A stretch of DNA of 64,000 nucleotides, taken from contig CALJYM010000033.1 in the NCBI GenBank assembly GCA_937984005.1, positions 2,288 to 66,287 of the forward strand, in the 5' to 3' direction. Shown here one piece after another: positions 1-64,000 of this stretch. The stretch is from an uncultured Collinsella sp. Lineage in GTDB: Bacteria > Actinomycetota > Coriobacteriia > Coriobacteriales > Coriobacteriaceae. The notes beneath the pieces are model-generated. The model was given only the letters and a program-made list of their open reading frames with translations. It had not been told where the DNA came from and did no database searches. The first letter of the stretch is position 1. Every line of letters starts with the position of its first letter. A program made the position numbers and the translations under genes.

Positions 1-3000
1 GGCAGGCTTCACGGTAAACGTGAACTGACCCTCGGTCATAGGACGTCCGGAGAGGCTCTTGCTGAGCTTGAGGCCGCCGGCCGCGGTGTAGTTAAGCTCA
101 GTGCGGTACGTGTTGGTGAAGCGTCCGTTTTCCTTCTTGGTGACATTGGCGGTCAGGTTGCCCTCGCCGTCCTCGGTCACGGTCACTTCGGCGGTTGCGA
201 CATGCGCGTCATACGTCATGCCGACCGTGCTGCCCGCGTTCTCGCGAATCTCGTACTTATAGGTTCCGGTGGCCGTGTAGCGAATCTTGCCGAACTTGAT
301 GGCGGCAATGCCGTCCTTCGCATCGTGCTTGCTCACGGTTACGGTTGCGGGATCGGGCAGCGGGGCGCCTTCGGGGGCGGTGATGGTAAAGCTGAACTTG
401 TCGGAGTCCGTCCAGTCGCGACCGTCGATGGCCTTGCTCAGGTCAAAGTCGAGGTCTGCATCGGTCGGGGTCACGCTGTAAGTGTTCTCGAAGGTCGCAG
501 GCGTGGCGCTCTTCAGCTCGTGCGTAGCGCTGAGGGTACCGTCACCGTTGTCGGTAATGGTGGTCTCGATGGTGTACTTGGCGTCACCGTAGGTGATGCC
601 CTTGCTGGTGGTTCCACCGTTGACCTCGCGCAGCGTGTAGATGTGCTTGCCGGCCTCGGTGTACTTCACGGGGCTCATCGTAATCTTGCCGTCGGCGGCG
701 TTCTTGCCGGTGGCGACGACCTCGGCGTCCTCGCCCTCGCCCTCGACCAGCTCGAAGAAGAACTCGTCGGCAGCAAGCTCGCGTCCGGTCAGAACCTTGG
801 TCGCGGTGATCTGGTCGGTGACGCTGAACTCGTCAGGATTCGGCTTGTAGCTGTTGTTGAACTTCGCCTCGTCGTCGCCCTTCAGGGCATGCTTCGCCTC
901 GAGCGTGCCGTCGCCCTTGTCGGTGATGGTGGTCTCGATGGTGTAGGTCTTGCCATCGTAGGTGATGCCGTTGCCGGCGTCGCCCTGGACCTCGCGCAGC
1001 GTGTAGGCGTGCTTGCCGGCAGCGGTGTACTCGATGGGGTTCATCGTGATCTTGCCGCGGGCATCGTTCTTGCCGGTGGCGACAACATCGTTGCCCTCAA
1101 CGAGCTCGAAGGAGAACTCGCCTTCCTTGAGGTCGCGACCGGTCAGGTACTTGGTCGCCGTGATCTGATCGGTAACACTGAAGCTCTTGGGGGTTACGGT
1201 ATAGGTGTTCTCGAAGATCGCCTTCTCGGCGTTCTGTAGCTTGTGCTCCACGCTGAGGGTGCCGTCGCCGTTGTCCTTGACGATGGTCACAATGGTGTAC
1301 TCAGCGGTGCTGTAGGTAATGCCGTTCTCGGTAGCGCCGGCCTTGGTCTCACGCAGCATGTAGGTGTGCTCGCCAGCCGCGGTGTAGGTGACGGGATCCA
1401 TTACGATCTTGCCGTCGGCATTGTTGGTGCCGGTGGAGACTACGTTGTTGCCCTCAACGAGCTCAAAGCGGAACTCGCCGGCAACGAGGCCGATCTCGCG
1501 GCCGGTCAGGACCTTGGTCGCGGTGACCTGGCCGGTGACGCTGGAGTCACTGGGGTTCGGCTTGTAGCCGTTGCTGAACTTCGCCTCGTCAGCGTCATTC
1601 AGGACATGCTTCGCCTCGAGCGTGCCGTCGCCCTTGTCGGTGATGGTGGTCTCGATGGTGTAGGTCTTGCCATCGTAGGTGATGCCGTTGCCGGCGTCGC
1701 CCTGGACCTCGCGCAGCGTGTAGGCGTGCTTGCCGGCAGCGGTGTACTCGATGGGGTTCATCGTGATCTTGCCGCGGGCATCGTTCTTGCCGGTGGCGAC
1801 GACCTTGGCGTCCTTGCCCTCGCCCTCGACGAGCTCGAAGGAGAACTCGCCCTCAGCCATGTCGCGGCCGGTCAGGACCTTGGTCGCGGTGATCTGGTCG
1901 GTGACGCTCGTCTCGACAGGCGTCACGTTATAGGTGTTGGTGAACGTAAAGGCTGCGTTGCCATCCGGGTTGCGGGACACGCTCAAATTGCCCTTGCCGT
2001 CATCGGTCACGGTGAAGGAAACCTCGCGCGACGGCTTGGCGTCGTTGGTCACGCCAGCGACCTCGCCGGACTCGGTCACGGTGTAGGTAAAGGTGTGCTC
2101 GCGCTTCTCGGGCTTCTCGCCCAGAGCCTTGTTAAGGTCGTCGAGCGTAAAGGTGATCTTGCCAAAGTCGACCTTGCCCTTGGCATCATTGGTCACGCTC
2201 GCGTTCGCGGGCATGGGTGCGCCCTCTTCACCGGTCACGGTAAAGGTGAACTTGCCGTTGATGTCGACCGGCATCAAGCCGTCGGCGACCTGCAGGTTCT
2301 TGATGCCCACAAGCGATGCCTCGACAGGCGCGGCAGTGTAGGTGTTCACAAACTCGTTGCCGGCATCGCCGTAGACAGCCGTCGCCGTCAGGGTACCATC
2401 GCCGTTGTCGACAACGGTTACACATGCGTCAATTGCCGACACGGTGGCGCTCACGCCCGCAGGCAGCTTGCCGATCTGCTCGGCAGCAATGTAGCGAATG
2501 GTCCACGTGGGCTTGTCTGAGCTATCGTCAAACGACGCCTTCTCTTCCTCGACCAGCTTGGCAAGCGACTCGGTCGTATACGTCAGCGGACCGAACTCAA
2601 CCTTGCCGCCCTTGTTGGTTGCATCCAGCAGAACCTCGTCGTGCCCCGCATAGCTCAGCGCAAACTTAAATTCGTCATCGGCCATCGGGCGCCCCGTGAG
2701 CTTCTTGGTTGCCTCAAGAGTCAGCGAGGTTTCCGTCTTGGCGCTATAGATGTTCTTGAACTCGGTCTCGCCCGAGATCTTTTCAACGTCAGCCTTAAGC
2801 CCACCCGTGGCCTTAACCGCCACGGTCACCTTGAACGTGGCAACGTTCTTGCTGTAGGTGATGCCACCGGCGTCGCCCTTGACCTCGCGGACCTCATAGG
2901 TGTACTCGCCCGGCTTGTTGTAGGTGATCTCGCCAAAGTTAATGGCCGCCTTGCCCTTGTCATCCAGGTTCGCCTTGGTCACAGTCGCGGTCGCGGGTGC

Positions 3001-5214
3001 GGGCATCGGGGCGTCATTCTCGGACGTCGCGGAGAGCTCAAACTTAAACTTGTCCGTATCCGTCCACTCGCGACCCTCGAGCACCTTGGTCAGGCCAAAG
3101 CTTGTCTTGGTATCCACCGTTGCCGGCGTCACGTTAAAGCTGATCTTGCCGTTGTTGCCCAGGTGAACGTCAACCTCCGTGGCGTCCGACTTGGCAGACG
3201 TGTTGTTCCACTTGGGATTGAGCACGTCGGCCGCGGTACCAGTAGGGTTGCCGCCCACGAGTTCCTTGGTGGTATGAAGTTCGTCAATAAAGGCTAGTCG
3301 CGCGGTTCCCTCACTAAACGACAGGTTGCCGCTCGCATCGCGCACGATTGCGCCCTCAAACTGCGCGGCATGTCCACCGGTAAACTCAATAATAGCTGTG
3401 CGGGGCTCGACCTTACTGTCTGTGCCTTTCGCCTCGAACTCATCCTTGTAGTAATAGATGCCCTCGGCAGCCAGCGAGCCCGTCGCAGGCGTTGTGCAGT
3501 TCTTATCCACATAAATGGGAGTCTGCTTCTGGAAATAGTAATAACGGTTGGTGTCGGCAGGCTCAAAGTTTGCGATCGTATCGCCCGACGCGCCAGCGTT
3601 CCACTTGTTCGCGTAGAAGTTCACGATCTTGGAACCGTTCTCCGCTGTGATCGTATTGCTCTCGATGTAGCCCTTGAGCCCCGCTACCTTCTCGGGCGCA
3701 AACAGGTTGTCGAGCGCGTCTCTCTTAACGCTCGAGGTGTAGTTCACCCGGATGGGCTCAGTATCGTCGACCGTAAGAACACCATCGGTGATCTTAAAGT
3801 GGCGCAGCGGAATCAGCGACGCAGGAATCTTGACTGTTACGATATCGCCGGCCTGAGGCTTGCCCTCTTCGGTATGCTGAACGGTGATGACCAGGTTCGC
3901 AGCGGCACCCGTAAATTTGTAGGTGTCGACATTGCCTTCGGTCTTCTTTGTCGGCTTGTCAAACGTCGTGCCGTTATACACGACAGACGTAAAGTTGTCG
4001 ACCTGCATAAAGTCGCCCAGCTCGTCAGTAAACGTAATGTAGCCAGACTTATGCTCGCCATAACCGCCGTGAACTTCGGTCGGGTAACCAGCTTGGACAA
4101 TGCTTCCCGAGATCTCTTCGAAGATTTTCTCGAGCTCAGAGGCGCTGGTTGCCGACTTGTAGTAATTGGCGTTTTCTGCGCGCGTACCAAAGTTGATGGT
4201 CCATTCGCCCCAGGAAGAAATGCTGGATGAGGCGGCAGGATAGTTGCTCGACACGGCATGCATGAACTTATTCTCTTTGCTTGTGTCTTCAGCCGTGGGG
4301 ACGGCACTGGGGTTTACGCCGCTAAAGATACCGATCGTATAAATGTCGGCACCTTTATCCTTGAGGTCCTTGGCGCTTTTGATGGCGCTATTGGCAACCT
4401 TTTTCTCGAACCCACTAGAACTCGTAGGTGAACCATCAGTGAAGAAGACAACGATCTTCTTGGCGTCGGCGCGACCAGACGAAAATACCTCATCAGCCAG
4501 CTGCAAGCCATAGTCGGCGCGTGTAGAACCGGCGGGGTTAATTGCGTTGATTGTTTTCTTAAGATCAGTTGCGCCGGGTTCAGTCGCGCTGGCTTCAGAA
4601 CAATTGGTCAAGCCCATCATGGTCTGTGAGTAGTTGTAGGTGTACCCATCATCACGATAAAAGTCATTTCCGACCGTGGTGGACTTATTGCCCGAGAACT
4701 TAACGACGGCAACCTGATGCTGCTTGGACTCGTCCGAAATCTTTGCATTTTCCTTGGCGATGGTGTCAATAAAGCTATTGGCAGCCGTCTTCAGCGCATC
4801 GATACGCTTGATGGGGCCTCCGTCGCCCATAGGATCACTCATCGAACCAGAGGCATCCAACACCAGCACGATGTCGAGCGGCTTGCCGGAGACCGTCGTA
4901 TCGGATGTCGAAGAGATAGCAGACAGCGTGGTCAGGAAATCAGAATCCCCGTTCTCGACTGCCCTGACCGTCTTGTCGGTCCAGATTCGGCCGACGTTTT
5001 GAGTTGTTATTTCCTTTCCGTTATAGCCGCCGGCCCAGAACTTCCAGTGGTTGCTGGTGTCGTAGTCGACGACCGTTTTTCCGGTCATGGCCGGTCCGTC
5101 CATTCCGGTGCTGGACCTGGCGTTGGCCTCGGGCAGCATGGCAAATGCTGCAGCCGGCAACACCAGCACTACGGCCAGTATCACCGCCAAGAGACCCCTC
5201 GTGTACTTACTCAT
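1..5214 (-). CDS. Partial secreted surface adhesin / pilus-tip-like protein (C-terminus lies before window start): signal peptide, vWA domain with MIDAS motif, then at least 9 tandem ~118-aa pilin-isopeptide-type (Spy0128/SpaA-like) domains
   Basis: Uninterrupted minus-strand frame from ATG at 5212-5214 (MSKYTRGLLAVILAVVLVLPAAAFA...) down to position 1; it is absent from the ORF track only because its stop is off-window. The MIDAS motif LDIVLVLDASGSMS is encoded near 4842-4880. The recurring motif is GKITMNPIEYTAAGKHAYTLREVQGDAGNGITYDGKTYTIETTITDKGDGTLEA. Plus-strand ORFs 202-1239, 1243-2520, 2641-3297 and 3370-4230 are antisense shadows of this gene. Confidence 0.8.
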   Translation of the reverse strand, partial: MSKYTRGLLAVILAVVLVLPAAAFAMLPEANARSSTGMDGPAMTGKTVVDYDTSNHWKFWAGGYNGKEITTQNVGRIWTDKTVRAVENGDSDFLTTLSAISSTSDTTVSGKPLDIVLVLDASGSMSDPMGDGGPIKRIDALKTAANSFIDTIAKENAKISDESKQHQVAVVKFSGNKSTTVGNDFYRDDGYTYNYSQTMMGLTNCSEASATEPGATDLKKTINAINPAGSTRADYGLQLADEVFSSGRADAKKIVVFFTDGSPTSSSGFEKKVANSAIKSAKDLKDKGADIYTIGIFSGVNPSAVPTAEDTSKENKFMHAVSSNYPAASSSISSWGEWTINFGTRAENANYYKSATSASELEKIFEEISGSIVQAGYPTEVHGGYGEHKSGYITFTDELGDFMQVDNFTSVVYNGTTFDKPTKKTEGNVDTYKFTGAAANLVITVQHTEEGKPQAGDIVTVKIPASLIPLRHFKITDGVLTVDDTEPIRVNYTSSVKRDALDNLFAPEKVAGLKGYIESNTITAENGSKIVNFYANKWNAGASGDTIANFEPADTNRYYYFQKQTPIYVDKNCTTPATGSLAAEGIYYYKDEFEAKGTDSKVEPRTAIIEFTGGHAAQFEGAIVRDASGNLSFSEGTARLAFIDELHTTKELVGGNPTGTAADVLNPKWNNTSAKSDATEVDVHLGNNGKISFNVTPATVDTKTSFGLTKVLEGREWTDTDKFKFELSATSENDAPMPAPATATVTKANLDDKGKAAINFGEITYNKPGEYTYEVREVKGDAGGITYSKNVATFKVTVAVKATGGLKADVEKISGETEFKNIYSAKTETSLTLEATKKLTGRPMADDEFKFALSYAGHDEVLLDATNKGGKVEFGPLTYTTESLAKLVEEEKASFDDSSDKPTWTIRYIAAEQIGKLPAGVSATVSAIDACVTVVDNGDGTLTATAVYGDAGNEFVNTYTAAPVEASLVGIKNLQVADGLMPVDINGKFTFTVTGEEGAPMPANASVTNDAKGKVDFGKITFTLDDLNKALGEKPEKREHTFTYTVTESGEVAGVTNDAKPSREVSFTVTDDGKGNLSVSRNPDGNAAFTFTNTYNVTPVETSVTDQITATKVLTGRDMAEGEFSFELVEGEGKDAKVVATGKNDARGKITMNPIEYTAAGKHAYTLREVQGDAGNGITYDGKTYTIETTITDKGDGTLEAKHVLNDADEAKFSNGYKPNPSDSSVTGQVTATKVLTGREIGLVAGEFRFELVEGNNVVSTGTNNADGKIVMDPVTYTAAGEHTYMLRETKAGATENGITYSTAEYTIVTIVKDNGDGTLSVEHKLQNAEKAIFENTYTVTPKSFSVTDQITATKYLTGRDLKEGEFSFELVEGNDVVATGKNDARGKITMNPIEYTAAGKHAYTLREVQGDAGNGITYDGKTYTIETTITDKGDGTLEAKHALKGDDEAKFNNSYKPNPDEFSVTDQITATKVLTGRELAADEFFFELVEGEGEDAEVVATGKNAADGKITMSPVKYTEAGKHIYTLREVNGGTTSKGITYGDAKYTIETTITDNGDGTLSATHELKSATPATFENTYSVTPTDADLDFDLSKAIDGRDWTDSDKFSFTITAPEGAPLPDPATVTVSKHDAKDGIAAIKFGKIRYTATGTYKYEIRENAGSTVGMTYDAHVATAEVTVTEDGEGNLTANVTKKENGRFTNTYRTELNYTAAGGLKLSKSLSGRPMTEGQFTFTVKPA

Positions 5215-5262
5215 CGCGTCTCCCTTCTCGCGGTCTCAGACCTTGCAACAGCCTAAAGTTAC

Positions 5263-5351
5263 GAAATGAGACACAATTTGGGCAGGTGACACATGTTCCA
5301 GATTCTGTTTTGGGCGTGAGACAAATGTCTCACCAAAGTTGAGACACGGCG
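5263..5351. promoter_or_regulatory. Cluster of three TGAGACA boxes including a perfect 18-bp palindrome GTGAGACAAATGTCTCAC (5316-5333), upstream of the adhesin gene; candidate operator
   Basis: Boxes seen directly at aaaTGAGACAcaa (~5267), GTGAGACAaaTGTCTCAC (5316-5333) and gtTGAGACAcgg (~5342), lying 50-140 bp upstream of the start codon at 5214. Confidence 0.45.
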
Positions 5352-5457
5352 TTTTCGCAGGAAAACAGGTGCGACTCGGAGCCATCAGGCAAAAATGATC
5401 CGTTTTCCTCCGTCCATGGGAGATCAAGGGCTGTCACCGGTATGGTGGCATTTCAAA

Positions 5458-5602
5458 AGTATGCCGGATTACGGGGCTAATGTCGGGACCCTCATCCATA
5501 CCCTCATTTTTTGAAAACGGCAGACTATCTACCTGCGGTTTTGTTTTTGGGATTTTCTGTATGGTCGGAGGTTCGCTATCCAGCCCCGTAATCCGGCATA
5601 GT
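5458..5602. repeat. MITE-like element or long hairpin: 17-19 bp terminal inverted repeats AGTATGCCGGATTACGGGG / CCCCGTAATCCGGCATAGT enclosing a ~110-bp AT-richer core
   Basis: Arms at 5458-5476 and 5584-5602 are reverse complements (17/19). The interior (tcattttttgaaaacggcagactatc...) has clearly lower GC than the flanks. Confidence 0.4.
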
Positions 5603-5637
5603 TTTGTTCGCGACGGCACAACCGCGCGTTTAAGCGC

Positions 5638-5671
5638 GGGGCCGGTGGGGCATTTTTGCCCCACCGGCCCC
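5638..5671. terminator. Strong GC hairpin (GGGGCCGGTGGGGCA-TTTT-TGCCCCACCGGCCCC) immediately downstream of the ech operon; likely terminator
   Basis: Perfect 15-bp stem with a 4-nt loop located 10 bp past the stop of the 5682..6023 gene; there is no clear U-tract (I-shaped). Confidence 0.55.
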
Positions 5672-5681
5672 TATTCCAGCG

Positions 5682-6023
5682 CTATTCCGGCTTGGTTTCT
5701 ACTGTGGGAGTCTTGTCCGCTGCGACTGGGGTGCGGGCGGTGTCCATAGTCAGGCAGTGCTTGGGGCAGCTCTCGATGCACTCACCGCACACCACGCAGG
5801 CATACGGGTCGATCGACCACGTTCCACCCTTGCGATCGACCGCAAGCGCGCCCGCCGGGCAGCGGCGCGCGCACATGCCGCAGCAGATGCACACGTCCAT
5901 GTCGTTGACGATATGCCCGCGCAGGCGCTCGGGAGCCGTCAGCTTCTCCTGCGGATAGCACACCGTGACCGGCTGCTTGACCATAGAGCCCAAGGCTGTC
6001 TTGGCAAATGTCAGCAAACTCAT
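5682..6023 (-). CDS. echF: 2x[4Fe-4S] ferredoxin-type subunit of an energy-converting hydrogenase (EchF/HycF/NuoI-like)
   Basis: 113 aa with two CxxCxxCxxxCP motifs (CICCGMCARRCP, CVVCGECIESCP); it is the last gene of the hydrogenase operon. Confidence 0.75.
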   Translation of the reverse strand: MSLLTFAKTALGSMVKQPVTVCYPQEKLTAPERLRGHIVNDMDVCICCGMCARRCPAGALAVDRKGGTWSIDPYACVVCGECIESCPKHCLTMDTARTPVAADKTPTVETKPE

Positions 6024-6030
6024 GCCGCGC

Positions 6031-7119
6031 CTACCTTTCCGTGCAGCTAATGCAGGGGTCGATGGTCAGGATAATCATGGGCACGTTGGCAAGGAGCACG
6101 CCCTGCAGTGCATGCGTCAGACCCGCCAGGTTCTGCGACGTCGGCGTGCGCACGCGAAAACGGTCCAGGTTCTTGGTGCCGTTGCCGCGCACATAGTAAT
6201 ACGCCTCGCCGCGCGGCTGCTCAATCACAACCTCGCCGCGCGCGCCGTCGGCCGGCGTGAGCTTGGTGCGCCCGCCGATTCCGTCGTGCGGTATCTTGCC
6301 CACAAGCTCCTTAATGATGTCCATGGCCTGCGTGACCTCGGCGCAACGCACCCGGCAGCGGGCATAGCAGTCGCCATCGCTAGCAACGATAGGCTCAAAC
6401 GCGGCCAGGTCCGCATAGGCGCCGTCGCCAAACATGCGCACGTCGTAATCCACGCCCGAGGCGCGCCCGAACGGACCGACCATCGAAAGCTCCAGCGCGT
6501 CTTTCTTGCTGATCACGCCCACGCCATGCAGGCGCTCGCCGCAGCTGTTGTCGTCCAAAAACGTATGCACCAGGGCCTCGTAGTCGGGACGTATGGCATC
6601 GAGCGTCTGGACAATGCCCGCCAGCTCGGAGTCCTCGATATCGTGCTTAAGGCCGCCGATCTCGTTAATCGACAGAATCACGCGCCCGCCGCAAGTGCTC
6701 TCAAAAATCTTGAGTATCTGCTCGCGCAGGGTCCACGACCGATAGAACAACGCCTCAAAACCAAAGGCATCGGCGAGCAGGCCCAGCCACAGCAGATGCG
6801 AGTGGATGCGCGAAAGCTCGTGCAAAATGGTGCGGATATACTGCACGCGGCCGGGTACCTCGATGTCGAGCATGCGCTCGCAGGCGCTGGCATAGCCGCA
6901 GCTGTGGCCCACGGCGCAGATGCCGCAGATGCGCTCGGCGATGTAGCCAAACTGGTGCATGTCGCGCTTTTCGGTGAGCTTCTCGAGTCCGCGGTGCACA
7001 AAGCCGATCTGCGGAATTGCCTCGAGAACGCGGTCGTCCTCGATCACCAGGTCCAGATGAAGCGGCTCGGGCAGCACCGGGTGCTGCGGGCCAAACGGAA
7101 TGACGGAGCGATGTGCCAT
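6031..7119 (-). CDS. echE: [NiFe] hydrogenase large subunit, group 4 (EchE/HycE/MbhL-like)
   Basis: N-terminal RICGICAVGH motif and C-terminal DPCISCTER motif, which are the Ni-Fe ligand motifs; 362 aa. Confidence 0.85.
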   Translation of the reverse strand: MAHRSVIPFGPQHPVLPEPLHLDLVIEDDRVLEAIPQIGFVHRGLEKLTEKRDMHQFGYIAERICGICAVGHSCGYASACERMLDIEVPGRVQYIRTILHELSRIHSHLLWLGLLADAFGFEALFYRSWTLREQILKIFESTCGGRVILSINEIGGLKHDIEDSELAGIVQTLDAIRPDYEALVHTFLDDNSCGERLHGVGVISKKDALELSMVGPFGRASGVDYDVRMFGDGAYADLAAFEPIVASDGDCYARCRVRCAEVTQAMDIIKELVGKIPHDGIGGRTKLTPADGARGEVVIEQPRGEAYYYVRGNGTKNLDRFRVRTPTSQNLAGLTHALQGVLLANVPMIILTIDPCISCTER

Positions 7120-7124
7120 GGGCC

Positions 7125-7838
7125 TTACGCCTCCTTTTTCTGCTTGTCGCGGGCGGCCTTGGCGGCAAGCGCCGCGCGGACCTTGGCTGCTTTCTCGGGA
7201 TCCATGGCAGCGAGCCTTGCCTCCATCTCGGCAGCCTTGAGCGCGGCCTTCGCAGCAGCCTCATCGTGCTGAGCATCGGAGCCGGCAGCCGCAGCGGGCT
7301 GAGCAGCGGCGCCCGCGGCATCGCCGGCGCCCGCAGCGCCCTCCCCTGCAGCAGCCGCAGCGGCGGCCTTTTCGGCCGCGGCCTTGCGCGCCTTGGCCTC
7401 GGCAGCGGCACGGACCTTCATGGCTTTCTCGCGCGCGGCCTTCACCTCGGGCGTGATAACGCTCATGGGCTCGGCAGTCGAAACCTGGTAGAAAAAGCCC
7501 TTAAAGTCGACCTGCATGTCGGTGATGGCAAGGCCAAACAGGTCGTGGTCCTCATTTTCAAACGGGAACACCGCGGGGTAATACGAGCTGATGGACGGAA
7601 CCTCCTGGTACTGGTCGATGCCCTCAACCACCAGGTTCTCAATCGCATAGCTGCCGTCCTGCGCAATATGCTCCTGAGCAGCACGAACGTTGATAAACGT
7701 ATAGACCAAGCGATACGAGCCGTCGTCGACGTTGCGTTCAGCGTGCATTTGCACAAAGCGCGCGCCGACGCCCTTAAGCGCCTGGACATGCGACAGGAGC
7801 CCTTCGATCCCGACGGTGGTATAAATAGCCTTTTGCAT
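7125..7838 (-). CDS. echD: Hydrogenase NuoC-like subunit (EchD) carrying a ~100-aa Ala/Lys/Glu-rich low-complexity C-terminal tail
   Basis: The N-terminal ~130 aa resemble the 30-kDa NuoC/HycE N-terminal module. The tail is AAREKAMKVRAAAEAKARKAAAEKAAAAAAAGEGAAG... Position in the operon supports the call. Confidence 0.65.
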   Translation of the reverse strand: MQKAIYTTVGIEGLLSHVQALKGVGARFVQMHAERNVDDGSYRLVYTFINVRAAQEHIAQDGSYAIENLVVEGIDQYQEVPSISSYYPAVFPFENEDHDLFGLAITDMQVDFKGFFYQVSTAEPMSVITPEVKAAREKAMKVRAAAEAKARKAAAEKAAAAAAAGEGAAGAGDAAGAAAQPAAAAGSDAQHDEAAAKAALKAAEMEARLAAMDPEKAAKVRAALAAKAARDKQKKEA

Positions 7839-8392
7839 TACTCGGCCTCCTTTGCAGCGGCGGTCGTGTCGCCGGCCTCCGCAGCAGCCACAAACCCGTC
7901 CTCGCCCAGCTCAACGCCACCGTCCCAGGTTGCGGCGCCGCCCACGGTAAGCGGGTCACCACCAGCGCGCATCACGGCCTCCTTCTGGTCCAGGATGCCG
8001 CACGCCTCCACGATGGCATCGATCACGGTCTCGGGGCGAATGGCGCATCCGGGCGCGTACACGTCCACGGGAATCGCGCGGTCCACGCCGCCGATCACGT
8101 TATAGGCATCGCGGAATACGCCGCCCGAACACGCGCAGATACCGCAGGCCACCACGCACTTGGGCTCGAGCATCTGGTTGTAGATCTGGCGCACGACGGG
8201 CAGGTTCTGGGCATTGACCGAGCCTGTCACCAAAAAGATATCCGCATGCTTGGGGTTGCCGGTGTTGACCACGCCAAAGCGCTCCGCATCAAACAGTGGG
8301 GTAAGCGAGGCCAGCACCTCGATATCGCATCCGTTGCAGCTCGAGCCGTCATAATGAATAACCCACGGCGAGCGCGACATTTTATGATCCAT
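7838..8392 (-). CDS. echC: [NiFe] hydrogenase small subunit (NuoB-like; EchC/HycG)
   Basis: Motifs SSCNGCDIEV and APGCAIRPE with conserved Cys spacing of the NuoB family. An acidic Gly/Ala-rich C-terminal tail is present. Its start overlaps the echD stop. Confidence 0.8.
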   Translation of the reverse strand: MDHKMSRSPWVIHYDGSSCNGCDIEVLASLTPLFDAERFGVVNTGNPKHADIFLVTGSVNAQNLPVVRQIYNQMLEPKCVVACGICACSGGVFRDAYNVIGGVDRAIPVDVYAPGCAIRPETVIDAIVEACGILDQKEAVMRAGGDPLTVGGAATWDGGVELGEDGFVAAAEAGDTTAAAKEAE

Positions 8393-8404
8393 GGATGCCG
8401 CCTC

Positions 8405-11287
8405 CTAAATAAACACGTCGACGAGGATGGGCATGAGGTTGAGCAGGCCAAACACCAGCGCCACGCCCCATCCGAGCCTAAAGCAGCTGCGCCAGGTGCT
8501 GCGTGCGAAGGTGTTGTCGATCAGGACCTCGACAAAATACGTCGCGGCCATCACGACCAGGGCTACAACCCAGCTCACGGGATTGTCCCAGACAAAGAAC
8601 ATGCCCACCCACATCAAAAACAGCACGGTCTCGCACCAGTGCATAAGGGTCATCTTGGCCAGCGTGCCGCCGCTCATCTCGGTGGCGACACCCTGGACAA
8701 TCTCCTGATGCGCGTGATGCGAGTACGAAAGATCGAACGGCGACTTGCGCAGCTTGATGGTGAGCACCGCGAGCAGCGCGAGGAAAATGGGCGCGCTGTA
8801 CACGATGATGGGGGCCGACTGCCCCGTCACGGCGATGGAATCGAAGCTGTCGGTGGCAAGGTACAGGCCCACACTCATCAGCAGAACGGCGGGCTCGTAA
8901 CTCATGACCTGCAGCAGCTCGCGATCGGCGCCAACCTGGGCAAACGGGCTTTGCGTCGAGGCGGACGCCAATACCACAAAGATCGCGGCGAGCGTCACCA
9001 TAAAGGCGCACAGCAGCGTGTTGGAGCCCGACACAAAGATGCCGCCGCCCACGACGGTGAAGATGAGCGCGCACGCCATGTAGGTATCATCCATGGTGTT
9101 TACGCTGGCAGGGGCTTTGCGCAGCAGCTTGGCAACGTCGTAGAAAGGCTGGAGCAGGCGCGGGCCCACGCGGCCCTGCATACGGGCCGAAAGCTTGCGG
9201 TCAACGCCGTCGATCAGGCCACCAACCAAAGGCGCCAGCAGGGCAAACACCACGGTACCAATAAATATGCCCACGACACCCGAACCTTCGAAATACTTGC
9301 CGCGCAGCACCGAGGGCGCGCTCATGGCAAGCCTCTCGGGCCCAATCCATGCGCAGCACAGCAGCGCAAACAAGATAATGCTGCAGCACACGACGCTACC
9401 CGCGGGGCCGATACGCTTCTCGCCAAGGGCGTCCTCCGAGTACCAATTGCGCTTTTCGGCCTTCACCTCGTGTCCCATCGAGCCGCGGAAATGGCGATAT
9501 TTGTCGGTTCCCACACCCGAAAGGTACACGTTGACGTGCGGCTTGTTGCTCACGCGGAATGAAGTCAGCAGCACCACGGCGATAAACGCCACGATAACCA
9601 CCATCAGATACATGGCGTCCTTGCCGATAACGTACGGCACGCGGCCAAACACCATGGCCAAGTAAGGCGACACCAGGCCGCTCGAGATGAGCGGGAACGC
9701 CACGCAGCACAGAATCAGTAGCGCAGCGATGGTGTTGAGCGCCATCCATTCGGTCTTATGGACATTGACCTCAACGTTTTGAGCCGTGGGGTCGACGCCC
9801 GAAAGCTTGGCAAGCCACTTGCCCCAGAAGAAGAACGTCGCGGCTGAGCCAAAGGCAAGCACCATAATCATGAGCACGTTGCCGGTCTGCGCGAACGCCA
9901 CCAGGGCGCCCCACTTGGACACGAGCATGCCAAACGGCGCCACAAACATGCCCATGATGCCCAGCATCATCAGGCGCGTCAGGTGCGGCATGCGGCTGAA
10001 CATACCGTCCATGTCCTCAATATCGCGGCTGCCGATATGATGCTCGGCCGTGCCCACGCACAGGAACAGCAGCGACTTGGCCACCGTGTGGAACAGGATC
10101 AGGAAGATGGCCGCCCATACGGCCTCGGGCGCGCCGACACCCAAGCAGGCACTAATGAGGCCCAAGTTGGAAATGGTGGAGTACGCGAGCACGCGTTTGG
10201 CGTTGCTCTGCGAGATGGCCATGAGGGCAGCGAGCAAAAACGTGATGGCACCCACACTCGTGACCATAAAGCCGGTCACGGGATAGATGGCATAGAGCGG
10301 GCTGAGCTTGACCATCAGGAACACGCCGGCTTTGACCATGGTTGACGAGTGCAGCAGGGCGCTCGTGGGCGTGGGGGCGACCATGGCGCCGAGCAGCCAG
10401 GTGTGGAACGGCATCTGCGCGGCCTTGGTAAGTGCGGCGAGCGACAGCAGGACGACCGGCATCACCAGCAGTGCGGATTGCGCGGTGCCGGCGCCGGAAA
10501 GCTCGATCATGCCCGAGATGGTCAGCGGCATGCCGTTAACGTGCAGAAACATAAGGCCCGCCAAAAACGCGATGCCGCCCAGCATGTTGAGGATGATTTG
10601 GGTAAAGGCGTTCTTGATGGCCTCGGGCGTGCGCGTGTAGCCAATCATAAGGAACGAGCACACGGTGGTGATTTCCCAGCCGCAAAACAGCCACTCAAGG
10701 TTATCGCTCGTCACGATGACGAACATGGCCGAGAGGAACAGGAACATAAGCGCCAGGAACTGCGGGCGACGATCGGGCGCGGTCTGCCCGTGCAGCGCGG
10801 CCTCGTGCTCGTCATGGGCCTGGAAGTCCTTCATGTAGCCCAGGGCATACACGCAGATTAGGCTGCCGACGATACCGACGGCGAGGACCATGATCACACT
10901 CATGTAGTCCAGGTAGAGCGGCGTCGCCGTGACGGCTTCGGCCGCGGGCAGCGTCATGGCTGCAAAAGCGAGCGAGCCCACCAGCTGGACTATGCCGAGC
11001 ACCATGGTGAGCGCGTTCCTATATTTGTACGCGTTGTACAGGATGACGGCGCACAGAATTACATCGATGACGGAGCTGATGATCGAGAGCACATGCGAGG
11101 TGCCGGGGGCAACCTCAAAGCTCTGCGGACCCGCGCCAAAAAACATGACGGCGACTACAACTGTCGCCGCCATAATAATGCCGGAACCTATGAGCCCCAC
11201 CGCATCGCGGGCGCGGTCGCCGCGCGCGAACAGCATGCCCAGCGCCGGTACCAGCGGAAACAGGGTAAGGAAATACAGTAGCGTCAT
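8405..11287 (-). CDS. Fused membrane subunit: NuoL/MnhA-like antiporter module (EchA, ~650 aa) joined to a NuoH/HycD-like module (EchB, ~300 aa)
   Basis: The N-terminal part carries the NuoL/M/N signature ...WLLGAMVAPTPTSALLHSSTMVKAGVFLMVKL.... The C-terminal part carries the NuoH signature GRVGPRLLQPFYDVAKLLRK and is multi-TM throughout. It is the first gene of the operon, so gene order echA-B(fused)-C-D-E-F is preserved. Confidence 0.75.
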   Translation of the reverse strand: MTLLYFLTLFPLVPALGMLFARGDRARDAVGLIGSGIIMAATVVVAVMFFGAGPQSFEVAPGTSHVLSIISSVIDVILCAVILYNAYKYRNALTMVLGIVQLVGSLAFAAMTLPAAEAVTATPLYLDYMSVIMVLAVGIVGSLICVYALGYMKDFQAHDEHEAALHGQTAPDRRPQFLALMFLFLSAMFVIVTSDNLEWLFCGWEITTVCSFLMIGYTRTPEAIKNAFTQIILNMLGGIAFLAGLMFLHVNGMPLTISGMIELSGAGTAQSALLVMPVVLLSLAALTKAAQMPFHTWLLGAMVAPTPTSALLHSSTMVKAGVFLMVKLSPLYAIYPVTGFMVTSVGAITFLLAALMAISQSNAKRVLAYSTISNLGLISACLGVGAPEAVWAAIFLILFHTVAKSLLFLCVGTAEHHIGSRDIEDMDGMFSRMPHLTRLMMLGIMGMFVAPFGMLVSKWGALVAFAQTGNVLMIMVLAFGSAATFFFWGKWLAKLSGVDPTAQNVEVNVHKTEWMALNTIAALLILCCVAFPLISSGLVSPYLAMVFGRVPYVIGKDAMYLMVVIVAFIAVVLLTSFRVSNKPHVNVYLSGVGTDKYRHFRGSMGHEVKAEKRNWYSEDALGEKRIGPAGSVVCCSIILFALLCCAWIGPERLAMSAPSVLRGKYFEGSGVVGIFIGTVVFALLAPLVGGLIDGVDRKLSARMQGRVGPRLLQPFYDVAKLLRKAPASVNTMDDTYMACALIFTVVGGGIFVSGSNTLLCAFMVTLAAIFVVLASASTQSPFAQVGADRELLQVMSYEPAVLLMSVGLYLATDSFDSIAVTGQSAPIIVYSAPIFLALLAVLTIKLRKSPFDLSYSHHAHQEIVQGVATEMSGGTLAKMTLMHWCETVLFLMWVGMFFVWDNPVSWVVALVVMAATYFVEVLIDNTFARSTWRSCFRLGWGVALVFGLLNLMPILVDVFI

Positions 11288-11468
11288 ACCATCACTCCCC
11301 CATGCAAAAACGCTGCAATTGTTTAACGTTATAGCTCAATTGAGGAATAGCGGCGGCAGGTTTTCGGTCAACTGGGGAGTTTTAGGCGTACAGGGCAAGG
11401 AGTCTGTCCGCATTGGAGCAGAGGGGCGGCAAGAAAAATGCGCCCCTGTGGGCGCACCATCCCGTTCG

Positions 11469-11873
11469 CTATTCCGCCTTTTTAACGCGCGGCTTGCGAC
11501 CGCGCGGCTTATCGACCAGCGCGGACTCACCGCTCTCGCGATACTGGCGGCACCAGGCCTTAACCGAAGACTCGCTGGGAATCCCGTGCTTGATCATGGC
11601 CTCGCGAACCGTCAGGCCGTTTTCCAGACGGTCCTTAACCACGGCGAGCTTTACGTCGTACGAATAGGTGTGATGACGAGCGCCCGCATTGAGCACGGCG
11701 TCGGCACCGCCCACGGCATATGCGCGGGCCCACTGACGAGCCGTGGCCTGGGGAATGCCAAGCTTTGCAGCGAGGGCGCGGTGACCGACCCCCTCTTGGA
11801 GGATCTCGACGGCGCGCTGCCTAACCTCGGGCGCATGCGTGCGGGTCCTAGTTGCTTCCGACATACCTGCCAC
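11469..11873 (-). CDS. Orphan double helix-turn-helix protein, transposase OrfA-like (IS3/IS630-type N-terminal module); possibly an IS remnant or a regulator
   Basis: 134 aa with two HTH-like segments (RQRAVEILQEGVGHRALAAKLGIPQATARQWARAY and LTVREAMIKHGIPSESSVKAWCRQYRESG). No transposase catalytic ORF is adjacent. It is followed by an AT-rich stretch (11900-12130). Confidence 0.5.
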   Translation of the reverse strand: MAGMSEATRTRTHAPEVRQRAVEILQEGVGHRALAAKLGIPQATARQWARAYAVGGADAVLNAGARHHTYSYDVKLAVVKDRLENGLTVREAMIKHGIPSESSVKAWCRQYRESGESALVDKPRGRKPRVKKAE

Positions 11874-12140
11874 TTCTTAGCCTTAACCGTTAATCTGCTT
11901 TCTTACGTGCTTGTTAGATAGTAGCATTTTGCTGTTCCCGCGTAACAGTTAATTGAAAATCGCAACGGCGGCATCTGGGTATTTGCCATTCATTTGCAAC
12001 AGTTCTTTAGGTTTTATTTACGCAGCTAGTTGGCTCGCGGCTCATTGACGGTGTTTTACCAACCAGATTGGTATCTTTTTGTTTGGCTGGTATGGTTTGT
12101 GCAATTATTAACCCCTCGTCAGTCCACACCTAACATGTCA

Positions 12141-12232
12141 GCTTTCCACTTGCTTCCCAACTTTCCACTTAACTTTCCAGCTTTCCACCTTAAGTGGTAA
12201 GTTACGTGGAAAGCTGGAAAGAAGTTGGGAGA
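12141..12232. repeat. Palindromic CTTTCC/GGAAAG-rich element, copy A, downstream of the AlbA_2 gene
   Basis: The left arm has 4-5 CTTTCC(A) units including ctttccagctttccac; the right arm is its inverted complement gtggaaagctggaaag; the outer arms are tcccaactt/aagttggga. Confidence 0.7.
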
Positions 12233-12256
12233 CCGAAGCATGGGCGACGGACAGCC

Positions 12257-13726
12257 CTACTTCGCGAGTCGATACCGTTGTCGCGGGCTGCGCGGAGGCT
12301 CCATCGCCTCAATCTTGCCCGCACCAATCAAGCCTTTTATGTGGTTGGAAACGGCGCTCCTGCTCAAACCCGAAGCGTCGGTGAGCTCCTTGGTCGAGGC
12401 CGAAGAATGTGTTGCCAGGTAATCCAAGATTGCCTCGTCCACATGCCCCACAGACGTCACCTGTTCCGCCCGCATTATCTTTCGCTTATCGAACGTCAAC
12501 GAAAAAGAAACTGTCGAGTTCTTTGGTTCGGGCGGCAACATGTTTGCCCGCTCGAGCTGCTCACCTATCTCCTGATAACCAGTGCCGCGATTTTCGACCA
12601 CGTAGCCACCGTCTGGGTACGGCGTGGTCTCGAGGATATTTGAAAGGAACTGGTTTCTGGATGACGAAACCCCAGAAACTCCCAGCGAATCGATCGTTAC
12701 GTCGCCGTACAGCCCGCCGGGATTGAGAATCTCGACGCGGTCGATATACAAGTTGACCTGCACTTGTGAGCCGCGCGCGGCGGAAGAGTAGTCGCGGTGC
12801 ATGAGCGCGTTCGCCACCGCCTCGCGCAGCGCCACGGGCGGATAATCGGGCACATCTTTCCGGAACGCGCCCTCGATAACCGCTGCGTTTCGGGTGTTTC
12901 TCGCAACGGCGGCAAGCACGTCCTCAATCATGAAAGGGATCGGACCCAAAATGGTCTGAGAATCCACAAAACGCTTGTTATCACTTACTCGCTGCGTTTT
13001 TGTGGTCCCGGGGTACGCCGTAAAGGTCACATTGAGACGTGGGAAGAACTTTTGCGGAAACCGTCCCATCGCGACAATTGCAGCAAGCGTCGGCACGATT
13101 GCGTCGTCCACCCTTTTGGTCACATGCAGGTCAAGGAGAATCTCATCGTCGCTTCTGGTGCCCAAAAGCCTAGGGTGTAGCTCGCGCTGGCGTTTTATAA
13201 ACCCTTGCAAAAGATCGGCGTCAAGGTCATCGAGCGTGGCACCTTCGACCGGCTCGTCGTCGTATGTAGGCTGAACATGCTCCTCCATAAAGCGATCGAT
13301 TTCGTAGGGAGTCATGCGCCGGTCGCCGTCGCCCGTACGGATAAAGGACGAATCGTACATTCCGCGTGCCGCAATATAGCAGGGTTTATCGCGTGGATGC
13401 ATCTCATTGATGCGCGCGCAAAGCACCAGTTTTTCCTCAAAGGGAATCACTTGGATATCCGGCCTCACAACGGGCGTCAGCTTTTCACATGCAGAAGAGA
13501 GGGCGTCTTGCATCTTGCGGGCATCAAAACCCTCGACGGGCATAAACCCGTTCTTTTCGGAAATGCCGAGGATGATAAAGCCGCCCTGCGCGTTGGAAAA
13601 TGCCGAAAGCGTCTCGACGATGCTTTTGGGGAGCGCGCCCTTGGCTTCTTTTACTTCGTACTGCTGGGTGTCGTTTCCTATTGCCCGCAGATGATGGATA
13701 ACCTGCGCCAACCACTCCTCATTCAT
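12257..13726 (-). CDS. ATP-binding putative transcriptional regulator with AlbA_2 (divergent AAA, Schlafen-like) N-terminal domain, HATPase_c_4 domain and C-terminal HTH
   Basis: Motifs LSAFSNAQGGFIILGISEKNG (AlbA_2), REAVANALMHRDYS...ILNPGGL (HATPase_c_4) and a C-terminal HTH (STKELTDASGLSRSAVSNHIKGL). The start is moved to the MNEEWLAQ methionine (13726) because the 10 upstream codons of ORF 12257..13756 lie inside repeat copy B. Confidence 0.7.
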   Translation of the reverse strand: MNEEWLAQVIHHLRAIGNDTQQYEVKEAKGALPKSIVETLSAFSNAQGGFIILGISEKNGFMPVEGFDARKMQDALSSACEKLTPVVRPDIQVIPFEEKLVLCARINEMHPRDKPCYIAARGMYDSSFIRTGDGDRRMTPYEIDRFMEEHVQPTYDDEPVEGATLDDLDADLLQGFIKRQRELHPRLLGTRSDDEILLDLHVTKRVDDAIVPTLAAIVAMGRFPQKFFPRLNVTFTAYPGTTKTQRVSDNKRFVDSQTILGPIPFMIEDVLAAVARNTRNAAVIEGAFRKDVPDYPPVALREAVANALMHRDYSSAARGSQVQVNLYIDRVEILNPGGLYGDVTIDSLGVSGVSSSRNQFLSNILETTPYPDGGYVVENRGTGYQEIGEQLERANMLPPEPKNSTVSFSLTFDKRKIMRAEQVTSVGHVDEAILDYLATHSSASTKELTDASGLSRSAVSNHIKGLIGAGKIEAMEPPRSPRQRYRLAK

Positions 13727-13740
13727 GCCGAACCTCCCAA

Positions 13741-13840
13741 CTTTCCAACTTTCCACCTAACTTACCAGCTTTCCACTTAACTTTCCAGCTTTCCACCTTG
13801 AGTGGTAAGTTAAGTGGAAAGCTGGAAAGTTGGTGGAGAG
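13741..13840. repeat. Palindromic CTTTCC/GGAAAG-rich element, copy B, directly upstream of the AlbA_2 gene and in the same orientation as copy A
   Basis: The 70-bp core aactttccacttaactttccagctttccacctt[g/a]agtggtaagtta[a/c]gtggaaagctggaaag is near-identical to copy A. Confidence 0.7.
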
Positions 13841-13869
13841 CTGGGGCAGCAGTAGGCCAAGCGAACAAG

Positions 13870-13900
13870 AAAAAGGGCGGCAACCGGGTGGTTGCCGCCC
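13870..13900 (-). terminator. Rho-independent terminator of the giant surface-protein gene (GGGCGGCAACC-loop-GGTTGCCGCCC, followed by a T-tract on the minus strand)
   Basis: Perfect 11-bp GC stem; on the minus strand it is followed by TTTTTCTTGTT and lies 10 bp after the stop at 13910. Confidence 0.8.
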
Positions 13901-13909
13901 CTCGCGTAG

Positions 13910-16900
13910 CTAGTTGGTTTTCGTCTCGTGCCGAATGCCCCCGGTGTTGATGCGCGCTAGCGTGTACGTCACGTAGTCGGAGTGCGAATAGCCATCAAGG
14001 TTGCTAACGTTGACCGGTGTGTCGTCGACAACGTTGCCGGTCATAATATTGGCCGTAAGCACCAAGCGGTAGTTTGCGTAAGTTTGGTTCTCACCCTCAA
14101 CATTCGTATTCACTTTAACGCGGAAGGCATGCTTAAAGGCAAGGCTGTTGCCGTCGCGCGTGAGGAACGCGCCGTTGGTCTTGGTGTCGGTGAACACATA
14201 GCTGTTGCCGTCGGCGGATGCCGCACCCGTGCCTAGGTAATCGCTGCCGAGCACCGTAATGTAGTTCGAGATATCGCCGACCGGAGCATAGCCGCCATTA
14301 TCTTGCCGCTGCTCCAGGATTAGCGTGTAGGTCACCGTGCTTGCGGCGTCGATCTTAGCCTCGGCGCCCGTGAGCTTGCTCAGGTCGTAGGTACCCACCA
14401 GAGCGATCTCGCCGTCAGCGGACTTGAGGTCATCGATGCTGATGCCCAACTGGGATTTCTTAGACGCCTCGAGCGCGATGGTCGATGAGCCCACATCCAT
14501 ACGGTAGTAGCCGGCGCCGCCATCGTTGTATGCCGAGTTGCTACTGGTGCTGAGCGTGTCAGCATGCGTGGAAAGGTACGCGCGGTAGTTGGGTTTGGTG
14601 TAGCGGTCGGTGCCGCTGTTCTGCGAGGCCACGATACCCGCCTGGCAGGCAGGCTCCGTCATGGTGAGCGCGGCCCTCATGGTAACGGTGAAGGCGTTGA
14701 CATGGTTCTTGGCGATCTCGCGCAGGCCCGACATGTCGATGGGATTACCCTCAGCATCGGCAAGCACCAGTGACATGTCGCCACCGTTCGCAGTCCAACT
14801 AAGGCCCGACACCACTGGGGTCTCCTTCGTGCCGGCCAGATTCCAACCCGACCCGCCCCAGGTGTAGTAGTTATCACCCACCTTAACGTAGAACTCATAC
14901 GTGCCCTGCGTGCCCGTGGGGTATCCTACCGAGCCCGCGATGACGCCATCGTGATAGGTGACAAGCGACGAATCGAGCTGATAATACAGCGCGTCAGAGC
15001 TCGTGTATTGCTGGCTCGAGTCAAACGTCACGGTGTCGCTCACGTTCATGGAAAGCGAATAGGTGGCTTCCTTGAGCTCCATCCGGTTGATGCTGTCCCT
15101 GTTGTCGACGAGGTTACGCTTGTTGTCAACGAGGCTGTGCGTGTAGTTTGATGCCACGCTGTAGGTCGAGGGCGTATTCTGGTGCCCATCCTCGGCAGCC
15201 TTGCCGTCGGCTGCTTTCTTGCCTCGCAGCAGGTAGTTGATGTGCTCGTTGAGGCTCGTGTCCACCGTGGTGGCGGTGTAGCCGTTGACGCCCGCGGACC
15301 CCGCCGGCGTGCGCACCACCAAGTAGAAGTTTTCGCTCTTGGGCTCTTCCTTATCAACGGAGAGGGTATAGAACGTGCCCGTCGCGTCGGAAGAAGTGCG
15401 CGCGCGGTAGTACGCGCCATCGACCTTGGCGCCAGCCATCTTCGCGAGTTCGGCCTGGCTCTTGTCCTTGACCTCGTCATCGGCGAGCTTGACCCAAGCG
15501 CCGTCCTTGTCCTCCTTGGCCTCATCGGCCTTCACGCCCACGATTTCGCTCAGCCACGGTTCGGTGTAGTAAGCCTTGTTGCCAGCGTCCACAAACTCGG
15601 TGAGCTTGACTGACGTCGCGCCACCCGTGCCCACCGTGTAGTGATATTCGCGGCTGTTGTTGGCCGTGTCCACGAGTGTGAGCTGTGTACCCTCGGGCAG
15701 CGTGGCACCGAAGGTAATGCTCTTGTTGAGCGGACCCATAGAGCCGCCGGCTTCGAGCAGCGTGTTCCAGCCGTAATCGACCGGCTTGCCCCGAGCGCTG
15801 CCATAGGTCCAGGTAAGGTAGCCGGTCATGGTGTCGCCGCTGCTCACAAGTACGTGCTTGTCGTATTTTGTCGCATAGTCGGCAGCCTTGAAGTTCGCAC
15901 CTTCGGAGTAGGTGGCGGTAAAGTCGATCTCGAGCATGCGCTTGACGATGATGGGTACCTGTACACGGTAGCTCTGGCCGGCCTCGCTAAAGGTGACCGT
16001 AAGCAGCGTGAAGCGCCCCTGCTCATTGTCCCAGTCGGTGCTCGCGCGGAATGCCATAGAGCTCGTGCCATTGTTGAGCACCTTGAGCGTGGGCGCTTGC
16101 GAGGCGGCTACGTCCTTGACGAAGGTGCCGTTATCGGCGAGCGAGAAGACCTCGGCGGTGGCGGTCACATGCGCGGTGCTGCCGTTGAGGCGGCGGGCAT
16201 CGGAGAAGCCGCCATTGGTCACGATGTTCAGGTAGCTCTCCACCGTCGTGGTATCGTTGCCCGGAATCACGAGCACGGGGAAGTCAGTTTTGGCCTTCTT
16301 GCCCGAAGTAATGTTGTTAGCGTTATAGGTGCTACGCGAGCTGTCCGCGCTATAGGTGCTCGTGTTTTGGTATGCGCCGGCATCATTGATGCCGGCGATG
16401 TTGGTGTAGGTGTAGCGGCCGGGAACGCGGGCACCCGCTTGGCTTTGGATGGTCGTCGCGGTGTCAATGGCGGCGCCGTCGCCAAACAGGTAGCGGTCGG
16501 TGGTGTCGCCGTCGGAGGCACGCACCGCCAGCGTGCTCACGGGCCTCGTGGTCACGTACGGACTCGTTGCCGTGGTAGCAGTATCGCCTGCGCCGTAAAG
16601 CGTTTTGTTCTCGTTGGGCGCGGCAGCCGTGCCGTTGTAGTCGCCGAAGGCAATATAAGTTTTCTCGTTAACAGCAGCCGTATTCGTATTGGTCGTGTAA
16701 ACCATCGGCGGCAGGTCGCTCGTGGTCTTGCCACTACCGGGCTTTACTTCCACGCCCGCTGCGGAAAGGCTGTACTTACCATCCCCCGTGTCAACCTCGC
16801 CCAAGAGTACGCCCTGGGTTTTGCCCGCATTGTAGCTATTGCTGTCCATGAGCACGTTTAACAGATGGAACTGGCCGCGCCCGTCGCCCATAATGCCGCC

Positions 16901-19900
16901 GTTGGACCTTTCGCTAAACGTGGTGTTGGATACCTTTGTGTTGGTAACGTCGATGACGACGGATCCGCTGTTACTCGCGTTATTCGCGCCCAGCAGACCG
17001 CCGCTCCAGTTACCCTTAATCGTAGCGTTCTCGATCGCGATGTTGTTGCAGGCTATATTCACATTGCTGAAGAAGTAGCCGATAAGCCCGCCCGAGCATT
17101 TGCCGGTGCCGGCGATGCTGACATTCTTGACACTGCAGTCGTCGAACCAGTACTTGTTGGGGCTACCGCTACTCGTAACCTCACCAATCAGGCCGCCCGC
17201 ATTGTAGATGCTATTGTTCGTTCCGGCCTTATCGCCGATGACGGCGTTCTCGGTGCCGTTTCCGCCATCAATGCGCACGTTGCTCATAGAAATAACGCCG
17301 CCACGGGCGCGTCCGACCACGCCGCCGGCGCCCATATGGTCATCGGAGTTCGACCCGGTGGCTAGCACGTTTACCCCAGAGATGACCGCCGTGCACGACG
17401 ACTGGGCCGCTGTGGTGGTGCCGATGTTGGTGTTGACCGAGATATCGCTTCTTTCGACATAGCCGAGCACGCCGCCCACGTAGGGCACTGTCCCTGTGGC
17501 AGTTATGGTCGAGTTTTTGCCAACGGTCCTTTCGCTCACCCCTGTGCCTGCGGTTGTCCACACACCGCACGCCGAGGCGACCGTACCCACATAGCCACCG
17601 ACATTCTTCTCGCCCGTGACGTTAAGGCCAGTGTATGAGCAGTCATAGAGATACGCGGGGCCCCACCCGTCCCCGAACTCGACCATATAGGTTCTGTCTT
17701 CGCTCGTAGTTCGTCTGGCGCGGCCCGAGCTGCCAAGAAGCCCTCCTACGCTCTTTGCGCCCGACACGGTGCAGTTCTTCATCTGCACGTTGCGGTAGAT
17801 GCCGCACGTGCCGTCGTCGTAGTTGGCCGTTGCACCCGCCAAAAGGCCGGCACCGGTAAGGTCGTTCGGCGCCTCTCCTGGTTTGGCTTCGCCGTTGGTG
17901 TCGATATAGGTGAGCGCTACGTTGCAGTTGCTAAAGGTGAGGTCTTTGACCTGCGCGCCGTCGTTCGCGGTGACGCTCTGCCCCACATTGGTGGAGGTGA
18001 ACATCACGGTGCTGAATAGACCACCCACGCCCGAGACCTTATAGTCGTCGTCGGCGTATTCGACGACGCCGTAGACGGTGCCTTCGGTACCCACCGTGAT
18101 GGTGGCGCCGTTACCGTCGATCGTGGCTACGTGCGGCGTAATACGGTCGCGGTCGGTGCCCGGCTGGTTCGAATTGCAGGCATTGGAATAGTAGCGGCCG
18201 TTTAGGCCCACGTACCCCGTGCCGTAGTCGGTCATATCGTAGGTGTCGCCCTGCTTGAACTCCAAGCTCATGCCGATCGATTTCGACGCGCACACATAGC
18301 CCGTTTGGTAGTCGGCAGCGTAGGACGCCACCAGGTAGGGCGAATTTACATCGTCATCATGGTCGAGCGGGCCGTGCCACCCCTGCTTGCCGGGGGCCTT
18401 CTGGTCGTCGTTTTTGGCGATTTCGAAATCGCCAGCAGCACTCTCAGGCTTGCCCACATTTGCGTAGTTAGCATTCCGTACCTTGCCATATTCCTTGTTG
18501 CCAAACAGGTAGCCGCATATCGCCGGGTCTTGCGAATCGCTGCCCCAGTAAGCCTTGGAACCGCGGAACACGCCATTATTGGAGTAGTTGGTATGTGCCG
18601 CGCCAGCACCCGCACCCGAGCTGATGATGGCCGAGAGCACCAAAAGGCCCTGGGCGTTTTTCACCATGGTCACAGGAGCCTCGGCGTTAGTGCCGAGGTA
18701 CTTGTTGTCGGTGCCCGTGGTGGTGACACAGGGGGTTCCTTTTTTTGTGAGCTCGTTAATCTGGTAGTTAGCGTTACCGTTTTCAACCTTACAGCCCTCG
18801 CTAAAGGCATAGCCATCAATCACGCGACCGACGTAGGGATTGTTGTAGAGATCAAAGTTGCCCTTTCCCAGACCACGAGATTTGTCACCAGTTCCAGCAC
18901 GCCAGGAAGATTTTCCGCTTTTGTCCATATTGCGGAAAATCACGCCGCCACCCGCAATGGCACCGACGTAGCCACCAATGGGAACAAGATGCGGCTTGTC
19001 GCCACCGCCCGTGACGGTAAATCCCGTTGTAGGGTTTTCGGCCGTCGTCCCATTAACGACCACGCCATCGATAATGTTATCGCCACCAAGGATGCAGCCG
19101 ACAACGCCACCGAAAAACGCCGTCGGAACGCCGTCGGCATCCTTGGCAGAATAAGTAATAGTCGCCGACGCGTTCACATAGCGAATATTCAGATCGCGCA
19201 CCACGCTGCCGTAACTATAGGGAATAAGGCCGCGAAGCGAACCCTCGTTATTCTCTATCTTGATGGTTGCGTTTTTATTATCACTGCCAAAGTTGCCAAC
19301 GATGACGCCCCTAAACGGGTTGGCCCTATTTCCAAAACCGCCAAACGATGCGCCGTCGAGAGTAATCGTATTGCCCTCAGTAGGCTCGATGCTGTAATAC
19401 GCGCTCTGCATATAGCGGTGCATGGTTTCGTCGCTCAGCGTCTGCGGGGAATTGGTCGACGCGTCTCCGGTCTTCTTCTCCCATTTATTATCGGTACCGT
19501 TCGCCTGCTTGTAGACGTACGTAACCTCATTGTCGGTCGAGTGATCGCTGCTGCGGCGAGTGCAGAGCCTACCCTGGTCGGCAACAATGGTGACCTCCCA
19601 GCCGTCAAGCGCCGTCATGTTATTAATGTAGTTGGCAATGGCATTCATCTCCGCCGCGTTTGTGACGGAATAAGGATCGCCGTAGGTACCACATCCCATT
19701 ACCAGCTTTGGAATGCGCTGGTTGACTTTAATTTCGTGATACTGGACGCCATCCTCGGCGGCTTTTCCCTTGTAAACATAAGGAAGGTAGTCACCGAACC
19801 AAGGCCTGACGTCACCGTCCTTCTTACCATCAACCGTCACATAGCCGCTCACGGCACCATACGTCGCTTCGTCGTAATACCAAAGCTGCTTGCCCGGGTA

Positions 19901-22900
19901 CTCCGTACTCCCATCAATCTCGGATCCGTAGGTCACCTTGCCCGCATCGCCATCGGCCTTAGTAAAGGTGTAGTCCGCAGAGCCCGTGCTCGTGCTTCCG
20001 TAGCCAAAACTCTCCAGCAGGCTCGCATGGGTGAAGATCGTATTGTTCTCTTGGCTGGGCAAGCTGATTTGCTCAAACTTCGCCGTCACCTGATCGGCCT
20101 CACTGCCTACACCAAGCTTTCCGAACAGCGACGTAGCCGCCTTGGTGCCACTCGTGTACCCAGTAGTCTTGATATTCTTCGCGTTCAGGCTCACGTACTT
20201 CTGCATCTCGTTGATGAGCAGAGGCATATAGGCGTTAGCGTCCGTGGCGCTGTTGGCGCCGTCGACAATCAGATTGTTGAGTGTAAGATCATCAATTGAG
20301 ATCTTTCTAATCTTGGTGCCATTGCCGTCGCTGGACCCATACACGTAGCGGCACACGAGCGCGCCCGATGAGCTTCCGCCCGCGCCAATAGCGTCAGTAG
20401 AGCTCTTTCCGTCATTGATAACGGACCCAACGGTACCACCCAAAGTGACGTTGCTTACTGTGAGATCGCCGTCTGCCACCGTTTGAAAAAGACCGCAGTG
20501 CATGTTCTCGTGCTGGGTGGCATCGGAGTTTAGCTTGTTGCCATTCTGCTCGGCCTTGATCTTGGAGTAGTAGAAGGTGATGGCCGCATTATTAACCGTC
20601 ACCTCTCCGATCGGTTGAGTGGGATAGTAGCTGTAGCCGGCCAAATCGATTGTGCCCGTTATGGTTATGGAATCATCGAGCCCTGTCGTACCATCGGGAA
20701 CGATTGTCGAACGAATACCGGCGGGAGCATAGCAGAAAGCAGACCATAAGAGCAGCTTGTCCGCTGTATCGATTTGACTGCCACTAAAGCCGCCTTCACA
20801 ATTCTTAGAGGCTATGTCGAGGTTGTAGAAGTAGCGGGTATTGCCGTTCGTATTCTGGCTTCGACCGAAAGACGAGCGATTATGGTAGCTGTTGTCTTTT
20901 GTGGAATCGCCGTCCATGTCCAGCTTGTTTTTCTGTGTGTGTAGCGAAACGACCGTGTTCCAGTCGGCGTCCATGAGCTTGCTGCCGTTGTTTGGTTTTA
21001 CACCGCTGCCAACCCATTCATCGAAGGACGTTACGCCCGACGCAACGATGGCCCCCTCGCCGGTGGGCACCCTATAGGCGGTATCCCAATAAACCCTGTC
21101 CTCCAAGTACAGGCCTAGGTAGCTCTCGACGCCATATGTCGTCTTATCATCCACCTTGCAGCCGCGGCAAACTAGAACGCCGAGCGTCTGAGCGGCGCCT
21201 GCATTAATCTTTGTGCCCGAGAGATCGATGGCGTAGTTGTTGATAATCCAGTGACCGCTGGCTGCGTATACAAGGCCGCCAAGCTCCTTGGAATCATCCA
21301 CAGTCGCGATTATAGAAGCGTTGGTCGTTTTCAAAGCATAGGAGTTTTCACTCTTGTTAATGTTGTCATCTCCGATAGTTACGACCGCGTTGCCCCAGCT
21401 ATAACCCAAGAGACCGCCCACGCCATTGAGCTTATCGCCGTTCTTTCCGACTCCCATCTTGAACGAGTTGAACGAAAGGCCCGTAATGTTAACGTCCTTT
21501 TTGGCCGAGTTGGCTATTGCCCCATCAGCCCCATAGGTGCTCTGTGCGATGCAGCCGATAAGACCGCCGACCTGGGCAATCTTGCCGCTGGTGCAATTGC
21601 CGGTTTCGATTGATCCGGCGACTTCGAGGCCCGCAACATTGAATGACGAGCCATAATCGCCCACATAACCAATGGCGCCGCCAATGCGACTATTGCCGTT
21701 AAGCGTTTTAGTTGCAGCGATGGTCGCTTGAGCCCTGCTGTTATCCTTAAACGCAACCGTAGAAGCCGCCGACACGCTGCCCGCAATACCACCAATGTTC
21801 ACTTCGTTGCCGAACGTATCATCACACGCGATATTCGTTTTGCACGTTACGCCCGACAATGGCAGGTTGCCGACGATGGTACCTGCAAGCGACCCGGCAT
21901 CGATAGCCGAACCGTTATCGAACTTCATGGAACCAGCGATTGTGACGTTGGAGATGGTTGCGCCGTTGACGGCCGCGAACAAGCCCAAGCGGCCGTGGCG
22001 GTAGATTTTGCCGTTGCCGTTGCTCGTGTCATTGCCGTCGAGCACAGCTTCACCACGCTTGCCGTACGGCTCGCCGACGGCAAGGTTGATTGTGCCGTTG
22101 CCATTTGTGCCGCCGCCGTTCAACGTTCCCGAGAAAACTTGCGAGCCGTCTGCACGATCCTGCGTGAAACCCGTCAGGCCCGTGCCCTTGAGATCAATAG
22201 TGCCGTTCACCGTAATGGTCGAGGACTGCAAGATGTTCGGGTTGTTTTCAGAAACGCCCTCGACCATGGAGTAGTAGCCGTTGGTTTGCCAGGTGATTGC
22301 AAGTTTGGCGAAATCCTCAACAGAGGTTAGGGTGTAGGCACCGTTAGCTGCCGTCAGCGAATCCGGCAAGGTCAACTTATGAGTGTCCACATCAAGCTTA
22401 ATGAAGTCGCCGCCCAGACGAATAACTTCGCCGTAGGTCGCGATGTCGTCCGTCTTCGAGGCAGTATTGCTACGTTTGAAGGTCCAGCCCGCTGCACCCT
22501 TGTCAGCGTCAGAGCCATCGCCGACAGCAAAAATCAGCGCGTTGTGGTTCTCGTATACGAGCTGGCCCGTCGTGCTGTTTTCGGCAAAACTTGCGCCCGA
22601 CAGATCCGTGATGCCGCTGAATTTGATTACAGCATTCCACGCGGAGCCTGCAATTCCCGCGGCACGGTTGCTTTGCGCCTTACCGATAGGATTGTCGCTT
22701 GTAAGTTTGAAATCTCGCACGTCAAGGACATTGCGCGCGTCGACAACGCCCACGGCACCACCGAACTTTCCGGCGTCCGTTCGCGCCGAAGCATCTCCCT
22801 TGCACGCAACCGTCACGCCGTCGAGCACAACGGCGACAGGCTGCGAATTGGAGTCCGCGCTATCGCCAACATAGCCAACAACACCGCCCGTATCGGACAG

Positions 22901-24586
22901 CTTGCCCGCAAGTTCAAACTCAATTGAGCACGTTTTCTTATCCGCATCCTTTTGGACCACAAAGGCGCGCAGCGACTCATCGACGCCTTTTGCCGTCGCA
23001 AACACCTTGCCGACAAGGCCGCCGTAGCTGCCGTTGAAGCTAACTTCTTCCGGTAAGGTGAACTTGCTCTTATACGTTCCGCCTTGCACCACGATGTCGC
23101 CATTAGAAATATCGGCCACACCAAAAAGGGCGCCGGCGCGTTGCGATGCACCAAGCGTCACAAGCTTGCCCAGGTCGAACATATTGGGCTTAACGATAAA
23201 TCCTTGCGCAAAGCTCACGTCGCCGATGACGCCACCGGAGCAAGCGCTGTCTTTATCGCCGACGTTGCACGCCGGCTTAACCGTTACGCCATCAGCGATG
23301 TTGAGCGTGAGGTTGGTGGCCTTACCGATAAGACCGCCCGCCGCGTTTTTACCTGCGACGCTCAGCGCCGAGACATCGATGCCAGTTGGTAGGGCGACGG
23401 TGGCACCCTCCCGCGCCTCGCCGATAAGACCCCCCGCGTTGGCATCAGCGGCTGTCGCGTTGATAGTGGGGGTACCGTCGAGTTTGTCCGGCAGGGCGAG
23501 GCCCGCAAGCGTAAGCGATGCTCCTTCGGCAAGGGTGTTCACAAGCAAGCCCATGTTGCCTGTGCTCGATTGCATATCGATCGCCAGGGGGCTGTTCGCG
23601 CTTGTCACGTAGGTTGCGTTAAGCGTGAGCGCGCCCGTGACCTCGCCCACAAGTGGCGAGGCGAGCTTGCAGATGTCCTTTTCGGTATCGCTCTTGGGCG
23701 TGCCCACGGTTACGGTGGCAGCAAGCGTCTTGTCCGCGCCCGTGACCTTTGCGGCCACGATGGGCTGGGCATCGGTACCCTTCCAGGTGAGCTTTACGGT
23801 GCTGTTGGCGTCGCTGAGCTCGATGTTGTTGAAGAGCGTCTTGTTGACGGTCAGGGTCCTGTCGCCGAGGTTGAGCGCGCCTTTGAAAGGGTAGGCATCG
23901 CTGCCGAAGCCCTGGAACGTGAGGCTACCCAGGCCGTCCACGATCTCCGCGCCGCACACGTCGAAGTCGATGCCGGTCGAGCCACCTTTGGAGATGTTCG
24001 CGTTCTGGTAGATGGCGGGATCGGTGTTGGAGATGGCGATAAGGTCGGCGTTGGACTCAAAGGTAATGGCCGTGACGGCGCCCAAGTCGTCAGTGATGAC
24101 ATTGCCGTCACCCAACGCGTGCCTGAGATCCTCGACAGTAGCGATGGTGGGGGCGGTGTTTGCCTGATCAGCAGCATCCGCGTCCGCGTCATCCGCTTGT
24201 TCTCCGTCAGCAGCACCCTCATCGGCAGCCGCATCGTCTTGGGACGCGTCGCCCTCCGTTGGGGTATCGCCGTTAGTGGTTCCATCGGTCGTGGAGTCCT
24301 GTGATTCGCCAGCGTTGGTAGAACCGTCGCCGCCCTCGGTAGCGCCAGCGTCGGCGCCCGGAGTCGTTGCGACATCATCAGATGTAGCCTGGTCAGCATC
24401 TTGCAGCGCGGTGGCCACAGCATCCTGTACGGAGCGCGCCGTGTTGCCCGCGGCGCGCGCGGCGGAGACGGATGCATCCATGACGGCGTCGAGCTCTTGC
24501 GCGAACACCTCCGTGGAGGGCGCAAGCGCCTGGAAAATCATGATCGCAGTCAGGCATGCGGTTGTTATGCGCTTTGCCGTTCTCAT
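13910..24586 (-). CDS. Giant (3558 aa) secreted surface protein: signal peptide, acidic Asp/Thr/Ala-rich spacer, then dozens of GLUG-type (GG[LIV][ILV]G) beta-helix-like repeats; no LPXTG at the C-terminus
   Basis: Single uninterrupted ORF. The N-terminus MRTAKRITTACLTAIMIFQALAPSTEVFA is a signal peptide. Motifs recurring throughout include AGGLIGEA, GGLIGKAT, GGVIGDV, GGLVGKV, GGVVGYV and GGLIGEVTS. The C-terminus ...ARINTGGIRHETKTN has no sortase motif. Confidence 0.85.
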   Translation of the reverse strand: MRTAKRITTACLTAIMIFQALAPSTEVFAQELDAVMDASVSAARAAGNTARSVQDAVATALQDADQATSDDVATTPGADAGATEGGDGSTNAGESQDSTTDGTTNGDTPTEGDASQDDAAADEGAADGEQADDADADAADQANTAPTIATVEDLRHALGDGNVITDDLGAVTAITFESNADLIAISNTDPAIYQNANISKGGSTGIDFDVCGAEIVDGLGSLTFQGFGSDAYPFKGALNLGDRTLTVNKTLFNNIELSDANSTVKLTWKGTDAQPIVAAKVTGADKTLAATVTVGTPKSDTEKDICKLASPLVGEVTGALTLNATYVTSANSPLAIDMQSSTGNMGLLVNTLAEGASLTLAGLALPDKLDGTPTINATAADANAGGLIGEAREGATVALPTGIDVSALSVAGKNAAGGLIGKATNLTLNIADGVTVKPACNVGDKDSACSGGVIGDVSFAQGFIVKPNMFDLGKLVTLGASQRAGALFGVADISNGDIVVQGGTYKSKFTLPEEVSFNGSYGGLVGKVFATAKGVDESLRAFVVQKDADKKTCSIEFELAGKLSDTGGVVGYVGDSADSNSQPVAVVLDGVTVACKGDASARTDAGKFGGAVGVVDARNVLDVRDFKLTSDNPIGKAQSNRAAGIAGSAWNAVIKFSGITDLSGASFAENSTTGQLVYENHNALIFAVGDGSDADKGAAGWTFKRSNTASKTDDIATYGEVIRLGGDFIKLDVDTHKLTLPDSLTAANGAYTLTSVEDFAKLAITWQTNGYYSMVEGVSENNPNILQSSTITVNGTIDLKGTGLTGFTQDRADGSQVFSGTLNGGGTNGNGTINLAVGEPYGKRGEAVLDGNDTSNGNGKIYRHGRLGLFAAVNGATISNVTIAGSMKFDNGSAIDAGSLAGTIVGNLPLSGVTCKTNIACDDTFGNEVNIGGIAGSVSAASTVAFKDNSRAQATIAATKTLNGNSRIGGAIGYVGDYGSSFNVAGLEVAGSIETGNCTSGKIAQVGGLIGCIAQSTYGADGAIANSAKKDVNITGLSFNSFKMGVGKNGDKLNGVGGLLGYSWGNAVVTIGDDNINKSENSYALKTTNASIIATVDDSKELGGLVYAASGHWIINNYAIDLSGTKINAGAAQTLGVLVCRGCKVDDKTTYGVESYLGLYLEDRVYWDTAYRVPTGEGAIVASGVTSFDEWVGSGVKPNNGSKLMDADWNTVVSLHTQKNKLDMDGDSTKDNSYHNRSSFGRSQNTNGNTRYFYNLDIASKNCEGGFSGSQIDTADKLLLWSAFCYAPAGIRSTIVPDGTTGLDDSITITGTIDLAGYSYYPTQPIGEVTVNNAAITFYYSKIKAEQNGNKLNSDATQHENMHCGLFQTVADGDLTVSNVTLGGTVGSVINDGKSSTDAIGAGGSSSGALVCRYVYGSSDGNGTKIRKISIDDLTLNNLIVDGANSATDANAYMPLLINEMQKYVSLNAKNIKTTGYTSGTKAATSLFGKLGVGSEADQVTAKFEQISLPSQENNTIFTHASLLESFGYGSTSTGSADYTFTKADGDAGKVTYGSEIDGSTEYPGKQLWYYDEATYGAVSGYVTVDGKKDGDVRPWFGDYLPYVYKGKAAEDGVQYHEIKVNQRIPKLVMGCGTYGDPYSVTNAAEMNAIANYINNMTALDGWEVTIVADQGRLCTRRSSDHSTDNEVTYVYKQANGTDNKWEKKTGDASTNSPQTLSDETMHRYMQSAYYSIEPTEGNTITLDGASFGGFGNRANPFRGVIVGNFGSDNKNATIKIENNEGSLRGLIPYSYGSVVRDLNIRYVNASATITYSAKDADGVPTAFFGGVVGCILGGDNIIDGVVVNGTTAENPTTGFTVTGGGDKPHLVPIGGYVGAIAGGGVIFRNMDKSGKSSWRAGTGDKSRGLGKGNFDLYNNPYVGRVIDGYAFSEGCKVENGNANYQINELTKKGTPCVTTTGTDNKYLGTNAEAPVTMVKNAQGLLVLSAIISSGAGAGAAHTNYSNNGVFRGSKAYWGSDSQDPAICGYLFGNKEYGKVRNANYANVGKPESAAGDFEIAKNDDQKAPGKQGWHGPLDHDDDVNSPYLVASYAADYQTGYVCASKSIGMSLEFKQGDTYDMTDYGTGYVGLNGRYYSNACNSNQPGTDRDRITPHVATIDGNGATITVGTEGTVYGVVEYADDDYKVSGVGGLFSTVMFTSTNVGQSVTANDGAQVKDLTFSNCNVALTYIDTNGEAKPGEAPNDLTGAGLLAGATANYDDGTCGIYRNVQMKNCTVSGAKSVGGLLGSSGRARRTTSEDRTYMVEFGDGWGPAYLYDCSYTGLNVTGEKNVGGYVGTVASACGVWTTAGTGVSERTVGKNSTITATGTVPYVGGVLGYVERSDISVNTNIGTTTAAQSSCTAVISGVNVLATGSNSDDHMGAGGVVGRARGGVISMSNVRIDGGNGTENAVIGDKAGTNNSIYNAGGLIGEVTSSGSPNKYWFDDCSVKNVSIAGTGKCSGGLIGYFFSNVNIACNNIAIENATIKGNWSGGLLGANNASNSGSVVIDVTNTKVSNTTFSERSNGGIMGDGRGQFHLLNVLMDSNSYNAGKTQGVLLGEVDTGDGKYSLSAAGVEVKPGSGKTTSDLPPMVYTTNTNTAAVNEKTYIAFGDYNGTAAAPNENKTLYGAGDTATTATSPYVTTRPVSTLAVRASDGDTTDRYLFGDGAAIDTATTIQSQAGARVPGRYTYTNIAGINDAGAYQNTSTYSADSSRSTYNANNITSGKKAKTDFPVLVIPGNDTTTVESYLNIVTNGGFSDARRLNGSTAHVTATAEVFSLADNGTFVKDVAASQAPTLKVLNNGTSSMAFRASTDWDNEQGRFTLLTVTFSEAGQSYRVQVPIIVKRMLEIDFTATYSEGANFKAADYATKYDKHVLVSSGDTMTGYLTWTYGSARGKPVDYGWNTLLEAGGSMGPLNKSITFGATLPEGTQLTLVDTANNSREYHYTVGTGGATSVKLTEFVDAGNKAYYTEPWLSEIVGVKADEAKEDKDGAWVKLADDEVKDKSQAELAKMAGAKVDGAYYRARTSSDATGTFYTLSVDKEEPKSENFYLVVRTPAGSAGVNGYTATTVDTSLNEHINYLLRGKKAADGKAAEDGHQNTPSTYSVASNYTHSLVDNKRNLVDNRDSINRMELKEATYSLSMNVSDTVTFDSSQQYTSSDALYYQLDSSLVTYHDGVIAGSVGYPTGTQGTYEFYVKVGDNYYTWGGSGWNLAGTKETPVVSGLSWTANGGDMSLVLADAEGNPIDMSGLREIAKNHVNAFTVTMRAALTMTEPACQAGIVASQNSGTDRYTKPNYRAYLSTHADTLSTSSNSAYNDGGAGYYRMDVGSSTIALEASKKSQLGISIDDLKSADGEIALVGTYDLSKLTGAEAKIDAASTVTYTLILEQRQDNGGYAPVGDISNYITVLGSDYLGTGAASADGNSYVFTDTKTNGAFLTRDGNSLAFKHAFRVKVNTNVEGENQTYANYRLVLTANIMTGNVVDDTPVNVSNLDGYSHSDYVTYTLARINTGGIRHETKTN

Positions 24587-24650
24587 CTGGTCCTACCTCG
24601 TTCTATCTCATGCCCCGTGCGGGGTCTCAAAATCACAGATTGCGGTTGGC

Positions 24651-25628
24651 CTACGCAGCCCTGCACGTAACACCGATGTCATCCAAGCTGCCGGGCGCGG
24701 TATCCGTCGAACGGTAAAAGGTAATAATCTCCGACCCGGGATCCATGGTGAACGTAACCGACCTTCCATCAAAGGTCGCGTCGGAATGATTCGTCGCCAA
24801 AAATGGGTCAAGCTCAACCTTGTCGCCCCATGTAAGCTTGATTTTTGTTGGCGCGCCCGTAACGGTCGCGCGATAGTTGTAAGCGTCGAAAGCGTTGATA
24901 TCCGAGTTCTTGTCGACCCACTCGCCCGAAACGCCCGAAGCCGTTACCTCTGCACGCTCGGAAGGCGCAATCTTGGCGGCGAGCCATTTAAGATTGGTGC
25001 CGGGGCTATTGGAGCCGACCTGGGCCTTAACGGTGAAGGATGCTTTGTTGAGGTCCGCCTTGGAAAATGTAACCTTATAGGTATACATGGTTGCCCTGTT
25101 GGCAGGGAAGGAAAGGTCGACCGTGCCGCCCGCCGTCAGCATGGGCGAACCGCTTATGCTCCAAGCTTTCGTCGTTCCCGTCGCCTTCACGCTCAGCGTC
25201 GCGTTAACGTCCTTGTCGTTGACCTTGTTCTTGTCGCCCAGCAGATGGTTGTAAATGCGAAAGGTAAAAGAGCAGTTTTCCCCACTCGTGTCGGCGATGA
25301 CGCTTCGGACGGCAATACCCTCGTCATTCAGCGTCTCATTCGTGTAGCCCGTAAGCATGTCCGAGGCAAACAGCGCCTGTGACGTGCCCGAGACAGCGAC
25401 CGACTTAAGGAAGTCGCCCGCCAAAAAGGCCGTGTAAGTAAGGTGGGTACCCGCCACAATCGCGACGGCGCATAGCAGCACCGCAACCGCCCACAGGCGC
25501 TTGCGCATTTTGGAAACAGGGGCCGCCGACTCTACGCAGCAAGGCTCTGCCTTAGAATCATCCACCTGCGCAAAGTGCTTGCCAACAGGCCTCGCGATTT
25601 CATTTTGCTCTTTCTTGTCTTTTCGCAT
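24651..25628 (-). CDS. Bitopic membrane protein (N-in, single TM, ~260-aa extracytoplasmic beta-rich domain); third of three paralogous-architecture genes upstream of the giant protein
   Basis: Start chosen at MRKDKKEQNEIARP (25628); the Arg-rich 85-aa extension of ORF 24651..25883 is not coding-like. The TM segment is LWAVAVLLCAVAIVAGTHLTYTAFL. The post-TM segment AFLAGDF...ALFASDMLTG weakly resembles the TasA/camelysin N-terminal motif (AAFNDIKSKDATFASGTLDL). Confidence 0.6.
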   Translation of the reverse strand: MRKDKKEQNEIARPVGKHFAQVDDSKAEPCCVESAAPVSKMRKRLWAVAVLLCAVAIVAGTHLTYTAFLAGDFLKSVAVSGTSQALFASDMLTGYTNETLNDEGIAVRSVIADTSGENCSFTFRIYNHLLGDKNKVNDKDVNATLSVKATGTTKAWSISGSPMLTAGGTVDLSFPANRATMYTYKVTFSKADLNKASFTVKAQVGSNSPGTNLKWLAAKIAPSERAEVTASGVSGEWVDKNSDINAFDAYNYRATVTGAPTKIKLTWGDKVELDPFLATNHSDATFDGRSVTFTMDPGSEIITFYRSTDTAPGSLDDIGVTCRAA

Positions 25629-25651
25629 CTGGCGCCCCTCCCTTCTTGTTA

Positions 25652-26452
25652 TTAGTTGCCACTCGTGCCGCGAGCAATTAGATAAACCATGTCGGTCTCT
25701 TTGACGTTGGAGACCGTCTTTCCGTTTACGGTCACAACGCCCGGATTCCATGTGCACTCGATGATGAAGTTCGTGGCGGCGTTGGCTGTTTTGCCATTCC
25801 AGCCATCGAGCCCACTCCCTGCGAACTTGTGGTACCGATACAGCGGACGGGCGTTTTTCTGGACATTCACGTACGAGCCGCACGTCGGGTCGTTTGCCTC
25901 AAGCTCTTTAGCCAACGCACTTGTCCCGTCCGCGGAGTTGATAAAAGCAAACTCAATCGGGGTGCTGCTCTTCTTGCTCCATGAGTAGGTGCGGTTGAGC
26001 CCGTCGAGGCCGACCACAGTGCCGTTTTTATCGTTCGGATTATTGACCGTCACGTGATACACGTTGATTGTCAGCCCCGTGATATTCGTTGTGTTGGCAA
26101 TCTGCAGCTCAAACGCTTGACCGCCGGCAGCGGGATCGCCATTGTCGCTCTGCACACAAAACGCGCGACGAACGGTCACGGTGCCGTCTATGTTTTTAAC
26201 ATCGCCCCGTGACTCGTCATACGAAATCTCGATGGGCTCGATGCTCGTCTGGTTGGGACCCATGATCTTAAGCTGCGCGGGCGTTTGGATCTTGCCCACC
26301 GTAGACAGACTTTTGCTGCCCACAAACCACGAGAGCGACAAGCCGATGATAAGAGCGATTGCCGCCAGCAATATCAGGACCGCAAGGGCCTGTGCGCGGT
26401 GGTTTTCTATCCAATTGCGGGCATCGCCGAGGCGCGTTTGCATGGTGCTCAT
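25652..26452 (-). CDS. Bitopic membrane protein (20-aa cytoplasmic N-terminus, single TM, ~220-aa extracytoplasmic domain); second of three
   Basis: TM segment ALAVLILLAAIALIIGLSLSWFV, then GSKSLSTVGKIQTPAQLKIMG.... Its start overlaps the stop of the upstream gene by 4 nt (ATGA), indicating translational coupling. Confidence 0.65.
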   Translation of the reverse strand: MSTMQTRLGDARNWIENHRAQALAVLILLAAIALIIGLSLSWFVGSKSLSTVGKIQTPAQLKIMGPNQTSIEPIEISYDESRGDVKNIDGTVTVRRAFCVQSDNGDPAAGGQAFELQIANTTNITGLTINVYHVTVNNPNDKNGTVVGLDGLNRTYSWSKKSSTPIEFAFINSADGTSALAKELEANDPTCGSYVNVQKNARPLYRYHKFAGSGLDGWNGKTANAATNFIIECTWNPGVVTVNGKTVSNVKETDMVYLIARGTSGN

Positions 26453-27486
26453 GAGCTCACGCCCTCCTGAGCGCTAATTCTAAGTTGGATGTATTTGACC
26501 TTATTGCCGATCTGCTCGTCGGCATTGTTGTACAGCGCCGAGCAGATGGCGGTGTCGCCGAAGGATATGTCAGCCGAAACCGCAGGAGCGTTGGCGACAC
26601 TCGTGCCGTTTGCCGCGCCATAGAAGTAGTTCGCTTTATGCGCGTTCATATCTGCCTGCAGAGCGCCGTAGTCAGACTTTGCGTCGCCCGCCGCCGCAAA
26701 CAGGTTCTTGTAGTAATTCGTGTTGCCGGTAAGGACGAAGTTTTGGAAGTACTCCGGCCACACCCAGTACAGGCTGATGGTGACGGGTTTGTTCGTTGGC
26801 TTGTTCACATCGCCGTTTTCGCAAAATTCGCACTTGCGAATCTCGATCTTGCTATCAACCACGCGGCCCGAGTAATACCCGTTCTGGTCGCAGCTCGTAA
26901 AGAACAGCAAGTGGCCTTTGATCAAGCCAAGGAGCGCCTCCGCCTCGGGCGCCAGCGTTCCCCCGTCCCCAACAACGCCAACAGTGTTCGTGACCTTAAG
27001 CAAGCGCGACAGACTGATCGTGACCCCGTCCAGGTCACTCACCAGCGGCTTCACCGTAAATGTAATCTTGCCGCGAGCACCCGGGTACAGAGAGCCCGCG
27101 GTCTCGTTGTTGAGGTTGGAGCCGAGCGTTACCGTCATGGCGTCGGTCGTATCCAGGCCATCGATGGCATACTTTTCCTCGGGCGTGCGCTCGGAGCGCT
27201 CGTAATAGCCCACGTGCGCGCCGGACTCACCCTCGCCCGCGGCGGTCAGCGTGTACCGATCCGCCTTCGCCCCGATCGTACCCCCCGTGGCGCTCACTCG
27301 GTTATTCGCGGCAAACCAGGCCAGACACGCAAAGATGGCAACGATGGCGGCCAACACAAACAGACCGCTCACCAGGAAATCCTTCCAGAAATCCTTGAGG
27401 GTCCGCACGTGCTCGTCGGCAGCTTGGCGGTACTCGGCCGCCGTCTTGTGCTGCTGGAGCTCGCTATGTCGGTCCATGCCACTCAT
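26449..27486 (-). CDS. Bitopic membrane protein (37-aa cytoplasmic N-terminus, single TM, ~285-aa extracytoplasmic domain); first gene of the operon
   Basis: TM segment FLVSGLFVLAAIVAIFACLAWF, then AANNRVSATGGTIGAKADRYTLTAAG...; a GGAGGG RBS precedes the downstream coupled start. Confidence 0.65.
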   Translation of the reverse strand: MSGMDRHSELQQHKTAAEYRQAADEHVRTLKDFWKDFLVSGLFVLAAIVAIFACLAWFAANNRVSATGGTIGAKADRYTLTAAGEGESGAHVGYYERSERTPEEKYAIDGLDTTDAMTVTLGSNLNNETAGSLYPGARGKITFTVKPLVSDLDGVTISLSRLLKVTNTVGVVGDGGTLAPEAEALLGLIKGHLLFFTSCDQNGYYSGRVVDSKIEIRKCEFCENGDVNKPTNKPVTISLYWVWPEYFQNFVLTGNTNYYKNLFAAAGDAKSDYGALQADMNAHKANYFYGAANGTSVANAPAVSADISFGDTAICSALYNNADEQIGNKVKYIQLRISAQEGVSS

Positions 27487-27665
27487 CGCTTACATTTGCC
27501 CTGCTTGCGGGCGTGCCATCCTTTCCGCTCGGTCGCGTTTATCCGTTGTTCGCAGGTAGAGAATTCAGGCAGAATACAACACCGTACGATAAGGTAAAAG
27601 AATAGCATTGACCTGCGGTTCGCTCCACAACGCAAGCCTTAATGATGTCTTAAAAGTCAAACCCT

Positions 27666-27730
27666 TGGTGCAAGTGGTCAGGTTACTTCGCGCCAACATG
27701 GTGCAAACAAACCTGACCCCCTTGCACCAA
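27666..27730. promoter_or_regulatory. 20-bp inverted repeat (TTGGTGCAAGTGGTCAGGTT ... AACCTGACCCCCTTGCACCAA) with a 24-nt loop in the promoter region of the bitopic/giant-protein operon
   Basis: Arms at 27666-27685 and 27710-27730 are reverse complements (19/20), about 180 bp upstream of the 27486 start. Confidence 0.4.
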
Positions 27731-27769
27731 TCCGTAGCGCCGGGCAGCGGACACACGGCGTGCCGCCCC

Positions 27770-29074
27770 TTAACACCCCAACGCGCGAACGGGTATCACG
27801 TAGATACCGTCCTCGACCTCGCGGGCGTACTCACCCACCCCCACAATCACGGCCATAAACTCCGGTTCGCGTGTGCGTGAACGAGGATTTCCACAGACCT
27901 TCTTGCGAACGCGCTTGAGGCTCTCGACGCCGGCGTTCGCTTTATCTTCACTCACCTTAATCTCAAAGGCGGCCCACCGTCCGTCGGCTAGCTGCACGAT
28001 AGCATCGCACTCAAGACCCGAATCGTCGCGATAATAGCGCACGGGCGTGCTATCCAGCAGGTCGAGCGAACGTGCGTAGACCGAAAGGTCGCGTATGACC
28101 AAATTCTCAAACACCAGACCAAATGTCTGCCAGTCGGCAAGCAGCGCCTGCGAGGACATACCTAGCAAGGCGCAAGCAAGGCTCGGATCTGCCAGATAGC
28201 GCTTGGGCTTGACGGTAAAGCGCCGTTTGTCGCGCGCGGCGGGAACCCAACCGGGAACCTCCTCGAGAATGAACATGCCTTTGAGGGCATCCAGGTACCT
28301 GCGCACCTTGGTCTCATCGGCAAACGCTGCGGGTTCCTCCTCGGCACCGAACATATCCATAAGAATCGTTTTATACGTGGTTGCCTGTCCCAGATTGCGC
28401 GCGATCGATGCGGAGACTCGACGAGCAATATCGGGGTCGAGACCGACCGCCGGGAAGCTGCTCGAAAACGTGGTGTTGAGATATTCGTGGGCGATGAGCT
28501 GGGCGTCAGCCGAAACCATATCGATCGCCTCGGGCCAGCCGCCGCGGCAAGCGGCTTCGACAAGCCCCGGCGTATCGCCATTGCACCGGCAGGGCTCAAA
28601 ACGATGCTCAAACAAGCCCGCCAGGCTCACCTTGCCGTTGGACTCACCTGTCTCGGCAAGCGTCATGGGGTGCATGCGGACGCGGCCGATGCGGCCGGCT
28701 CCACTATGCGCGGGCGCCTCCGCCTTTGAGCCAAACGCAGGCGTGGCGGAACCCGTGAGGATATAGGCGCCGCGCGTACCCCGGGTGCGGTCGACCTCGT
28801 GTCTAACGTAGTCCCAAATCTGGGGAACGCGCTGCCACTCATCGATAATATGCGGACGGTCTCCCAGCAACATCATCGCCGGGTCGGCACGCGCGAGGTC
28901 GAGATTCTCGTCGACATACGAGGCGGACGCCCCGTGCTCGAGCGCGGCCCACGTCTTGCCGCACCACTTGGTGCCCGCAATCTCGACCGCTCCAAAGACA
29001 CGAAGGTAGCGCTCGATTTGCGCATCCACGATACGTGGGATGTATCCGTCCCGATATAGCCTCTCGCCTGCCAT
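27770..29074 (-). CDS. AAA+ ATPase of the AAA_14 / DUF4143 family (orphan ATP-binding protein)
   Basis: Walker A motif GTKWCGKT; the C-terminal region LVFENLVIRDL...RYYRDDSGLECDAIVQLADGRWAAFEIKVSE matches the DUF4143 pattern; 434 aa. Confidence 0.75.
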   Translation of the reverse strand: MAGERLYRDGYIPRIVDAQIERYLRVFGAVEIAGTKWCGKTWAALEHGASASYVDENLDLARADPAMMLLGDRPHIIDEWQRVPQIWDYVRHEVDRTRGTRGAYILTGSATPAFGSKAEAPAHSGAGRIGRVRMHPMTLAETGESNGKVSLAGLFEHRFEPCRCNGDTPGLVEAACRGGWPEAIDMVSADAQLIAHEYLNTTFSSSFPAVGLDPDIARRVSASIARNLGQATTYKTILMDMFGAEEEPAAFADETKVRRYLDALKGMFILEEVPGWVPAARDKRRFTVKPKRYLADPSLACALLGMSSQALLADWQTFGLVFENLVIRDLSVYARSLDLLDSTPVRYYRDDSGLECDAIVQLADGRWAAFEIKVSEDKANAGVESLKRVRKKVCGNPRSRTREPEFMAVIVGVGEYAREVEDGIYVIPVRALGC

Positions 29075-29133
29075 GAGCCACCCCCGCAGATTTCCAGTTC
29101 CTGCTTTCTGATTCTTCTATTCCACTGTAGCAA

Positions 29134-29214
29134 ATTCGGATTTTCGGGTGGTTGCGATTCGGATTTTCGTGTTCATATAATTCGGATTTTCTGGTGCATG
29201 AGATTCGGATTTTC
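29134..29214. promoter_or_regulatory. Four direct iterons ATTCGGATTTTC with an exact 23-bp period, upstream of the AAA_14/DUF4143 gene
   Basis: Copies start at 29134, 29157, 29180 and 29203; each has a 12-bp conserved core plus an 11-bp variable spacer. Confidence 0.7.
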
Positions 29215-29245
29215 TGAACCCGCTGGTCAGAGCACCTCTTATCGA

Positions 29246-29283
29246 CAAAAAGGCGGGGAGCACCGATACGGCACTCCCCGCCC
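29246..29283 (-). terminator. Rho-independent terminator of the enoate-reductase gene (GGCGGGGAG-loop-CTCCCCGCC, with a T-tract on the minus strand)
   Basis: Hairpin 29252-29282; on the minus strand it is followed by TTTTTGTCG, 25 bp after the stop at 29309. Confidence 0.7.
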
Positions 29284-29308
29284 ACTCAATACGCGATAGC
29301 TTTCTCGA

Positions 29309-31345
29309 CTACAGCTCGTTAGCCGCGTGATATGCCGTGCGGATAGCGCTCGCGATGTCGGCGGTTCGCTCGCCCGAGCAGTCGCCCACGCAGGTCACGG
29401 GCACCGTCACGCCGTCCAGGTCAAACGCGTTGGCCTTGGAGCCCACGGCCATCACCACGTAATCGCAGGCGATCTTCACCGGCTCCTCGGCGCCGTCCTC
29501 GGTGGTGCGAATGGCCTCCACGCCCTCATCAGTAATGGCGGTCAGGCGGGTTTTCACGTGCTGCTCAACGTTATGCTCGGCAAAGTCGCTCATAATCAGC
29601 GGCAGAATGGTCTCGGACTCGCCCGCGGCAATCTTATCGAGCATCTCCACGATCGCCACCTCGCAGCCATGCTGCAGCAGGTACTCGGCAGTCTCGGTGC
29701 CCACCAGGCCACCGCCAATAACGGCGACGCGGCCCGTAAGCTCCACCTTGCCGGCCAGCACGTCCCAGCTCGAGACGACCTTGTCCGAATCGGCACCCGG
29801 AACGGGAATGACCACGTCGTGCGCGCCCACGGCCACAATCGCGGCGTCGGCGGCGTTGAGGTCCTCGGCGGTAGCGGCATGGTTGAGCTCGACCTTCACG
29901 CCCAGGCCAGGCAGAATCTTCTCGTAGTACTCGACCGAGCGCATGATCTCGTCCTTGCGCGGAGGCGCAGCCGCCAGCACAATCTGGCCGCCCAGATGAT
30001 CGCTCGCCTCGTAGACGGTCACGTCGTAGCCGCGCTTGGCCGCCACGCGCGCGGCCTCCAGGCCGGCAATACCGCCGCCCACCACGGCGATCTTCTTGTC
30101 GCCCTCGCCCGGCTTGATGGCGATGGTCGCCTCGTCGCCGTTCTCGGCATTGAGCACGCACGAGATGTACTTGCGGTTTTGAATCGCGTCGACACAGCCC
30201 TTATTGCAGTTGAGGCACTCGCGAATGGGCTCGCCCGTGGCGGCCTTCAGCGCAATGTCGGGGTCGCACATGAGCGAGCGGCCATAGGCGACGATGTCGG
30301 CAGAGCCATCCTCCAGGATCTTCTCGCCGGCCTCGACCGAGACCACGCGGCCGACGGTTGCCACCGGCACGGAGACCAGGGCCTTGACGCGCTCGGCCAC
30401 GGGCAGCGTCCAGTTGTAGGGCATGGCGCCCATGGGCGGAATGGTGTCGCCCATGTTGCCGGTGTGATTTGCCTGTGCAACCTGGATCATGTCGATGCCC
30501 GCGCTCTCGAGCAGCTTGGCAAACTCGCAGGCCTCGTCGGGCTGCAGGCCGCCCTTACCGCGCGGCGTGCCGTCGGGGTTCTCCATGATCACGGGGAGCT
30601 TGTACTCCACCATCAGCTGCGGCGCGGCTTCCTTAATGGCAGCGACGACCTCGAGCGCATAGCGAACGCGGTTCTCGAACGAGCCACCGTACTCGTCGGT
30701 GCGCTTGTTGAGGATGGCCGAGCACAGCGAACCCACCAGGCGGTCGCCGTGGACCTCGATGGCGTCGATTCCGGCCTGCTGCGCGCGAGCGGCCGAGGCA
30801 GCGATAGCCTCCTTGATCTGGGTGAGCTGCTCTACGCTCGCCTCGTTCACGAAGTGCTGCATGTCGTGGTGCAGCTTGGCATAGGCCTGTTTGCGGATCT
30901 CGTTGGACTCGGCCATCTTGGCGGCAAAGGTCTCCTCGTCGCCGGCAGCCTTGGCCTCCTGCGCGGCCTTGGCGGCAGCCATGGAACCCATGACCATGCG
31001 GCCGACACCGGGCACGTCGTACTCGGGGTGGAACAGCTGCAGCGCAATCTTGGCGCCGTGCTTGTGGACGGCGTCGGCCAGTGCCTTAAACGTGGGGATC
31101 TGGGCGTCGGTCGCCAGCTTGGGCGTGGGGCTCGCGGTCATGACGGGAGCGACGTCGCCGATGACGATGTAGCTCACGCCGCCACGGGCCAGGCGCTCGT
31201 AAAAAGCCAGGCTGCGCTCGCCAATGGAGCCGTCACGCTCCTCGTAGCCGGTGGTCAGCGGCGGAAACATAATGCGGTTCTTGAGCTCAAGGGGGCCAAC
31301 CGTAATGGGCTGGAGCAGCTTGGATGCAGGTGCGGTCATGGACAT
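29309..31345 (-). CDS. Two-domain flavoenzyme: N-terminal Old Yellow Enzyme-like FMN TIM barrel, CxxCxxxC [4Fe-4S] linker, and C-terminal FAD/NAD(P)-binding pyridine-nucleotide oxidoreductase domain (2-enoate reductase / 2,4-dienoyl-CoA reductase family)
   Basis: OYE motifs QLFHPE and IDAIEVHGDRL, linker ECLNCNKGCVDAIQ, and Rossmann motifs IAVVGGGIAGLEAA and VAVIGGGLVGTETA; 678 aa. Confidence 0.8.
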   Translation of the reverse strand: MSMTAPASKLLQPITVGPLELKNRIMFPPLTTGYEERDGSIGERSLAFYERLARGGVSYIVIGDVAPVMTASPTPKLATDAQIPTFKALADAVHKHGAKIALQLFHPEYDVPGVGRMVMGSMAAAKAAQEAKAAGDEETFAAKMAESNEIRKQAYAKLHHDMQHFVNEASVEQLTQIKEAIAASAARAQQAGIDAIEVHGDRLVGSLCSAILNKRTDEYGGSFENRVRYALEVVAAIKEAAPQLMVEYKLPVIMENPDGTPRGKGGLQPDEACEFAKLLESAGIDMIQVAQANHTGNMGDTIPPMGAMPYNWTLPVAERVKALVSVPVATVGRVVSVEAGEKILEDGSADIVAYGRSLMCDPDIALKAATGEPIRECLNCNKGCVDAIQNRKYISCVLNAENGDEATIAIKPGEGDKKIAVVGGGIAGLEAARVAAKRGYDVTVYEASDHLGGQIVLAAAPPRKDEIMRSVEYYEKILPGLGVKVELNHAATAEDLNAADAAIVAVGAHDVVIPVPGADSDKVVSSWDVLAGKVELTGRVAVIGGGLVGTETAEYLLQHGCEVAIVEMLDKIAAGESETILPLIMSDFAEHNVEQHVKTRLTAITDEGVEAIRTTEDGAEEPVKIACDYVVMAVGSKANAFDLDGVTVPVTCVGDCSGERTADIASAIRTAYHAANEL

Positions 31346-31475
31346 TCCTCTCTTGTAGACGCGGCGGCGATGGTGCCGCGTAGTTGTCTAGAGGATATGG
31401 CATGAGAGCACGGCGGCACAACGAAAATCGGCGAATATCAGGTGACGGCAGGTGGATGGGGTGATCCCTATCGCC

Positions 31476-31864
31476 GGTTTGTCTCAATCTGCAACAGCTA
31501 CTCAGCAAAACCGGGTCTTACTGTTACAGATCGAGATATTCCTCTCTACCCATCCTCAACAATCTAGATCTGTAACAGCTAGGCCCACTTTTGACCCCCA
31601 CCTGTTACAGATCGAGACAAACCAATCTAGCCTGCCGAAAGATCTCGATCTGTAACAGTTACTCGGCAAAATGGGCCCCAGATGTTACGGATTTAGACAA
31701 ACGGGACCCGCCTGCTAGAAAATCTCAATCTGTAACAGCTGCCCGGCAAAATCCGTCCCTCGTGTTACAGATTTAGACAAACGCGGTCCAAACCGCCGGT
31801 ATATCTCGATCTGTAACACCTAGCCGCCCAAATCGGGTCTTGGTGTTACAGATCGAGATCTTTG
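31476..31864. repeat. Tandem array of five ~80-bp units, each an imperfect 67-bp palindrome with 22-bp arms (GGTTTGTCTCGATCTGTAACAG / CTGTTACAGATCGAGACAAACC) around a conserved 23-nt loop, separated by 13-14-bp linkers
   Basis: Reverse-orientation arms start at 31476, 31557, 31637, 31717 and 31798. Forward-orientation arms start at 31521, 31602, 31682, 31762 and 31843. Four of the five loops share ctactcRgcaaaaYSSgggYcYt; one loop is inverted. Confidence 0.8.
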
Positions 31865-31948
31865 ATTGAGAGGCTGAGAATTGAACCGAAGAAACGATCC
31901 CGGGATAACAAAAAAGCTCGCCGGCTAGGCCGACGAGCTGCAAGTTCT

Positions 31949-32024
31949 TGGTCGCGGGGGCAGGATTTGAACCTACGACCTCCGGGTTATGAGCCCGGCG
32001 AGCTACCAGACTGCTCCACCCCGC
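31949..32024 (-). tRNA. tRNA-Met (anticodon CAT), initiator-type (three G-C pairs in the anticodon stem; close to canonical tRNA-fMet)
   Basis: Minus-strand sequence TGCGGGGTGGAGCAGTCTGGTAGCTCGCCGGGCTCATAACCCGGAGGTCGTAGGTTCAAATCCTGCCCCCGCGACCA folds as a cloverleaf with D-stem GAGC/GCTC, anticodon stem CCGGG/CCCGG, T-loop TTCAAAT and an encoded CCA. ORF 31773..32042 is the usual spurious ORF over a tRNA. Confidence 0.85.
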
Positions 32025-32221
32025 AATGTCTGGGCGCTTCATGTGCGCAAGAAAGAATATTACGTGGGAGTTCGGTAAACGGCAAGGAAAAACTCGTAGA
32101 GCATAATTCCTTCATATTTAAACCCCTCAGCCCATATCACTGTAACCGAATCGCAGCCGAGCGCCGTCGACGGCGCGTATACAATGGTGCGCGTCCTTTT
32201 ACACCGACACTGGGAGTAGAC

Positions 32222-33007
32222 ATGCTGCTCGCTATCGATATGGGAAACACGCAGACGGCCATGGGCCTGTTTGACGGAGACGAGCTGGTGCAGTCGTGGC
32301 GCATGCCCACCGACCGCTCCTATACCGCCGACGAGATCCATGTGCGCCTGATGGGTTTCTTTAAGATGTACGGCCTTTCGCTCGACGCGGTCGACGCGAT
32401 CGCCTTTGCCGGCGTGGTGCCGCAGCTCTCGCGCGAGTGGCACGCCGTGGCCGACCGCATTGCCGCGGACGCCATCGTCATCGGGCCGCAGACGGCCGCC
32501 GTAACCAAGCTGCGCGCGGCGCGCCCCCAGGCCGTAGGTGCCGATCGCGTCGCCAACGCCGTTGCGGCCGAGACTTTCTACGGCGCGCCGGCAATCGTGG
32601 TGGACTTTGGCACCGCGACCAATATCGACGTCATCGATGAGGACGGTTATTACATTGGCGGAGCGATCGCGCCGGGCATCCGCATCTCCATGGACGCGCT
32701 TGCCGCCCGTGCCGCCAAGCTCGCCAGCGTGCCGCTCGAGGCGCCCGAGCACGCCATCGGCCGCGACACCGAGGAATGCATCAAGGTCGGCGCCGTGGTG
32801 GGCGCTGCCGCCATGGCCGAGGGCCTGGTCGCGCGCATGAAGCGCGAGCTGGGCCGCGAGGATGCCACCGTTATCGCCACGGGCGGTCTCGCCGGCATCG
32901 TCGCCGATTCGACCGATGCCTTCGACGTGGTCGACGGACAGCTCACCATCAAGGGCATCTGCGAAATCTACCGCCGCATGCAGGAGCTGGGGTATGACGG
33001 GGCTTAA
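32222..33007 (+). CDS. coaX: Type III pantothenate kinase
   Basis: MLLAIDMGNTQTAMGLF... N-terminus with ATG at 32222; the 120-aa upstream extension of ORF 31862..33007 overlaps the tRNA and is rejected. Confidence 0.85.
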   Translation: MLLAIDMGNTQTAMGLFDGDELVQSWRMPTDRSYTADEIHVRLMGFFKMYGLSLDAVDAIAFAGVVPQLSREWHAVADRIAADAIVIGPQTAAVTKLRAARPQAVGADRVANAVAAETFYGAPAIVVDFGTATNIDVIDEDGYYIGGAIAPGIRISMDALAARAAKLASVPLEAPEHAIGRDTEECIKVGAVVGAAAMAEGLVARMKRELGREDATVIATGGLAGIVADSTDAFDVVDGQLTIKGICEIYRRMQELGYDGA

Positions 33008-33190
33008 GTCGAGCACGCCCGATGTCACAGCCCCGCAAACGTTCGCCAAGCCTATTCCTCAAAACCGAAAAATTTTCAATTATGAGGAATAGGACCGAGA
33101 TGCCGCCCTGCAGTCACGCAAAAGCCCTCCCCGGTGCAGGCCGAGGAGGGCTTCGTTGTCATCGTTATCTTTGAGCACGGGCGTCTCGCG

Positions 33191-33892
33191 TTACAGCCCG
33201 CGAATGCGTACGGCCTCGGGCGGAAACTCCTGCTCGCCGGCATCGGTCTTGATAGTCGCGCGGCCCCAGATGTCCAGGCCCGCAAACACGCCGACCGCAA
33301 GCGGCAGGCCGTTGGGCGACACCGCCGCAACTTGGCGGCCCAGCAGCGGCACCATATCGAAATACTCGCCCAACACGGGGGCCAGCGGACCGGCAGCGCC
33401 CTGCGGCGTGTTGGCAACAGCCGCCCAGGCGTCCACACGGGTCAGCACGGCGGCAGCCAACTCCTCGACCAGCGCTTCGTCGGCCGCATCCACACCGAGC
33501 TCGCTCAGCGCCGAACGTTCAATATCCACCGTCACGGCACCGAACATGCCCGCAGCACCGGCGCCGCCGTTGACGGCGACGCGCGCGAACGACGTCTCAA
33601 ACGCAGGCGCGCCGCACACGATATTGCTCGGCCACTCAATGCCCACCTTGCCGGCAAGGCCCAGCCCCGGTGCCGCAGCCGTTCCCACGAGCGCGTCCAT
33701 CATGCCCATCGCCGCCACAAACGGCAGGCCGTGGAAGGCATGCATGTTCACGTCCGGGCGCACGACCAGCGAAAACGTCAACGACGCCTCGCCCGCGCTC
33801 CAAGCGCACCAGCCCGCGGACGCACCCTCGCGGCCCGCATCGCGCGCGGCGTCAAGCTCGGTACCGGCGGCTACAGCATTCATCTCAATCAT
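33191..33892 (-). CDS. birA: Biotin--protein ligase family protein (BirA catalytic domain, no HTH)
   Basis: KVGIEWPSNIV matches the KWPND hallmark and the C-terminal SH3-like segment is present; the glycine-rich loop is degenerate (GREGASAGWCAWSAG). Confidence 0.55.
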   Translation of the reverse strand: MIEMNAVAAGTELDAARDAGREGASAGWCAWSAGEASLTFSLVVRPDVNMHAFHGLPFVAAMGMMDALVGTAAAPGLGLAGKVGIEWPSNIVCGAPAFETSFARVAVNGGAGAAGMFGAVTVDIERSALSELGVDAADEALVEELAAAVLTRVDAWAAVANTPQGAAGPLAPVLGEYFDMVPLLGRQVAAVSPNGLPLAVGVFAGLDIWGRATIKTDAGEQEFPPEAVRIRGL

Positions 33893-35620
33893 CTACATAC
33901 GCCCCAATTCGCCCACGATATGGCCCACGCGGTCCTCGGGCTCCTTGACCTCGACGCCGTTGTAGCGGAAGAACCGCGCCGGGTCGTGCATCAGATCCTC
34001 GAGCGGCACCAGCACAAAGTCGCGTTCGCCAATGAGCGGATGCGGCAGGCGCAGCTTTTTGCCGCCATGGATCTCGCCGTCCATCCACAGCAGGTCCAGG
34101 TCGATGGTGCGCGGACCGTTGACCTTGGCCTTCTTGGAGCGGTCGCGCCCCAGCTCAGCCTCGATCTTCATAAGCTCGTCGAGCAGCACCAGCGGCGCCA
34201 GCTCGGTCTTGATCTCGATGACGGCGTTGGCAAACGCATCCTGGCGCGTCTCGTAGGCCGGCTCGCTCTCGTAGATGCGCGAGCAGTTGGACACGCAGGT
34301 GAGCGGAATCTCGGCAATCATGTCGCGCGCGGCGCGAATGTTGTCGCAACGATGCCCCAGATTGGAGCCCACAGCCACAAACGCACGGCGCGGTTGCGGC
34401 TTGGCGACAGCCCAGTAACCGTTCAGGAACTGCGCAAAGCCGGTAACGTCGTGCACGCGCACGATGTTGGCACCGGCCTGGATAGCGCCCAGGCACACGC
34501 CAAACGTGGCGGCATCGCGCGCGGCGGCCTCGGTCACGCCCGAGACAGCGCCCACAAAACGCTTGCGCGACACGGCGCACATGAGCGGGTAGCCCAGCGA
34601 CGCCATCTTGGCGGTCTCGCGCTGGATGACGATATCCTCGTTGGCCGTCTTGCCAAAGCCCGGGCCCGGATCGATGCAGATGCGGTCGCGCGACACGCCG
34701 GCATGGATGAGCGTGCGGGCCTGGTCGGACAGAAAGCCCATGACGCGGCGCATGATGGGCGCCGAATCGGGCAGGGTGAAGCGGCGGAGCTGAGAGGTGG
34801 GCACGTAGGCCTCCTCGCGGCGGGCACTGCGGCGCATCATGGCTGCCAGGTGGTCATTGGGCTCCGGCGCGGGCTCAGGGCTCGCGGCGGCCTCGGCGAC
34901 AGGAGCGGCCTCTTCGGCGGCCGGTGCCTCCTGCTTCTGCTCGTCCGTGGGCTCGGGCGCGGGTTCCGGATCGCCAAACGGCAGCGAGGGCTGCACCACG
35001 CCCCCCGGCAGCTTGGCCTCCGTCTTGGGCTCGCCTAGCAGCTTGCCGCGGCGGCGGCGCGCTGGCTTCTCGGCCTCGCGCGCAGCCTCGGCGGCCGCTT
35101 CGCGTGCCTTCTCGGCAACAAACGCCGCTGCCGAGGTATCGAGCTGCACCGTTGCGTGCGTGCGGGTGGGCGCGGCGACCTCGCCGGCATGCATCACGAT
35201 GACGCCGCAGGTGCTCGTCTTAACAAACTCGACCATCTTGGGATCGGTGAAGCCGGTCACGTCGTTGACGATCGAGGCGCCGCAGCGCACGGCCGCCTTG
35301 GCAACCGCCACATGACGCGTGTCGATCGAGACGATGGCGCCCTCCTTGGCCAGCGCGCGCACCACGGACAGCACGCGGCGAGCCTCCTCGTCGGGGTTGA
35401 CCGGGGTAAAGCCGGGGCGCGTGGACTCGCCGCCCACGTCGATGATGTCGGCGCCGGCGTCGAGCATCGCCAGGCCGTACTCGATGGCGGCATCCGGGTC
35501 GAAGTGCTCCCCGCCATCGCTAGACGAATCGGGCGTCACGTTGAGGACGCCCATGATGCGCGGACGGTCAAAGCTGAGCTCGTACTTTCCGCACCGCCAT
35601 GTCTTGCTGTCGTTCGCCAT
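33893..35620 (-). CDS. folP-folK: Bifunctional dihydropteroate synthase / HPPK (FolP-FolK fusion) with a ~110-aa Ala/Glu/Pro-rich low-complexity insertion inside the DHPS barrel
   Basis: DHPS motifs IMGVLNVTPDSSSDGG and ICIDPGPGFGKT; HPPK motifs AFVAVGSNLGHR, PRTIDLDLLWMDG and LPHPLIGERDFVLVPLEDL. The start is set at MANDSK (35620), which has an AGGAGG RBS 6 nt upstream. Confidence 0.8.
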   Translation of the reverse strand: MANDSKTWRCGKYELSFDRPRIMGVLNVTPDSSSDGGEHFDPDAAIEYGLAMLDAGADIIDVGGESTRPGFTPVNPDEEARRVLSVVRALAKEGAIVSIDTRHVAVAKAAVRCGASIVNDVTGFTDPKMVEFVKTSTCGVIVMHAGEVAAPTRTHATVQLDTSAAAFVAEKAREAAAEAAREAEKPARRRRGKLLGEPKTEAKLPGGVVQPSLPFGDPEPAPEPTDEQKQEAPAAEEAAPVAEAAASPEPAPEPNDHLAAMMRRSARREEAYVPTSQLRRFTLPDSAPIMRRVMGFLSDQARTLIHAGVSRDRICIDPGPGFGKTANEDIVIQRETAKMASLGYPLMCAVSRKRFVGAVSGVTEAAARDAATFGVCLGAIQAGANIVRVHDVTGFAQFLNGYWAVAKPQPRRAFVAVGSNLGHRCDNIRAARDMIAEIPLTCVSNCSRIYESEPAYETRQDAFANAVIEIKTELAPLVLLDELMKIEAELGRDRSKKAKVNGPRTIDLDLLWMDGEIHGGKKLRLPHPLIGERDFVLVPLEDLMHDPARFFRYNGVEVKEPEDRVGHIVGELGRM

Positions 35621-35715
35621 GAACATCCTCCTAAAATGCCCACGCCGCCGAGCTTGGGGAGCTGGCGGCGGGGTCGCTTTGCACTCAGTCTTTCTATTGT
35701 ATCCGCGCGCGCGGG

Positions 35716-36468
35716 CTAGAACGCAAACGCGGCCGCGATGTCGCAAGAAATCAGCAGGTCGGCATTTGCATCCTGATCGGTGGGAGCAAGGTTGCAAATG
35801 GCCAGCGTATCGCCGGTAAAGTAACGCGTAAGGCCCGCCGCCGGATACACCACGAGCGAGGTCCCGCCCACGATGAGGGCATCGGCCGCGGCGATGGCGG
35901 CAACGGCACCGGTCAACACATGCTCGTCGAGCGGCTCTTCGTAGAGCACCACATCGGGCTTAATGCGCCCGCCGCACGCAGGACACACGGGCACGCCCGC
36001 GGCGTCCTCGTGCTCGCGCGAGCAAATCCATTCGGCGCTGTAGACTGCGCCGCACGTCTGGCAGACATTGCGGTGGACCGAGCCATGCAGCTCGAACACG
36101 CGCTGCGAGCCGGCCATCTGATGCAGGCCGTCGATATTTTGCGTCACCACGGCATTCAGCTTGCCGGCGCGCTCCAGCTCGGCCAGCCTGGTGTGGCAGC
36201 GGTTGGGCTTGGCGCCAAGCGCGATCATCTTGGTGCGGTAGAAGTCGAAGAACTCGGCCGGATGCGCCTCATAAAAGCTATGCGAGAGCATGGTCTCGGG
36301 CGGATAGGCAAACTGCTGGTGATACAGGCCGTCCACGCTGCGGAAATCGGGGATGCCACTCGCCGTGGAAACACCCGCGCCGCCAAAGAAGACCACGCGC
36401 TTGTGGGTGCCGAACAGCTCCGCCAGCGCAGCGGAGGCCTGCTTTGGGTCCGATATTGCCTGCGTCAT
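35716..36468 (-). CDS. cobB: NAD-dependent protein deacylase (Sir2 family)
   Basis: Motifs GAGVSTASGIPDFRS and CQTCG...CPACGG form the zinc ribbon; the start at MTQAIS (36468) has a GGAGG RBS. Confidence 0.8.
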   Translation of the reverse strand: MTQAISDPKQASAALAELFGTHKRVVFFGGAGVSTASGIPDFRSVDGLYHQQFAYPPETMLSHSFYEAHPAEFFDFYRTKMIALGAKPNRCHTRLAELERAGKLNAVVTQNIDGLHQMAGSQRVFELHGSVHRNVCQTCGAVYSAEWICSREHEDAAGVPVCPACGGRIKPDVVLYEEPLDEHVLTGAVAAIAAADALIVGGTSLVVYPAAGLTRYFTGDTLAICNLAPTDQDANADLLISCDIAAAFAF

Positions 36469-36581
36469 ATATGTCCTCCATCCGTGTCTCCGGAACGGCG
36501 GCGTTCGCACTATCACTCGCGGACTCCGCCCCACTCTTGTTGCGTTAATCTTAAGCCTGCCAACCCCGTCGAAAGGACACC

Positions 36582-37400
36582 ATGCCTCAGACTTACACTT
36601 TCGCTTCGTGGAACGTCAACGGCCTGCGCGCCGTGCTCAAAAAGGACCCGAGCTTTATTCAGATCGCGCAAGAACTCGACGTCGATATCCTGGCGCTGCA
36701 GGAGACCAAGCTGCAAGAAGGCCAGGTCGATATCGACCTGGCCGGCTATCACCAAACCTGGAGCTACGCCGAGCGCAAGGGCTACTCGGGCACCGCGGTC
36801 TTTAGCCGCCAGGAACCACTGCGCGTGCTGCACGCCGATGCGCTGCCACCCTACGCCGGCGAGGGTAGGGCTGCCGAGCTCGTCGCCCAAGCCGCAACCG
36901 AGGGCCGCGTCTGCGCGCTCGAGTTCGACAAGTTTTGGTTCGTGGACGTCTATACGCCCAACGCCCAAAACGAGCTCGCCCGCATCGATGTACGCATGGC
37001 CTGGGACGATGCCTATCGCGGCTTTTTGAGCGCGCTTGAACGCGAGACCTGCAAGCCCGTTGTAACCTGCGGCGACTTTAACGTGGCGCACGAGGAAATC
37101 GACCTTAAGAACCCCAAGTCCAACCGCGGCAACGCCGGCTTTTCGGACGAGGAACGCGGCAAGTTTACCGAGCTGCTCAACGCCGGTTTTACCGACACCT
37201 GGCGCGCGGCCAATCCTGACGTCGAGGGCGTCTACAGCTGGTGGAGCTACCGCTTTAATGCCCGCAAGAACAACGCAGGCTGGCGCATCGATTACTTCCT
37301 GGTGAGCGACGCAATCGCCGGCAATGTGTGCGACACCGGTATCCGTGGCGACATCTTTGGCAGCGACCACTGTCCCGTCACCCTCACCCTAGAGTTCTAG
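36582..37400 (+). CDS. xth: Exodeoxyribonuclease III (AP endonuclease)
   Basis: Motifs WNVNGLRA, LQETK and SDHCPV. Confidence 0.85.
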   Translation: MPQTYTFASWNVNGLRAVLKKDPSFIQIAQELDVDILALQETKLQEGQVDIDLAGYHQTWSYAERKGYSGTAVFSRQEPLRVLHADALPPYAGEGRAAELVAQAATEGRVCALEFDKFWFVDVYTPNAQNELARIDVRMAWDDAYRGFLSALERETCKPVVTCGDFNVAHEEIDLKNPKSNRGNAGFSDEERGKFTELLNAGFTDTWRAANPDVEGVYSWWSYRFNARKNNAGWRIDYFLVSDAIAGNVCDTGIRGDIFGSDHCPVTLTLEF

Positions 37401-37460
37401 CCCCAACTGACCCCCTGGGGACGGAGGAAAAGGGATCATCTGACCTCGTCCCCCTATAAG

Positions 37461-37522
37461 TTGCGGTGGAATAGTTCCTGCTTCGGCCCCAAACAGCCAA
37501 AAACGAGAACTATTCCACCGCA
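37461..37522. terminator. 17-bp perfect inverted repeat (TTGCGGTGGAATAGTTC ... GAACTATTCCACCGCAA) with a ~28-nt loop between convergent xth and ECF genes
   Basis: Arms at 37461-37477 and 37506-37522. Confidence 0.45.
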
Positions 37523-37547
37523 AGTTCGTGAGGGAACGCGAAATGCC

Positions 37548-38261
37548 CTACAGCCCGTATTTCACGACGACTCGGTTGATCCGTCGACACCAGGGCTTAT
37601 ACAGGGCGGCCAAGAACACGCAGGTCGCAAGGCCGTGCGTGATATCGAACGGCACCGCCGTGGCAAGACGCGCCACGGCGCCCGCCCACGTGAGCGGCTG
37701 CACAAAACCGATGATGTCGTAGGCGTTGATTACAACTCCATAGAGCAGGCCCGACGCAAAGCCGTAGGTCAGCAGCGCCGGCATGCGCACGGTGCCATCG
37801 GCGCGATCAAAAGCGCCCGCATGCGCCAGCGCGCCGCCAACATAGCCAACCAGACCCCAGGCATACATCTGCCACGGCGTCCACATGCCCTGCCCAAAAA
37901 AGAAGTTGCTGGTCAGCGCCGCCAGCGCACCGACCATGAAGCCGTTGCGTCGGCCCAACGTCGCCCCCGCGATAATAGCGATGGCGCTCACGGGTTTAAA
38001 GTCGGGAATGGGGCCGAACAAGATGCGGCCCGCCGCGGCCAGCGCCGCCAACACCAGCGTGGGCATAATCTGGCGAAGGCCCGGTCGCGACGTCTCGTAA
38101 CCCGCGAAGAACAGCGCAAGCACCAGCGCCACCACGACAAGCATGGCGAGCGCCGCCTGCTCAACGCCCGCTAGCAACGCCGCAGCCATCACCGCTGGCA
38201 CCGCCAGCAGCAGCGGGATCTCCAGTTTTGCGAGTAGGCGCGCGACGCGATAATCCGTCAT
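37548..38261 (-). CDS. ECF transporter S (substrate-binding) component, substrate unknown
   Basis: Hydrophobic 6-TM-like protein that is the last gene of the ecfT-ecfAA'-ecfS operon; start set at MTDYRVARLLAKLEIPLLL (38261). Confidence 0.6.
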   Translation of the reverse strand: MTDYRVARLLAKLEIPLLLAVPAVMAAALLAGVEQAALAMLVVVALVLALFFAGYETSRPGLRQIMPTLVLAALAAAGRILFGPIPDFKPVSAIAIIAGATLGRRNGFMVGALAALTSNFFFGQGMWTPWQMYAWGLVGYVGGALAHAGAFDRADGTVRMPALLTYGFASGLLYGVVINAYDIIGFVQPLTWAGAVARLATAVPFDITHGLATCVFLAALYKPWCRRINRVVVKYGL

Positions 38262-38265
38262 CCCA

Positions 38266-39777
38266 TCACGCCCTATAAAACACGTTGTCGGCAAAGAAGT
38301 CGGCCGGCGGCTCCATGCAGGCAATCTCACCGTCGAACATCATGGCAATGTCATCGGCAACCTGCTCGGCAAAATCCAGATCGTGCGTGGCCATGATGAC
38401 GGTACCGCCAGCCTCCGCATGGTCACGCAAGGCGCGGGCGATGATGCGACGGCTAGCCAGGTCCAAGCCCTTGGTGGGCTCATCGAGCAATAACAGCTCG
38501 GGGCCAATCAGCAGCAGTTTTGCCAATGCAAGCAGTTGACGCTGCCCGCCCGAAAGATCGTACGGGTGGCGCCCATCCAGGCCCGACAGCCCCAGGCTCG
38601 CCGCGCGCTCCCGCGCCACAGCCTCGTCATATCCGCAGGTCGAAGCCCATTCCATCAGCTCGTCGCGCACCGTCTCGGCAACCAGCAACGCCTTGGGATT
38701 CTGAGGCAGCAGTGCCGCCGAGGCCGCCCCGCGCTCCATATGCCCACGCTGCAACTTGACCGTCTTGGCTAGCACCGAAAGCATTGTCGACTTGCCGCAG
38801 CCGTTGCCGCCAACAACCGCATGCACTGCGCCAGCCGAGAACGCCGCATCGAGTCCGCGCAGCACCCAGCCGGACGCTCGATCGTATCGAAACCAGCTCC
38901 CTGCCAGGGTGGTAGCCGACCCAGCGTGCATTTTTGGGAGTATTCGACATCCACCGGCGCTGCTGAAAACTCCGTTTTTTGCACGCCGCGAGGCGCCGCG
39001 CCCTGGCGCCTCGCCAGAAAACAGCTCTTCACGGTGCCCCAGGGAGGCAATGTCAGCCACCTCGCATACGCGCCCGCCCTCAATCCGATACGCACACGTC
39101 GCGTATTCGAGCATCGGGCGCGGCTGGTGCGTCGCCACAACAACCGTGCAGCCCAACTCGCGATTCACGCGAAACAGCGCATGCAGAAAACTCTTCTCGG
39201 CAACGGGATCCAGTTGGGACGTAGGCTCGTCGAGCAGTAGTACGCGCGGGCGCAACGCCAGCACGGCCGCCAGCGACAGCAGCTGCTTGCGTCCGCCCGA
39301 AAGCGTATCGGTATCGCGGTGGAGCCAATCCTCCAACCCAAAGAAATAGCTGGTCTCGGCCACGCGACGGCGCATCTCGTCGCGCGACATACCTAAGTTT
39401 TCCAGGCCAAACGCCATCTCGTGCCACACGGTTTCGCACACGATCTGGTTCTCGGGGTCCTGAAACACATAGCCCACGCGCTCCGCAGACGCCCGAACAT
39501 CCATGTCGGCAACGTTCTCGCCCAGCACGCGCAGCTCACCAGCGCATTCGCCCGTCGGCGAAATCTCGGGTTTGAGCAGCGAGAGCAGCGTTGACTTACC
39601 CGACCCAGTACCACCTACCAGCAGCGCAAACGCACCTTGGGGAACAGACCAGTCGAGCCCGTCGAGCACCGGCGCCTCGGCCCCGGGGTAGGCAAAGCGC
39701 AGGTCCCGCACTTCAATCGCCGGCGCATCCGAGCCGCACGCCGCGCCCGCCATCATGCTTCCGTCCAACCGAGTCAT
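38266..39777 (-). CDS. ECF transporter ATPase, fused tandem EcfA-EcfA' (two ABC domains)
   Basis: Two Walker A motifs (GGTGSGKST, GGNGCGKST), two LSGG signatures (LSGGRKQ, LSGGQRQ) and two Walker B motifs. Confidence 0.8.
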   Translation of the reverse strand: MTRLDGSMMAGAACGSDAPAIEVRDLRFAYPGAEAPVLDGLDWSVPQGAFALLVGGTGSGKSTLLSLLKPEISPTGECAGELRVLGENVADMDVRASAERVGYVFQDPENQIVCETVWHEMAFGLENLGMSRDEMRRRVAETSYFFGLEDWLHRDTDTLSGGRKQLLSLAAVLALRPRVLLLDEPTSQLDPVAEKSFLHALFRVNRELGCTVVVATHQPRPMLEYATCAYRIEGGRVCEVADIASLGHREELFSGEAPGRGASRRAKNGVFSSAGGCRILPKMHAGSATTLAGSWFRYDRASGWVLRGLDAAFSAGAVHAVVGGNGCGKSTMLSVLAKTVKLQRGHMERGAASAALLPQNPKALLVAETVRDELMEWASTCGYDEAVARERAASLGLSGLDGRHPYDLSGGQRQLLALAKLLLIGPELLLLDEPTKGLDLASRRIIARALRDHAEAGGTVIMATHDLDFAEQVADDIAMMFDGEIACMEPPADFFADNVFYRA

Positions 39778-40664
39778 CAGCCAAACCTCTTCTCGTCAAT
39801 CGCGCGCAGCACGCAGGGCAGCGCCATCCAGGCCGCGTATACAACATAGCCTGGCCACGGCGCCGGCACCGATAGTTGCGGGTAAAACGAATACTGCGCC
39901 GTCGCGGCCCACGCCACTGCCGCCGTGGCCACACCAAACAGCGCAAGCCCAACCAGCGCGGCAACATCGCCGCGCCCCAGCCGATACCGCGCGTACGTCG
40001 TGCGGCGCGTCGCGGCACCCCACCCACGGGAGCGCATGGCGTCCGCGCGCTCCAGCGAATCCTCCATGCCCCAGCCCATCAACACGCTCGATGCCCGTAG
40101 GCGCGAACGCACGGGGTCGGCCGACGCATGCCCCGGCACATCAATCGCATCCTGCACCGCCAGTACCGTACGACCGCGGCGCAAAAACTGCGGGATAAGC
40201 CGCATGCACATCGAGATCATGAGCGCGATCACCGGCGCGGTGTTACCCAGAAGCGCAAGCACCTTGTCGTAGCTAAGCATCGATGCCGCAGCCTCAAACC
40301 ACAGTACGCTCGCCACAAACAGCCCGCCCATGCACAGGCCGTATACCATGCTCTCCAGATACACCGCGCGCATGCCAATACGGAACAGCTCCGTCGAGCC
40401 CGAGGCGCTAAACAGCGGATTGAGCACCGCGATGATCAAAATCACCGGCAGCTGCCAGCGAAGCGCCCCCAACGCACGCGCGGCGCCGCGCGTCGCAAAC
40501 CCGTACGCCAACCCGCCCGCAAGCGACAGTGCAATCAGCACCGGCTGCATCGAGAACATGGTGAATCCCAGCGTCAGCACCATGTAGAGGGCCGGCACCG
40601 CCGGATGCGACATCGAAAATGCCGCAACGGGCTCGTTGCCCGATTCCTCTCGTATGATATCCAC
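39777..40664 (-). CDS. ecfT: ECF transporter T (transmembrane) component; start uncertain (GTG at 40664 preferred)
   Basis: Multi-TM protein directly upstream of and overlapping the ATPase gene; GGGAGG lies 5 nt upstream of the GTG. The Arg-rich N-terminal extension of ORF 39777..40772 is rejected. Confidence 0.55.
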   Translation of the reverse strand: MDIIREESGNEPVAAFSMSHPAVPALYMVLTLGFTMFSMQPVLIALSLAGGLAYGFATRGAARALGALRWQLPVILIIAVLNPLFSASGSTELFRIGMRAVYLESMVYGLCMGGLFVASVLWFEAAASMLSYDKVLALLGNTAPVIALMISMCMRLIPQFLRRGRTVLAVQDAIDVPGHASADPVRSRLRASSVLMGWGMEDSLERADAMRSRGWGAATRRTTYARYRLGRGDVAALVGLALFGVATAAVAWAATAQYSFYPQLSVPAPWPGYVVYAAWMALPCVLRAIDEKRFG

Positions 40665-40861
40665 GGGCACCTCCCATCCCTCGCGCAAAACGCCAACGCC
40701 GCAGCGCCGCCGCCATGCACAACCAGCGCAAATACCACGTCGGCGGTACCGACATCGGCCGCCATGCGCCAATCGTTACGCGCTCATCATATGCCTGCGG
40801 TATCATATTGCGCCGTGTATCGTTTCCAAACACACGTCTCTATAACGTAACAGGAGATCAC

Positions 40862-42274
40862 ATGGACGCAACCGCAATTATCCTCGCCGCCGGCGAGGGC
40901 ACCCGCATGAAGTCGAACCACTGCAAGGTTTCGCACAAGATCCTGGGTAAGCCCATGGTTCAGTGGATCGTCGACGCCACCATCAAGGCCGGCTGCAGCC
41001 GCGTCGTGGTCGTCATCGGCAGCCACGCCGACGAGATGCGCGCCCTTATCGACGGCGCCTACGCCAACAGCGCCACCAAGGTCGAGTGCGTCGAGCAGAC
41101 CGAGCGCCTGGGCACCGGCCACGCCGTAAAGGTCGCGCTCGAGGCCTGCGGCATCGCCGAAGGTCCGGTCGTCGTGCTCAACGGCGACCTGCCGCTCATC
41201 ACCGCCGACACCGTCGCCAAGTTCGCGCAGACCGTCGCTACCGGCGAGCTCGCCTGCACCGTCATGACCATGACCCCGCCCGACCCCTTCGGCTACGGCC
41301 GCATCAAGCTGGGTGCCGACGGCCAGATTGAGCGCATCATCGAGCAGAAGGACTGCACGCCCGAGCAGGCCGCCACGCTGCTCGAGTGCAACGCCGGCTG
41401 CTACGCCTTCGACGGCGCGCAGCTCGCCGCCCACATCGACGAGATTGGCAACGACAACGCACAATCCGAGTACTATCTGCCCGACATGCTCGAGATCCTC
41501 AAAGGCCACGGCCAGGCAGTCTCCATCTTCCACTGTGACGACTACCGCGACGGCCTGGGCGTCAACAGCCGCATCCAGCTCGCACAGCTTACCGCCATCG
41601 CGCGCGACCGCATCAACGAGCATTGGATGGCCGAGGGCGTTACCTTCATCGACCCCACGCAGGCCTGGATCGGCCCCGACGCTACCATCGGCCGCGACAC
41701 CGTCGTGTGGCCGCAGACGCATCTGATCGGCCACGTCACCGTGGGCGAGGAGTGCCAGCTCGGCCCCAACAGCCGCCTCACCGACACCACCGTCGGCAGC
41801 GGCTGCACCATCGACGAGACCATCGCCATCGAAGCCGTCATCGAGAACGGCGTCGACTGCGGCCCGCGCGCCTACCTGCGCCCGGGCACCCACATGCTCG
41901 ACGGCTCCAAGGCCGGCACGCACGTGGAGATCAAGAAGTCCACGATCGGCGAGGGCTCCAAGGTTCCGCATCTGTCCTACATCGGCGACACCACCATGGG
42001 CGCCGGCGTCAACGTGGGCGCGGGCTCCATCACCTGCAACTACGACGGCGTGCACAAGCACAAGACCGTCATCGGCAAGGATGCCTTCATCGGTTCCGAC
42101 ACCATGATGGTCGCGCCCGCCCAGATCGGCGACGGCGCGCTCGTGGCCGCCGGCTCCGTCATCACCGAGCCGGTCCCGGCCGACGCGCTCGGTCTGGGCC
42201 GCGCCCGTCAGGTAAATATTGAGGGCTGGGCCGCCGATTATCGCCGCCGTCTGCACGAGGACGACGAGGTATAA
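40862..42274 (+). CDS. glmU: Bifunctional UDP-N-acetylglucosamine pyrophosphorylase / glucosamine-1-phosphate N-acetyltransferase
   Basis: N-terminal motif MDATAIILAAGEGTRM and C-terminal left-handed beta-helix hexapeptide repeats; AGGAG RBS; ATG at 40862. Confidence 0.85.
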   Translation: MDATAIILAAGEGTRMKSNHCKVSHKILGKPMVQWIVDATIKAGCSRVVVVIGSHADEMRALIDGAYANSATKVECVEQTERLGTGHAVKVALEACGIAEGPVVVLNGDLPLITADTVAKFAQTVATGELACTVMTMTPPDPFGYGRIKLGADGQIERIIEQKDCTPEQAATLLECNAGCYAFDGAQLAAHIDEIGNDNAQSEYYLPDMLEILKGHGQAVSIFHCDDYRDGLGVNSRIQLAQLTAIARDRINEHWMAEGVTFIDPTQAWIGPDATIGRDTVVWPQTHLIGHVTVGEECQLGPNSRLTDTTVGSGCTIDETIAIEAVIENGVDCGPRAYLRPGTHMLDGSKAGTHVEIKKSTIGEGSKVPHLSYIGDTTMGAGVNVGAGSITCNYDGVHKHKTVIGKDAFIGSDTMMVAPAQIGDGALVAAGSVITEPVPADALGLGRARQVNIEGWAADYRRRLHEDDEV

Positions 42275-42288
42275 CGTTTTACCAAGCA

Positions 42289-42326
42289 CAAAAGGAGCTG
42301 TTCCCATGGGGACGGCTCCTTTTTCT
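42289..42326 (+). terminator. Rho-independent terminator after glmU (AAAGGAGC-loop-GCTCCTTT followed by TTTT)
   Basis: Stem at 42291-42298 and 42315-42322 followed by a T-tract. Confidence 0.75.
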
Positions 42327-42467
42327 ATGCTGACCTGCGCGACCGGATGAGTGGTCGGTTCGTGTCCGTTGACGGTAAAGACGTTATCAAGACCCGATTA
42401 ACCCCGCCGCGCGGTTACAATGCAAAAAGGCATCTATATGGCATTCGATGTATAAAGGAGAAGGGTA

Positions 42468-43454
42468 ATGCCGATTAATGATCCCGAGAAGTCGGAGAAT
42501 ATGCGCAAGTCCATCCGCGTGTATTCCGGTTCCTCCAACCGTCCCCTCGCTCAGAAGATCGCTGAGTACCTTGGGGTCGAGCTTTCGGGCCTTACGCTAA
42601 AGCAGTTCGCCAATGGTGAGATTTACGCCCGCTACGACGAGACCGTCCGCGGCGCCGACGTCTTCCTGATTCAGTCCGTGGCCGGCGGCAACGTCAACGA
42701 CATGCTCATGGAGCTGCTCATCGCCACCGACGCTGCCAAGCGCGCATCCGCCCGCTCCATCACCGCCGTCATCACCCACTACGGCTATGCCCGCCAGGAC
42801 CGCAAGGCCGGCCCGCGCGAGCCCATCACCGCCCGCCTCGTCGCCAACCTGCTCGAGCGCGCCGGCGTCAACCGCATCATCACCCTCGACCTGCACCAGG
42901 GCCAGATCCAGGGCTTCTTCGATATCCCGGTTAATCACCTGTCCGCACTGCCGCTGTTTGGCCAGTACTACAACGACATGCACTTCGACACCGACAACCT
43001 GGTTGTCGTCTCCCCCGACGTGGGTCGCGCCAAGGCCGCCAAGAAGCTGTCCGACATGCTCGGCTGCGACCTGGCCATCGCCCACAAGGGTCGTCCGCGC
43101 CACAACGCCGCCGAGGTCATGGGCATCATCGGTGACATCAAGGGCAAGACCTGCATCATCAACGACGACATGATTGACACCGCTGGCACCCTGTGCGCCA
43201 ACGTCAAGGAGCTCAAGGCCATGGGCGCCGGCGACATCTACGTGTGCGCCACCCACGGCATCTTCTCGGGCCCGGCTATCGAGCGCCTGAACGATGCCCC
43301 CATCGTCGAGTGCGTCGTCACCGATGCCATCCCCGTCGAGGTCGGCGGCAAGATCAAGACCATCTCGGTCGCCGAGGAGTTCGCTCAGGCCATCTCCGCC
43401 GTTTACCACGAGGAGCCCGTCTCCACGCTCGTCGGCGGCGACTTCGCGCTGTAA
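42468..43454 (+). CDS. prs: Ribose-phosphate pyrophosphokinase
   Basis: Motifs VFLIQS, DLHQGQIQGFF and the PRPP-binding loop VVVSPDVGRAKAA. Confidence 0.9.
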   Translation: MPINDPEKSENMRKSIRVYSGSSNRPLAQKIAEYLGVELSGLTLKQFANGEIYARYDETVRGADVFLIQSVAGGNVNDMLMELLIATDAAKRASARSITAVITHYGYARQDRKAGPREPITARLVANLLERAGVNRIITLDLHQGQIQGFFDIPVNHLSALPLFGQYYNDMHFDTDNLVVVSPDVGRAKAAKKLSDMLGCDLAIAHKGRPRHNAAEVMGIIGDIKGKTCIINDDMIDTAGTLCANVKELKAMGAGDIYVCATHGIFSGPAIERLNDAPIVECVVTDAIPVEVGGKIKTISVAEEFAQAISAVYHEEPVSTLVGGDFAL

Positions 43455-43540
43455 TCCAGCGTGCATCGCATCATCTTTGGTGTTTTTAAAGGGTCGGAGG
43501 CTCGCTTCCGACCCTTTTTCTACCCCTCGACAACCCGCCA

Positions 43541-43754
43541 TGGACAGTTAGTTCAGATTTGTATTAATTTAGGCATTCGTTTGGGCCATTTAATACGTCG
43601 AAAGCGCTCTTGCCGGCATAATTCCGTTCGATCCCTCCGCCTATGGATCTCTTCACCATGCCGTTGGCCCCATTTTGCCCACCGATTCCTTCAACAACGG
43701 CAATACGCCCCGGTCGCCTTATACAAATCTGAAATAACTGTCCAACACCCACCT
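43541..43754. mobile_element. MITE-like element 1 (~214 bp) with 24-bp terminal inverted repeats TGGACAGTTAGTTCAGATTTGTAT / ATACAAATCTGAAATAACTGTCCA
   Basis: TIRs at 43541-43564 and 43731-43754; internal sequence is non-coding. Confidence 0.7.
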
Positions 43755-43909
43755 CAGCTGATGCCTCCAAGGCCAGCCCATCGCTCCATTCTCCACTTTT
43801 TCAAGGCATTCCACATGATCACGCTACCGCCCGCGGCGCGCGACACCCCTTTGAGCGAAAAGACCGATACGGCAGTATCACTTCGCCAACGGATTAGTAC
43901 CTTATAGCT

Positions 43910-45037
43910 ATGACGACCGTGATTTCACATCTTTCCGCCCTCCGCGCAATTCGCCGCGCTCGACGGGCGTACTCCGCCCTTCCCTGGGACGTCATCGATG
44001 ACGAGCAACAGACACAATCCCTCGAAGGTTGCGTTCCCAACAAGGACGCCATAGACTTTGCGGCCCTTGCAATACTTGACGCCTGGAGCGAAGACGACTC
44101 CGAGTGTCTAGATCTCTTTGTTGCGGGCGGCAACAACAGACGGCCCGACGGACGGCTCCTCCAGCACACCATCACCGCCCCTCTTCCCCAAGGTGCGATC
44201 ATGCACATCGAAGCCGACATCTACGCAACGTCCCCCGCCATGACGGCCATGCTTTGTTCCAAAAATGAATCAGTTGCCAAAACCTTAATGCTTCTCATGG
44301 AGCTGCTCGGAACCTACTCACTTCCGCCCGAGGCAACTTGCCCCATCGCCTACGACGACACATGGCCCAAGGCCAACGGCTTCGAAGCGATGGACGGCCT
44401 CGATTGCCAGGGCGACCAACCGACACCCGAAAAGCAAGCCGAAACCCGCTACGAACAGGCACACTACAAATGCGAACCCGCCACAACCATCGAAGAGCTC
44501 GAGGCAGTCGCACGATTTGCCAAAAGCAGTTCCTACGCCTCATTTCGTACGGCTGTCAAACTCGCCCGGGCCGGATCCGCATCCCCAGCGGAATCATTGA
44601 TGTTCGCCGTCCTGGGCGCACCCATGCGCTTTGGCGGATTCGGGTGCTGCAGATTGCCCATGGGAGGCTTACTGCTCAACTATCGTGTCGATTTCGACAC
44701 CCTTGCGGTCAACATGTCCTCGGGCATCCCCTACGCCATCTGCGACTTATATTGCCCGGCCGCTGGAGTCGACAACGAATACAACGGAATTGGACATGAG
44801 CTTCAAAACGCCCGCATCCACGATGGCAATCGTAACAATGGCCTTAAAGCCATGGGTATCCACGTCCTGGTTATCAATCGTGACCAAATGAAGGACCTTG
44901 TTGCACTCGAAGCCTTCGCCCAAACGATGCATCGACTCGCGGGAGTCCGATTCCGATATCGCATCAAGGGCTATCGAAAGCGTCAGGCCGCCTGGCTCAA
45001 CGCCCTGCGGGCCGGAATCGGCCTCGCGCCGGTCTAA
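43910..45037 (+). CDS. DUF559-type endonuclease-like domain protein (restriction-endonuclease-like fold); N-terminal part unknown
   Basis: The C-terminal segment CDLYCPAAGVDNEYNGIGHELQNARIHDGNRNNGLKAMGIHVLVINRDQM fits the DUF559 pattern (IEyDG..H......D..R...L...G..v.R); 375 aa. Confidence 0.5.
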   Translation: MTTVISHLSALRAIRRARRAYSALPWDVIDDEQQTQSLEGCVPNKDAIDFAALAILDAWSEDDSECLDLFVAGGNNRRPDGRLLQHTITAPLPQGAIMHIEADIYATSPAMTAMLCSKNESVAKTLMLLMELLGTYSLPPEATCPIAYDDTWPKANGFEAMDGLDCQGDQPTPEKQAETRYEQAHYKCEPATTIEELEAVARFAKSSSYASFRTAVKLARAGSASPAESLMFAVLGAPMRFGGFGCCRLPMGGLLLNYRVDFDTLAVNMSSGIPYAICDLYCPAAGVDNEYNGIGHELQNARIHDGNRNNGLKAMGIHVLVINRDQMKDLVALEAFAQTMHRLAGVRFRYRIKGYRKRQAAWLNALRAGIGLAPV

Positions 45038-45068
45038 AAGACTTTTACCCAGTGTTACCTAGCATGGC

Positions 45069-45271
45069 TGGACAGTTAGTTCAGATTTGTATAAACAGAC
45101 GGCTAATATCGAGGTAGTTTGCCGCCATTCCGGCGCCAATCACCTCATTTGAAGACTCGAAAGATCTGAAATAGCGCAAAATGTGCTCTCCAAAGCGCCG
45201 TGGCAGTTCCGCGGTCCCAATTTTGGCAGTCGAAGACCTCTTGGTTTATACAAATCTGAACTAACTGTCCA
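45069..45271. mobile_element. MITE-like element 2 (~203 bp) with the same 24-bp TIRs as element 1 but an unrelated internal sequence
   Basis: TIRs TGGACAGTTAGTTCAGATTTGTAT (45069-45092) and ATACAAATCTGAACTAACTGTCCA (45248-45271). Confidence 0.7.
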
Positions 45272-45384
45272 CCCCGGCTTCTGACGACTGTCCAACGCCC
45301 TCATGCAGCCTCATTCACCCTCCATTTGACAGCAGCAACGGGGTCGCTCACCATAGCAGGCGACAAATCGACGAAAGGAAGCAC

Positions 45385-46014
45385 ATGGCAGCTGCACAGC
45401 CGCTCAAGATTCGCATGGTTGCCGGACTTGGCAACCCTGGCGATGAGTATGCCGAGACCCGCCACAACGCCGGCTTTAAGGCAATCGACGAGCTGGCCCG
45501 TCAGGCCGGCGTCACGTACTGGAAAAACCAGGCCGGTGCCGAGGTCGCGCTCATCAACATCAACGACCCCGAGGAAGAGAGCGGCAAGCGGCAGATTGTG
45601 CTGGTCAAGCCGCAGTCGTACATGAACACCTCGGGCGGTCCCATCTCCAAGCTCTGCCGCGAATACAAGATCAAGGCCGAGGAGCTGCTCGTAATCCACG
45701 ACGAGCTCGATATTCCCGCTGGCGACGTGCGCGTTAAGGTGGGCGGCGGCCATGCTGGCCACAACGGCCTGCGCTCCATCATCGACAAGATGGGCAGCCG
45801 CGACTTCAGCCGCATCCGCACCGGCATCGGCAACCCTCCCGGCAAGATGGCTGTCGCCGACTACGTGCTCAAGCAGCTGCGCGCCCGCGAGGCCGAGGAC
45901 TTCCAGGACACCTGCGCCCGCGCCGCAGATGCCGCCGGCCTGGCAATCGTGCACGGCGTGATCTACGCCCGCGATCACGTAAACGGCTCCGCCTCCGCCA
46001 ACGGCAAGCACTAA
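45385..46014 (+). CDS. pth: Peptidyl-tRNA hydrolase
   Basis: Motifs MVAGLGNPGDEY and HNGLRSI; AAAGGAAG RBS. Confidence 0.85.
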   Translation: MAAAQPLKIRMVAGLGNPGDEYAETRHNAGFKAIDELARQAGVTYWKNQAGAEVALININDPEEESGKRQIVLVKPQSYMNTSGGPISKLCREYKIKAEELLVIHDELDIPAGDVRVKVGGGHAGHNGLRSIIDKMGSRDFSRIRTGIGNPPGKMAVADYVLKQLRAREAEDFQDTCARAADAAGLAIVHGVIYARDHVNGSASANGKH

Positions 46015-46032
46015 AACCTACCATTTATGGAT

Positions 46033-46193
46033 GTTTATTTTGGCAGGTTTTATCTGCGGAAACGCCGCAGCGGCCGCGTCGCAATAAACCCTGTGCCGCC
46101 ATACGTATGCAGCGCTCCAAAGGGTGCCGGCCTCACCGATGCGCGAGACCGGCCCCCTTTGCCGTTTTGCCTGATAAAACCTGCCAAAATAAA
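46033..46193. repeat. 21-bp perfect inverted repeat (TTTATTTTGGCAGGTTTTATC ... GATAAAACCTGCCAAAATAAA) enclosing a ~119-bp GC-rich core; second arm is followed by a CCTGTCCC hairpin
   Basis: Arms at 46033-46053 and 46173-46193; related to the element at 58728-58773. Confidence 0.55.
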
Positions 46194-46373
46194 CCTGTCC
46201 CTTTTTGGCAGGTCACTTTTCCCGCCTGCCAAAGATACACGTAAGCGACATGCCCATGAGGGTATAATTTGCATCGTATGTCTGCACAACGCCTGTGCGC
46301 GTACGGTTTTATTCGGGCTACCGTCCATTTCCGTGGAGGCACGGTTCGGCAGCCCTAACAAGAGAGGGGTTCT

Positions 46374-47210
46374 ATGTATAAGATCCTGGAGAAGACGCAG
46401 TTCTCGGAGAAGGTGTTCAAGTTCCGCATCGAGGCGCCCGCAATCGCCAAGCATGCGCACGCTGGACAGTTCCTCATGGTTCGCGCCAACGAGACGGGCG
46501 AGCGCGTCCCGTTTACCCTGGCCGGCTGGAACGGTGACGAGGGCTGGGTCGAGTTCATCTTCATGGTGATCGGCAAGACCACCGAGATGCTTTCCACCTA
46601 CGAGGCCGGCGAGTCGCTGCGCGACGTCGTGGGCCCGCTGGGCGTTCCCACCGAGATGGCCGAGGGCCCCTGTGCCGTCATTGGCGGCGGCGTCGGCCTG
46701 GCAATTGCCTTCCCGGTCGCCAAGCACCTGGTCGAGACCGGTCATGAGGTCCACGCCATCATGGGCGCCCGCACCAAGGACCTCCTGCTCATGGAAGACC
46801 AGTTCCGCGAGCTCCTCGACGAGGACCACATCCACATCACCACTGACGACGGCTCCTACGGCGAGCAGGGCGTTGTCACCGCTCCGCTGGAGCGTCTGCT
46901 GCAGGACAAGGCCGTGAGCCAGGTCTTCTGCGTCGGCCCCGTTCCGATGATGAAGTTCTCGACCCTCACCGCCCAGAAGTACGACACCCCCATCACCGCG
47001 TCGCTCAACCCCATCATGGTTGACGGCACCGGTATGTGCGGCTGCTGCCGCGTCGAGGTGGGCGGCGTGACCAAGTTCGCTTGCGTCGACGGCCCCGACT
47101 TCGATGCCACCCTGGTCGACTGGGATGACCTTCGTGCCCGCCAGGCCGCTTACCGTTCCGAAGAGGGCGAGTCCCTCAAGGCCTATGAGGAAAAGAGCTG
47201 CGCATGCCAC
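46374..47210 (+). CDS. nfnA: NfnA/SudB-type ferredoxin-NAD(P) reductase subunit (FAD, [2Fe-2S]; PyrK family)
   Basis: [2Fe-2S] motif GTGMCGCCRVEVGGVTKFACVDGP plus an FAD/NAD-binding fold. Confidence 0.75.
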
Positions 47211-48613
47211 TAGTTAACGGTCGTTTCGTTGCCGATATGAAGTCGCCCCGCACCCCCGATAACGAGGAGCCGGCTGCCGAGCGCGCCTGCGACTTCCGCC
47301 CCGTCGACAAGGGCTTCACCGAGGAGATGGCGCTGGCCGAGGCCGAGCGCTGCCTCAACTGCAAGAAGCCGTTCTGTGTTGAGGGCTGCCCCGTCAACAT
47401 CAACATCCCCCGCTTTATCGAGCAGATCCGCGAGAAGGACTTCGGCGGCGCTCTCGATACCATCCGCGAGGACTCCATGCTTCCCGCCATCTGCGGCCGC
47501 GTCTGCCCGCAGGAGAACCAGTGCGAGGGCAAGTGCATCCGTGGTAAGAAGTCCGAGCCCGTGGCCATCGGCCAGCTCGAGCGCTTCCTGGGTGACCGCC
47601 CCGAGCTCGCTTCCACGCCCAAGATGGCCCCCAAGAACGGCAAGAAGGTCGCCGTCGTCGGCTCTGGCCCGTCCGGCATCACCTGCGCTGGCGAGCTCGC
47701 CCGTAACGGCTTTGACGTCACCGTCTTCGAGGCATTCTTCACCGGCGGCGGCGTGCTGGTCTACGGCATCCCCGAGTTCCGTCTGCCCAAGGCAGTCGTC
47801 AAGCGCGAGATTGACGGCCTGGAGGACATGGGCGTCAAGTTTGAGTACAACTCCGTCGTGGGCAACATGGCCACGGCCGAGGAGCTGTTCGAGCAGGGCT
47901 TCGACGCCATCTACGTGGCGACTGGCGCCGGCCTGCCCAAGTTCCTCAACGTCCCCGGCGAGAACCTGCCCAACGTCTTCTTCGCGAACGAGTACCTCAC
48001 CCGCGTGAACCTGATGAAGGCCAACAAGTTCCCCGAGTACGACACCCCCACCAAGCACGGCAAGAACGTCGTCGTCTTTGGTGGCGGCAACGTGGCTATG
48101 GACGCCGTCCGTACCGCCAAGCGCCTGGGCGCCGAGCACGCCATCATCGCCTATCGTCGTACCGAGGATGAGATGCCCTGCCGTCGCGCTGAGCTGCACC
48201 ATGCCAAGGCCGAGGGCGTCGAGGTTCTACCGCTCGTCTCCCCGCTCGAGTTTGTCGCTGGCGAGGACGGCTCCGTGTGCGCCGTCAAGGTCCAGAAGAT
48301 GGAGCTCGGCGAGCCCGACGAGTCCGGCCGCCGTCGCCCGGTGCCCATCGAGGGCGCCATCGAGGAGATCCCCTGCGACGTCGCGATCTCGGCTATCGGC
48401 ACCAACGCCAACCCCTTCGCAAAGAAGATCGGCGGCAAGATGGAGCTCAACAAGTGGGGCTACATCGTTGCCGACGAGGAGACCGGCCAGACCACCGATC
48501 CCCGTATCTGGGCCGGCGGCGACATCGTCACCGGTGCCGCTACGGTCATTCTGGCGATGGGCGCCGGCAAGAAGGCCGCCGCTTCGATCACCAAGAGCCT
48601 GCTGGGCGAGTAA
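47204..48613 (+). CDS. nfnB: NfnB/SudA-type subunit (glutamate synthase small-chain GltD-like; 2x[4Fe-4S], FAD, NADPH)
   Basis: Motifs CLNCKKPFCVEGCP and CGRVCPQENQCEGKC, plus VAVVGSGPSGITCA; overlaps the nfnA stop. Confidence 0.8.
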   Translation: MPLVNGRFVADMKSPRTPDNEEPAAERACDFRPVDKGFTEEMALAEAERCLNCKKPFCVEGCPVNINIPRFIEQIREKDFGGALDTIREDSMLPAICGRVCPQENQCEGKCIRGKKSEPVAIGQLERFLGDRPELASTPKMAPKNGKKVAVVGSGPSGITCAGELARNGFDVTVFEAFFTGGGVLVYGIPEFRLPKAVVKREIDGLEDMGVKFEYNSVVGNMATAEELFEQGFDAIYVATGAGLPKFLNVPGENLPNVFFANEYLTRVNLMKANKFPEYDTPTKHGKNVVVFGGGNVAMDAVRTAKRLGAEHAIIAYRRTEDEMPCRRAELHHAKAEGVEVLPLVSPLEFVAGEDGSVCAVKVQKMELGEPDESGRRRPVPIEGAIEEIPCDVAISAIGTNANPFAKKIGGKMELNKWGYIVADEETGQTTDPRIWAGGDIVTGAATVILAMGAGKKAAASITKSLLGE

Positions 48614-48640
48614 TCACCTACAGCGCTAGCCACCAAACGG

Positions 48641-48680
48641 CAAAGTCCCCGTCGAGCACACGCCCGGCGGGGACTTTTTC
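48641..48680 (+). terminator. Rho-independent terminator after nfnB (AAGTCCCCG-loop-CGGGGACTT followed by TTTT); a second hairpin follows at 48693-48737
   Basis: Stem at 48643-48651 and 48667-48675 followed by a T-tract. The second hairpin (CAAACCACCACAAAGG / CCTTTGCGGTGGTTTTTGG) has a CCTGTCCC loop. Confidence 0.75.
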
Positions 48681-48805
48681 TATACCGGCCGCCCAAACCA
48701 CCACAAAGGTGCCTGTCCCCTTTGCGGTGGTTTTTGGTCGGTTAGCCTTCGAGCTGCGATCGCGTCGAAAATGTTGGTGTAAGGGTGACGCCCTAGCGCC
48801 CGTTT

Positions 48806-50206
48806 AACGAAGAACGGCCTTCGTCCTAGAATCTGAAATCACCACAACAACAGGTTCTAGGAAAGGACGAAGACCGCTATGGAAATCTTATCAGACCCGA
48901 CGCCGGACATGCTCGCCATGCCCCGTTTCGACGACGGCGCCATCGACATGCAGGAGCTGCTTCGCAGATTAGCCGAGCAGGTCGTGAACGCCGTGATGGA
49001 CGCCGAGGCCGACCAGCTGTGCGGCGGCGGGGCGAACAGCCGAAACGGCTACCACGAGAGGTCGCTCGCCACCTGCGTCGGCACGCTGACGCTGCGCATC
49101 CCCAAGCTGCGCTCCGGCAGCTTCTTCCCCGAGGACGTGCTCGAGCGCTACCAGCGCGTCGACCGCGCCCTCGTGGCCGCCGTGGCCGAGATGTACGCCA
49201 CGGGCACCAGCACCCGCAAGGTGCAGAGGGTGGCCGAGAAGATGGGCGTCTCCAGGCTCTCGAAGGACCAGGTGAGCGCCATCGCCTCGAGCTTGGACGC
49301 AGACATCGAGGACCTATGCGGAAGGCCGCTCGGCGGCTCGCCGGTGCCCTACGTCTGGCTCGACGCGACCTACGTCAAGTGCCGCCGCGAGGGGCGCGTC
49401 GCCTCCACCGCCGTGGTCACCGCCATCGGCTGCGATGCGGGCGGCTGGAGGCGCGTCCTGGGCGTCGACGTGGTCGACACCGAGTCCTACGACTCGTGGC
49501 TCGCCTTCCTGCGGGCTATCCGCTCGCGCGGGGCGGCGGGCGTGCGGCTCGTCGTCTCGGACGCCCACCCGGGGCTCGTCCGGGCGCTCGGCGAGGTCTT
49601 CCAGGGCGCCGCGTGGCAGCGCTGCGCGGTCCACCTCATGCGCGACTGCATGCGCGAGGCCGGCTCCTGGCAGCTCAGGCGCCGCGTGGGCAGGATCGTG
49701 TCGCAGGTGTTCCGCGGGCGCGACGCCGCCACCGTGACGGCCATGTACCAAGCGGCGTGCGACATGCTGGAGGGGTGCTGCCCCAGGGCGGCGGCGGTGC
49801 TGGAGGAGGCCGAGCCCGACGCGCTGGCCTACCTCGACTTCCCGCCGGCCCACTGGAAGCGCCTGCGCACCAACAACGTGCAGGAGAGGACCAACCGGGA
49901 GATAAAGCGCAGGTCGCGCGTCGTGCAGGTGTTCCCCTCCACGGGCTCGCTGGTGCGGCTCGCGGGCGCGGTCATGTGCGAGCAGGACGAGATATGGCAG
50001 GAGTCCAGGTACTTCTCGGAGGTGAGGATGAACGAGCTCTACGATGACGGTCGCACTCGGGGAATCGACGGTCCCGTCGAGTGGGCGCGGCTTGAGGCGG
50101 AGGCCAGGAAGATGCTCGAGTCCGGCCTCGAGCTTGCGGACAGGGTCGAGGCGGCATAGGATATCAACCGTGTTCCAGATTCCAGGACGCCGGGCCGACT
50201 CACTTC
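48806..50206 (+). mobile_element. IS256-family insertion sequence (~1.4 kb) with imperfect ~26-40-bp terminal inverted repeats
   Basis: Left end ggccttcgtcctagaatctgaaatcac (~48816) pairs with the reverse complement of the right end ggcccggcgtcctggaatctggaacac (~50170-50196). Boundaries are within about 10 bp; no clean target-site duplication was recognised. Confidence 0.7.
48879..50159 (+). CDS. IS256-family (mutator-type) transposase
   Basis: 426 aa with the typical MEILSD...DAEADQLCGGG N-terminus and ...YLDFPPAHWKRLRTNNVQERTNREIKRRSRVVQVFP C-terminal signature. Confidence 0.85.
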   Translation: MEILSDPTPDMLAMPRFDDGAIDMQELLRRLAEQVVNAVMDAEADQLCGGGANSRNGYHERSLATCVGTLTLRIPKLRSGSFFPEDVLERYQRVDRALVAAVAEMYATGTSTRKVQRVAEKMGVSRLSKDQVSAIASSLDADIEDLCGRPLGGSPVPYVWLDATYVKCRREGRVASTAVVTAIGCDAGGWRRVLGVDVVDTESYDSWLAFLRAIRSRGAAGVRLVVSDAHPGLVRALGEVFQGAAWQRCAVHLMRDCMREAGSWQLRRRVGRIVSQVFRGRDAATVTAMYQAACDMLEGCCPRAAAVLEEAEPDALAYLDFPPAHWKRLRTNNVQERTNREIKRRSRVVQVFPSTGSLVRLAGAVMCEQDEIWQESRYFSEVRMNELYDDGRTRGIDGPVEWARLEAEARKMLESGLELADRVEAA

Positions 50207-50236
50207 GGATCGGGCTCTACACCAACTTTCTCGACA

Positions 50237-50857
50237 CTACCCGAGCTGCGCTACTTTGTAGCGGTAGGCAGCGGCGATAACGTCTTTACAGCCTTCGCGG
50301 CCCAGCTTGGCGCGGTTGACGACGATGTCCTTGCCGCTCGTCATCTTCCACTTTCCGGCGCTGTAGCGCTTATAGAACGCCTCGCGCGCCTTCTGCTGTT
50401 GCTTGACCAGCTTGGCGCCCTTCTTTTTGTTGAGGCCGCGCTTCTTGCGCACGATCTCGACGCGGTCCTCAAAGGGCGCAGTCACCAGCACGGCGATGTG
50501 ATTGGGGTTGTTGCGCAGCAGATAATCGGACAGACGGCCTTCGATAATGCAGCTCTCGGTCTCACCCAGATCCAAAATCACCTGGCTCATCTTTTGGAAC
50601 AACTTGTCCGAGTACGAACGCGCATCGTAGCGGTCGGGCAGAAACGCCATGTTCTCCACGGCCAGACGCTCGTCGTAGGCGGCCATCTTGTCGAGCGACT
50701 CGCCCGCGCGCAGCGAAGCACGCACCAGCAGCTCGTTATCGTACAGCGGAATCCCCAGCTCATCGGCGAGGATACGACCAATCTCGTGGCCCTCGGCGCC
50801 AAAGTCGCGCGCGATGGTAATGACCACAGGACTCTTCTTATTCTCCAGATCGCTCAT
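50237..50857 (-). CDS. Cytidylate kinase-like family protein (Cytidylate_kin2)
   Basis: Motifs VVITIARDFGAEGHEIG and NPNHIAVLVTAPFEDRVE; start set at MSDLENKK (50857), which has an AAAGGA RBS. Confidence 0.6.
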   Translation of the reverse strand: MSDLENKKSPVVITIARDFGAEGHEIGRILADELGIPLYDNELLVRASLRAGESLDKMAAYDERLAVENMAFLPDRYDARSYSDKLFQKMSQVILDLGETESCIIEGRLSDYLLRNNPNHIAVLVTAPFEDRVEIVRKKRGLNKKKGAKLVKQQQKAREAFYKRYSAGKWKMTSGKDIVVNRAKLGREGCKDVIAAAYRYKVAQLG

Positions 50858-50905
50858 CGCGATTCCTTTCTCTATGTGACAAAGGGACTGTCCCTTTGCC
50901 ACATT

Positions 50906-51544
50906 CTACGCTGCCACCATTCGCCTCTGATAAGCCCTCACCAGCAGCGAGATACCAAAGTTGAGCACAAAGTACATCGCAAACACCAGGCCGTAGAGCA
51001 TAAGAACCTGCGACAGGTCGATCGCGTGGGCCATCACGACGTTTGCCGTGTACATGAGCTCGGCCACGTTAATGCCCGAAAGATACGAACTGTCCTTAAT
51101 GACGGTCGTGCACTGGCTAAACAGCGCCGGAATGATTGTCTTAAACGTCTGCGGCAAAATGATGTAGCGCATGGTGGCAAAGAAGCCAAAGCCCTGGCTC
51201 TGCGCTGCCTCAAACTGGCCGCGCGGAATCGAGTTGAGGCCGCCGCGCACAATCTCGGCCATAACGGCGCTGGTAAACAGCGTAAAGGCGATGGTCGAAA
51301 TCACAATGTCCAAACCCTGCACCGTAAAGTAGATAAACAGAATCCACAGCAGGTTCGGCGTGCAACGGAACAGCTCGATATAGGCGCTCACCAAAATACG
51401 GAACGGGCGGGGCGCATAGCTTTTAACGAGCGCCAGCACCGTGCCAAAGATGAGCGAGAAAAAGATCGACAGCGCCGAGATCTCGATTGTCTTAACAAAG
51501 CCGCCCCAAATGTAGAGCAGGTTGGTCGCGTTGAAGATTTCCAT
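50906..51544 (-). CDS. Polar amino-acid ABC transporter permease
   Basis: HisM/GlnP-type permease carrying the EAA-like loop. Confidence 0.75.
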   Translation of the reverse strand: MEIFNATNLLYIWGGFVKTIEISALSIFFSLIFGTVLALVKSYAPRPFRILVSAYIELFRCTPNLLWILFIYFTVQGLDIVISTIAFTLFTSAVMAEIVRGGLNSIPRGQFEAAQSQGFGFFATMRYIILPQTFKTIIPALFSQCTTVIKDSSYLSGINVAELMYTANVVMAHAIDLSQVLMLYGLVFAMYFVLNFGISLLVRAYQRRMVAA

Positions 51545-51547
51545 GCG

Positions 51548-52294
51548 CTAGGCCTCCTCTACGTTGTCGAGCCCCAGCTCGGCCAGGCTCACGCCGCGCG
51601 GACGCTCCTTGGAGCGGCGCTCGAGCCACTGCACCAGCATGGCGAGCGGAAAGCAGATGATGAAGTACATAAGGCAGCAGACGATATATCCCTGCAGGTA
51701 ACCGTACAGACTCACAAAGTTGTCGGAACGGTACATAAGGTCGCCGCCGGCCACGAGCGCCAGCACCGACGTGTTCTTGACCAGGTTGAGCGCCTGGTTA
51801 CACAGCGGCGGCAAAATGATCTTGAACGTCTGGGGCAGCACGATGTACCAGTACGCCTGCGCACGGGTGAAGCCCTGGCTCTGGGCTGCCTCCATCTGAC
51901 CGCGCGGAACCGCCTCGATACCAGTGCGGATGACCTCCGAAATGTAGGCCGCGTGATACAGGCCCACGCCCAAGAAGCCCAGCACGAACGGCGCGATGCG
52001 CACCGGCTGGTCGGCACCGGTTATGGCCTGCAAAAACTGCGGGCCGGCCATGTACATAAAGAGCACCTGCACGGGCAGCGGGGTGTTCTGGTAAAACTCA
52101 ACGTACACGCGGCTTATGGCGCGCAGAACACGAGAACGAGTGGTAGAGAACACGCCCAGCAGTGTGCCCAGCACCAGCGACAGCAGCAGACCGGCAACGA
52201 CCACCTGCAGCGTTACGCCAAAGCCCTCCCAGAAGGGCCCCATGTTTTGAAATGTCGTCGACCAACGGTCGGCGTCAAATAATCCTTCGAGCAT
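51548..52294 (-). CDS. Polar amino-acid ABC transporter permease (second)
   Basis: Start set at MLEGLFDADRW (52294) with a GGAAGGA RBS; the longer ORF 51548..52477 would overlap the binding-protein gene. Confidence 0.7.
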   Translation of the reverse strand: MLEGLFDADRWSTTFQNMGPFWEGFGVTLQVVVAGLLLSLVLGTLLGVFSTTRSRVLRAISRVYVEFYQNTPLPVQVLFMYMAGPQFLQAITGADQPVRIAPFVLGFLGVGLYHAAYISEVIRTGIEAVPRGQMEAAQSQGFTRAQAYWYIVLPQTFKIILPPLCNQALNLVKNTSVLALVAGGDLMYRSDNFVSLYGYLQGYIVCCLMYFIICFPLAMLVQWLERRSKERPRGVSLAELGLDNVEEA

Positions 52295-52319
52295 TTGATT
52301 CCTTCCTTGGACGATGCGC

Positions 52320-53198
52320 CTATACAAGACCCCAGGTCTTGACCTCTTGGTCGAGCCAGCCATCGGCCAGGCGATCGCAAACCACCTGATCGACCACGGC
52401 CGAAAGGTCGCAGCCCTTCTTGGTCGCCACGCCGTAGCCCTGCTCGCCAAACTTGACCTCGGGCTGTAGCAGCTCAACGGTCTCGTTCATGTAACCGGCC
52501 AACGTGGAGCGGTCCATGGCAAAGACGTCGATGTTGCCGGCGTCGAGCGAACTCTTGATGATGGGGTAGCCGCTAAAGGCCCTAAACTCGGGCTTGCAGC
52601 TAAAGCCGTTGTCCTTGATCATCTGCTCGATCAGGCCCTGCGTGGTAGCACCCTGGCTCACGCCGATGACCTTGCCGTCCAGATCCTCAATCGAGGTAAA
52701 GCCCGAACGCTTCTTGACCATGAGTCCAACGTAGTCGGTGCGGTACGGCGTCGAGAAATCCCAGCTCTTCTTGCGCTCGTCGGTGATGGTGTAGGTCGCC
52801 GCGACCACGTCAAGTTGGCCGTTATCGATCAGCGGACCGCGCGTCTTGGGCGTTACGTCGGTAAACTCGACAAGCTCCTGGGCGCGGGCCTCCTTGTAGC
52901 TCACGCCAAAGACGGCAGCGGCGATCTGGTAGCACAAATCGACTTCCATGCCCTCAAAGCGGCCCTTGGCGGTGTCGTAATAGCCATAGCCGGGAACGTC
53001 CTTCTTAACGCCGGCATTCAGATGGCCACGCGACTTGATGACCGCAAGCTTGGACCCCTTGTCGGAGCCCTCGCCGCTGGTGGAGTGGCCGCAACCGGTA
53101 AGCGCGGTCCCCGTCATCGCGAGCATGCCGGCGCCAGCCAGCTGCAAAAAGTGACGGCGCGACACGGCCGCCCTCGTCATATCCGTCATGTCCATCAC
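52320..53198 (-). CDS. Amino-acid ABC transporter substrate-binding lipoprotein (Tat signal SRRHFLQLAGAG, lipobox LTGC)
   Basis: Family-3 solute-binding protein features together with Tat and lipobox motifs. Confidence 0.8.
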   Translation of the reverse strand: MMDMTDMTRAAVSRRHFLQLAGAGMLAMTGTALTGCGHSTSGEGSDKGSKLAVIKSRGHLNAGVKKDVPGYGYYDTAKGRFEGMEVDLCYQIAAAVFGVSYKEARAQELVEFTDVTPKTRGPLIDNGQLDVVAATYTITDERKKSWDFSTPYRTDYVGLMVKKRSGFTSIEDLDGKVIGVSQGATTQGLIEQMIKDNGFSCKPEFRAFSGYPIIKSSLDAGNIDVFAMDRSTLAGYMNETVELLQPEVKFGEQGYGVATKKGCDLSAVVDQVVCDRLADGWLDQEVKTWGLV

Positions 53199-53203
53199 CG
53201 CGC

Positions 53204-53935
53204 CTAGTGCAGAATCTTGGACAGGAACTCGCGGCAGCGCGGGTTCTCGGGGTTATCGAAGAAGTGCTCGGGCGTGCCCTCCTCCAGGATGCGGCCGTCC
53301 TCCATAAAGATGACGCGGTCGGCCACCTGGCGCGCAAAGCCCATCTCGTGCGTCACGCAGATCATGGTGATGTCCTCCTGCGCAAGCTCAATCATAACGT
53401 CCAGGACTTCCTGGACCATCTCGGGGTCGAGCGCCGAGGTCGGCTCGTCAAACAGGATGATGGGCTGCTTGGTGCACAGGGCGCGGGCGATGGCGATGCG
53501 CTGCTGCTGACCGCCCGAGAGGTTCTGCGGATACTCGCCGGCCTTATGCGCCATGCCAACGCGCTTGAGCGCGGCGATGGCGATCTCGGTCGCCTCCTCC
53601 TTGCTCTTCTTTTGCAGCTTGATGGGCGCGAGCGTCAGGTTGCCGAGCACCGTCATGTTGGGATACAGGTTGAACTGCTGAAACACCATGGAACTATACT
53701 TACGAGCCATCTCCAGGTGATTCTTTTTGGTGAGCGGCGTACCGTCGATGACGACCTCGCCCGACGTGGGCTCCTCCAGATAATCGACGCAACGGATGAG
53801 TGTCGACTTACCCGAGCCGGAAGGCCCGATCATTACGAGCTTCTCGCCGCGCTTGACGGTGAGATTGATATCTTTGAGCACATGCAGGTCGCCAAAGTAC
53901 TTGTTGAGATGCTTGATCTCGATCATGTCTGCCAT
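53204..53935 (-). CDS. Amino-acid ABC transporter ATP-binding protein (GlnQ-like)
   Basis: Motifs [17 protein letters not shown] and [11 protein letters not shown]. Confidence 0.85.
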
Positions 53936-54035
53936 GAATGTCCCTTCCCTGCGTTTACACGAGTTGCACTATTGTACGGAAAGAACCACGTTTCCGCAGC
54001 CCACACTACATTCCCGTAAAGAACCCGCAACCTTT

Positions 54036-54120
54036 AACCCACTCATTGGGGACAGGCTTAAATGAGTGCCCGCTCATTGGGTACTCATTTAAGTCTGTCC
54101 CCAATGAGCGCCAAAATAAT
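54036..54120. repeat. 24-bp inverted repeat (CATTGGGGACAGGCTTAAATGAGT ... ACTCATTTAAGTCTGTCCCCAATGAG) in the leader region of the amino-acid ABC operon
   Basis: Arms are reverse complements around the centre gcccgctcattgggt and contain the GGGGACAGG core shared with other intergenic repeats. Confidence 0.55.
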
Positions 54121-54261
54121 ACAACCGCCCTTGTTGAGCATAAGTCAGCGAAAACCCGTACACGCAAGCAAGGTGACGTGAAATGAAAGGGCGCAGACCT
54201 TATGGTCGCGCCCTTGAAATTGAACGTCTGATTGCCGCGTGTACGGGTTTGCAGCGTCGAG

Positions 54262-54292
54262 CCGTTACGCGGTTTGGTAAAACCGCGTAACA
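54262..54292 (-). terminator. Perfect palindrome GTTACGCGGTTT-GGTAA-AAACCGCGTAAC just downstream of the yqeY-like gene; terminator hairpin
   Basis: 12-bp stem located 3 bp past the stop at 54295. Confidence 0.6.
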
Positions 54293-54294
54293 AA

Positions 54295-54744
54295 TTACGC
54301 AAGTTTGGCGCCGACGATCTTTGCTGCGGCCGGCTTATCGAAGTTGCCGCCGGTAGCCTTGCCGAGTGCGCCCATGACCTGGCCCATCTGCTTCTTAGAG
54401 GTCGCGCCCAGCTCGGCGATAACCTGCTCGATCAGGGCCTCGAGTTCCTCGCCCGAAACCTGCGCGGGCAGCAGGCTCTCCAGAATCTTGACCTGCTCGG
54501 TCAGGTTGTCGGTACGCTCCTGGTCGGTACCGGCCTTAATGGACATCTCCAGCGTCTCGCTCGTCTGCTTAATCAGACGCTTGATCATGCTGTTGACGTC
54601 TTCCTCGGTCACGTCGCGGCGCTCGTTAACCTCGATATTCTTCACCTCGGCCTTGACCTGGCGAATGATGGACAGGCGAACCTTATCCTTGGCCTTCATG
54701 GCGGCGATCATTTCCTGCTGCAGCTCTTCGTTGGTCATCTGCAA
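54295..54744 (-). CDS. GatB/YqeY domain protein
   Basis: 149 aa of the YqeY family (MQMTNEELQQEMIAAMKAKDK...). Confidence 0.7.
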   Translation of the reverse strand: MQMTNEELQQEMIAAMKAKDKVRLSIIRQVKAEVKNIEVNERRDVTEEDVNSMIKRLIKQTSETLEMSIKAGTDQERTDNLTEQVKILESLLPAQVSGEELEALIEQVIAELGATSKKQMGQVMGALGKATGGNFDKPAAAKIVGAKLA

Positions 54745-54792
54745 ATCCTCCTCAATAGTGTGGGCGGCACTCGCACGAGCGCCGCCCCATGA

Positions 54793-56013
54793 TTACTCAG
54801 TCGTCGACGAATCGTCGGTCGAACTCTTGGTGACGCCCTTCAGGCTGACGTTGTACGGTACGTCCTTGGGCATGGGGTTGACGGTGATGTCGGCGTCCTT
54901 CTTGTACTGTTCCAGCCACTCGCTGTATGCAGTGCTGGCCGCCTGCGTCTTCACCACGTTGGAAATATACTTCTTGATGTCCTTGGGTACCTGCTTGATG
55001 TCATCGACCTGGCTATCGACATGGAAGTAGTCGGTGCACTTGATGACATGGTAACCGTACGTCGACTCAACCACGTCGCTCACATCGCCCTTGTTGAGTC
55101 CCTCGAGCGCCGCCTGGTAGCTGTCGACGAAGGTGGTGAGCTTGTCCCAGCCCACATCGCCCTTCTTCTCCTTGGAGCCGGTGTCATCGGAATACTGCTT
55201 CACGGCGTCCTCAAAGCTCAGTTCGCCGGAGTTGATTTTGTCCAGGCACTCCTGCGCCTTGGCCTTGGCGGCGGCCTTGTCCTCGTCAGATGCGTCGGAA
55301 TCAACCTTGATCAGGATGTTCGACGAGCGGCGGGCATCGTTGTAGTTAGACAGGTTCTCGTTGATGTAATCGACGATCTCACTGTCCTTGGGCTTACTGG
55401 TGGGCGCCACGGCGTCCTTAAGCTTTTGCTGTGCCAGGTTCTCCTTGAGCGAGTCCTTGTAGGTGTCCTCGGTATAGCCGTAGGTCTTAAGGGTCTTCTT
55501 AAAGGCCTTGGCACCGCCCGCGCTCTTGCACGCGTCCTTCCATGCCTTCTCGACCTCCTCGTCCGACACCGTCACGCCGTTTTCCTTCTGCGCCTGCTGG
55601 AGCAGAATCTGCTGCGTGTAGGAATCGATGAGCTGCTTGCGGTACTTTTTGGGCGTCAGGTCGTTGTCGACCAGATACTGCGCCCAGTCCTTGTCCTTGG
55701 TGTAACCGTAGGACGTGCGCATGCTCATGATCTGCTTGGTCACGGTGTCCTCGGTGAGGTTGGTGCCGTTGATGGTGGCGGCGACACCGCCGGTAAGCTT
55801 GTAGCTCGAGGTATCCTCTGCCTGCGACATGAGACCGGAGCATGCCATGGCCGAGACGGAAAGCAGCATTGCCAGCACGCCGATAACCACCAGGACGATC
55901 TTGACGGTCTTAGACACGTACGTCTTGCGCTGCTTCTTACGAGAGCTGGAGGCGGCGCGAGCCTGCTGCTCGGGCGCCGGCGCGGCCTCGGAGTTCTTTT
56001 TCTTGTTTGCCAT
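54793..56013 (-). CDS. prsA: Membrane-anchored parvulin-type peptidyl-prolyl isomerase / foldase (PrsA/SurA-like)
   Basis: N-terminal Lys-rich region and TM anchor (VLVVIGVLAMLLSVSAMA); the C-terminal parvulin segment is GDVGWDKLTTFVDSYQAALEGLNKGDVSDVVESTYGYHVIKC. Confidence 0.7.
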   Translation of the reverse strand: MANKKKNSEAAPAPEQQARAASSSRKKQRKTYVSKTVKIVLVVIGVLAMLLSVSAMACSGLMSQAEDTSSYKLTGGVAATINGTNLTEDTVTKQIMSMRTSYGYTKDKDWAQYLVDNDLTPKKYRKQLIDSYTQQILLQQAQKENGVTVSDEEVEKAWKDACKSAGGAKAFKKTLKTYGYTEDTYKDSLKENLAQQKLKDAVAPTSKPKDSEIVDYINENLSNYNDARRSSNILIKVDSDASDEDKAAAKAKAQECLDKINSGELSFEDAVKQYSDDTGSKEKKGDVGWDKLTTFVDSYQAALEGLNKGDVSDVVESTYGYHVIKCTDYFHVDSQVDDIKQVPKDIKKYISNVVKTQAASTAYSEWLEQYKKDADITVNPMPKDVPYNVSLKGVTKSSTDDSSTTE

Positions 56014-56200
56014 AGTTGGCCTTTCGCATCACGAATCGAACAAACGCCATTGTGTCACAACGCGGACCCCGCGACACACCTGGTGCATGGGGGACAGGTC
56101 AATCTGCACCATTTTGGTGCAAAGGGGGCTCTTCTGGCTGTCGGCAGTTAGGGACATTCCTTTTCTGCCGGCAGTTAGGAACAATCCCCAAGTGCCGGCC

Positions 56201-56665
56201 CTAAAAGTGGCGACGGATGGCGTCGACCATGCCCTGGCATATGGTCTGGCCGAGCACATCGGCTGCGGCGTCGGCATCCATAAAGATATTCATAAGCGAT
56301 TGCAGGGCCTCGACCTGGCCGCCCGGCTCGGCGATGCCCAGATTGATGATGATCTGCGCCGGCACGGGGGCACCCATGCCCGCCATTGCGCTGAACACCA
56401 CGGGCGCCGCGGGCTTTACCACCGCGATATAGGGCTTAGCCACAAATCCGGGATCGGTGTGCGGGATGGCGATGTTGGCCGCCGGCATGGCAAGACCCGT
56501 GGGATAGGCGTCCTCGCGCGTGCGGACGGCATCGAGCCAACCGGGCGCAATGTAGCCGCGAGGTGCAAGCTCGTCCTCGAGCCGCGCAAACACCTCATCC
56601 GGCGTCGCGCACTCCCAATCAAAAAACACCAGCTCAGGCGTAAACAATGCTTCGTTATCCGCCAT
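56201..56665 (-). CDS. ptsN: PTS EIIA component of the fructose/nitrogen-regulatory type (PtsN-like)
   Basis: 154 aa; the His phosphorylation region is IAIPHTDPGF. Confidence 0.65.
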   Translation of the reverse strand: MADNEALFTPELVFFDWECATPDEVFARLEDELAPRGYIAPGWLDAVRTREDAYPTGLAMPAANIAIPHTDPGFVAKPYIAVVKPAAPVVFSAMAGMGAPVPAQIIINLGIAEPGGQVEALQSLMNIFMDADAAADVLGQTICQGMVDAIRRHF

Positions 56666-56686
56666 GGGCCCACCTCTCTCACCTTG

Positions 56687-56736
56687 TCACCTGCGACGTT
56701 CTTTAACGACTAGTCATTGAAGAGCGTCGCAGGTGA
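56687..56736 (-). terminator. 12-bp perfect stem (TCACCTGCGACG ... CGTCGCAGGTGA) downstream of purN; terminator of the pur cluster
   Basis: Inverted repeat at 56687-56698 and 56725-56736. Confidence 0.55.
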
Positions 56737-56817
56737 TTACCTAAAACAAAGGATGGCCACTTGCGCCTTGGCGCCAATGACCACCCTGACTACTCGGCTA
56801 AATTGTACTGTGCGCCA

Positions 56818-57519
56818 CTAGCCGCGCGGCGCATCAATTGCGACCTTGCCGCTCTCCAACACGTGGACGCGGCCGTCGGCGAGCATCTGCACGACCTCGG
56901 GATACAGCACGTGCTCAATCGCGTGGATGTGCTCCTCGAGCGTATCGACATCCCAATCTTCCTCGACAGCCAGCGCGCGCTGGGCGATGATGGGGCCGTT
57001 GTCGTAGATCTCGTTGGCAAAATGCACGGTCACACCGGTTACCTTGACGCCGCGCGCAAAGGCATCGTCGATCGCATGCGCGCCGGTAAAGCTCGGCAGC
57101 AGCGCCGGATGCAAGTTGACCACGCGGTTGGGAAACGCCGCCAGCAGCGGCGTATGCACCATGCGCATGTAGCCGGCCATGACCACATACTCGCAGCCGC
57201 GCTCGAGCAGCTCGTGCGCGATGATCTCGTCGGCGGCGATGGGGTCGGCATAGACATCCTTGGACAGCGTAAGCGTCTGGATACCCGCACGCTCGGCACG
57301 CTGCAGACCCTTGGCCGAAGGACGGCTCGACACCACGAGCTCAATCGAGGCATTGAGCTTATCCGCGGCGATCAGGTCGATCAGCGCCTGCAGATTGGTG
57401 CCGGAGCCGCTGATAAGCACACCGATCTTGAGCGGCTCAGCCGTATCGGTGCCAGTCGGGCGGGTATAGGGCACAAAGTCCAGGCCCTCGGCGGCAGCCA
57501 TCTGCTCGTTAGCGCTCAT
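56818..57519 (-). CDS. purN: Phosphoribosylglycinamide formyltransferase
   Basis: Motifs KIGVLISGSGTNLQALID and NLHPALLPSFTG; start at MSANEQ (57519) overlaps the purM stop by 11 nt. An alternative start lies at 57501. Confidence 0.8.
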   Translation of the reverse strand: MSANEQMAAAEGLDFVPYTRPTGTDTAEPLKIGVLISGSGTNLQALIDLIAADKLNASIELVVSSRPSAKGLQRAERAGIQTLTLSKDVYADPIAADEIIAHELLERGCEYVVMAGYMRMVHTPLLAAFPNRVVNLHPALLPSFTGAHAIDDAFARGVKVTGVTVHFANEIYDNGPIIAQRALAVEEDWDVDTLEEHIHAIEHVLYPEVVQMLADGRVHVLESGKVAIDAPRG

Positions 57520-58612
57520 CGGAGTACACGACCTTACCGGAACCCTCGACACACTCGCCCACGCGGAACGGCTTCTCGCCCAGCGCAACCAGGGCCTCGG
57601 TCACGGCAGCCTCGTCCTCGGGGGCGACGATCAGGCACAGGCCGACGCCCATGTTGAAGGTCTTGCATGCCTCGTTGGGCGCGAGCTCGGCCTGACGCGA
57701 CACGTAGGTGATGACGGGCGGAACATCCCAGCCCATCTCGGCGCCGTTGCGGGTGACCACAGCGTCGACGTCGTCGGCAAGCGCGCGGTTGAGGTTCTCG
57801 GTAATACCGCCGCCGGTGATGTGGGCAATGGCATGAACGTTGGCGCCATTGCGCAGCAGCTCCAGAATCGGCTTGACGTAGATGCGCGTGGGGGCCAGCA
57901 GGGCGTCGGCCAGCGAAGCACCGCCGAGCTCCTCGAGCGGACGGCTCAGCTCCTCGGCCTTAGCGGCGGCCTCGGGCGTGCCCGGCTTGATGCCGTCAAC
58001 ACCGATGACCTTACGCACGAGCGAGTAGCCGTTGGAATGCACGCCGGTGGAGGGCAGGCCCAGGATGACATCGCCGGGGCGGACGTTCGCGGGGTCGAGC
58101 ATCTTGGGACGGTCGACGACGCCCACGGTAAATCCGGCAAGGTCGTAGTCGGCAGGAGCCATGACGCCGGGATGCTCGGCCATCTCGCCGCCCACGAGCG
58201 CGCAGCCCGCGAGCTTGCAGCCATCGGCCACGCCCTTGATGATCTTTGCCATGTGCTCGGCCTCAATGTGGCCGATGGCAACGTAGTCCAGGAAGAACAG
58301 CGGCTCGGCGCCCGAAGCCAAAATGTCGTTAACGCACATGGCGACCAGGTCCTGGCCCACCGTCTCGTGACGGTCCATGATCTGGGCGAGCACGAGCTTG
58401 GTGCCCACACCGTCGGTACCGCTGATCAGGATCGGGTCTTCCATATCCTTAAGCGCGGCGGCCGAGAACAGGCCACCAAAGCCACCGATACCGCCGATGA
58501 CCTCGGGGCGGTTGGTGTCCTTAACCATTTGCTTAATCGCGTCGACGGCGCGGCCGCCCTCGGCGGTATCGACGCCGGCATCCTCATACGTCACATGCTT
58601 GCTGTCGCTCAT
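57509..58612 (-). CDS. purM: Phosphoribosylformylglycinamidine cyclo-ligase
   Basis: MSDSKHVTYEDAGVD N-terminus and AIR synthase N- and C-terminal domains. Confidence 0.9.
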   Translation of the reverse strand: MSDSKHVTYEDAGVDTAEGGRAVDAIKQMVKDTNRPEVIGGIGGFGGLFSAAALKDMEDPILISGTDGVGTKLVLAQIMDRHETVGQDLVAMCVNDILASGAEPLFFLDYVAIGHIEAEHMAKIIKGVADGCKLAGCALVGGEMAEHPGVMAPADYDLAGFTVGVVDRPKMLDPANVRPGDVILGLPSTGVHSNGYSLVRKVIGVDGIKPGTPEAAAKAEELSRPLEELGGASLADALLAPTRIYVKPILELLRNGANVHAIAHITGGGITENLNRALADDVDAVVTRNGAEMGWDVPPVITYVSRQAELAPNEACKTFNMGVGLCLIVAPEDEAAVTEALVALGEKPFRVGECVEGSGKVVYSDER

Positions 58613-58727
58613 CTGAGCCTTCCTCTCCCACTACCGTGGCGCCGCCCGGGCGCCAAACGGTGCTCATAGTTGCCCTCGATTCGGCGCGCGTCATAGCAAC
58701 GAGCGCCGCTCAATCAACAAAACAGCA

Positions 58728-58773
58728 GGTAAAACCTACCAAAATAAGCCTGTCCCCAAATGGCAGGTTTTAG
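58728..58773. repeat. Small palindromic element AAAACCTACCA-aaataagcctgtcccca-AATGGCAGGTTTT directly downstream of purF (terminator-like; same family as 46173-46215)
   Basis: 11-bp stem with one mismatch, a CCTGTCCC-containing loop, and flanking A- and T-tracts. Confidence 0.6.
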
Positions 58774-60440
58774 GCCTCGCCGTGCTTCTCTTCCCAGCTG
58801 CGGTCGTCGTATTTCTCGACCACGGCGTCGTCGTCAAAGTGCAGCGGCTTATCCAGGTTACGGGGCTTAAAGCCCTCCATAAACTTGTCGCGGCCAAAGC
58901 TCTCGGGAATCGCCACGGGATAACGGCCGGTAAAGCATGCATCGCAGTAGCCGCCCTTGGGCATGACCTTCAGCAGGCCCTCAACCGAAAGGAAGGCCAG
59001 CGAATCGGCGCCGATATACTCGCAGATCTCCTCGACCGTCTTGTTGGCGCTGATGAGCTGCGACTGCACGTCGGTATCGATACCGTAGAAGCACGGCCAG
59101 ATGACCTCGGGCGAGTTGATGCGGATGTGAATCTCCTTGGCGCCGGCATTGCGCAGCATCTTGACGAGCTGCACCATGGTGGTGCCGCGTACGATGGAGT
59201 CGTCGATCACGACAAGGCGCTTGCCCTCGATGTTGTCGCGCAGCGGGTTGAGCTTCATGCGCACGCCCATGGCGCGCAGCTCCTGCGTGGGCTCGATAAA
59301 CGTACGGCCCACATAGCGATTCTTGATGAGGCCCTCGCCAAAGGGAATGCCGCTCTCGTGCGAATAGCCCTCCGCGGGCGGCAGGCCGGAGTCGGGCACG
59401 CCGATGACCAGGTCGGCCTCGACGGGCTCCTCGTGTGCCAACTGACGACCCATGTCGTAGCGGCAGGCGTAGACGCTCTTGCCGTTCATGATGGAGTCGG
59501 GGCGGGCAAAGTAGACCTGCTCAAAGATGCAGTTAGCGGACTCTTCGGCTGCGGGCACACCCTGCTCGGACACCAGACCCTCGGCGCTGATGCGCAAAAT
59601 CTCGCCGGGGCGGACATCACGGACATACTCGGCGCCCACGATATCGAGCGCGCACGTCTCGGAAGCAACGACCCAGCCGCCGGCGCGCGTGACATGGACG
59701 GCGGAGTCGACCGTCGAGGCACCGTCTTGCGAGGGCAGCTGCGAAACAGAAGCGGCGTCGGCCTGGTCCAGGCCCTCGTCCACGAGCTTGCCCAGCACCA
59801 GCGGGCGAATGCCGTGCGGATCGCGGAATGCATAGAGCGCCTGCTCGTTGATGAGCGTCATGGCGTAGCCGCCGCGCACGAGCTCCATGGTCTTGCGAAT
59901 GCCCTCGCGCAGGTGGCCCGTACGCTGAGTAAAGTAGCCGATGAGTTTGGTCGCGACCTCGGAATCCGAGTTGGAGAGGAACGGCACGCCCAGCTCGATC
60001 AGCTGGCGGCGCAGCTCGTCGGTGTTGACGAGGGTGCCGTTGTGCGCGAGCGCGATAATGACGCTATTGATGGTAGAGAGGTGCGGCTGAGAGGCTTCCC
60101 AGCTCTTGGCGCCGGCGGTGCCGTAGCGCACATGGCCCACGGCCAGCTGACCGGAGAGCGTCGACAAGTCGGCATTGGAGAACACGCGGTCGAGCAGGCC
60201 CAGGTCCTTGCGGACCATAACTGTGCCGCCGTCACCCACGGCGATTCCCGCCGATTCCTGGCCGCGATGCTGCAACGCGCGCAGACCAAAGTACGTCAGC
60301 CGAGCCACATCGCGATCGGGTGCCCACACACCAAAGATGCCGCATTCCTCATGCAGCTGGTCGGAGTCCGGATCATACGTCGACATGGTCGTCACCTGTC
60401 CCGTGGCACGCTCGGCCGCGCGGATGGTTTCTTGAGACAT
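58770..60440 (-). CDS. purF: Amidophosphoribosyltransferase
   Basis: Propeptide ending at HEECGIFGV (Ntn Cys), PRTase motif VVIDDSIVRGTT, and C-terminal Cys cluster CDACFTGRYP; a TATAAT -10 element lies about 35 nt upstream of the start. Confidence 0.9.
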   Translation of the reverse strand: MSQETIRAAERATGQVTTMSTYDPDSDQLHEECGIFGVWAPDRDVARLTYFGLRALQHRGQESAGIAVGDGGTVMVRKDLGLLDRVFSNADLSTLSGQLAVGHVRYGTAGAKSWEASQPHLSTINSVIIALAHNGTLVNTDELRRQLIELGVPFLSNSDSEVATKLIGYFTQRTGHLREGIRKTMELVRGGYAMTLINEQALYAFRDPHGIRPLVLGKLVDEGLDQADAASVSQLPSQDGASTVDSAVHVTRAGGWVVASETCALDIVGAEYVRDVRPGEILRISAEGLVSEQGVPAAEESANCIFEQVYFARPDSIMNGKSVYACRYDMGRQLAHEEPVEADLVIGVPDSGLPPAEGYSHESGIPFGEGLIKNRYVGRTFIEPTQELRAMGVRMKLNPLRDNIEGKRLVVIDDSIVRGTTMVQLVKMLRNAGAKEIHIRINSPEVIWPCFYGIDTDVQSQLISANKTVEEICEYIGADSLAFLSVEGLLKVMPKGGYCDACFTGRYPVAIPESFGRDKFMEGFKPRNLDKPLHFDDDAVVEKYDDRSWEEKHGEA

Positions 60441-60737
60441 GGCATCCCCTCAGAGCCTCGTTATTTGGCGTTACCCGCCCTATTATACGCACGGTAAGAC
60501 AAGCACTCCCGCGCATGAGCAGCGCTTTTTAAAAGCCCACCGAGCTAATAATCCGTTTTGCGGCCAAACATTTTATTGGGGAACCCGCCCGCGCGCTCAA
60601 CGATCCCGTATGCTTCCGTCGCGACGCGTCCCGGCGACCGTTAGGGCTTACATTGCTGCAATTGGGACGTTCGTCCTGTCTTTTAGCAGGTCGGCGGCGT
60701 ATCCTTGTAGCCTAGGACAAAACGAGAAAGGTTCTGT

Positions 60738-61967
60738 ATGGATCGAAACGAACTCGACCCCAGCGTCCCCAGCGCCACGGAGGTCAAGAAGATCCCCCTC
60801 ATCATTAAGGTGTACGCCGTCCTGTGCATCCTGTCCGGCGTGGGTACGCTCCCGTCGGTCGCCGCCTTTATGTGGCAGGTCATCACCGCACTCATCAACG
60901 GCAACGCCGCCGCCAAGCTCGGCGACAACACGCTCGTCGCGGTTGGACTCATCGTCGCCGGCATCATGCTCTCGGCGGCGAGCGCGGTCATCTTAATCAT
61001 CTTCGGCCTGGACCTTATCAAGAACCAGCGCCGCAACGCCGCGCGCCTGTCCTATATCCTTATTGCATTCACCGTCGTCGAGCTTTTGGTCGACGTGATA
61101 CTCCAGGGTATCGGGCTCTTCTTGCTTCGTCCCGCCATCCAGCTCGGCATCCTCGTTGCGCTTTCGGCCACCGTTGACCCCACGCTTCGTCAGGAGCGCG
61201 AGCTGCAGCGCCGCCTGCAGGAAATGCTCGATCGCGACGCCGCCGCCGAGGGCATGCTCGGCCGCGATGAGACCGGCGAAGGCTACATCAAGCTCAACTA
61301 CTTCAACCTGTTCTGGGTATTCCTCGTCTGCTGCGTGCTCGGCCTGATTGCCGAGGACATCTGGCACATGACGGTCGACGACCCAGGCGTCTACCAGGAC
61401 CGCGCCGGCATGCTGTTCGGTCCCTTCAGCCCCATCTATGGCTTTGGCGCCGTACTCATGACCATGGTGCTCAACCGCTTCTATAAAAAGAACCCCATCA
61501 TCATTTTCCTGGTAAGCGCTGTGCTCGGCGCGAGCTTTGAGGTGTTCGTGGGCTGGTTTATGCAGACCTCATTTGGCGTGGTCTCGTGGAGCTACTCGCA
61601 CGTGAAGCTGTTCGGCATGCCCGACCCACTCGCCGTCCTTACGGGCGGACGCACCTGCACAGGCTTTGCCTGCCTGTGGGGCCTGGGTGGCCTTATCTGG
61701 ATCAAGTTGCTGCTGCCGAGGCTGCTCAAGCTCATCAACATGATTCCGTGGAAGAGCCGCTACTCGGCTACCGTCATCTTTACCGTCATTATGCTGGTCG
61801 ACGGCGTCATGACGCTGCAGTCGCTCGACTACTGGTACCAGCGCGTCAACGGCACGGAGCCGGATATTCCCGTCGCGCAGTTCTACGGCAAGTATTTCGA
61901 TAATGAATACATGGAAAATCGCTTCCAGAGCATGACCATGAGCCCCAAGGACGCCACACGCGTATAG
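60738..61967 (+). CDS. Polytopic membrane protein of unknown function
   Basis: 409 aa with about 8 hydrophobic segments and a central charged coiled segment (RQERELQRRLQEMLDRDAAAEG); no recognisable catalytic motif. Confidence 0.5.
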   Translation: MDRNELDPSVPSATEVKKIPLIIKVYAVLCILSGVGTLPSVAAFMWQVITALINGNAAAKLGDNTLVAVGLIVAGIMLSAASAVILIIFGLDLIKNQRRNAARLSYILIAFTVVELLVDVILQGIGLFLLRPAIQLGILVALSATVDPTLRQERELQRRLQEMLDRDAAAEGMLGRDETGEGYIKLNYFNLFWVFLVCCVLGLIAEDIWHMTVDDPGVYQDRAGMLFGPFSPIYGFGAVLMTMVLNRFYKKNPIIIFLVSAVLGASFEVFVGWFMQTSFGVVSWSYSHVKLFGMPDPLAVLTGGRTCTGFACLWGLGGLIWIKLLLPRLLKLINMIPWKSRYSATVIFTVIMLVDGVMTLQSLDYWYQRVNGTEPDIPVAQFYGKYFDNEYMENRFQSMTMSPKDATRV

Positions 61968-62076
61968 CGCTGGCGCTGCTGCAAGTCGGTTCCAACGGAC
62001 AAGTAAGCCCGCTGGCAGTTCAATCTAACTGCCAGCGGGCTCTTGCTACAGATGGGCTCGAATCGATCGCAAAGCC

Positions 62077-62496
62077 CTATGCCTCGCGCTCTACCTCGTT
62101 CACGCATTCATTCTTGATGGTGCCGACAAGCGACTGCAGGGCATCGACCACGTGCGGACGAATGTCTCCGCCAATGAGCACGAGCATGATATCGTCGCCC
62201 ACGGAAAGCTCGCCGCTCGCCAGCCACACGCGCACATAGCCGATGCCGGGCATCGCGCGCGTGGCTTCGATGGCAGACCGCACCTTTTCGGCGTCGTAGT
62301 CAAAGACCATGCCGCCCACCTTGTGGCCCGGCGCCACGCCACCGGTCTCAACTCCGCGCACCTCGGCCTTGGGCGTCGCACGCACCACACCGTTATGCGT
62401 CAGATACATACCGCACGCAGGCGCCGACGAATCGGCTTTGGCCTCGCGCAGCCAAGCATCAATCGAAGGCATCGTTTTGCCATTCTCGAGCATCAT
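62077..62496 (-). CDS. MoaE-like protein (molybdopterin synthase catalytic subunit family), tentative
   Basis: The segment IGYVRVWLASGELSVGDDIMLVLIGGDIRPHVVDALQSLVGTIKNE aligns by eye to the MoaE region RIGELWPGDEIVFVGVTSAHRSSAFEAGQFIMDYLKTRAPFWKRE. Confidence 0.4.
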   Translation of the reverse strand: MMLENGKTMPSIDAWLREAKADSSAPACGMYLTHNGVVRATPKAEVRGVETGGVAPGHKVGGMVFDYDAEKVRSAIEATRAMPGIGYVRVWLASGELSVGDDIMLVLIGGDIRPHVVDALQSLVGTIKNECVNEVEREA

Positions 62497-62561
62497 TTCC
62501 TCCTTTTACCGTCATCGAGCAGCTCATTTGGGACAGGGCTCTTTTAGCTACTCTTAACAAT

Positions 62562-63566
62562 CTATTCCTCGACCGGCGTGAGCACCATGACGGCGCGCGT
62601 ATTGCTAAATGACAGTGAGCGACAGGTCACGAGCGTCACGACCTTGGTTGCCGAAGCAGCGCGATCGCCTGCATCACTCGCCACTGCCGAAGCACCGTCG
62701 AGCATCTCGGACAGGTAGTTCTTGAGCCCGTCGTCACCCTCAAAATTAGGCGTGCGCGCCTTGGCATACGTATCCTCGACGACCTTGGTCGCCAGCGGTC
62801 GCAGCTTATACGTTGCATCGCGCGTGATGTAATATACGTACTCGATGCTATCGAATGTCGCTTGGTCGGTGGTGTCCGAAATCACGTTGAACATCGACCC
62901 GTCATTCATGTGGTGGCCGTAGATCGTGGTCTGCTGGTCAACCATTCCCGGCGCGGTGTCATCGCTATCCAGGAAAATGGCCCCGGACGCATTGGCCATA
63001 CCGTCGAACAGCGTGTTGAGGTATTTGGAGTTGTTATTGGTCTGCACCACGGGATAGTTGATGTTGGTTCCCGGCGCGTAAATCCAACCCACAACCTCGG
63101 GATTTGTCTGGGCAAGTGCATCGAAGTCGATAATCGGCACGCCGCTGGCGTCCTTATCGCTTACATATTGCTTCTCGATTTTCTGGTACGAATCGCTTGC
63201 CTGCTTATAGCCAATCTGAGCATTGATAAAGATGGCAGCGGCGGCAACAATCAGGCCGATGCCGATGATGATGAGTAGAATGGGGATGATGGAGCGGCGT
63301 TTCTTGCGCGGCGACTCGGTGTAGCTGGACGGAGCGCCGCTCGGTTGCCTCGTCGTCCGGGTCCGCTTCTTTGCCGTGCCATATGACGAGGGGCGATACG
63401 CAGCCGGCGTATCCTGACGGCGATGGGACGTCGGCGTTACGGGGCGCGGCGCACGAGCCTGTTGAGGAGAGGATGCCCGACCCTGCTGCATGGAGCGGGC
63501 CGATCCCGCCTTGGATGGATCGGGGATCTGAGAAGCCGAGAAACGTTTTCCCTGATAGTCGGACAT
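62562..63566 (-). CDS. srtB: Class B sortase with a ~100-aa Pro/Arg/Ser-rich cytoplasmic N-terminal extension and a TM anchor
   Basis: SrtB signature NYPVVQTNNNSKYL, catalytic His in TIYGHHM, and active-site VVTLVTCRS (TLxTC). Confidence 0.75.
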   Translation of the reverse strand: MSDYQGKRFSASQIPDPSKAGSARSMQQGRASSPQQARAPRPVTPTSHRRQDTPAAYRPSSYGTAKKRTRTTRQPSGAPSSYTESPRKKRRSIIPILLIIIGIGLIVAAAAIFINAQIGYKQASDSYQKIEKQYVSDKDASGVPIIDFDALAQTNPEVVGWIYAPGTNINYPVVQTNNNSKYLNTLFDGMANASGAIFLDSDDTAPGMVDQQTTIYGHHMNDGSMFNVISDTTDQATFDSIEYVYYITRDATYKLRPLATKVVEDTYAKARTPNFEGDDGLKNYLSEMLDGASAVASDAGDRAASATKVVTLVTCRSLSFSNTRAVMVLTPVEE

Positions 63567-63602
63567 GACTCTCCCTATGATTGCAGCGGAATGGCAAGCC
63601 GC

Positions 63603-64000
63603 TTAGGCGTCGGCCATCTCCTGCTTCATTTTCTCGATAACCTTGCGGTACTCGGGGTCGCAAGCACCCAGAATCTGCGTGGCATAGATGGCGGCGTTCT
63701 TGGCGCCGTTGATGGCAACGCAGGCCACGGGCACGCCCGAAGGCATCTGCACCATCGACAGCAGCGAGTCCATACCGCCCAGGTCACTTGTCTTCATAGG
63801 CACGCCGATAACCGGCAGCGGCGTAAAGGCAGCCACGACACCACCCAGGTGAGCGGCCTTGCCGGCGGCAGCGATAATTACTTTGATACCGCGATCGGCA
63901 GCAGTCGAGGCCCACTCGTGGACCTTCGCCGGCGTGCGGTGTGCGCTCGCAATGACGAGCTCATAGGGCACACCAAGCGCCTCGAGCTCGGCGGTGCAGC
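63603..64000 (-). CDS. purE: N5-carboxyaminoimidazole ribonucleotide mutase, partial (N-terminus beyond window end)
   Basis: Motifs VIASAHRTP and [28 protein letters not shown] are typical of PurE; the listed Met at 63971 is internal. Confidence 0.8.

Follow-up and report, generated by a model that had tools for sequence, protein, structure and literature searches.

The closest described counterparts of the locus analysed here include two groups of gene clusters. In the WxL/Csc clusters of Enterococcus and Lactobacillus, a WxLIP protein built of DUF916, DUF3324 and a transmembrane (TM) segment is encoded together with small and large WxL proteins (PMC10599100). Matrix-fibre operons include TasA/TapA/SipW in Bacillus subtilis and SipW-BsaABC in Clostridium perfringens (PMC7395162). 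The present locus, a minus-strand operon of four genes in Collinsella aerofaciens, is like the matrix-fibre operons in that several small, beta-rich, secreted paralogues are encoded in one operon, and in the N-terminal motif of aromatic-Ala-Phe type that follows their hydrophobic segment. However, neither the TasA nor the Bsa operons encode a giant partner protein, which here is the product of the last gene. The preliminary description of this DNA knew of no system with such a composition, and our family scans and a literature search for an equivalent likewise found none. Here, we report that the operon most likely builds a variable cell-surface structure. We propose, with a probability of roughly 0.45, that three paralogous membrane-anchored Ig-like proteins (P1, P2 and P3) hold or assemble an anchorless giant protein at the cell surface. 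Gene order and coupling, predicted topology and folds, conservation across phyla and hypervariability come out of the analysis; a physical interaction among the proteins, retained membrane anchors, surface display and an adhesive role are inferred.

In the window, that is, the whole 64,000-nucleotide stretch of DNA that was analysed, the genes follow one another in the order P1-P2-P3-giant and take up 13.6 kb (Table 1). All open reading frames, their co-directional order and the ATGA overlap of the first two genes were found again where they had been placed before. P1 and P2 are the only overlapping gene pair, and stop/start overlaps of this type are also kept in diverged loci; P3, with the ribosome-binding site GGGAGGGG, follows P2 after a gap of 23 nt. 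The giant gene begins 64 nt after P3, and the terminator behind it is the top-ranked terminator-like site of the region. With their common direction, the ATGA overlap, the short gaps and a single strong terminator after the giant gene, the four genes are one operon. A sigma-70 consensus scan returned no site in the intergenic region upstream of P1, where the operon promoter presumably lies. As had been noted, no sortase or SipW-type peptidase is adjacent: neither a sortase nor a signal peptidase was found within ~10 kb on either side of the Collinsella cassette. The flanks of the cassette are island-like; the AAA_14/DUF4143 gene matches PADLOC PDC-S01, and an AlbA_2/HATPase_c_4 gene also matches PADLOC.

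Table 1. Features of the four-gene operon and its borders (positions within the window).
Feature	Position	Strand	Remarks
Presumed operon promoter region	27487..27769	-	283 bp, between AAA_14/DUF4143 gene and P1 start
P1 gene	26449..27486	-	345 aa; from translation and hydropathy
P2 gene	25652..26452	-	266 aa; start overlaps P1 stop (ATGA)
P3 gene	24651..25628	-	325 aa (or 286 aa from internal Met at 25511)
Small stem-loop	24613..24624	-	CCCCGTGCGGGG; CCCC-GCAC-GGGG on the coding strand, ~15 nt upstream of the GAGG ribosome-binding site of the giant gene
Giant protein gene	13910..24586	-	3,558 aa
A7 tract	18740..18746	-	inside giant gene, codons about 1946-1949
Intrinsic terminator	13872..13903	-	directly 3' of the giant stop codon; 14-bp stem with 9 G-C pairs, then TTCTTGTT

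Some 150 independent loci, drawn from two phyla, show the order P1-P2-P3-giant, a recurrence that marks it as more than a product of chance. In the genome loci of Collinsella, Eggerthella, Ellagibacter and 'Atopobium', every contig that reaches far enough has P2, P3 and the giant gene behind P1. The cassette is also kept in low-GC gut Bacillota. In their metagenome loci (37-44% GC), P2 comes after a P1-like gene in 58/60 cases, P3 in 52/52 and the giant gene in 43/47; the exceptions that were inspected are fragmented or low-coverage contigs. All Bacillota loci come from human-gut metagenomes or gut isolates, and the cassette of Ruminococcus hominis has genes of 337, 239, 310 and 3,651 aa. P2 homologues from Bacillota were matched with E values down to 1e-42, and the giant protein is colinear with its Bacillota homologues over the full length, with 45-55% identity in residues 1500-2100. 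On their flanks, the Bacillota cassettes have transposases, Abi_2 and PDDEXK genes. Synteny with the giant gene is thus kept across Coriobacteriia and into Bacillota, and its conservation in two phyla supports the functional link among the four genes that had been supposed from the window.

Hydropathy analysis bears out the common architecture ascribed to P1-P3, namely a short N-terminus, one helix and a beta-rich ectodomain: each protein has a single hydrophobic segment (residues 33-62 in P1, 17-49 in P2 and 41-70 in P3; 19-aa window, KD > 1.6). Lysine and arginine are more frequent on the N-terminal than on the C-terminal flank of the helix (3 vs 2 in P1, 3 vs 2 in P2 and 4 vs 1 in P3), which fits an N-in orientation. 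In P1, a conserved cytoplasmic N-terminal helix leads into a TM helix that ends in a near-invariant AWF, followed by a beta-sandwich ectodomain with helical insertions; the AF2 model (pLDDT 86.5, pTM 0.76, helix 16-62) predicts the same long N-terminal helix and a beta-sandwich with helices. The P1 family comprises 431 clusters at 50% identity and has the conserved motifs AWF, PGxxGxLxFxVxP, GHILxF, YWVWP and YNxADExIG. P2 shares the N-terminal module of P1 (cytoplasmic tail, TM, SWF and first strand) ahead of its own beta-rich ectodomain, and P3 has an N-terminal hydrophobic helix, then LTYTAF, then two Ig-like beta-sandwich domains in its AlphaFold model. Pairwise BLASTP among the three proteins aligned the TM region only. 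By hhalign, the N-terminal modules of the P1 and P2 families match with a probability of 94.7% (E 5.9e-8), and the profile comparison of P1 with P3 gave a weaker likeness (probability 61.8%); these profiles suggest that P1 and P2 are distant paralogues and that P3 is probably one too.

The cytoplasmic tails of P1 and P2 are 20-70 aa long and conserved, with the invariant residues Y19, A23, D24, H26, L30, K31, F33, W34 and K35 in P1 and W14, H18 and R19 in P2. Long conserved tails are unlike a discarded signal peptide, and the anchors of P1 and P2 are probably retained. The start of P3 is ambiguous, as translation from an internal Met (MRKRLWAV, gene 24651-25511) would leave it with an ordinary signal-peptide-like N-terminus. 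In Bacillota, the N-region of P3 homologues is short only, signal-peptide-like and carries a GGSYAAYTSQ motif; for this reason, the Bacillota P3 may be cleaved and released rather than anchored.

The giant protein starts with the Sec-type signal peptide MRTAKRITTACLTAIMIFQALAPSTEVFA, followed by QE and an acidic low-complexity N-terminal region. Gly-rich segments with GGxxG motifs lie at about residues 385-610, 930-1060 and 2280-2530, a highly conserved core spans about residues 1500-2100, and the C-terminal region of ~850 aa has conserved C-terminal strands. To call the protein 'made of GLUG repeats', as the preliminary description did, was an overstatement. Its 14 strict GG[LIV][ILV]G motifs form three clusters, BLAST found no internal repeats in the giant, and the Pfam Glug family (PF07581) scores 8.5 bits (E 4.1, residues 414-425) against a cut-off of 20.5 and matched 0/14 diverse members of the giant family. 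A repeat-built giant was rejected, since the protein has no self-similarity; its G-x-G-T-x-x-x-P-Y and F-x-G-x-F-x-G-x-x-H-T-I segments resemble GLUG-type beta-helix modules. The highly conserved core may have an enzymatic rather than an adhesive role. The giant has no second hydrophobic segment, TM helix, LPXTG or cell-wall-binding domain, and 13 diverse homologues gave no Pfam match and no recognised anchor domain, in agreement with the earlier view that the protein lacks a recognisable anchor.

No significant match was obtained for P1, P2, P3 or the giant against Pfam, NCBIfam, PADLOC or PDB sequences, nor against PHROGs, apart from one noise-level match for P3 (E 0.0097). The family scans also covered homologue sets (85 P1-family, 25 P3-family and 14 giant-family members), and the giant was additionally scanned as segments of 700-858 aa; in these HMM scans, P1-P3 showed no clear homology to an unrelated known family. 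PDB sequence and profile searches with all four families gave spurious results only, such as a GLFG nucleoporin. The PHROGs and PADLOC results for the four proteins led us to reject a phage, defence or toxin origin of the cassette.

Structures that phages, the host immune system (IgA) or neighbouring cells recognise typically vary as this cassette does within Collinsella, where its proteins are 42 to 100% identical in a mosaic pattern beside a bilR that is at least 97% identical. Although the chromosomal site of the cassette is fixed, alleles from different strains diverge by >50% at the amino-acid level; such variation beside a near-constant bilR fits what would be expected of an exposed surface structure. 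Recombination is fairly free among the alleles of P1-P3 and of residues 1-2,400 of the giant (Spearman 0.45-0.71), and co-variation of P1-P3 with parts of the giant amounted to linkage-level correlations, none pointing to contact. The A7 tract, the sole homopolymer of at least 7 bases in the operon, is possibly phase-variable, as read from the sequences of 31 loci with the same allele. The giant gene is in frame with A7G2 in 24/31 and with A8G1 in 4/31, whereas L001 (A7G1), L007 (A8G2) and L060 (A6G2), from other assemblies, are frameshifted by +/-1 at the tract; the 8,135 aligned nt of L007 contain no gap other than the tract indel.

The hairpin noted earlier between P3 and the giant gene is present and conserved in position. 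A C3-5/N3-6/G3-5 hairpin occurs in 32/40 distinct Coriobacteriia upstream sequences (a few of them mis-anchored inside genes), with stems kept and loops varying, and one locus (L072) has GUCC-GUUAA-GGAC at the equivalent place. In Bacillota the hairpin is missing, as only about 13-50 nt separate P3 from the giant gene. Since the window's hairpin lacks a U-tract and its folding energy is not significant (z-score -0.86), it was rejected as an intrinsic terminator, and the idea that it tunes stoichiometry is for the same reason a conjecture.

Three other accounts of the operon have to be weighed against an anchored surface complex. In the first of these, which we regard as unlikely, P1-P3 would be cut by a signal peptidase encoded elsewhere (SipW-type or housekeeping type I) and polymerise by donor-strand exchange into a TasA-like fibre or pilus, with the giant as tip or cargo, in the manner of TasA/TapA in Bacillus or BsaA in Clostridium perfringens. 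The TasA/camelysin likeness seen in the preliminary description persists as a set of hints. Behind the post-membrane motifs (AWFxxN, SWF, LTYTAF and GGSYAAYTSQ) come a short linker and a strand in which hydrophobic residues alternate; TIGR04088 recurs below threshold in 2/85 P1-family (best E 0.0043) and 3/25 P3-family members (best E 0.41; range 0.4-0.6); the R. hominis P3 homologue bears the UniRef name 'SipW-cognate class signal peptide'; the TasA fibre 8aur is the top Foldseek match of P1 (E 6.6e-3, probability 0.66, TM 0.20/0.28); and some Bacillota loci encode two further members of the P1 family, reminiscent of sets of minor subunits. Structure searches with the P1 and P3 models otherwise gave only generic Ig-like or pilin-like matches. 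However, the TIGR04088 scores are 10-11 bits (10.3 for the R. hominis P3) against a cut-off of 19, and the window's own P1-P3 have no match to this family. The Peptidase_M73/TasA Pfam family matched none of P1-P3 (E<=0.1) and none of 85 P1-family members (E<=0.01), and TasA did not turn up in PDB profile searches with the three small-protein families, even at E<=10. The long conserved tails of P1 and P2 also argue against this account, as does the lack of a signal peptidase both around the Collinsella cassette and upstream of it in four Bacillota contexts (up to 10 kb), R. hominis included.

That P1-P3 form a post-Sec maturation apparatus, serving as extracytoplasmic holdases or folding scaffolds that would aid folding and wall crossing of the giant and stay outside the final structure, seems to us improbable. 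The strict linkage and the upstream, translationally coupled small genes fit such a role, as the small genes of assembly factors are usually placed and coupled in this way, and the long, Gly-rich giant is probably a slow folder. Nevertheless, assembly factors are usually conserved, whereas P1-P3 diverge as fast as the giant while bilR stays constant, which suggests exposure; moreover, the cassette has no ATPase, channel or peptidase. There is very little chance that P1-P3 are anti-sigma-like proteins or sensors controlling the giant gene, or that the genes are linked as part of a mobile, defence or toxin island. Noise-level 'antisigma' NCBIfam matches (E 0.03-0.04) occur in 2/85 P1 and 1/25 P3 homologues, and the flanking genes of both phyla are island-like. 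Against this, no sigma factor or regulator is conserved beside the cassette in Collinsella or in the Bacillota contexts, R. hominis included, and the anti-sigma domain of known anti-sigma/sigma pairs has no significant match. Furthermore, the cassette contains no toxin or immunity domains, its PHROGs and PADLOC scans gave no real match, the large, structured ectodomains contrast with cytoplasmic parts that are just short helices, and the flanks change between taxa whereas the cassette is constant.

In the preferred reading, in which P1-P3 hold or assemble the giant at the surface, the 3,558-aa protein would be exported via Sec with no anchor of its own. P1, P2 and P3, of which P1, P2 and probably P3 are distant paralogues, each have a membrane helix at the N-terminus, oriented N-in and C-out, ahead of an Ig-like or beta-sandwich ectodomain. 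They would come together as a membrane-anchored hetero-oligomer, plausibly through pairing of beta-strands in the conserved segments that follow the helix, and this hetero-oligomer would capture, hold and display the giant on the surface of single-membrane bacteria. Because such a structure would be exposed and under diversifying selection, adhesion or another gut surface interaction would be its most likely role. Three points weigh against this reading: the Bacillota P3 may be released, the fairly free recombination among alleles shows no co-variation that singles out a contact, and the core of the giant may be enzymatic. A bolder version, which we consider doubtful, is a new type of Gram-positive surface organelle: a heterotrimeric, N-anchored, TasA/pilin-like pedestal, formed by strand exchange without sortase or dedicated peptidase, would carry a 3,500-aa beta-solenoid with a conserved, possibly enzymatic core, be exchanged between gut Actinomycetota and Bacillota, and be phase- and antigen-variable.

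C. aerofaciens and the cassette-bearing Bacillota are human-gut bacteria, and the four families have no Pfam or NCBIfam annotation. If P1-P3 do anchor or assemble the giant, single-membrane bacteria would have a new display route for very large proteins that needs no sortase, S-layer-homology or WxL modules, and the cassette would be a locus relevant to colonisation and useful for strain typing in gut Coriobacteriia and Lachnospiraceae-like Bacillota. Compared with the WxL/Csc clusters, it lacks a WxL domain on the secreted partner and a DUF916-DUF3324 protein with a C-terminal TM; compared with the TasA and Bsa operons, it has no sipW nearby and no Peptidase_M73/TasA domain, and the tails of P1 and P2 are long and conserved. 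Sortase-assembled pili consist of tip, shaft and base pilins with a sortase, whereas the cassette has no LPXTG, pilin motif or sortase, and the hydrophobic segment, C-terminal in sortase pilins, is N-terminal in its small proteins. The giant is like the GLUG-motif beta-helical proteins and Ebh/Embp in being very large, secreted and rich in Gly motifs of the GGxxG type; it differs from the former, as Pfam Glug is not significant in it or its homologues and tandem repeats are absent. Ebh has a C-terminal TM or LPXTG anchor, whereas the giant has neither, and its gene is linked to three small genes. The reading proposed here would add a new variant to the known multi-protein surface complexes.

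The four genes of the cassette, encoding the small single-TM membrane proteins P1, P2 and P3 and the giant secreted protein, occupy the minus-strand positions attributed to them in the preliminary description. P1 and P2 share an ATGA overlap, to which overlap among the small genes is confined in the window: a gap of 23 nt, with the ribosome-binding site GGGAGGGG, precedes P3 (whose start is ambiguous), and 64 nt separate P3 from the giant gene. Each small protein contains exactly one hydrophobic segment with an excess of Lys and Arg on its N-terminal flank, and neither a sortase nor a signal peptidase is encoded within ~10 kb of the cassette in the window. As the open reading frames, junctions, topology and peptidase-free neighbourhood are all as described, the original observation is confirmed.

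Features of the cassette and its surroundings in window coordinates
Feature	Position	Strand	Remarks
Bilirubin reductase	29309-31345	minus	678 aa; NCBIfam 'bilirubin reductase, long form' 1045.8 bits, cut-off 750
AAA_14/DUF4143 ATPase	27770-29074	minus	Upstream of cassette; PADLOC candidate system PDC-S01 match, E 5.7e-54
P1	26449-27486	minus	345-aa ORF
P2	25652-26452	minus	266-aa ORF
P3	24651-25628	minus	325-aa ORF
Hairpin CCCC-GCAC-GGGG	24613-24624	minus	Upstream of the giant's invariant AGAACGAGGT ribosome-binding region
Giant	13910-24586	minus	3,558-aa ORF
A7 tract	18740-18746	minus	Inside giant gene; sole homopolymer of at least 7 bases in operon
Terminator-like stem	13903-13872	minus	14-bp G+C-rich stem and T-rich tail directly after giant stop codon
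AlbA_2/HATPase_c_4/HTH protein	12257-13756	minus	Downstream of cassette; weak PADLOC pAgo and Aga (SIR2-PNTD) matches
960-aa ORF	8405-11287	minus	Single polypeptide carrying Proton_antipo_M (NuoL/hydrogenase-4 subunit-like) plus NADHdh (NuoH-like) domains; apparently two membrane subunits fused

The P1 family comprises 1,104 clusters at 90% identity and 431 at 50% identity (the latter at E ≤ 0.001). In all members examined, a polar N-terminal tail (20-70 aa) leads into a single TM helix, at whose end stands a near-invariant A-W-F, and then into an ectodomain, in which the motifs PGxxGxLxFxVxP, GHILxF, YWVWP and YNxADExIG recur. Pairwise BLASTP among P1, P2 and P3 gave no similarity beyond the TM region; profile comparison of P1 with P2 revealed, with a probability of 94.7% (E 5.9e-8), a common N-terminal module made up of cytoplasmic helix, TM, (A/S)WF, linker and first strand, and that of P1 with P3 a weaker similarity over 137 columns (61.8%, E 7.7e-5). 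Judged from these profiles, the three are probably distant paralogues. Neither they nor the giant matched a known family significantly in Pfam, NCBIfam, PHROGs, PADLOC or PDB sequences, whether searched as single sequences, as profiles or with each member of diverse alignments.

The giant had been described as composed of GLUG repeats, a composition that we reject: it contains 14 strict GG[LIV][ILV]G motifs, grouped in three clusters, BLAST of the protein against itself detects no self-similarity, and the Pfam Glug match has an E of just 4.1. It is homologous along its entire length between phyla, with conserved C-terminal strands and the greatest conservation at residues 1500-2100 (45-55% identity between phyla), a stretch that holds many invariant residues, GGDNIID (1834-1840) and G-C-G-T-Y-x-x-P (1631-1638) among them.

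The expected synteny across Coriobacteriia was borne out, and it extends to Bacillota. Among 80 species-level genome loci (from Collinsella, Eggerthella, Ellagibacter, other Eggerthellaceae and one 'Atopobium' MAG), P2, P3 and the giant come after P1 in every sufficiently long contig, at identities as low as 41-66%; the stop/start overlaps are conserved among cassette loci. A metagenome contig scan with a distant P1 subgroup (~26% identical to P1) yielded 78 human-gut loci (G+C 37-44% in the 20 examined), in which a P1-like gene (330-430 aa) is followed by a P2-like (~240 aa) and a P3-like gene (~320 aa) and an ORF of >2,700 aa. Homology was confirmed by profile searches of these loci, which gave E down to 1e-42 for P2 and 1e-38 for P3, and a giant colinear over residues 60-2800. 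P2 followed the P1-like gene in 58/60 cases, P3 in 52/52 and the giant in 43/47, and the exceptions inspected were fragmented or low-coverage contigs. Named Bacillota hosts include Ruminococcus hominis (genes of 337, 239, 310 and 3,651 aa) and Gemmiger sp. Upstream neighbours differ in Bacillota (IS200, DDE transposases, MatE, Abi_2), and at the loci examined never included a peptidase or sortase. Some low-GC gut Bacillota loci (L124, L147, L160 and L161, about 1-9830) carry tandem cassettes, in which a giant of >3,200 aa ends about 90-330 nt ahead of the next P1, and others (L114, L130, L135, L136 and L142) have two added P1-family paralogues upstream of P1, with lengths of ~270 and ~330 aa and E values of 1e-12 to 1e-17 in profile searches. 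One contig titled 'Treponemataceae bacterium' (L070, CAVCKO010000036.1) carries the cassette and matches at the level of Collinsella (P1 71%, giant about 52-58%), and is probably mis-binned rather than a spirochaete copy.

The hairpin between P3 and the giant is conserved in position in Coriobacteriia, with varying loops and, in locus L072, another stem (GUCC/GGAC) at the same position; it has no U-tract, its folding energy is not significant and it is absent from Bacillota loci. It may tune stoichiometry, as originally suggested, or, just as plausibly, act at the 5' end in stabilization or processing.

The bilirubin reductase, 97-100% conserved across Collinsella loci, lies immediately upstream of the variable cassette, and its gene marks the cassette's fixed chromosomal site; the ATPase gene is absent in some Collinsella loci (e.g. 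L014, L032, L042). Across 55 Collinsella loci with a flanking reductase at least 97% identical, P1, P2, P3 and the thirds of the giant show 42-100% identity. The divergence is mosaic, with different segments diverging from strain to strain (L005-L084 versus the window): L006 combines P1-P3 at 99-100% with a giant N-terminal third at 73%, and L054 a P1 at 84% with a giant at 100%. A fixed site with allelic hypervariability would fit a structure that is exposed at the surface and subject to diversifying selection. At the A7 tract, 3/31 assemblies (L001, L007, L060) have ±1 frameshifts and 4/31 an in-frame A8G1 variant; in L007 the change is the sole gap across 8.1 kb. These frameshifts may represent slipped-strand phase variation of the giant or assembly error. 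L005 (NAKE01000001.1), otherwise the nearest MAG to the window, is identical to it in P1 (100%), which assigns the window to Collinsella aerofaciens. This MAG has a 1-nt deletion (CATTGCC to CATTGC) at nt ~4952 of the giant gene, breaking the ORF at about codon 1650; either the gene is a pseudogene there or the MAG consensus is in error.

Structures were predicted for P1 and P3. The AF2 model of P1 (85 sequences; pLDDT 86.5, pTM 0.76) comprises an unbroken helix (16-62) that a flexible linker joins to a beta-sandwich bearing helical insertions, and that of P3 (pLDDT 81.3) a helix (41-75) and two Ig-like sandwiches. The best Foldseek match of P1 is the TasA fibre 8aur (E 6.6e-3, TM 0.20/0.28), with none at E ≤ 1e-3. 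Bearing on the TasA/camelysin resemblance proposed earlier is a recurrent, sub-threshold match to the SipW-cognate model TIGR04088, in 2/85 P1-family members (best E 0.0043) and 3/25 P3-family members (E 0.41), with recurring scores of 10-11 bits where the cut-off is 19. Bacillota P3 homologues start with MKLTDRPKWK, a hydrophobic stretch and GGSYAAYTSQAFQRG, which we take to resemble a TasA/camelysin signal peptide. The R. hominis homologue P0545 (WP_186865016.1; L168, 10001-10933) is named 'SipW-cognate class signal peptide' in UniRef and scores 10.3 bits against the same cut-off; behind the name stands a match that is either below threshold or was judged by another threshold. Pfam scans found no Peptidase_M73 domain in the P1-P3 families, no sipW neighbours the cassette loci examined, and the long, conserved N-terminal tails of P1 and P2 suggest that these tails are retained; the evidence thus does not establish the proteins as members of the TasA family. 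Assembly in a TasA-like manner is possible, and a processed TasA-like fibre or stalk unlikely.

In the best-supported of the readings weighed (probability about 0.45), three paralogous Ig-like proteins, each anchored through its N-terminus, would retain or assemble an anchorless giant as a surface complex. The giant carries a Sec signal peptide (…VFA|QE) and, as first reported, lacks LPXTG; no hydrophobic segment follows the signal peptide either. A scaffold for post-Sec folding or export is decidedly unlikely. The flanking genes look island-like and are unrelated to those of the cassette, whose order recurs in two phyla; regulation, or an island artefact, is highly improbable. Literature searches found no description of the cassette, in keeping with the earlier claim that no described system has such a composition. 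Among described systems, the WxL/WxLIP cluster (PMC10599100) comes closest in its logic, and the TasA/TapA/SipW and SipW-BsaABC operons (PMC7395162) in their motifs. Tested for the defining features of these systems, the cassette showed neither those of the WxL cluster nor the Peptidase_M73 domain and neighbouring sipW of the TasA-type operons, and we assign it to neither. That it constitutes a distinct kind of surface organelle is doubtful; we rate it as a new variant among the multi-protein Gram-positive surface complexes.

Follow-up and report, generated by a model that had tools for sequence, protein, structure and literature searches.

The window analyzed in this study is a 64-kb stretch (64,000 nucleotides) of DNA from an uncultured Collinsella sp., and it contains an array of palindromic repeats at 31476-31865. 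As the original prediction stated, the array lies between an OYE reductase gene and a tRNA-fMet gene. The former is a minus-strand gene at 29309-31345 whose 678-aa product has Oxidored_FMN and Pyr_redox_2 domains by Pfam (OYE / 2,4-dienoyl-CoA-reductase-like). The latter is a minus-strand tRNA-Met (CAT) at 31949-32025, which is initiator-like in that three G-C pairs adjoin the anticodon loop, and which is presumably close to E. coli tRNA-fMet. Beyond it a gene for a type III pantothenate kinase (CoaX) starts at 32222. A promoter/terminator scan detected a terminator-like hairpin with a T-run on the minus strand at 31915-31939, directly 3' of tRNA-Met, and this hairpin stands between the tRNA transcript and the array. 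On the other side, a 130-bp spacer (31346-31475, minus strand) separates the array from the OYE start codon, and the gene-proximal 75 bp of this spacer are almost invariant among eight aligned orthologous loci. The OYE promoter and RBS probably lie within these 75 bp, downstream of the array. Because it is flanked by the tRNA terminator and by the spacer with the putative OYE promoter, the array is probably outside both the tRNA and the OYE transcripts. The scan of the array found nothing above shuffles except the tRNA terminator, and an Rfam scan of the region (E≤10) returned the tRNA plus chance miRNA matches and nothing else.

Ten matches to TCTCGATCTGTAACA with up to three mismatches were found at 31482-31858 in strictly alternating orientation (+,-), at a start-to-start distance of 40 or 41 nt. 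The other 63.6 kb of the 64-kb window contain no match; 0.94 matches would be expected in the window by chance and 0 of 100 shuffles reached ten. The ten alternating arms make up five units of 80/81 bp, and this period, which had been predicted, was recovered along with the inverted arms by repeat search and TRF. Unit 1 (31476-31542) has arms at 31482-31496 (+) and 31522-31536 (-) and a loop center that is A-rich on the plus strand. Unit 2 (31556-31623), with arms at 31563-31577 (+) and 31603-31617 (-), has a loop that is inverted compared to the other four, as had been noticed before. The arms of unit 3 (31637-31703) are at 31643-31657 (+) and 31683-31697 (-, three mismatches), those of unit 4 (31717-31783) at 31723-31737 (+) and 31763-31777 (-), and those of unit 5 (31797-31864), both perfect, at 31804-31818 (+) and 31844-31858 (-). 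The repeat had been described as 22 bp long; its ten alternating copies are confirmed, but the conserved arm is shorter, 15-16 nt (TCTCRATCTGTAACA), and the outer GGTTTG is seen as GTTTG in about four arms. Similarly, the loops are 23 nt long as described (25 nt between the 15-nt cores), and they are about 55-70% alike, with a degenerate consensus in common. The linkers are 13-14 bp. A CRISPR array was rejected here as it was in the original prediction, since orientation alternates, both spacer classes carry the family consensus, and no cas gene was found by Pfam among the genes that flank arrays.

On either strand the predicted fold of the whole array region is much more stable than that of shuffled sequences (z -11.4 and -13.0). 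However, the five stacked hairpins that had been proposed are only one of two equivalent registers, as arm-linker-arm folds as well as arm-loop-arm (-11.4 and -15.1 kcal/mol for arm-linker-arm). As single-stranded DNA, unit 5 forms the strongest hairpin (-22.8 kcal/mol) and the folds of units 1 and 3 do not surpass those of shuffles (z -1.1 and -0.7). No T-run follows the array hairpins, either in the scan or on reading of the sequence.

Distribution of the repeat unit

The family was scanned for with the exact pattern ATCTGTAACA-N20-30-TGTTACAGAT, using one genome per species. The hairpin pattern is present in at least 120 contigs among the matches listed. The named organisms among these contigs are all Collinsella, and the rest are unclassified bins and one contig that is probably mis-binned. 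Among the matches listed, the only named genomes with the family so far are thus those of Collinsella. The listed Collinsella loci contain at least 781 arms, at least 354 units and at least 143 arrays of 1-8 units. The core-to-core length is 55 nt (25-nt loop) in 351 of the 354 units listed, and units are chained head to tail through a GC-rich linker of 24-26 nt between cores, such that arms recur every 40 bp in alternating orientation. Nearly all arrays read +-+-..., which identifies arm-loop-arm as the unit. When the arrays were clustered by homology of their flanks, at least 25 clusters were obtained, with only six singletons, and this suggests that the Collinsella pan-genome has roughly 25-35 conserved intergenic sites. 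In the 899,693-bp C. aerofaciens record NZ_OY725717.1 the family occurs at 16 places, yet a 200-kb stretch of the same record that was examined in full has no arrays, and the distribution is therefore patchy. A search of the Phage collection gave no match to the family. IMG/VR gave 13 matches, among which L121, L124, L126 and L128-L131 are chromosomal flanks of prophages and were matched to chromosomal loci, and L122, L125 and L127 are chance matches.

All listed arrays are intergenic and are found in equal measure between convergent (39), divergent (38) and co-directional (42) genes, at a median distance of 61 bp from a gene 3' end and 151 bp from a 5' end. The array is often located just past a terminator-like hairpin. 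Arrays are regionally clustered, and at no fewer than four loci they lie on both sides of one or two genes. The genes beside arrays have unrelated functions; among them are DXS, a Ser/Thr kinase, LacI/GntR/DeoR regulators, PTS, GH1, ABC transporters, MntH, a GDSL lipase and zinc-ribbon proteins. The gene families that recur near arrays are ordinary ones (oxidoreductases, ABC, LacI, GntR, GH1, PTS), and a tRNA gene is within 350 bp of an array at 3 of about 28 representative loci. The original prediction had linked the array to integration at a tRNA hotspot and to the OYE gene, and had set the locus apart from generic repeats scattered like REP/BIME elements. Both links are lost and the emphasis on this locus fails, because the unit is dispersed across Collinsella in just that manner, at 25 or more loci and beside unrelated genes. 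The tRNA-Met is an incidental neighbor and no part of the repeat element, and the OYE gene is a neighbor only.

A second palindromic family was also observed. It consists of ACCACCACAAAGG, then GGACAGGCA or the complement TGCCTGTCC, then CCTTTGTGGTGGT, is preceded by an A-run and followed by a T-run, and resembles a bidirectional terminator. Copies are present in the window at 48697-48731, in L010, L014, L022, L039, L053, L071, L080, L082, L111 and L120, and in L143-L145. In 10 or more of 24 locus clusters a copy is found on the outside of an array, at a distance of 10-35 bp, but copies also occur without arrays, with eight in 200 kb of C. aerofaciens. At one locus the loop of this palindrome is inverted between L082/window and L111. 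Close to the window copy is an IS256-like element (48752-50247) with imperfect terminal inverted repeats at 48752-48781 and 50218-50247, which carries a 426-aa Transposase_mut ORF (48879-50159). It sits exactly where L053, L082 and L111 have a three-unit array (window ~48.74 kb). Homology to these three ends at window 48733-48742 and does not resume in the window, and the far side is rearranged.

Gain and loss of units at orthologous loci

Eight orthologous copies of the window locus, with flanks that are 90-93% identical, could be aligned cleanly. In this eight-genome alignment, exact indels of 80/81 bp result in three, four or five units. Unit 2 is lacking in four genomes (L063, L083, L095 and L102), and unit 3 was found in the window alone among the eight aligned orthologous loci. 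A unit-sized deletion likewise occurs at a second family locus. Across orthologous loci, array position is fixed and unit number is variable, and the unit indels are attributed to recombination or slippage between arms. Variation in copy number among strains had been anticipated, together with an association with tRNA positions; the former is seen (three to five units at the locus) but the latter is not.

The more distant Collinsella species (CoaX 73-87% identical) have a tRNA-Met/CoaX neighborhood with other genes and no array. A clean pair of filled and empty sites was sought through these CoaX orthologues and none was found, as synteny upstream of CoaX changes. In L135, L139 and L141 (CoaX 83-87% identical) the OYE gene and array are replaced by a segment with an AT-rich stretch, an IS3-type HTH_Tnp_1 ORF and VWA/FctA pilin-like genes, which in L135 starts at the 3' side of the same tRNA-Met. 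This replaced content suggests that the site upstream of CoaX is a variable region in its own right.

The surroundings of the locus differ between strains in other ways as well. An insertion of about 1.3 kb is found just 3' of the pantothenate kinase gene in L008 (1344-2661) and L095 (3709-5024), opposite window ~33050-33094. About 17 kb of the window (12117-29305) are absent in L026, L063, L083, L102 and L118, where the OYE gene joins directly to window ~12117. This island, which is not bounded by the array, contains a 3,558-aa ORF (13910-24586, minus strand) with no Pfam match at E≤1e-5, a Schlafen/AlbA_2 and HATPase_c_4 gene (12257-13756) and an AAA_14/DUF4143 gene (27770-29074). Its low-GC intergenic DNA has short tandem repeats at 12139-12193, 13739-13798 and 29134-29214. 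Related 20-bp units (…CTTTCCA…) flank the Schlafen-like gene on both sides, and the DNA from the DUF4143 gene to the OYE 3' end has 3.5 copies of a 23-bp unit.

Conservation of arms, loops and linkers

The consensus of the family unit is WWtR TCTCRATCTGTAACA nn TAG ..S-rich.. AAA ..S-rich.. TCTA nn TGTTACAGATYGAGA YaWW. In the matrix of all arms (WWtR TCTCRATCTGTAACA nn TAG), core positions are 93-100% conserved, with the exception of positions 3-4, which are degenerate (C 82%, R). The outer GGTTTG of the window arms is reduced to WWtR family-wide, and the only conserved motif near the arm is (C)TAG on the loop side. A single arm does not form a hairpin and contains only a 9-nt mini-palindrome, CTGTnACAG. 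The loops are far more diverse, with 308 distinct sequences among the 354 units. When oriented, the loop is asymmetric (TAG..G..AAA..G.TCTA).

Comparison of non-orthologous units showed 92% identity in the arms, 49.5% in the loops (best orientation) and 35% in the outer 13 nt (linkers), and neighboring units within one array are hardly more alike than these. Between orthologous units the divergence is 3.9% in arms, 9.1% in loops and 17.7% in linkers, and the arm figures are biased low because arms were detected by their similarity to the consensus (≤3 mismatches). The near-invariance of the arms amid drifting loops and linkers shows that the arrays are old and that the arms are held by selection.

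The pattern of arm changes bears on what is being selected. Arm position 4 (R) is mismatched with its partner (G.T or A.C) in 44% of units. At polymorphic arm positions Watson-Crick pairs are exactly as frequent as the column frequencies predict when multiplied, and pairing within the loop is below expectation. Between orthologues, 286 arm changes are one-sided, compared with 11 compensatory and 17 non-compensatory double changes. Among 75 non-orthologous units, 73.4% of cells are paired compared with a shuffled mean of 76.8%, and the covariation score is 0.116 compared with a shuffled mean of 0.154. With pairing at chance, one-sided changes predominant and covariation below the shuffled value, the constraint is on sequence rather than on pairing.

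Both loop orientations are common in the family (181:129) and are mixed within arrays. Relative to transcription, neither orientation is preferred (51:35, p=0.1). In unit 2, loop inversion had been taken as a sign of flipping by recombination within the palindrome. However, orthologous unit pairs have the same loop orientation in 277 cases and a flipped one in 0, so that the inverted loop is an old feature without active flipping. An invertible switch of the inverton or shufflon type was rejected on the same count.

Discussion

The window array is one locus of an interspersed palindromic repeat family similar to REP, BIME and REPIN elements, and in the preferred interpretation of these data its arms would be duplex sites for a conserved trans-acting protein. 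Judged from conservation patterns, this interpretation has about an even chance of being correct. The arms are conserved without covariation, change on one side at a time and show no strand bias, and for these reasons they are read as a duplex that may be recognized by protein and not as a selected RNA or single-stranded DNA fold. A conserved Collinsella protein would then recognize each arm. Since the spacing is strictly 25 nt and there is a central A-tract, one protein complex might occupy an inverted pair of arms on bent DNA. If the arrays act at all, they would be generic intergenic platforms for protein binding or architecture, perhaps comparable to the gyrase- or IHF-binding BIMEs of E. 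coli, and would be neither regulators of OYE nor integration sites linked to tRNA. A protein-binding scaffold was among the options that the original prediction offered, and it is the one retained. A more specific version is doubtful: here the arms would be operator-like sites for a Collinsella-specific DNA-binding protein, with the roughly 25-35 arrays forming a chromosomal system maintained by the host, either as insulators (topological or transcriptional) or as platforms that organize the nucleoid, or would be substrates of a non-Y1 'RAYT analogue' such as a DUF559-like 364-aa protein encoded beside some arrays. The arm was also compared with known binding sites. GATCTGTAACA occurs within a predicted CRP site of M. 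tuberculosis, but the arm does not fit TGTGA-N6-TCACA and the likeness was treated as coincidence. Likeness to the parS, cre and IHF consensus sequences, compared by eye, is too weak to be of use.

No description of the family was found in Rfam or the searchable literature, and on that basis it has not been described previously. Its closest counterparts are the REP and BIME elements. E. coli REPs are imperfect palindromes of about 35 nt that carry a GTAG-type 5' motif, and their cognate RAYT is RayT/YafM. Like REP/BIME elements, and BIME-2 in particular, the family is multi-copy, dispersed, non-coding and extragenic, commonly located after genes, and composed of short conserved motifs that alternate with two alternating classes of spacer in clusters whose length varies among strains. 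However, its 15-19-nt arm is not a self-palindromic repeat with a GTAG-like 5' tetranucleotide and, beyond the mini-palindrome, has no hairpin of its own. The 1.34 Mb of Collinsella DNA searched yielded no RAYT, and there are tens of arrays per genome compared to hundreds of REPs. Pseudomonas REPINs are recently amplified, near-identical populations tied to a vertically inherited RAYT gene that they flank. The family shares with them two inverted repeats around a less conserved spacer, occurring singly or in tandem clusters, but differs in that its loops are about 50% identical between copies, its positions are kept in synteny from species to species, and no RAYT turned up in the DNA searched. 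MIRUs of mycobacteria are also tandem intergenic units of 50-100 bp in an actinobacterium with unit numbers that vary at fixed loci, but they are direct repeats without an arm-loop-arm palindrome.

A selfish, non-autonomous mobile element of the REPIN or MITE type, in which the arms are sites for a transposase (RAYT-type Y1 or other) and arrays arise by local insertion and duplication, would also account for several of these features, and we regard it as an unlikely explanation. Clustered doublets of inverted arms are the architecture of REPINs and BIMEs, and both loop orientations within one array would be expected from independent insertions. Regional clustering, together with the loci (four or more) where one or two genes are enclosed by arrays, points the same way. 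One of these flanked genes encodes a 364-aa protein with a weak match to DUF559 (PD-(D/E)XK-like, E=0.024), an arrangement that resembles RAYT genes flanked by REPs, and a paralogue of this protein is also encoded about 0.9 kb from an array. The protein has no other match in Pfam, NCBIfam or the PDB, and its AF2 model (pLDDT 43.5) is too poor for a fold search. Among the matches listed its only relatives are close Collinsella orthologues.

The search for a transposase argues against this explanation. Tblastn with RayT, IS200 TnpA and IS608 TnpA queries found no Y1 (HUH) or RAYT gene at E≤0.1 in 1.34 Mb of array-centered Collinsella DNA; the RayT and IS200 TnpA queries were each validated as 100% identical to annotated genes, and the IS608 TnpA query was unvalidated. 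The flanks of 13 solitary units have no direct repeat that could be a target-site duplication, just 4 nt by which the palindrome is extended. A longer element with arms at its ends was not seen. Array positions are syntenic across species with unit number alone varying, and the near-random similarity of loops and linkers between copies indicates that there was no recent burst. The family does resemble MITE-like elements (Neisseria Correia, enterobacterial ERIC, pneumococcal RUP/BOX) in being small, non-coding, intergenic and hairpin-capable, with arms in the place of terminal inverted repeats. However, there is neither a target-site duplication nor a parent IS with the same ends, 80-bp unit indels take the place of presence/absence polymorphism, and the strict tandem chaining at 80/81 bp is atypical of MITEs.

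The arrays could instead act at the RNA level, as transcribed hairpins that serve as 3'-end stabilizers, RNase III sites, read-through barriers or insulators, or as an ncRNA or attenuator for the downstream gene. This is unlikely on the present data, even though the window array folds so well on both strands and arrays tend to lie near gene 3' ends. Many arrays, including that of the window, lie between a separate terminator-like hairpin and the promoter region that comes next, and the array hairpins lack a T-run. As single-stranded DNA, two window units out of five do not exceed shuffles in stability, and the mismatches at arm position 4 and the lack of covariation argue against a selected fold. 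The attenuator or ncRNA of the original prediction, and a structured or cis-regulatory RNA more generally, was rejected because Rfam has no match for the region other than the tRNA, covariation is below the shuffled value, one-sided arm changes outnumber compensatory ones by 286 to 11, and loops have no strand preference. It should be noted that conserved arms with perfect complementarity will fold into hairpins in every transcript, with or without selection for pairing. At the locus of the 364-aa gene (L013 and orthologues) just 4-43 bp separate the end of the array from the start codon that follows, and the array must therefore be within or at the very start of the transcript, or else carry the promoter, so effects at the RNA level are possible there.

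Finally, an explanation specific to this locus, in which the array is an attC-like or att array at a tRNA-fMet hotspot or an operator array for the OYE gene, is very improbable. In its favor, the 3' side of this tRNA-Met is variable across Collinsella species, a few arrays (3 of about 28 loci) are close to a tRNA, and on the far side of the OYE gene there is a 17-kb island that is strain-specific. However, the island is not bounded by the array and the unit occurs at 24 or more other loci without tRNA or reductase. The attC-like array of the original prediction also fails in its details. Like attC sites, the units are imperfect palindromes of about 60-70 bp in series, with conserved ends and a variable inner part. 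However, the linkers of 13-14 bp leave no room for gene cassettes, the window flanks are OYE, tRNA and CoaX with no adjacent IntI, and the consensus arms are perfectly complementary and have no conserved bulges or extrahelical bases. The R''/L''-L'/R' boxes are absent, as GTTRRRY/RYYYAAC cores are unmatched on reading of the sequence (GTTACAG departs from GTTRRRY at two positions) and there is no strand asymmetry.

Prophages in IMG/VR were considered as evidence for an att function and rejected, since the prophage junction of the L039-type locus is about 75 bp away from the array and past a separate hairpin, and the array is therefore not the att site. The prophages in L121, L124, L126, L128 and L130 (KilA-N, RecT and SPFH genes) are integrated at ...TACTGCCACA| in this position. 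A 375-aa ORF beside the junction has a C-terminus that reads by eye as tyrosine-recombinase-like and has no Pfam match.

The data presented in this study carry no particular message on the OYE reductase or on the initiator tRNA of this organism. What they point to is a candidate trans-acting factor, which is implied by 15-bp arms that are about 92% identical amid nearly random surroundings. Collinsella is a common and very diverse genus of the human gut, and arrays with fixed positions and variable unit numbers could serve for typing of strains. They probably also break short-read assemblies, as many contigs end in or beside them. If the arms are operator-like sites for a Collinsella-specific protein or substrates of a non-Y1 'RAYT analogue', the family and that protein would be a repeat-protein partnership of a type not described so far for the Actinomycetota.
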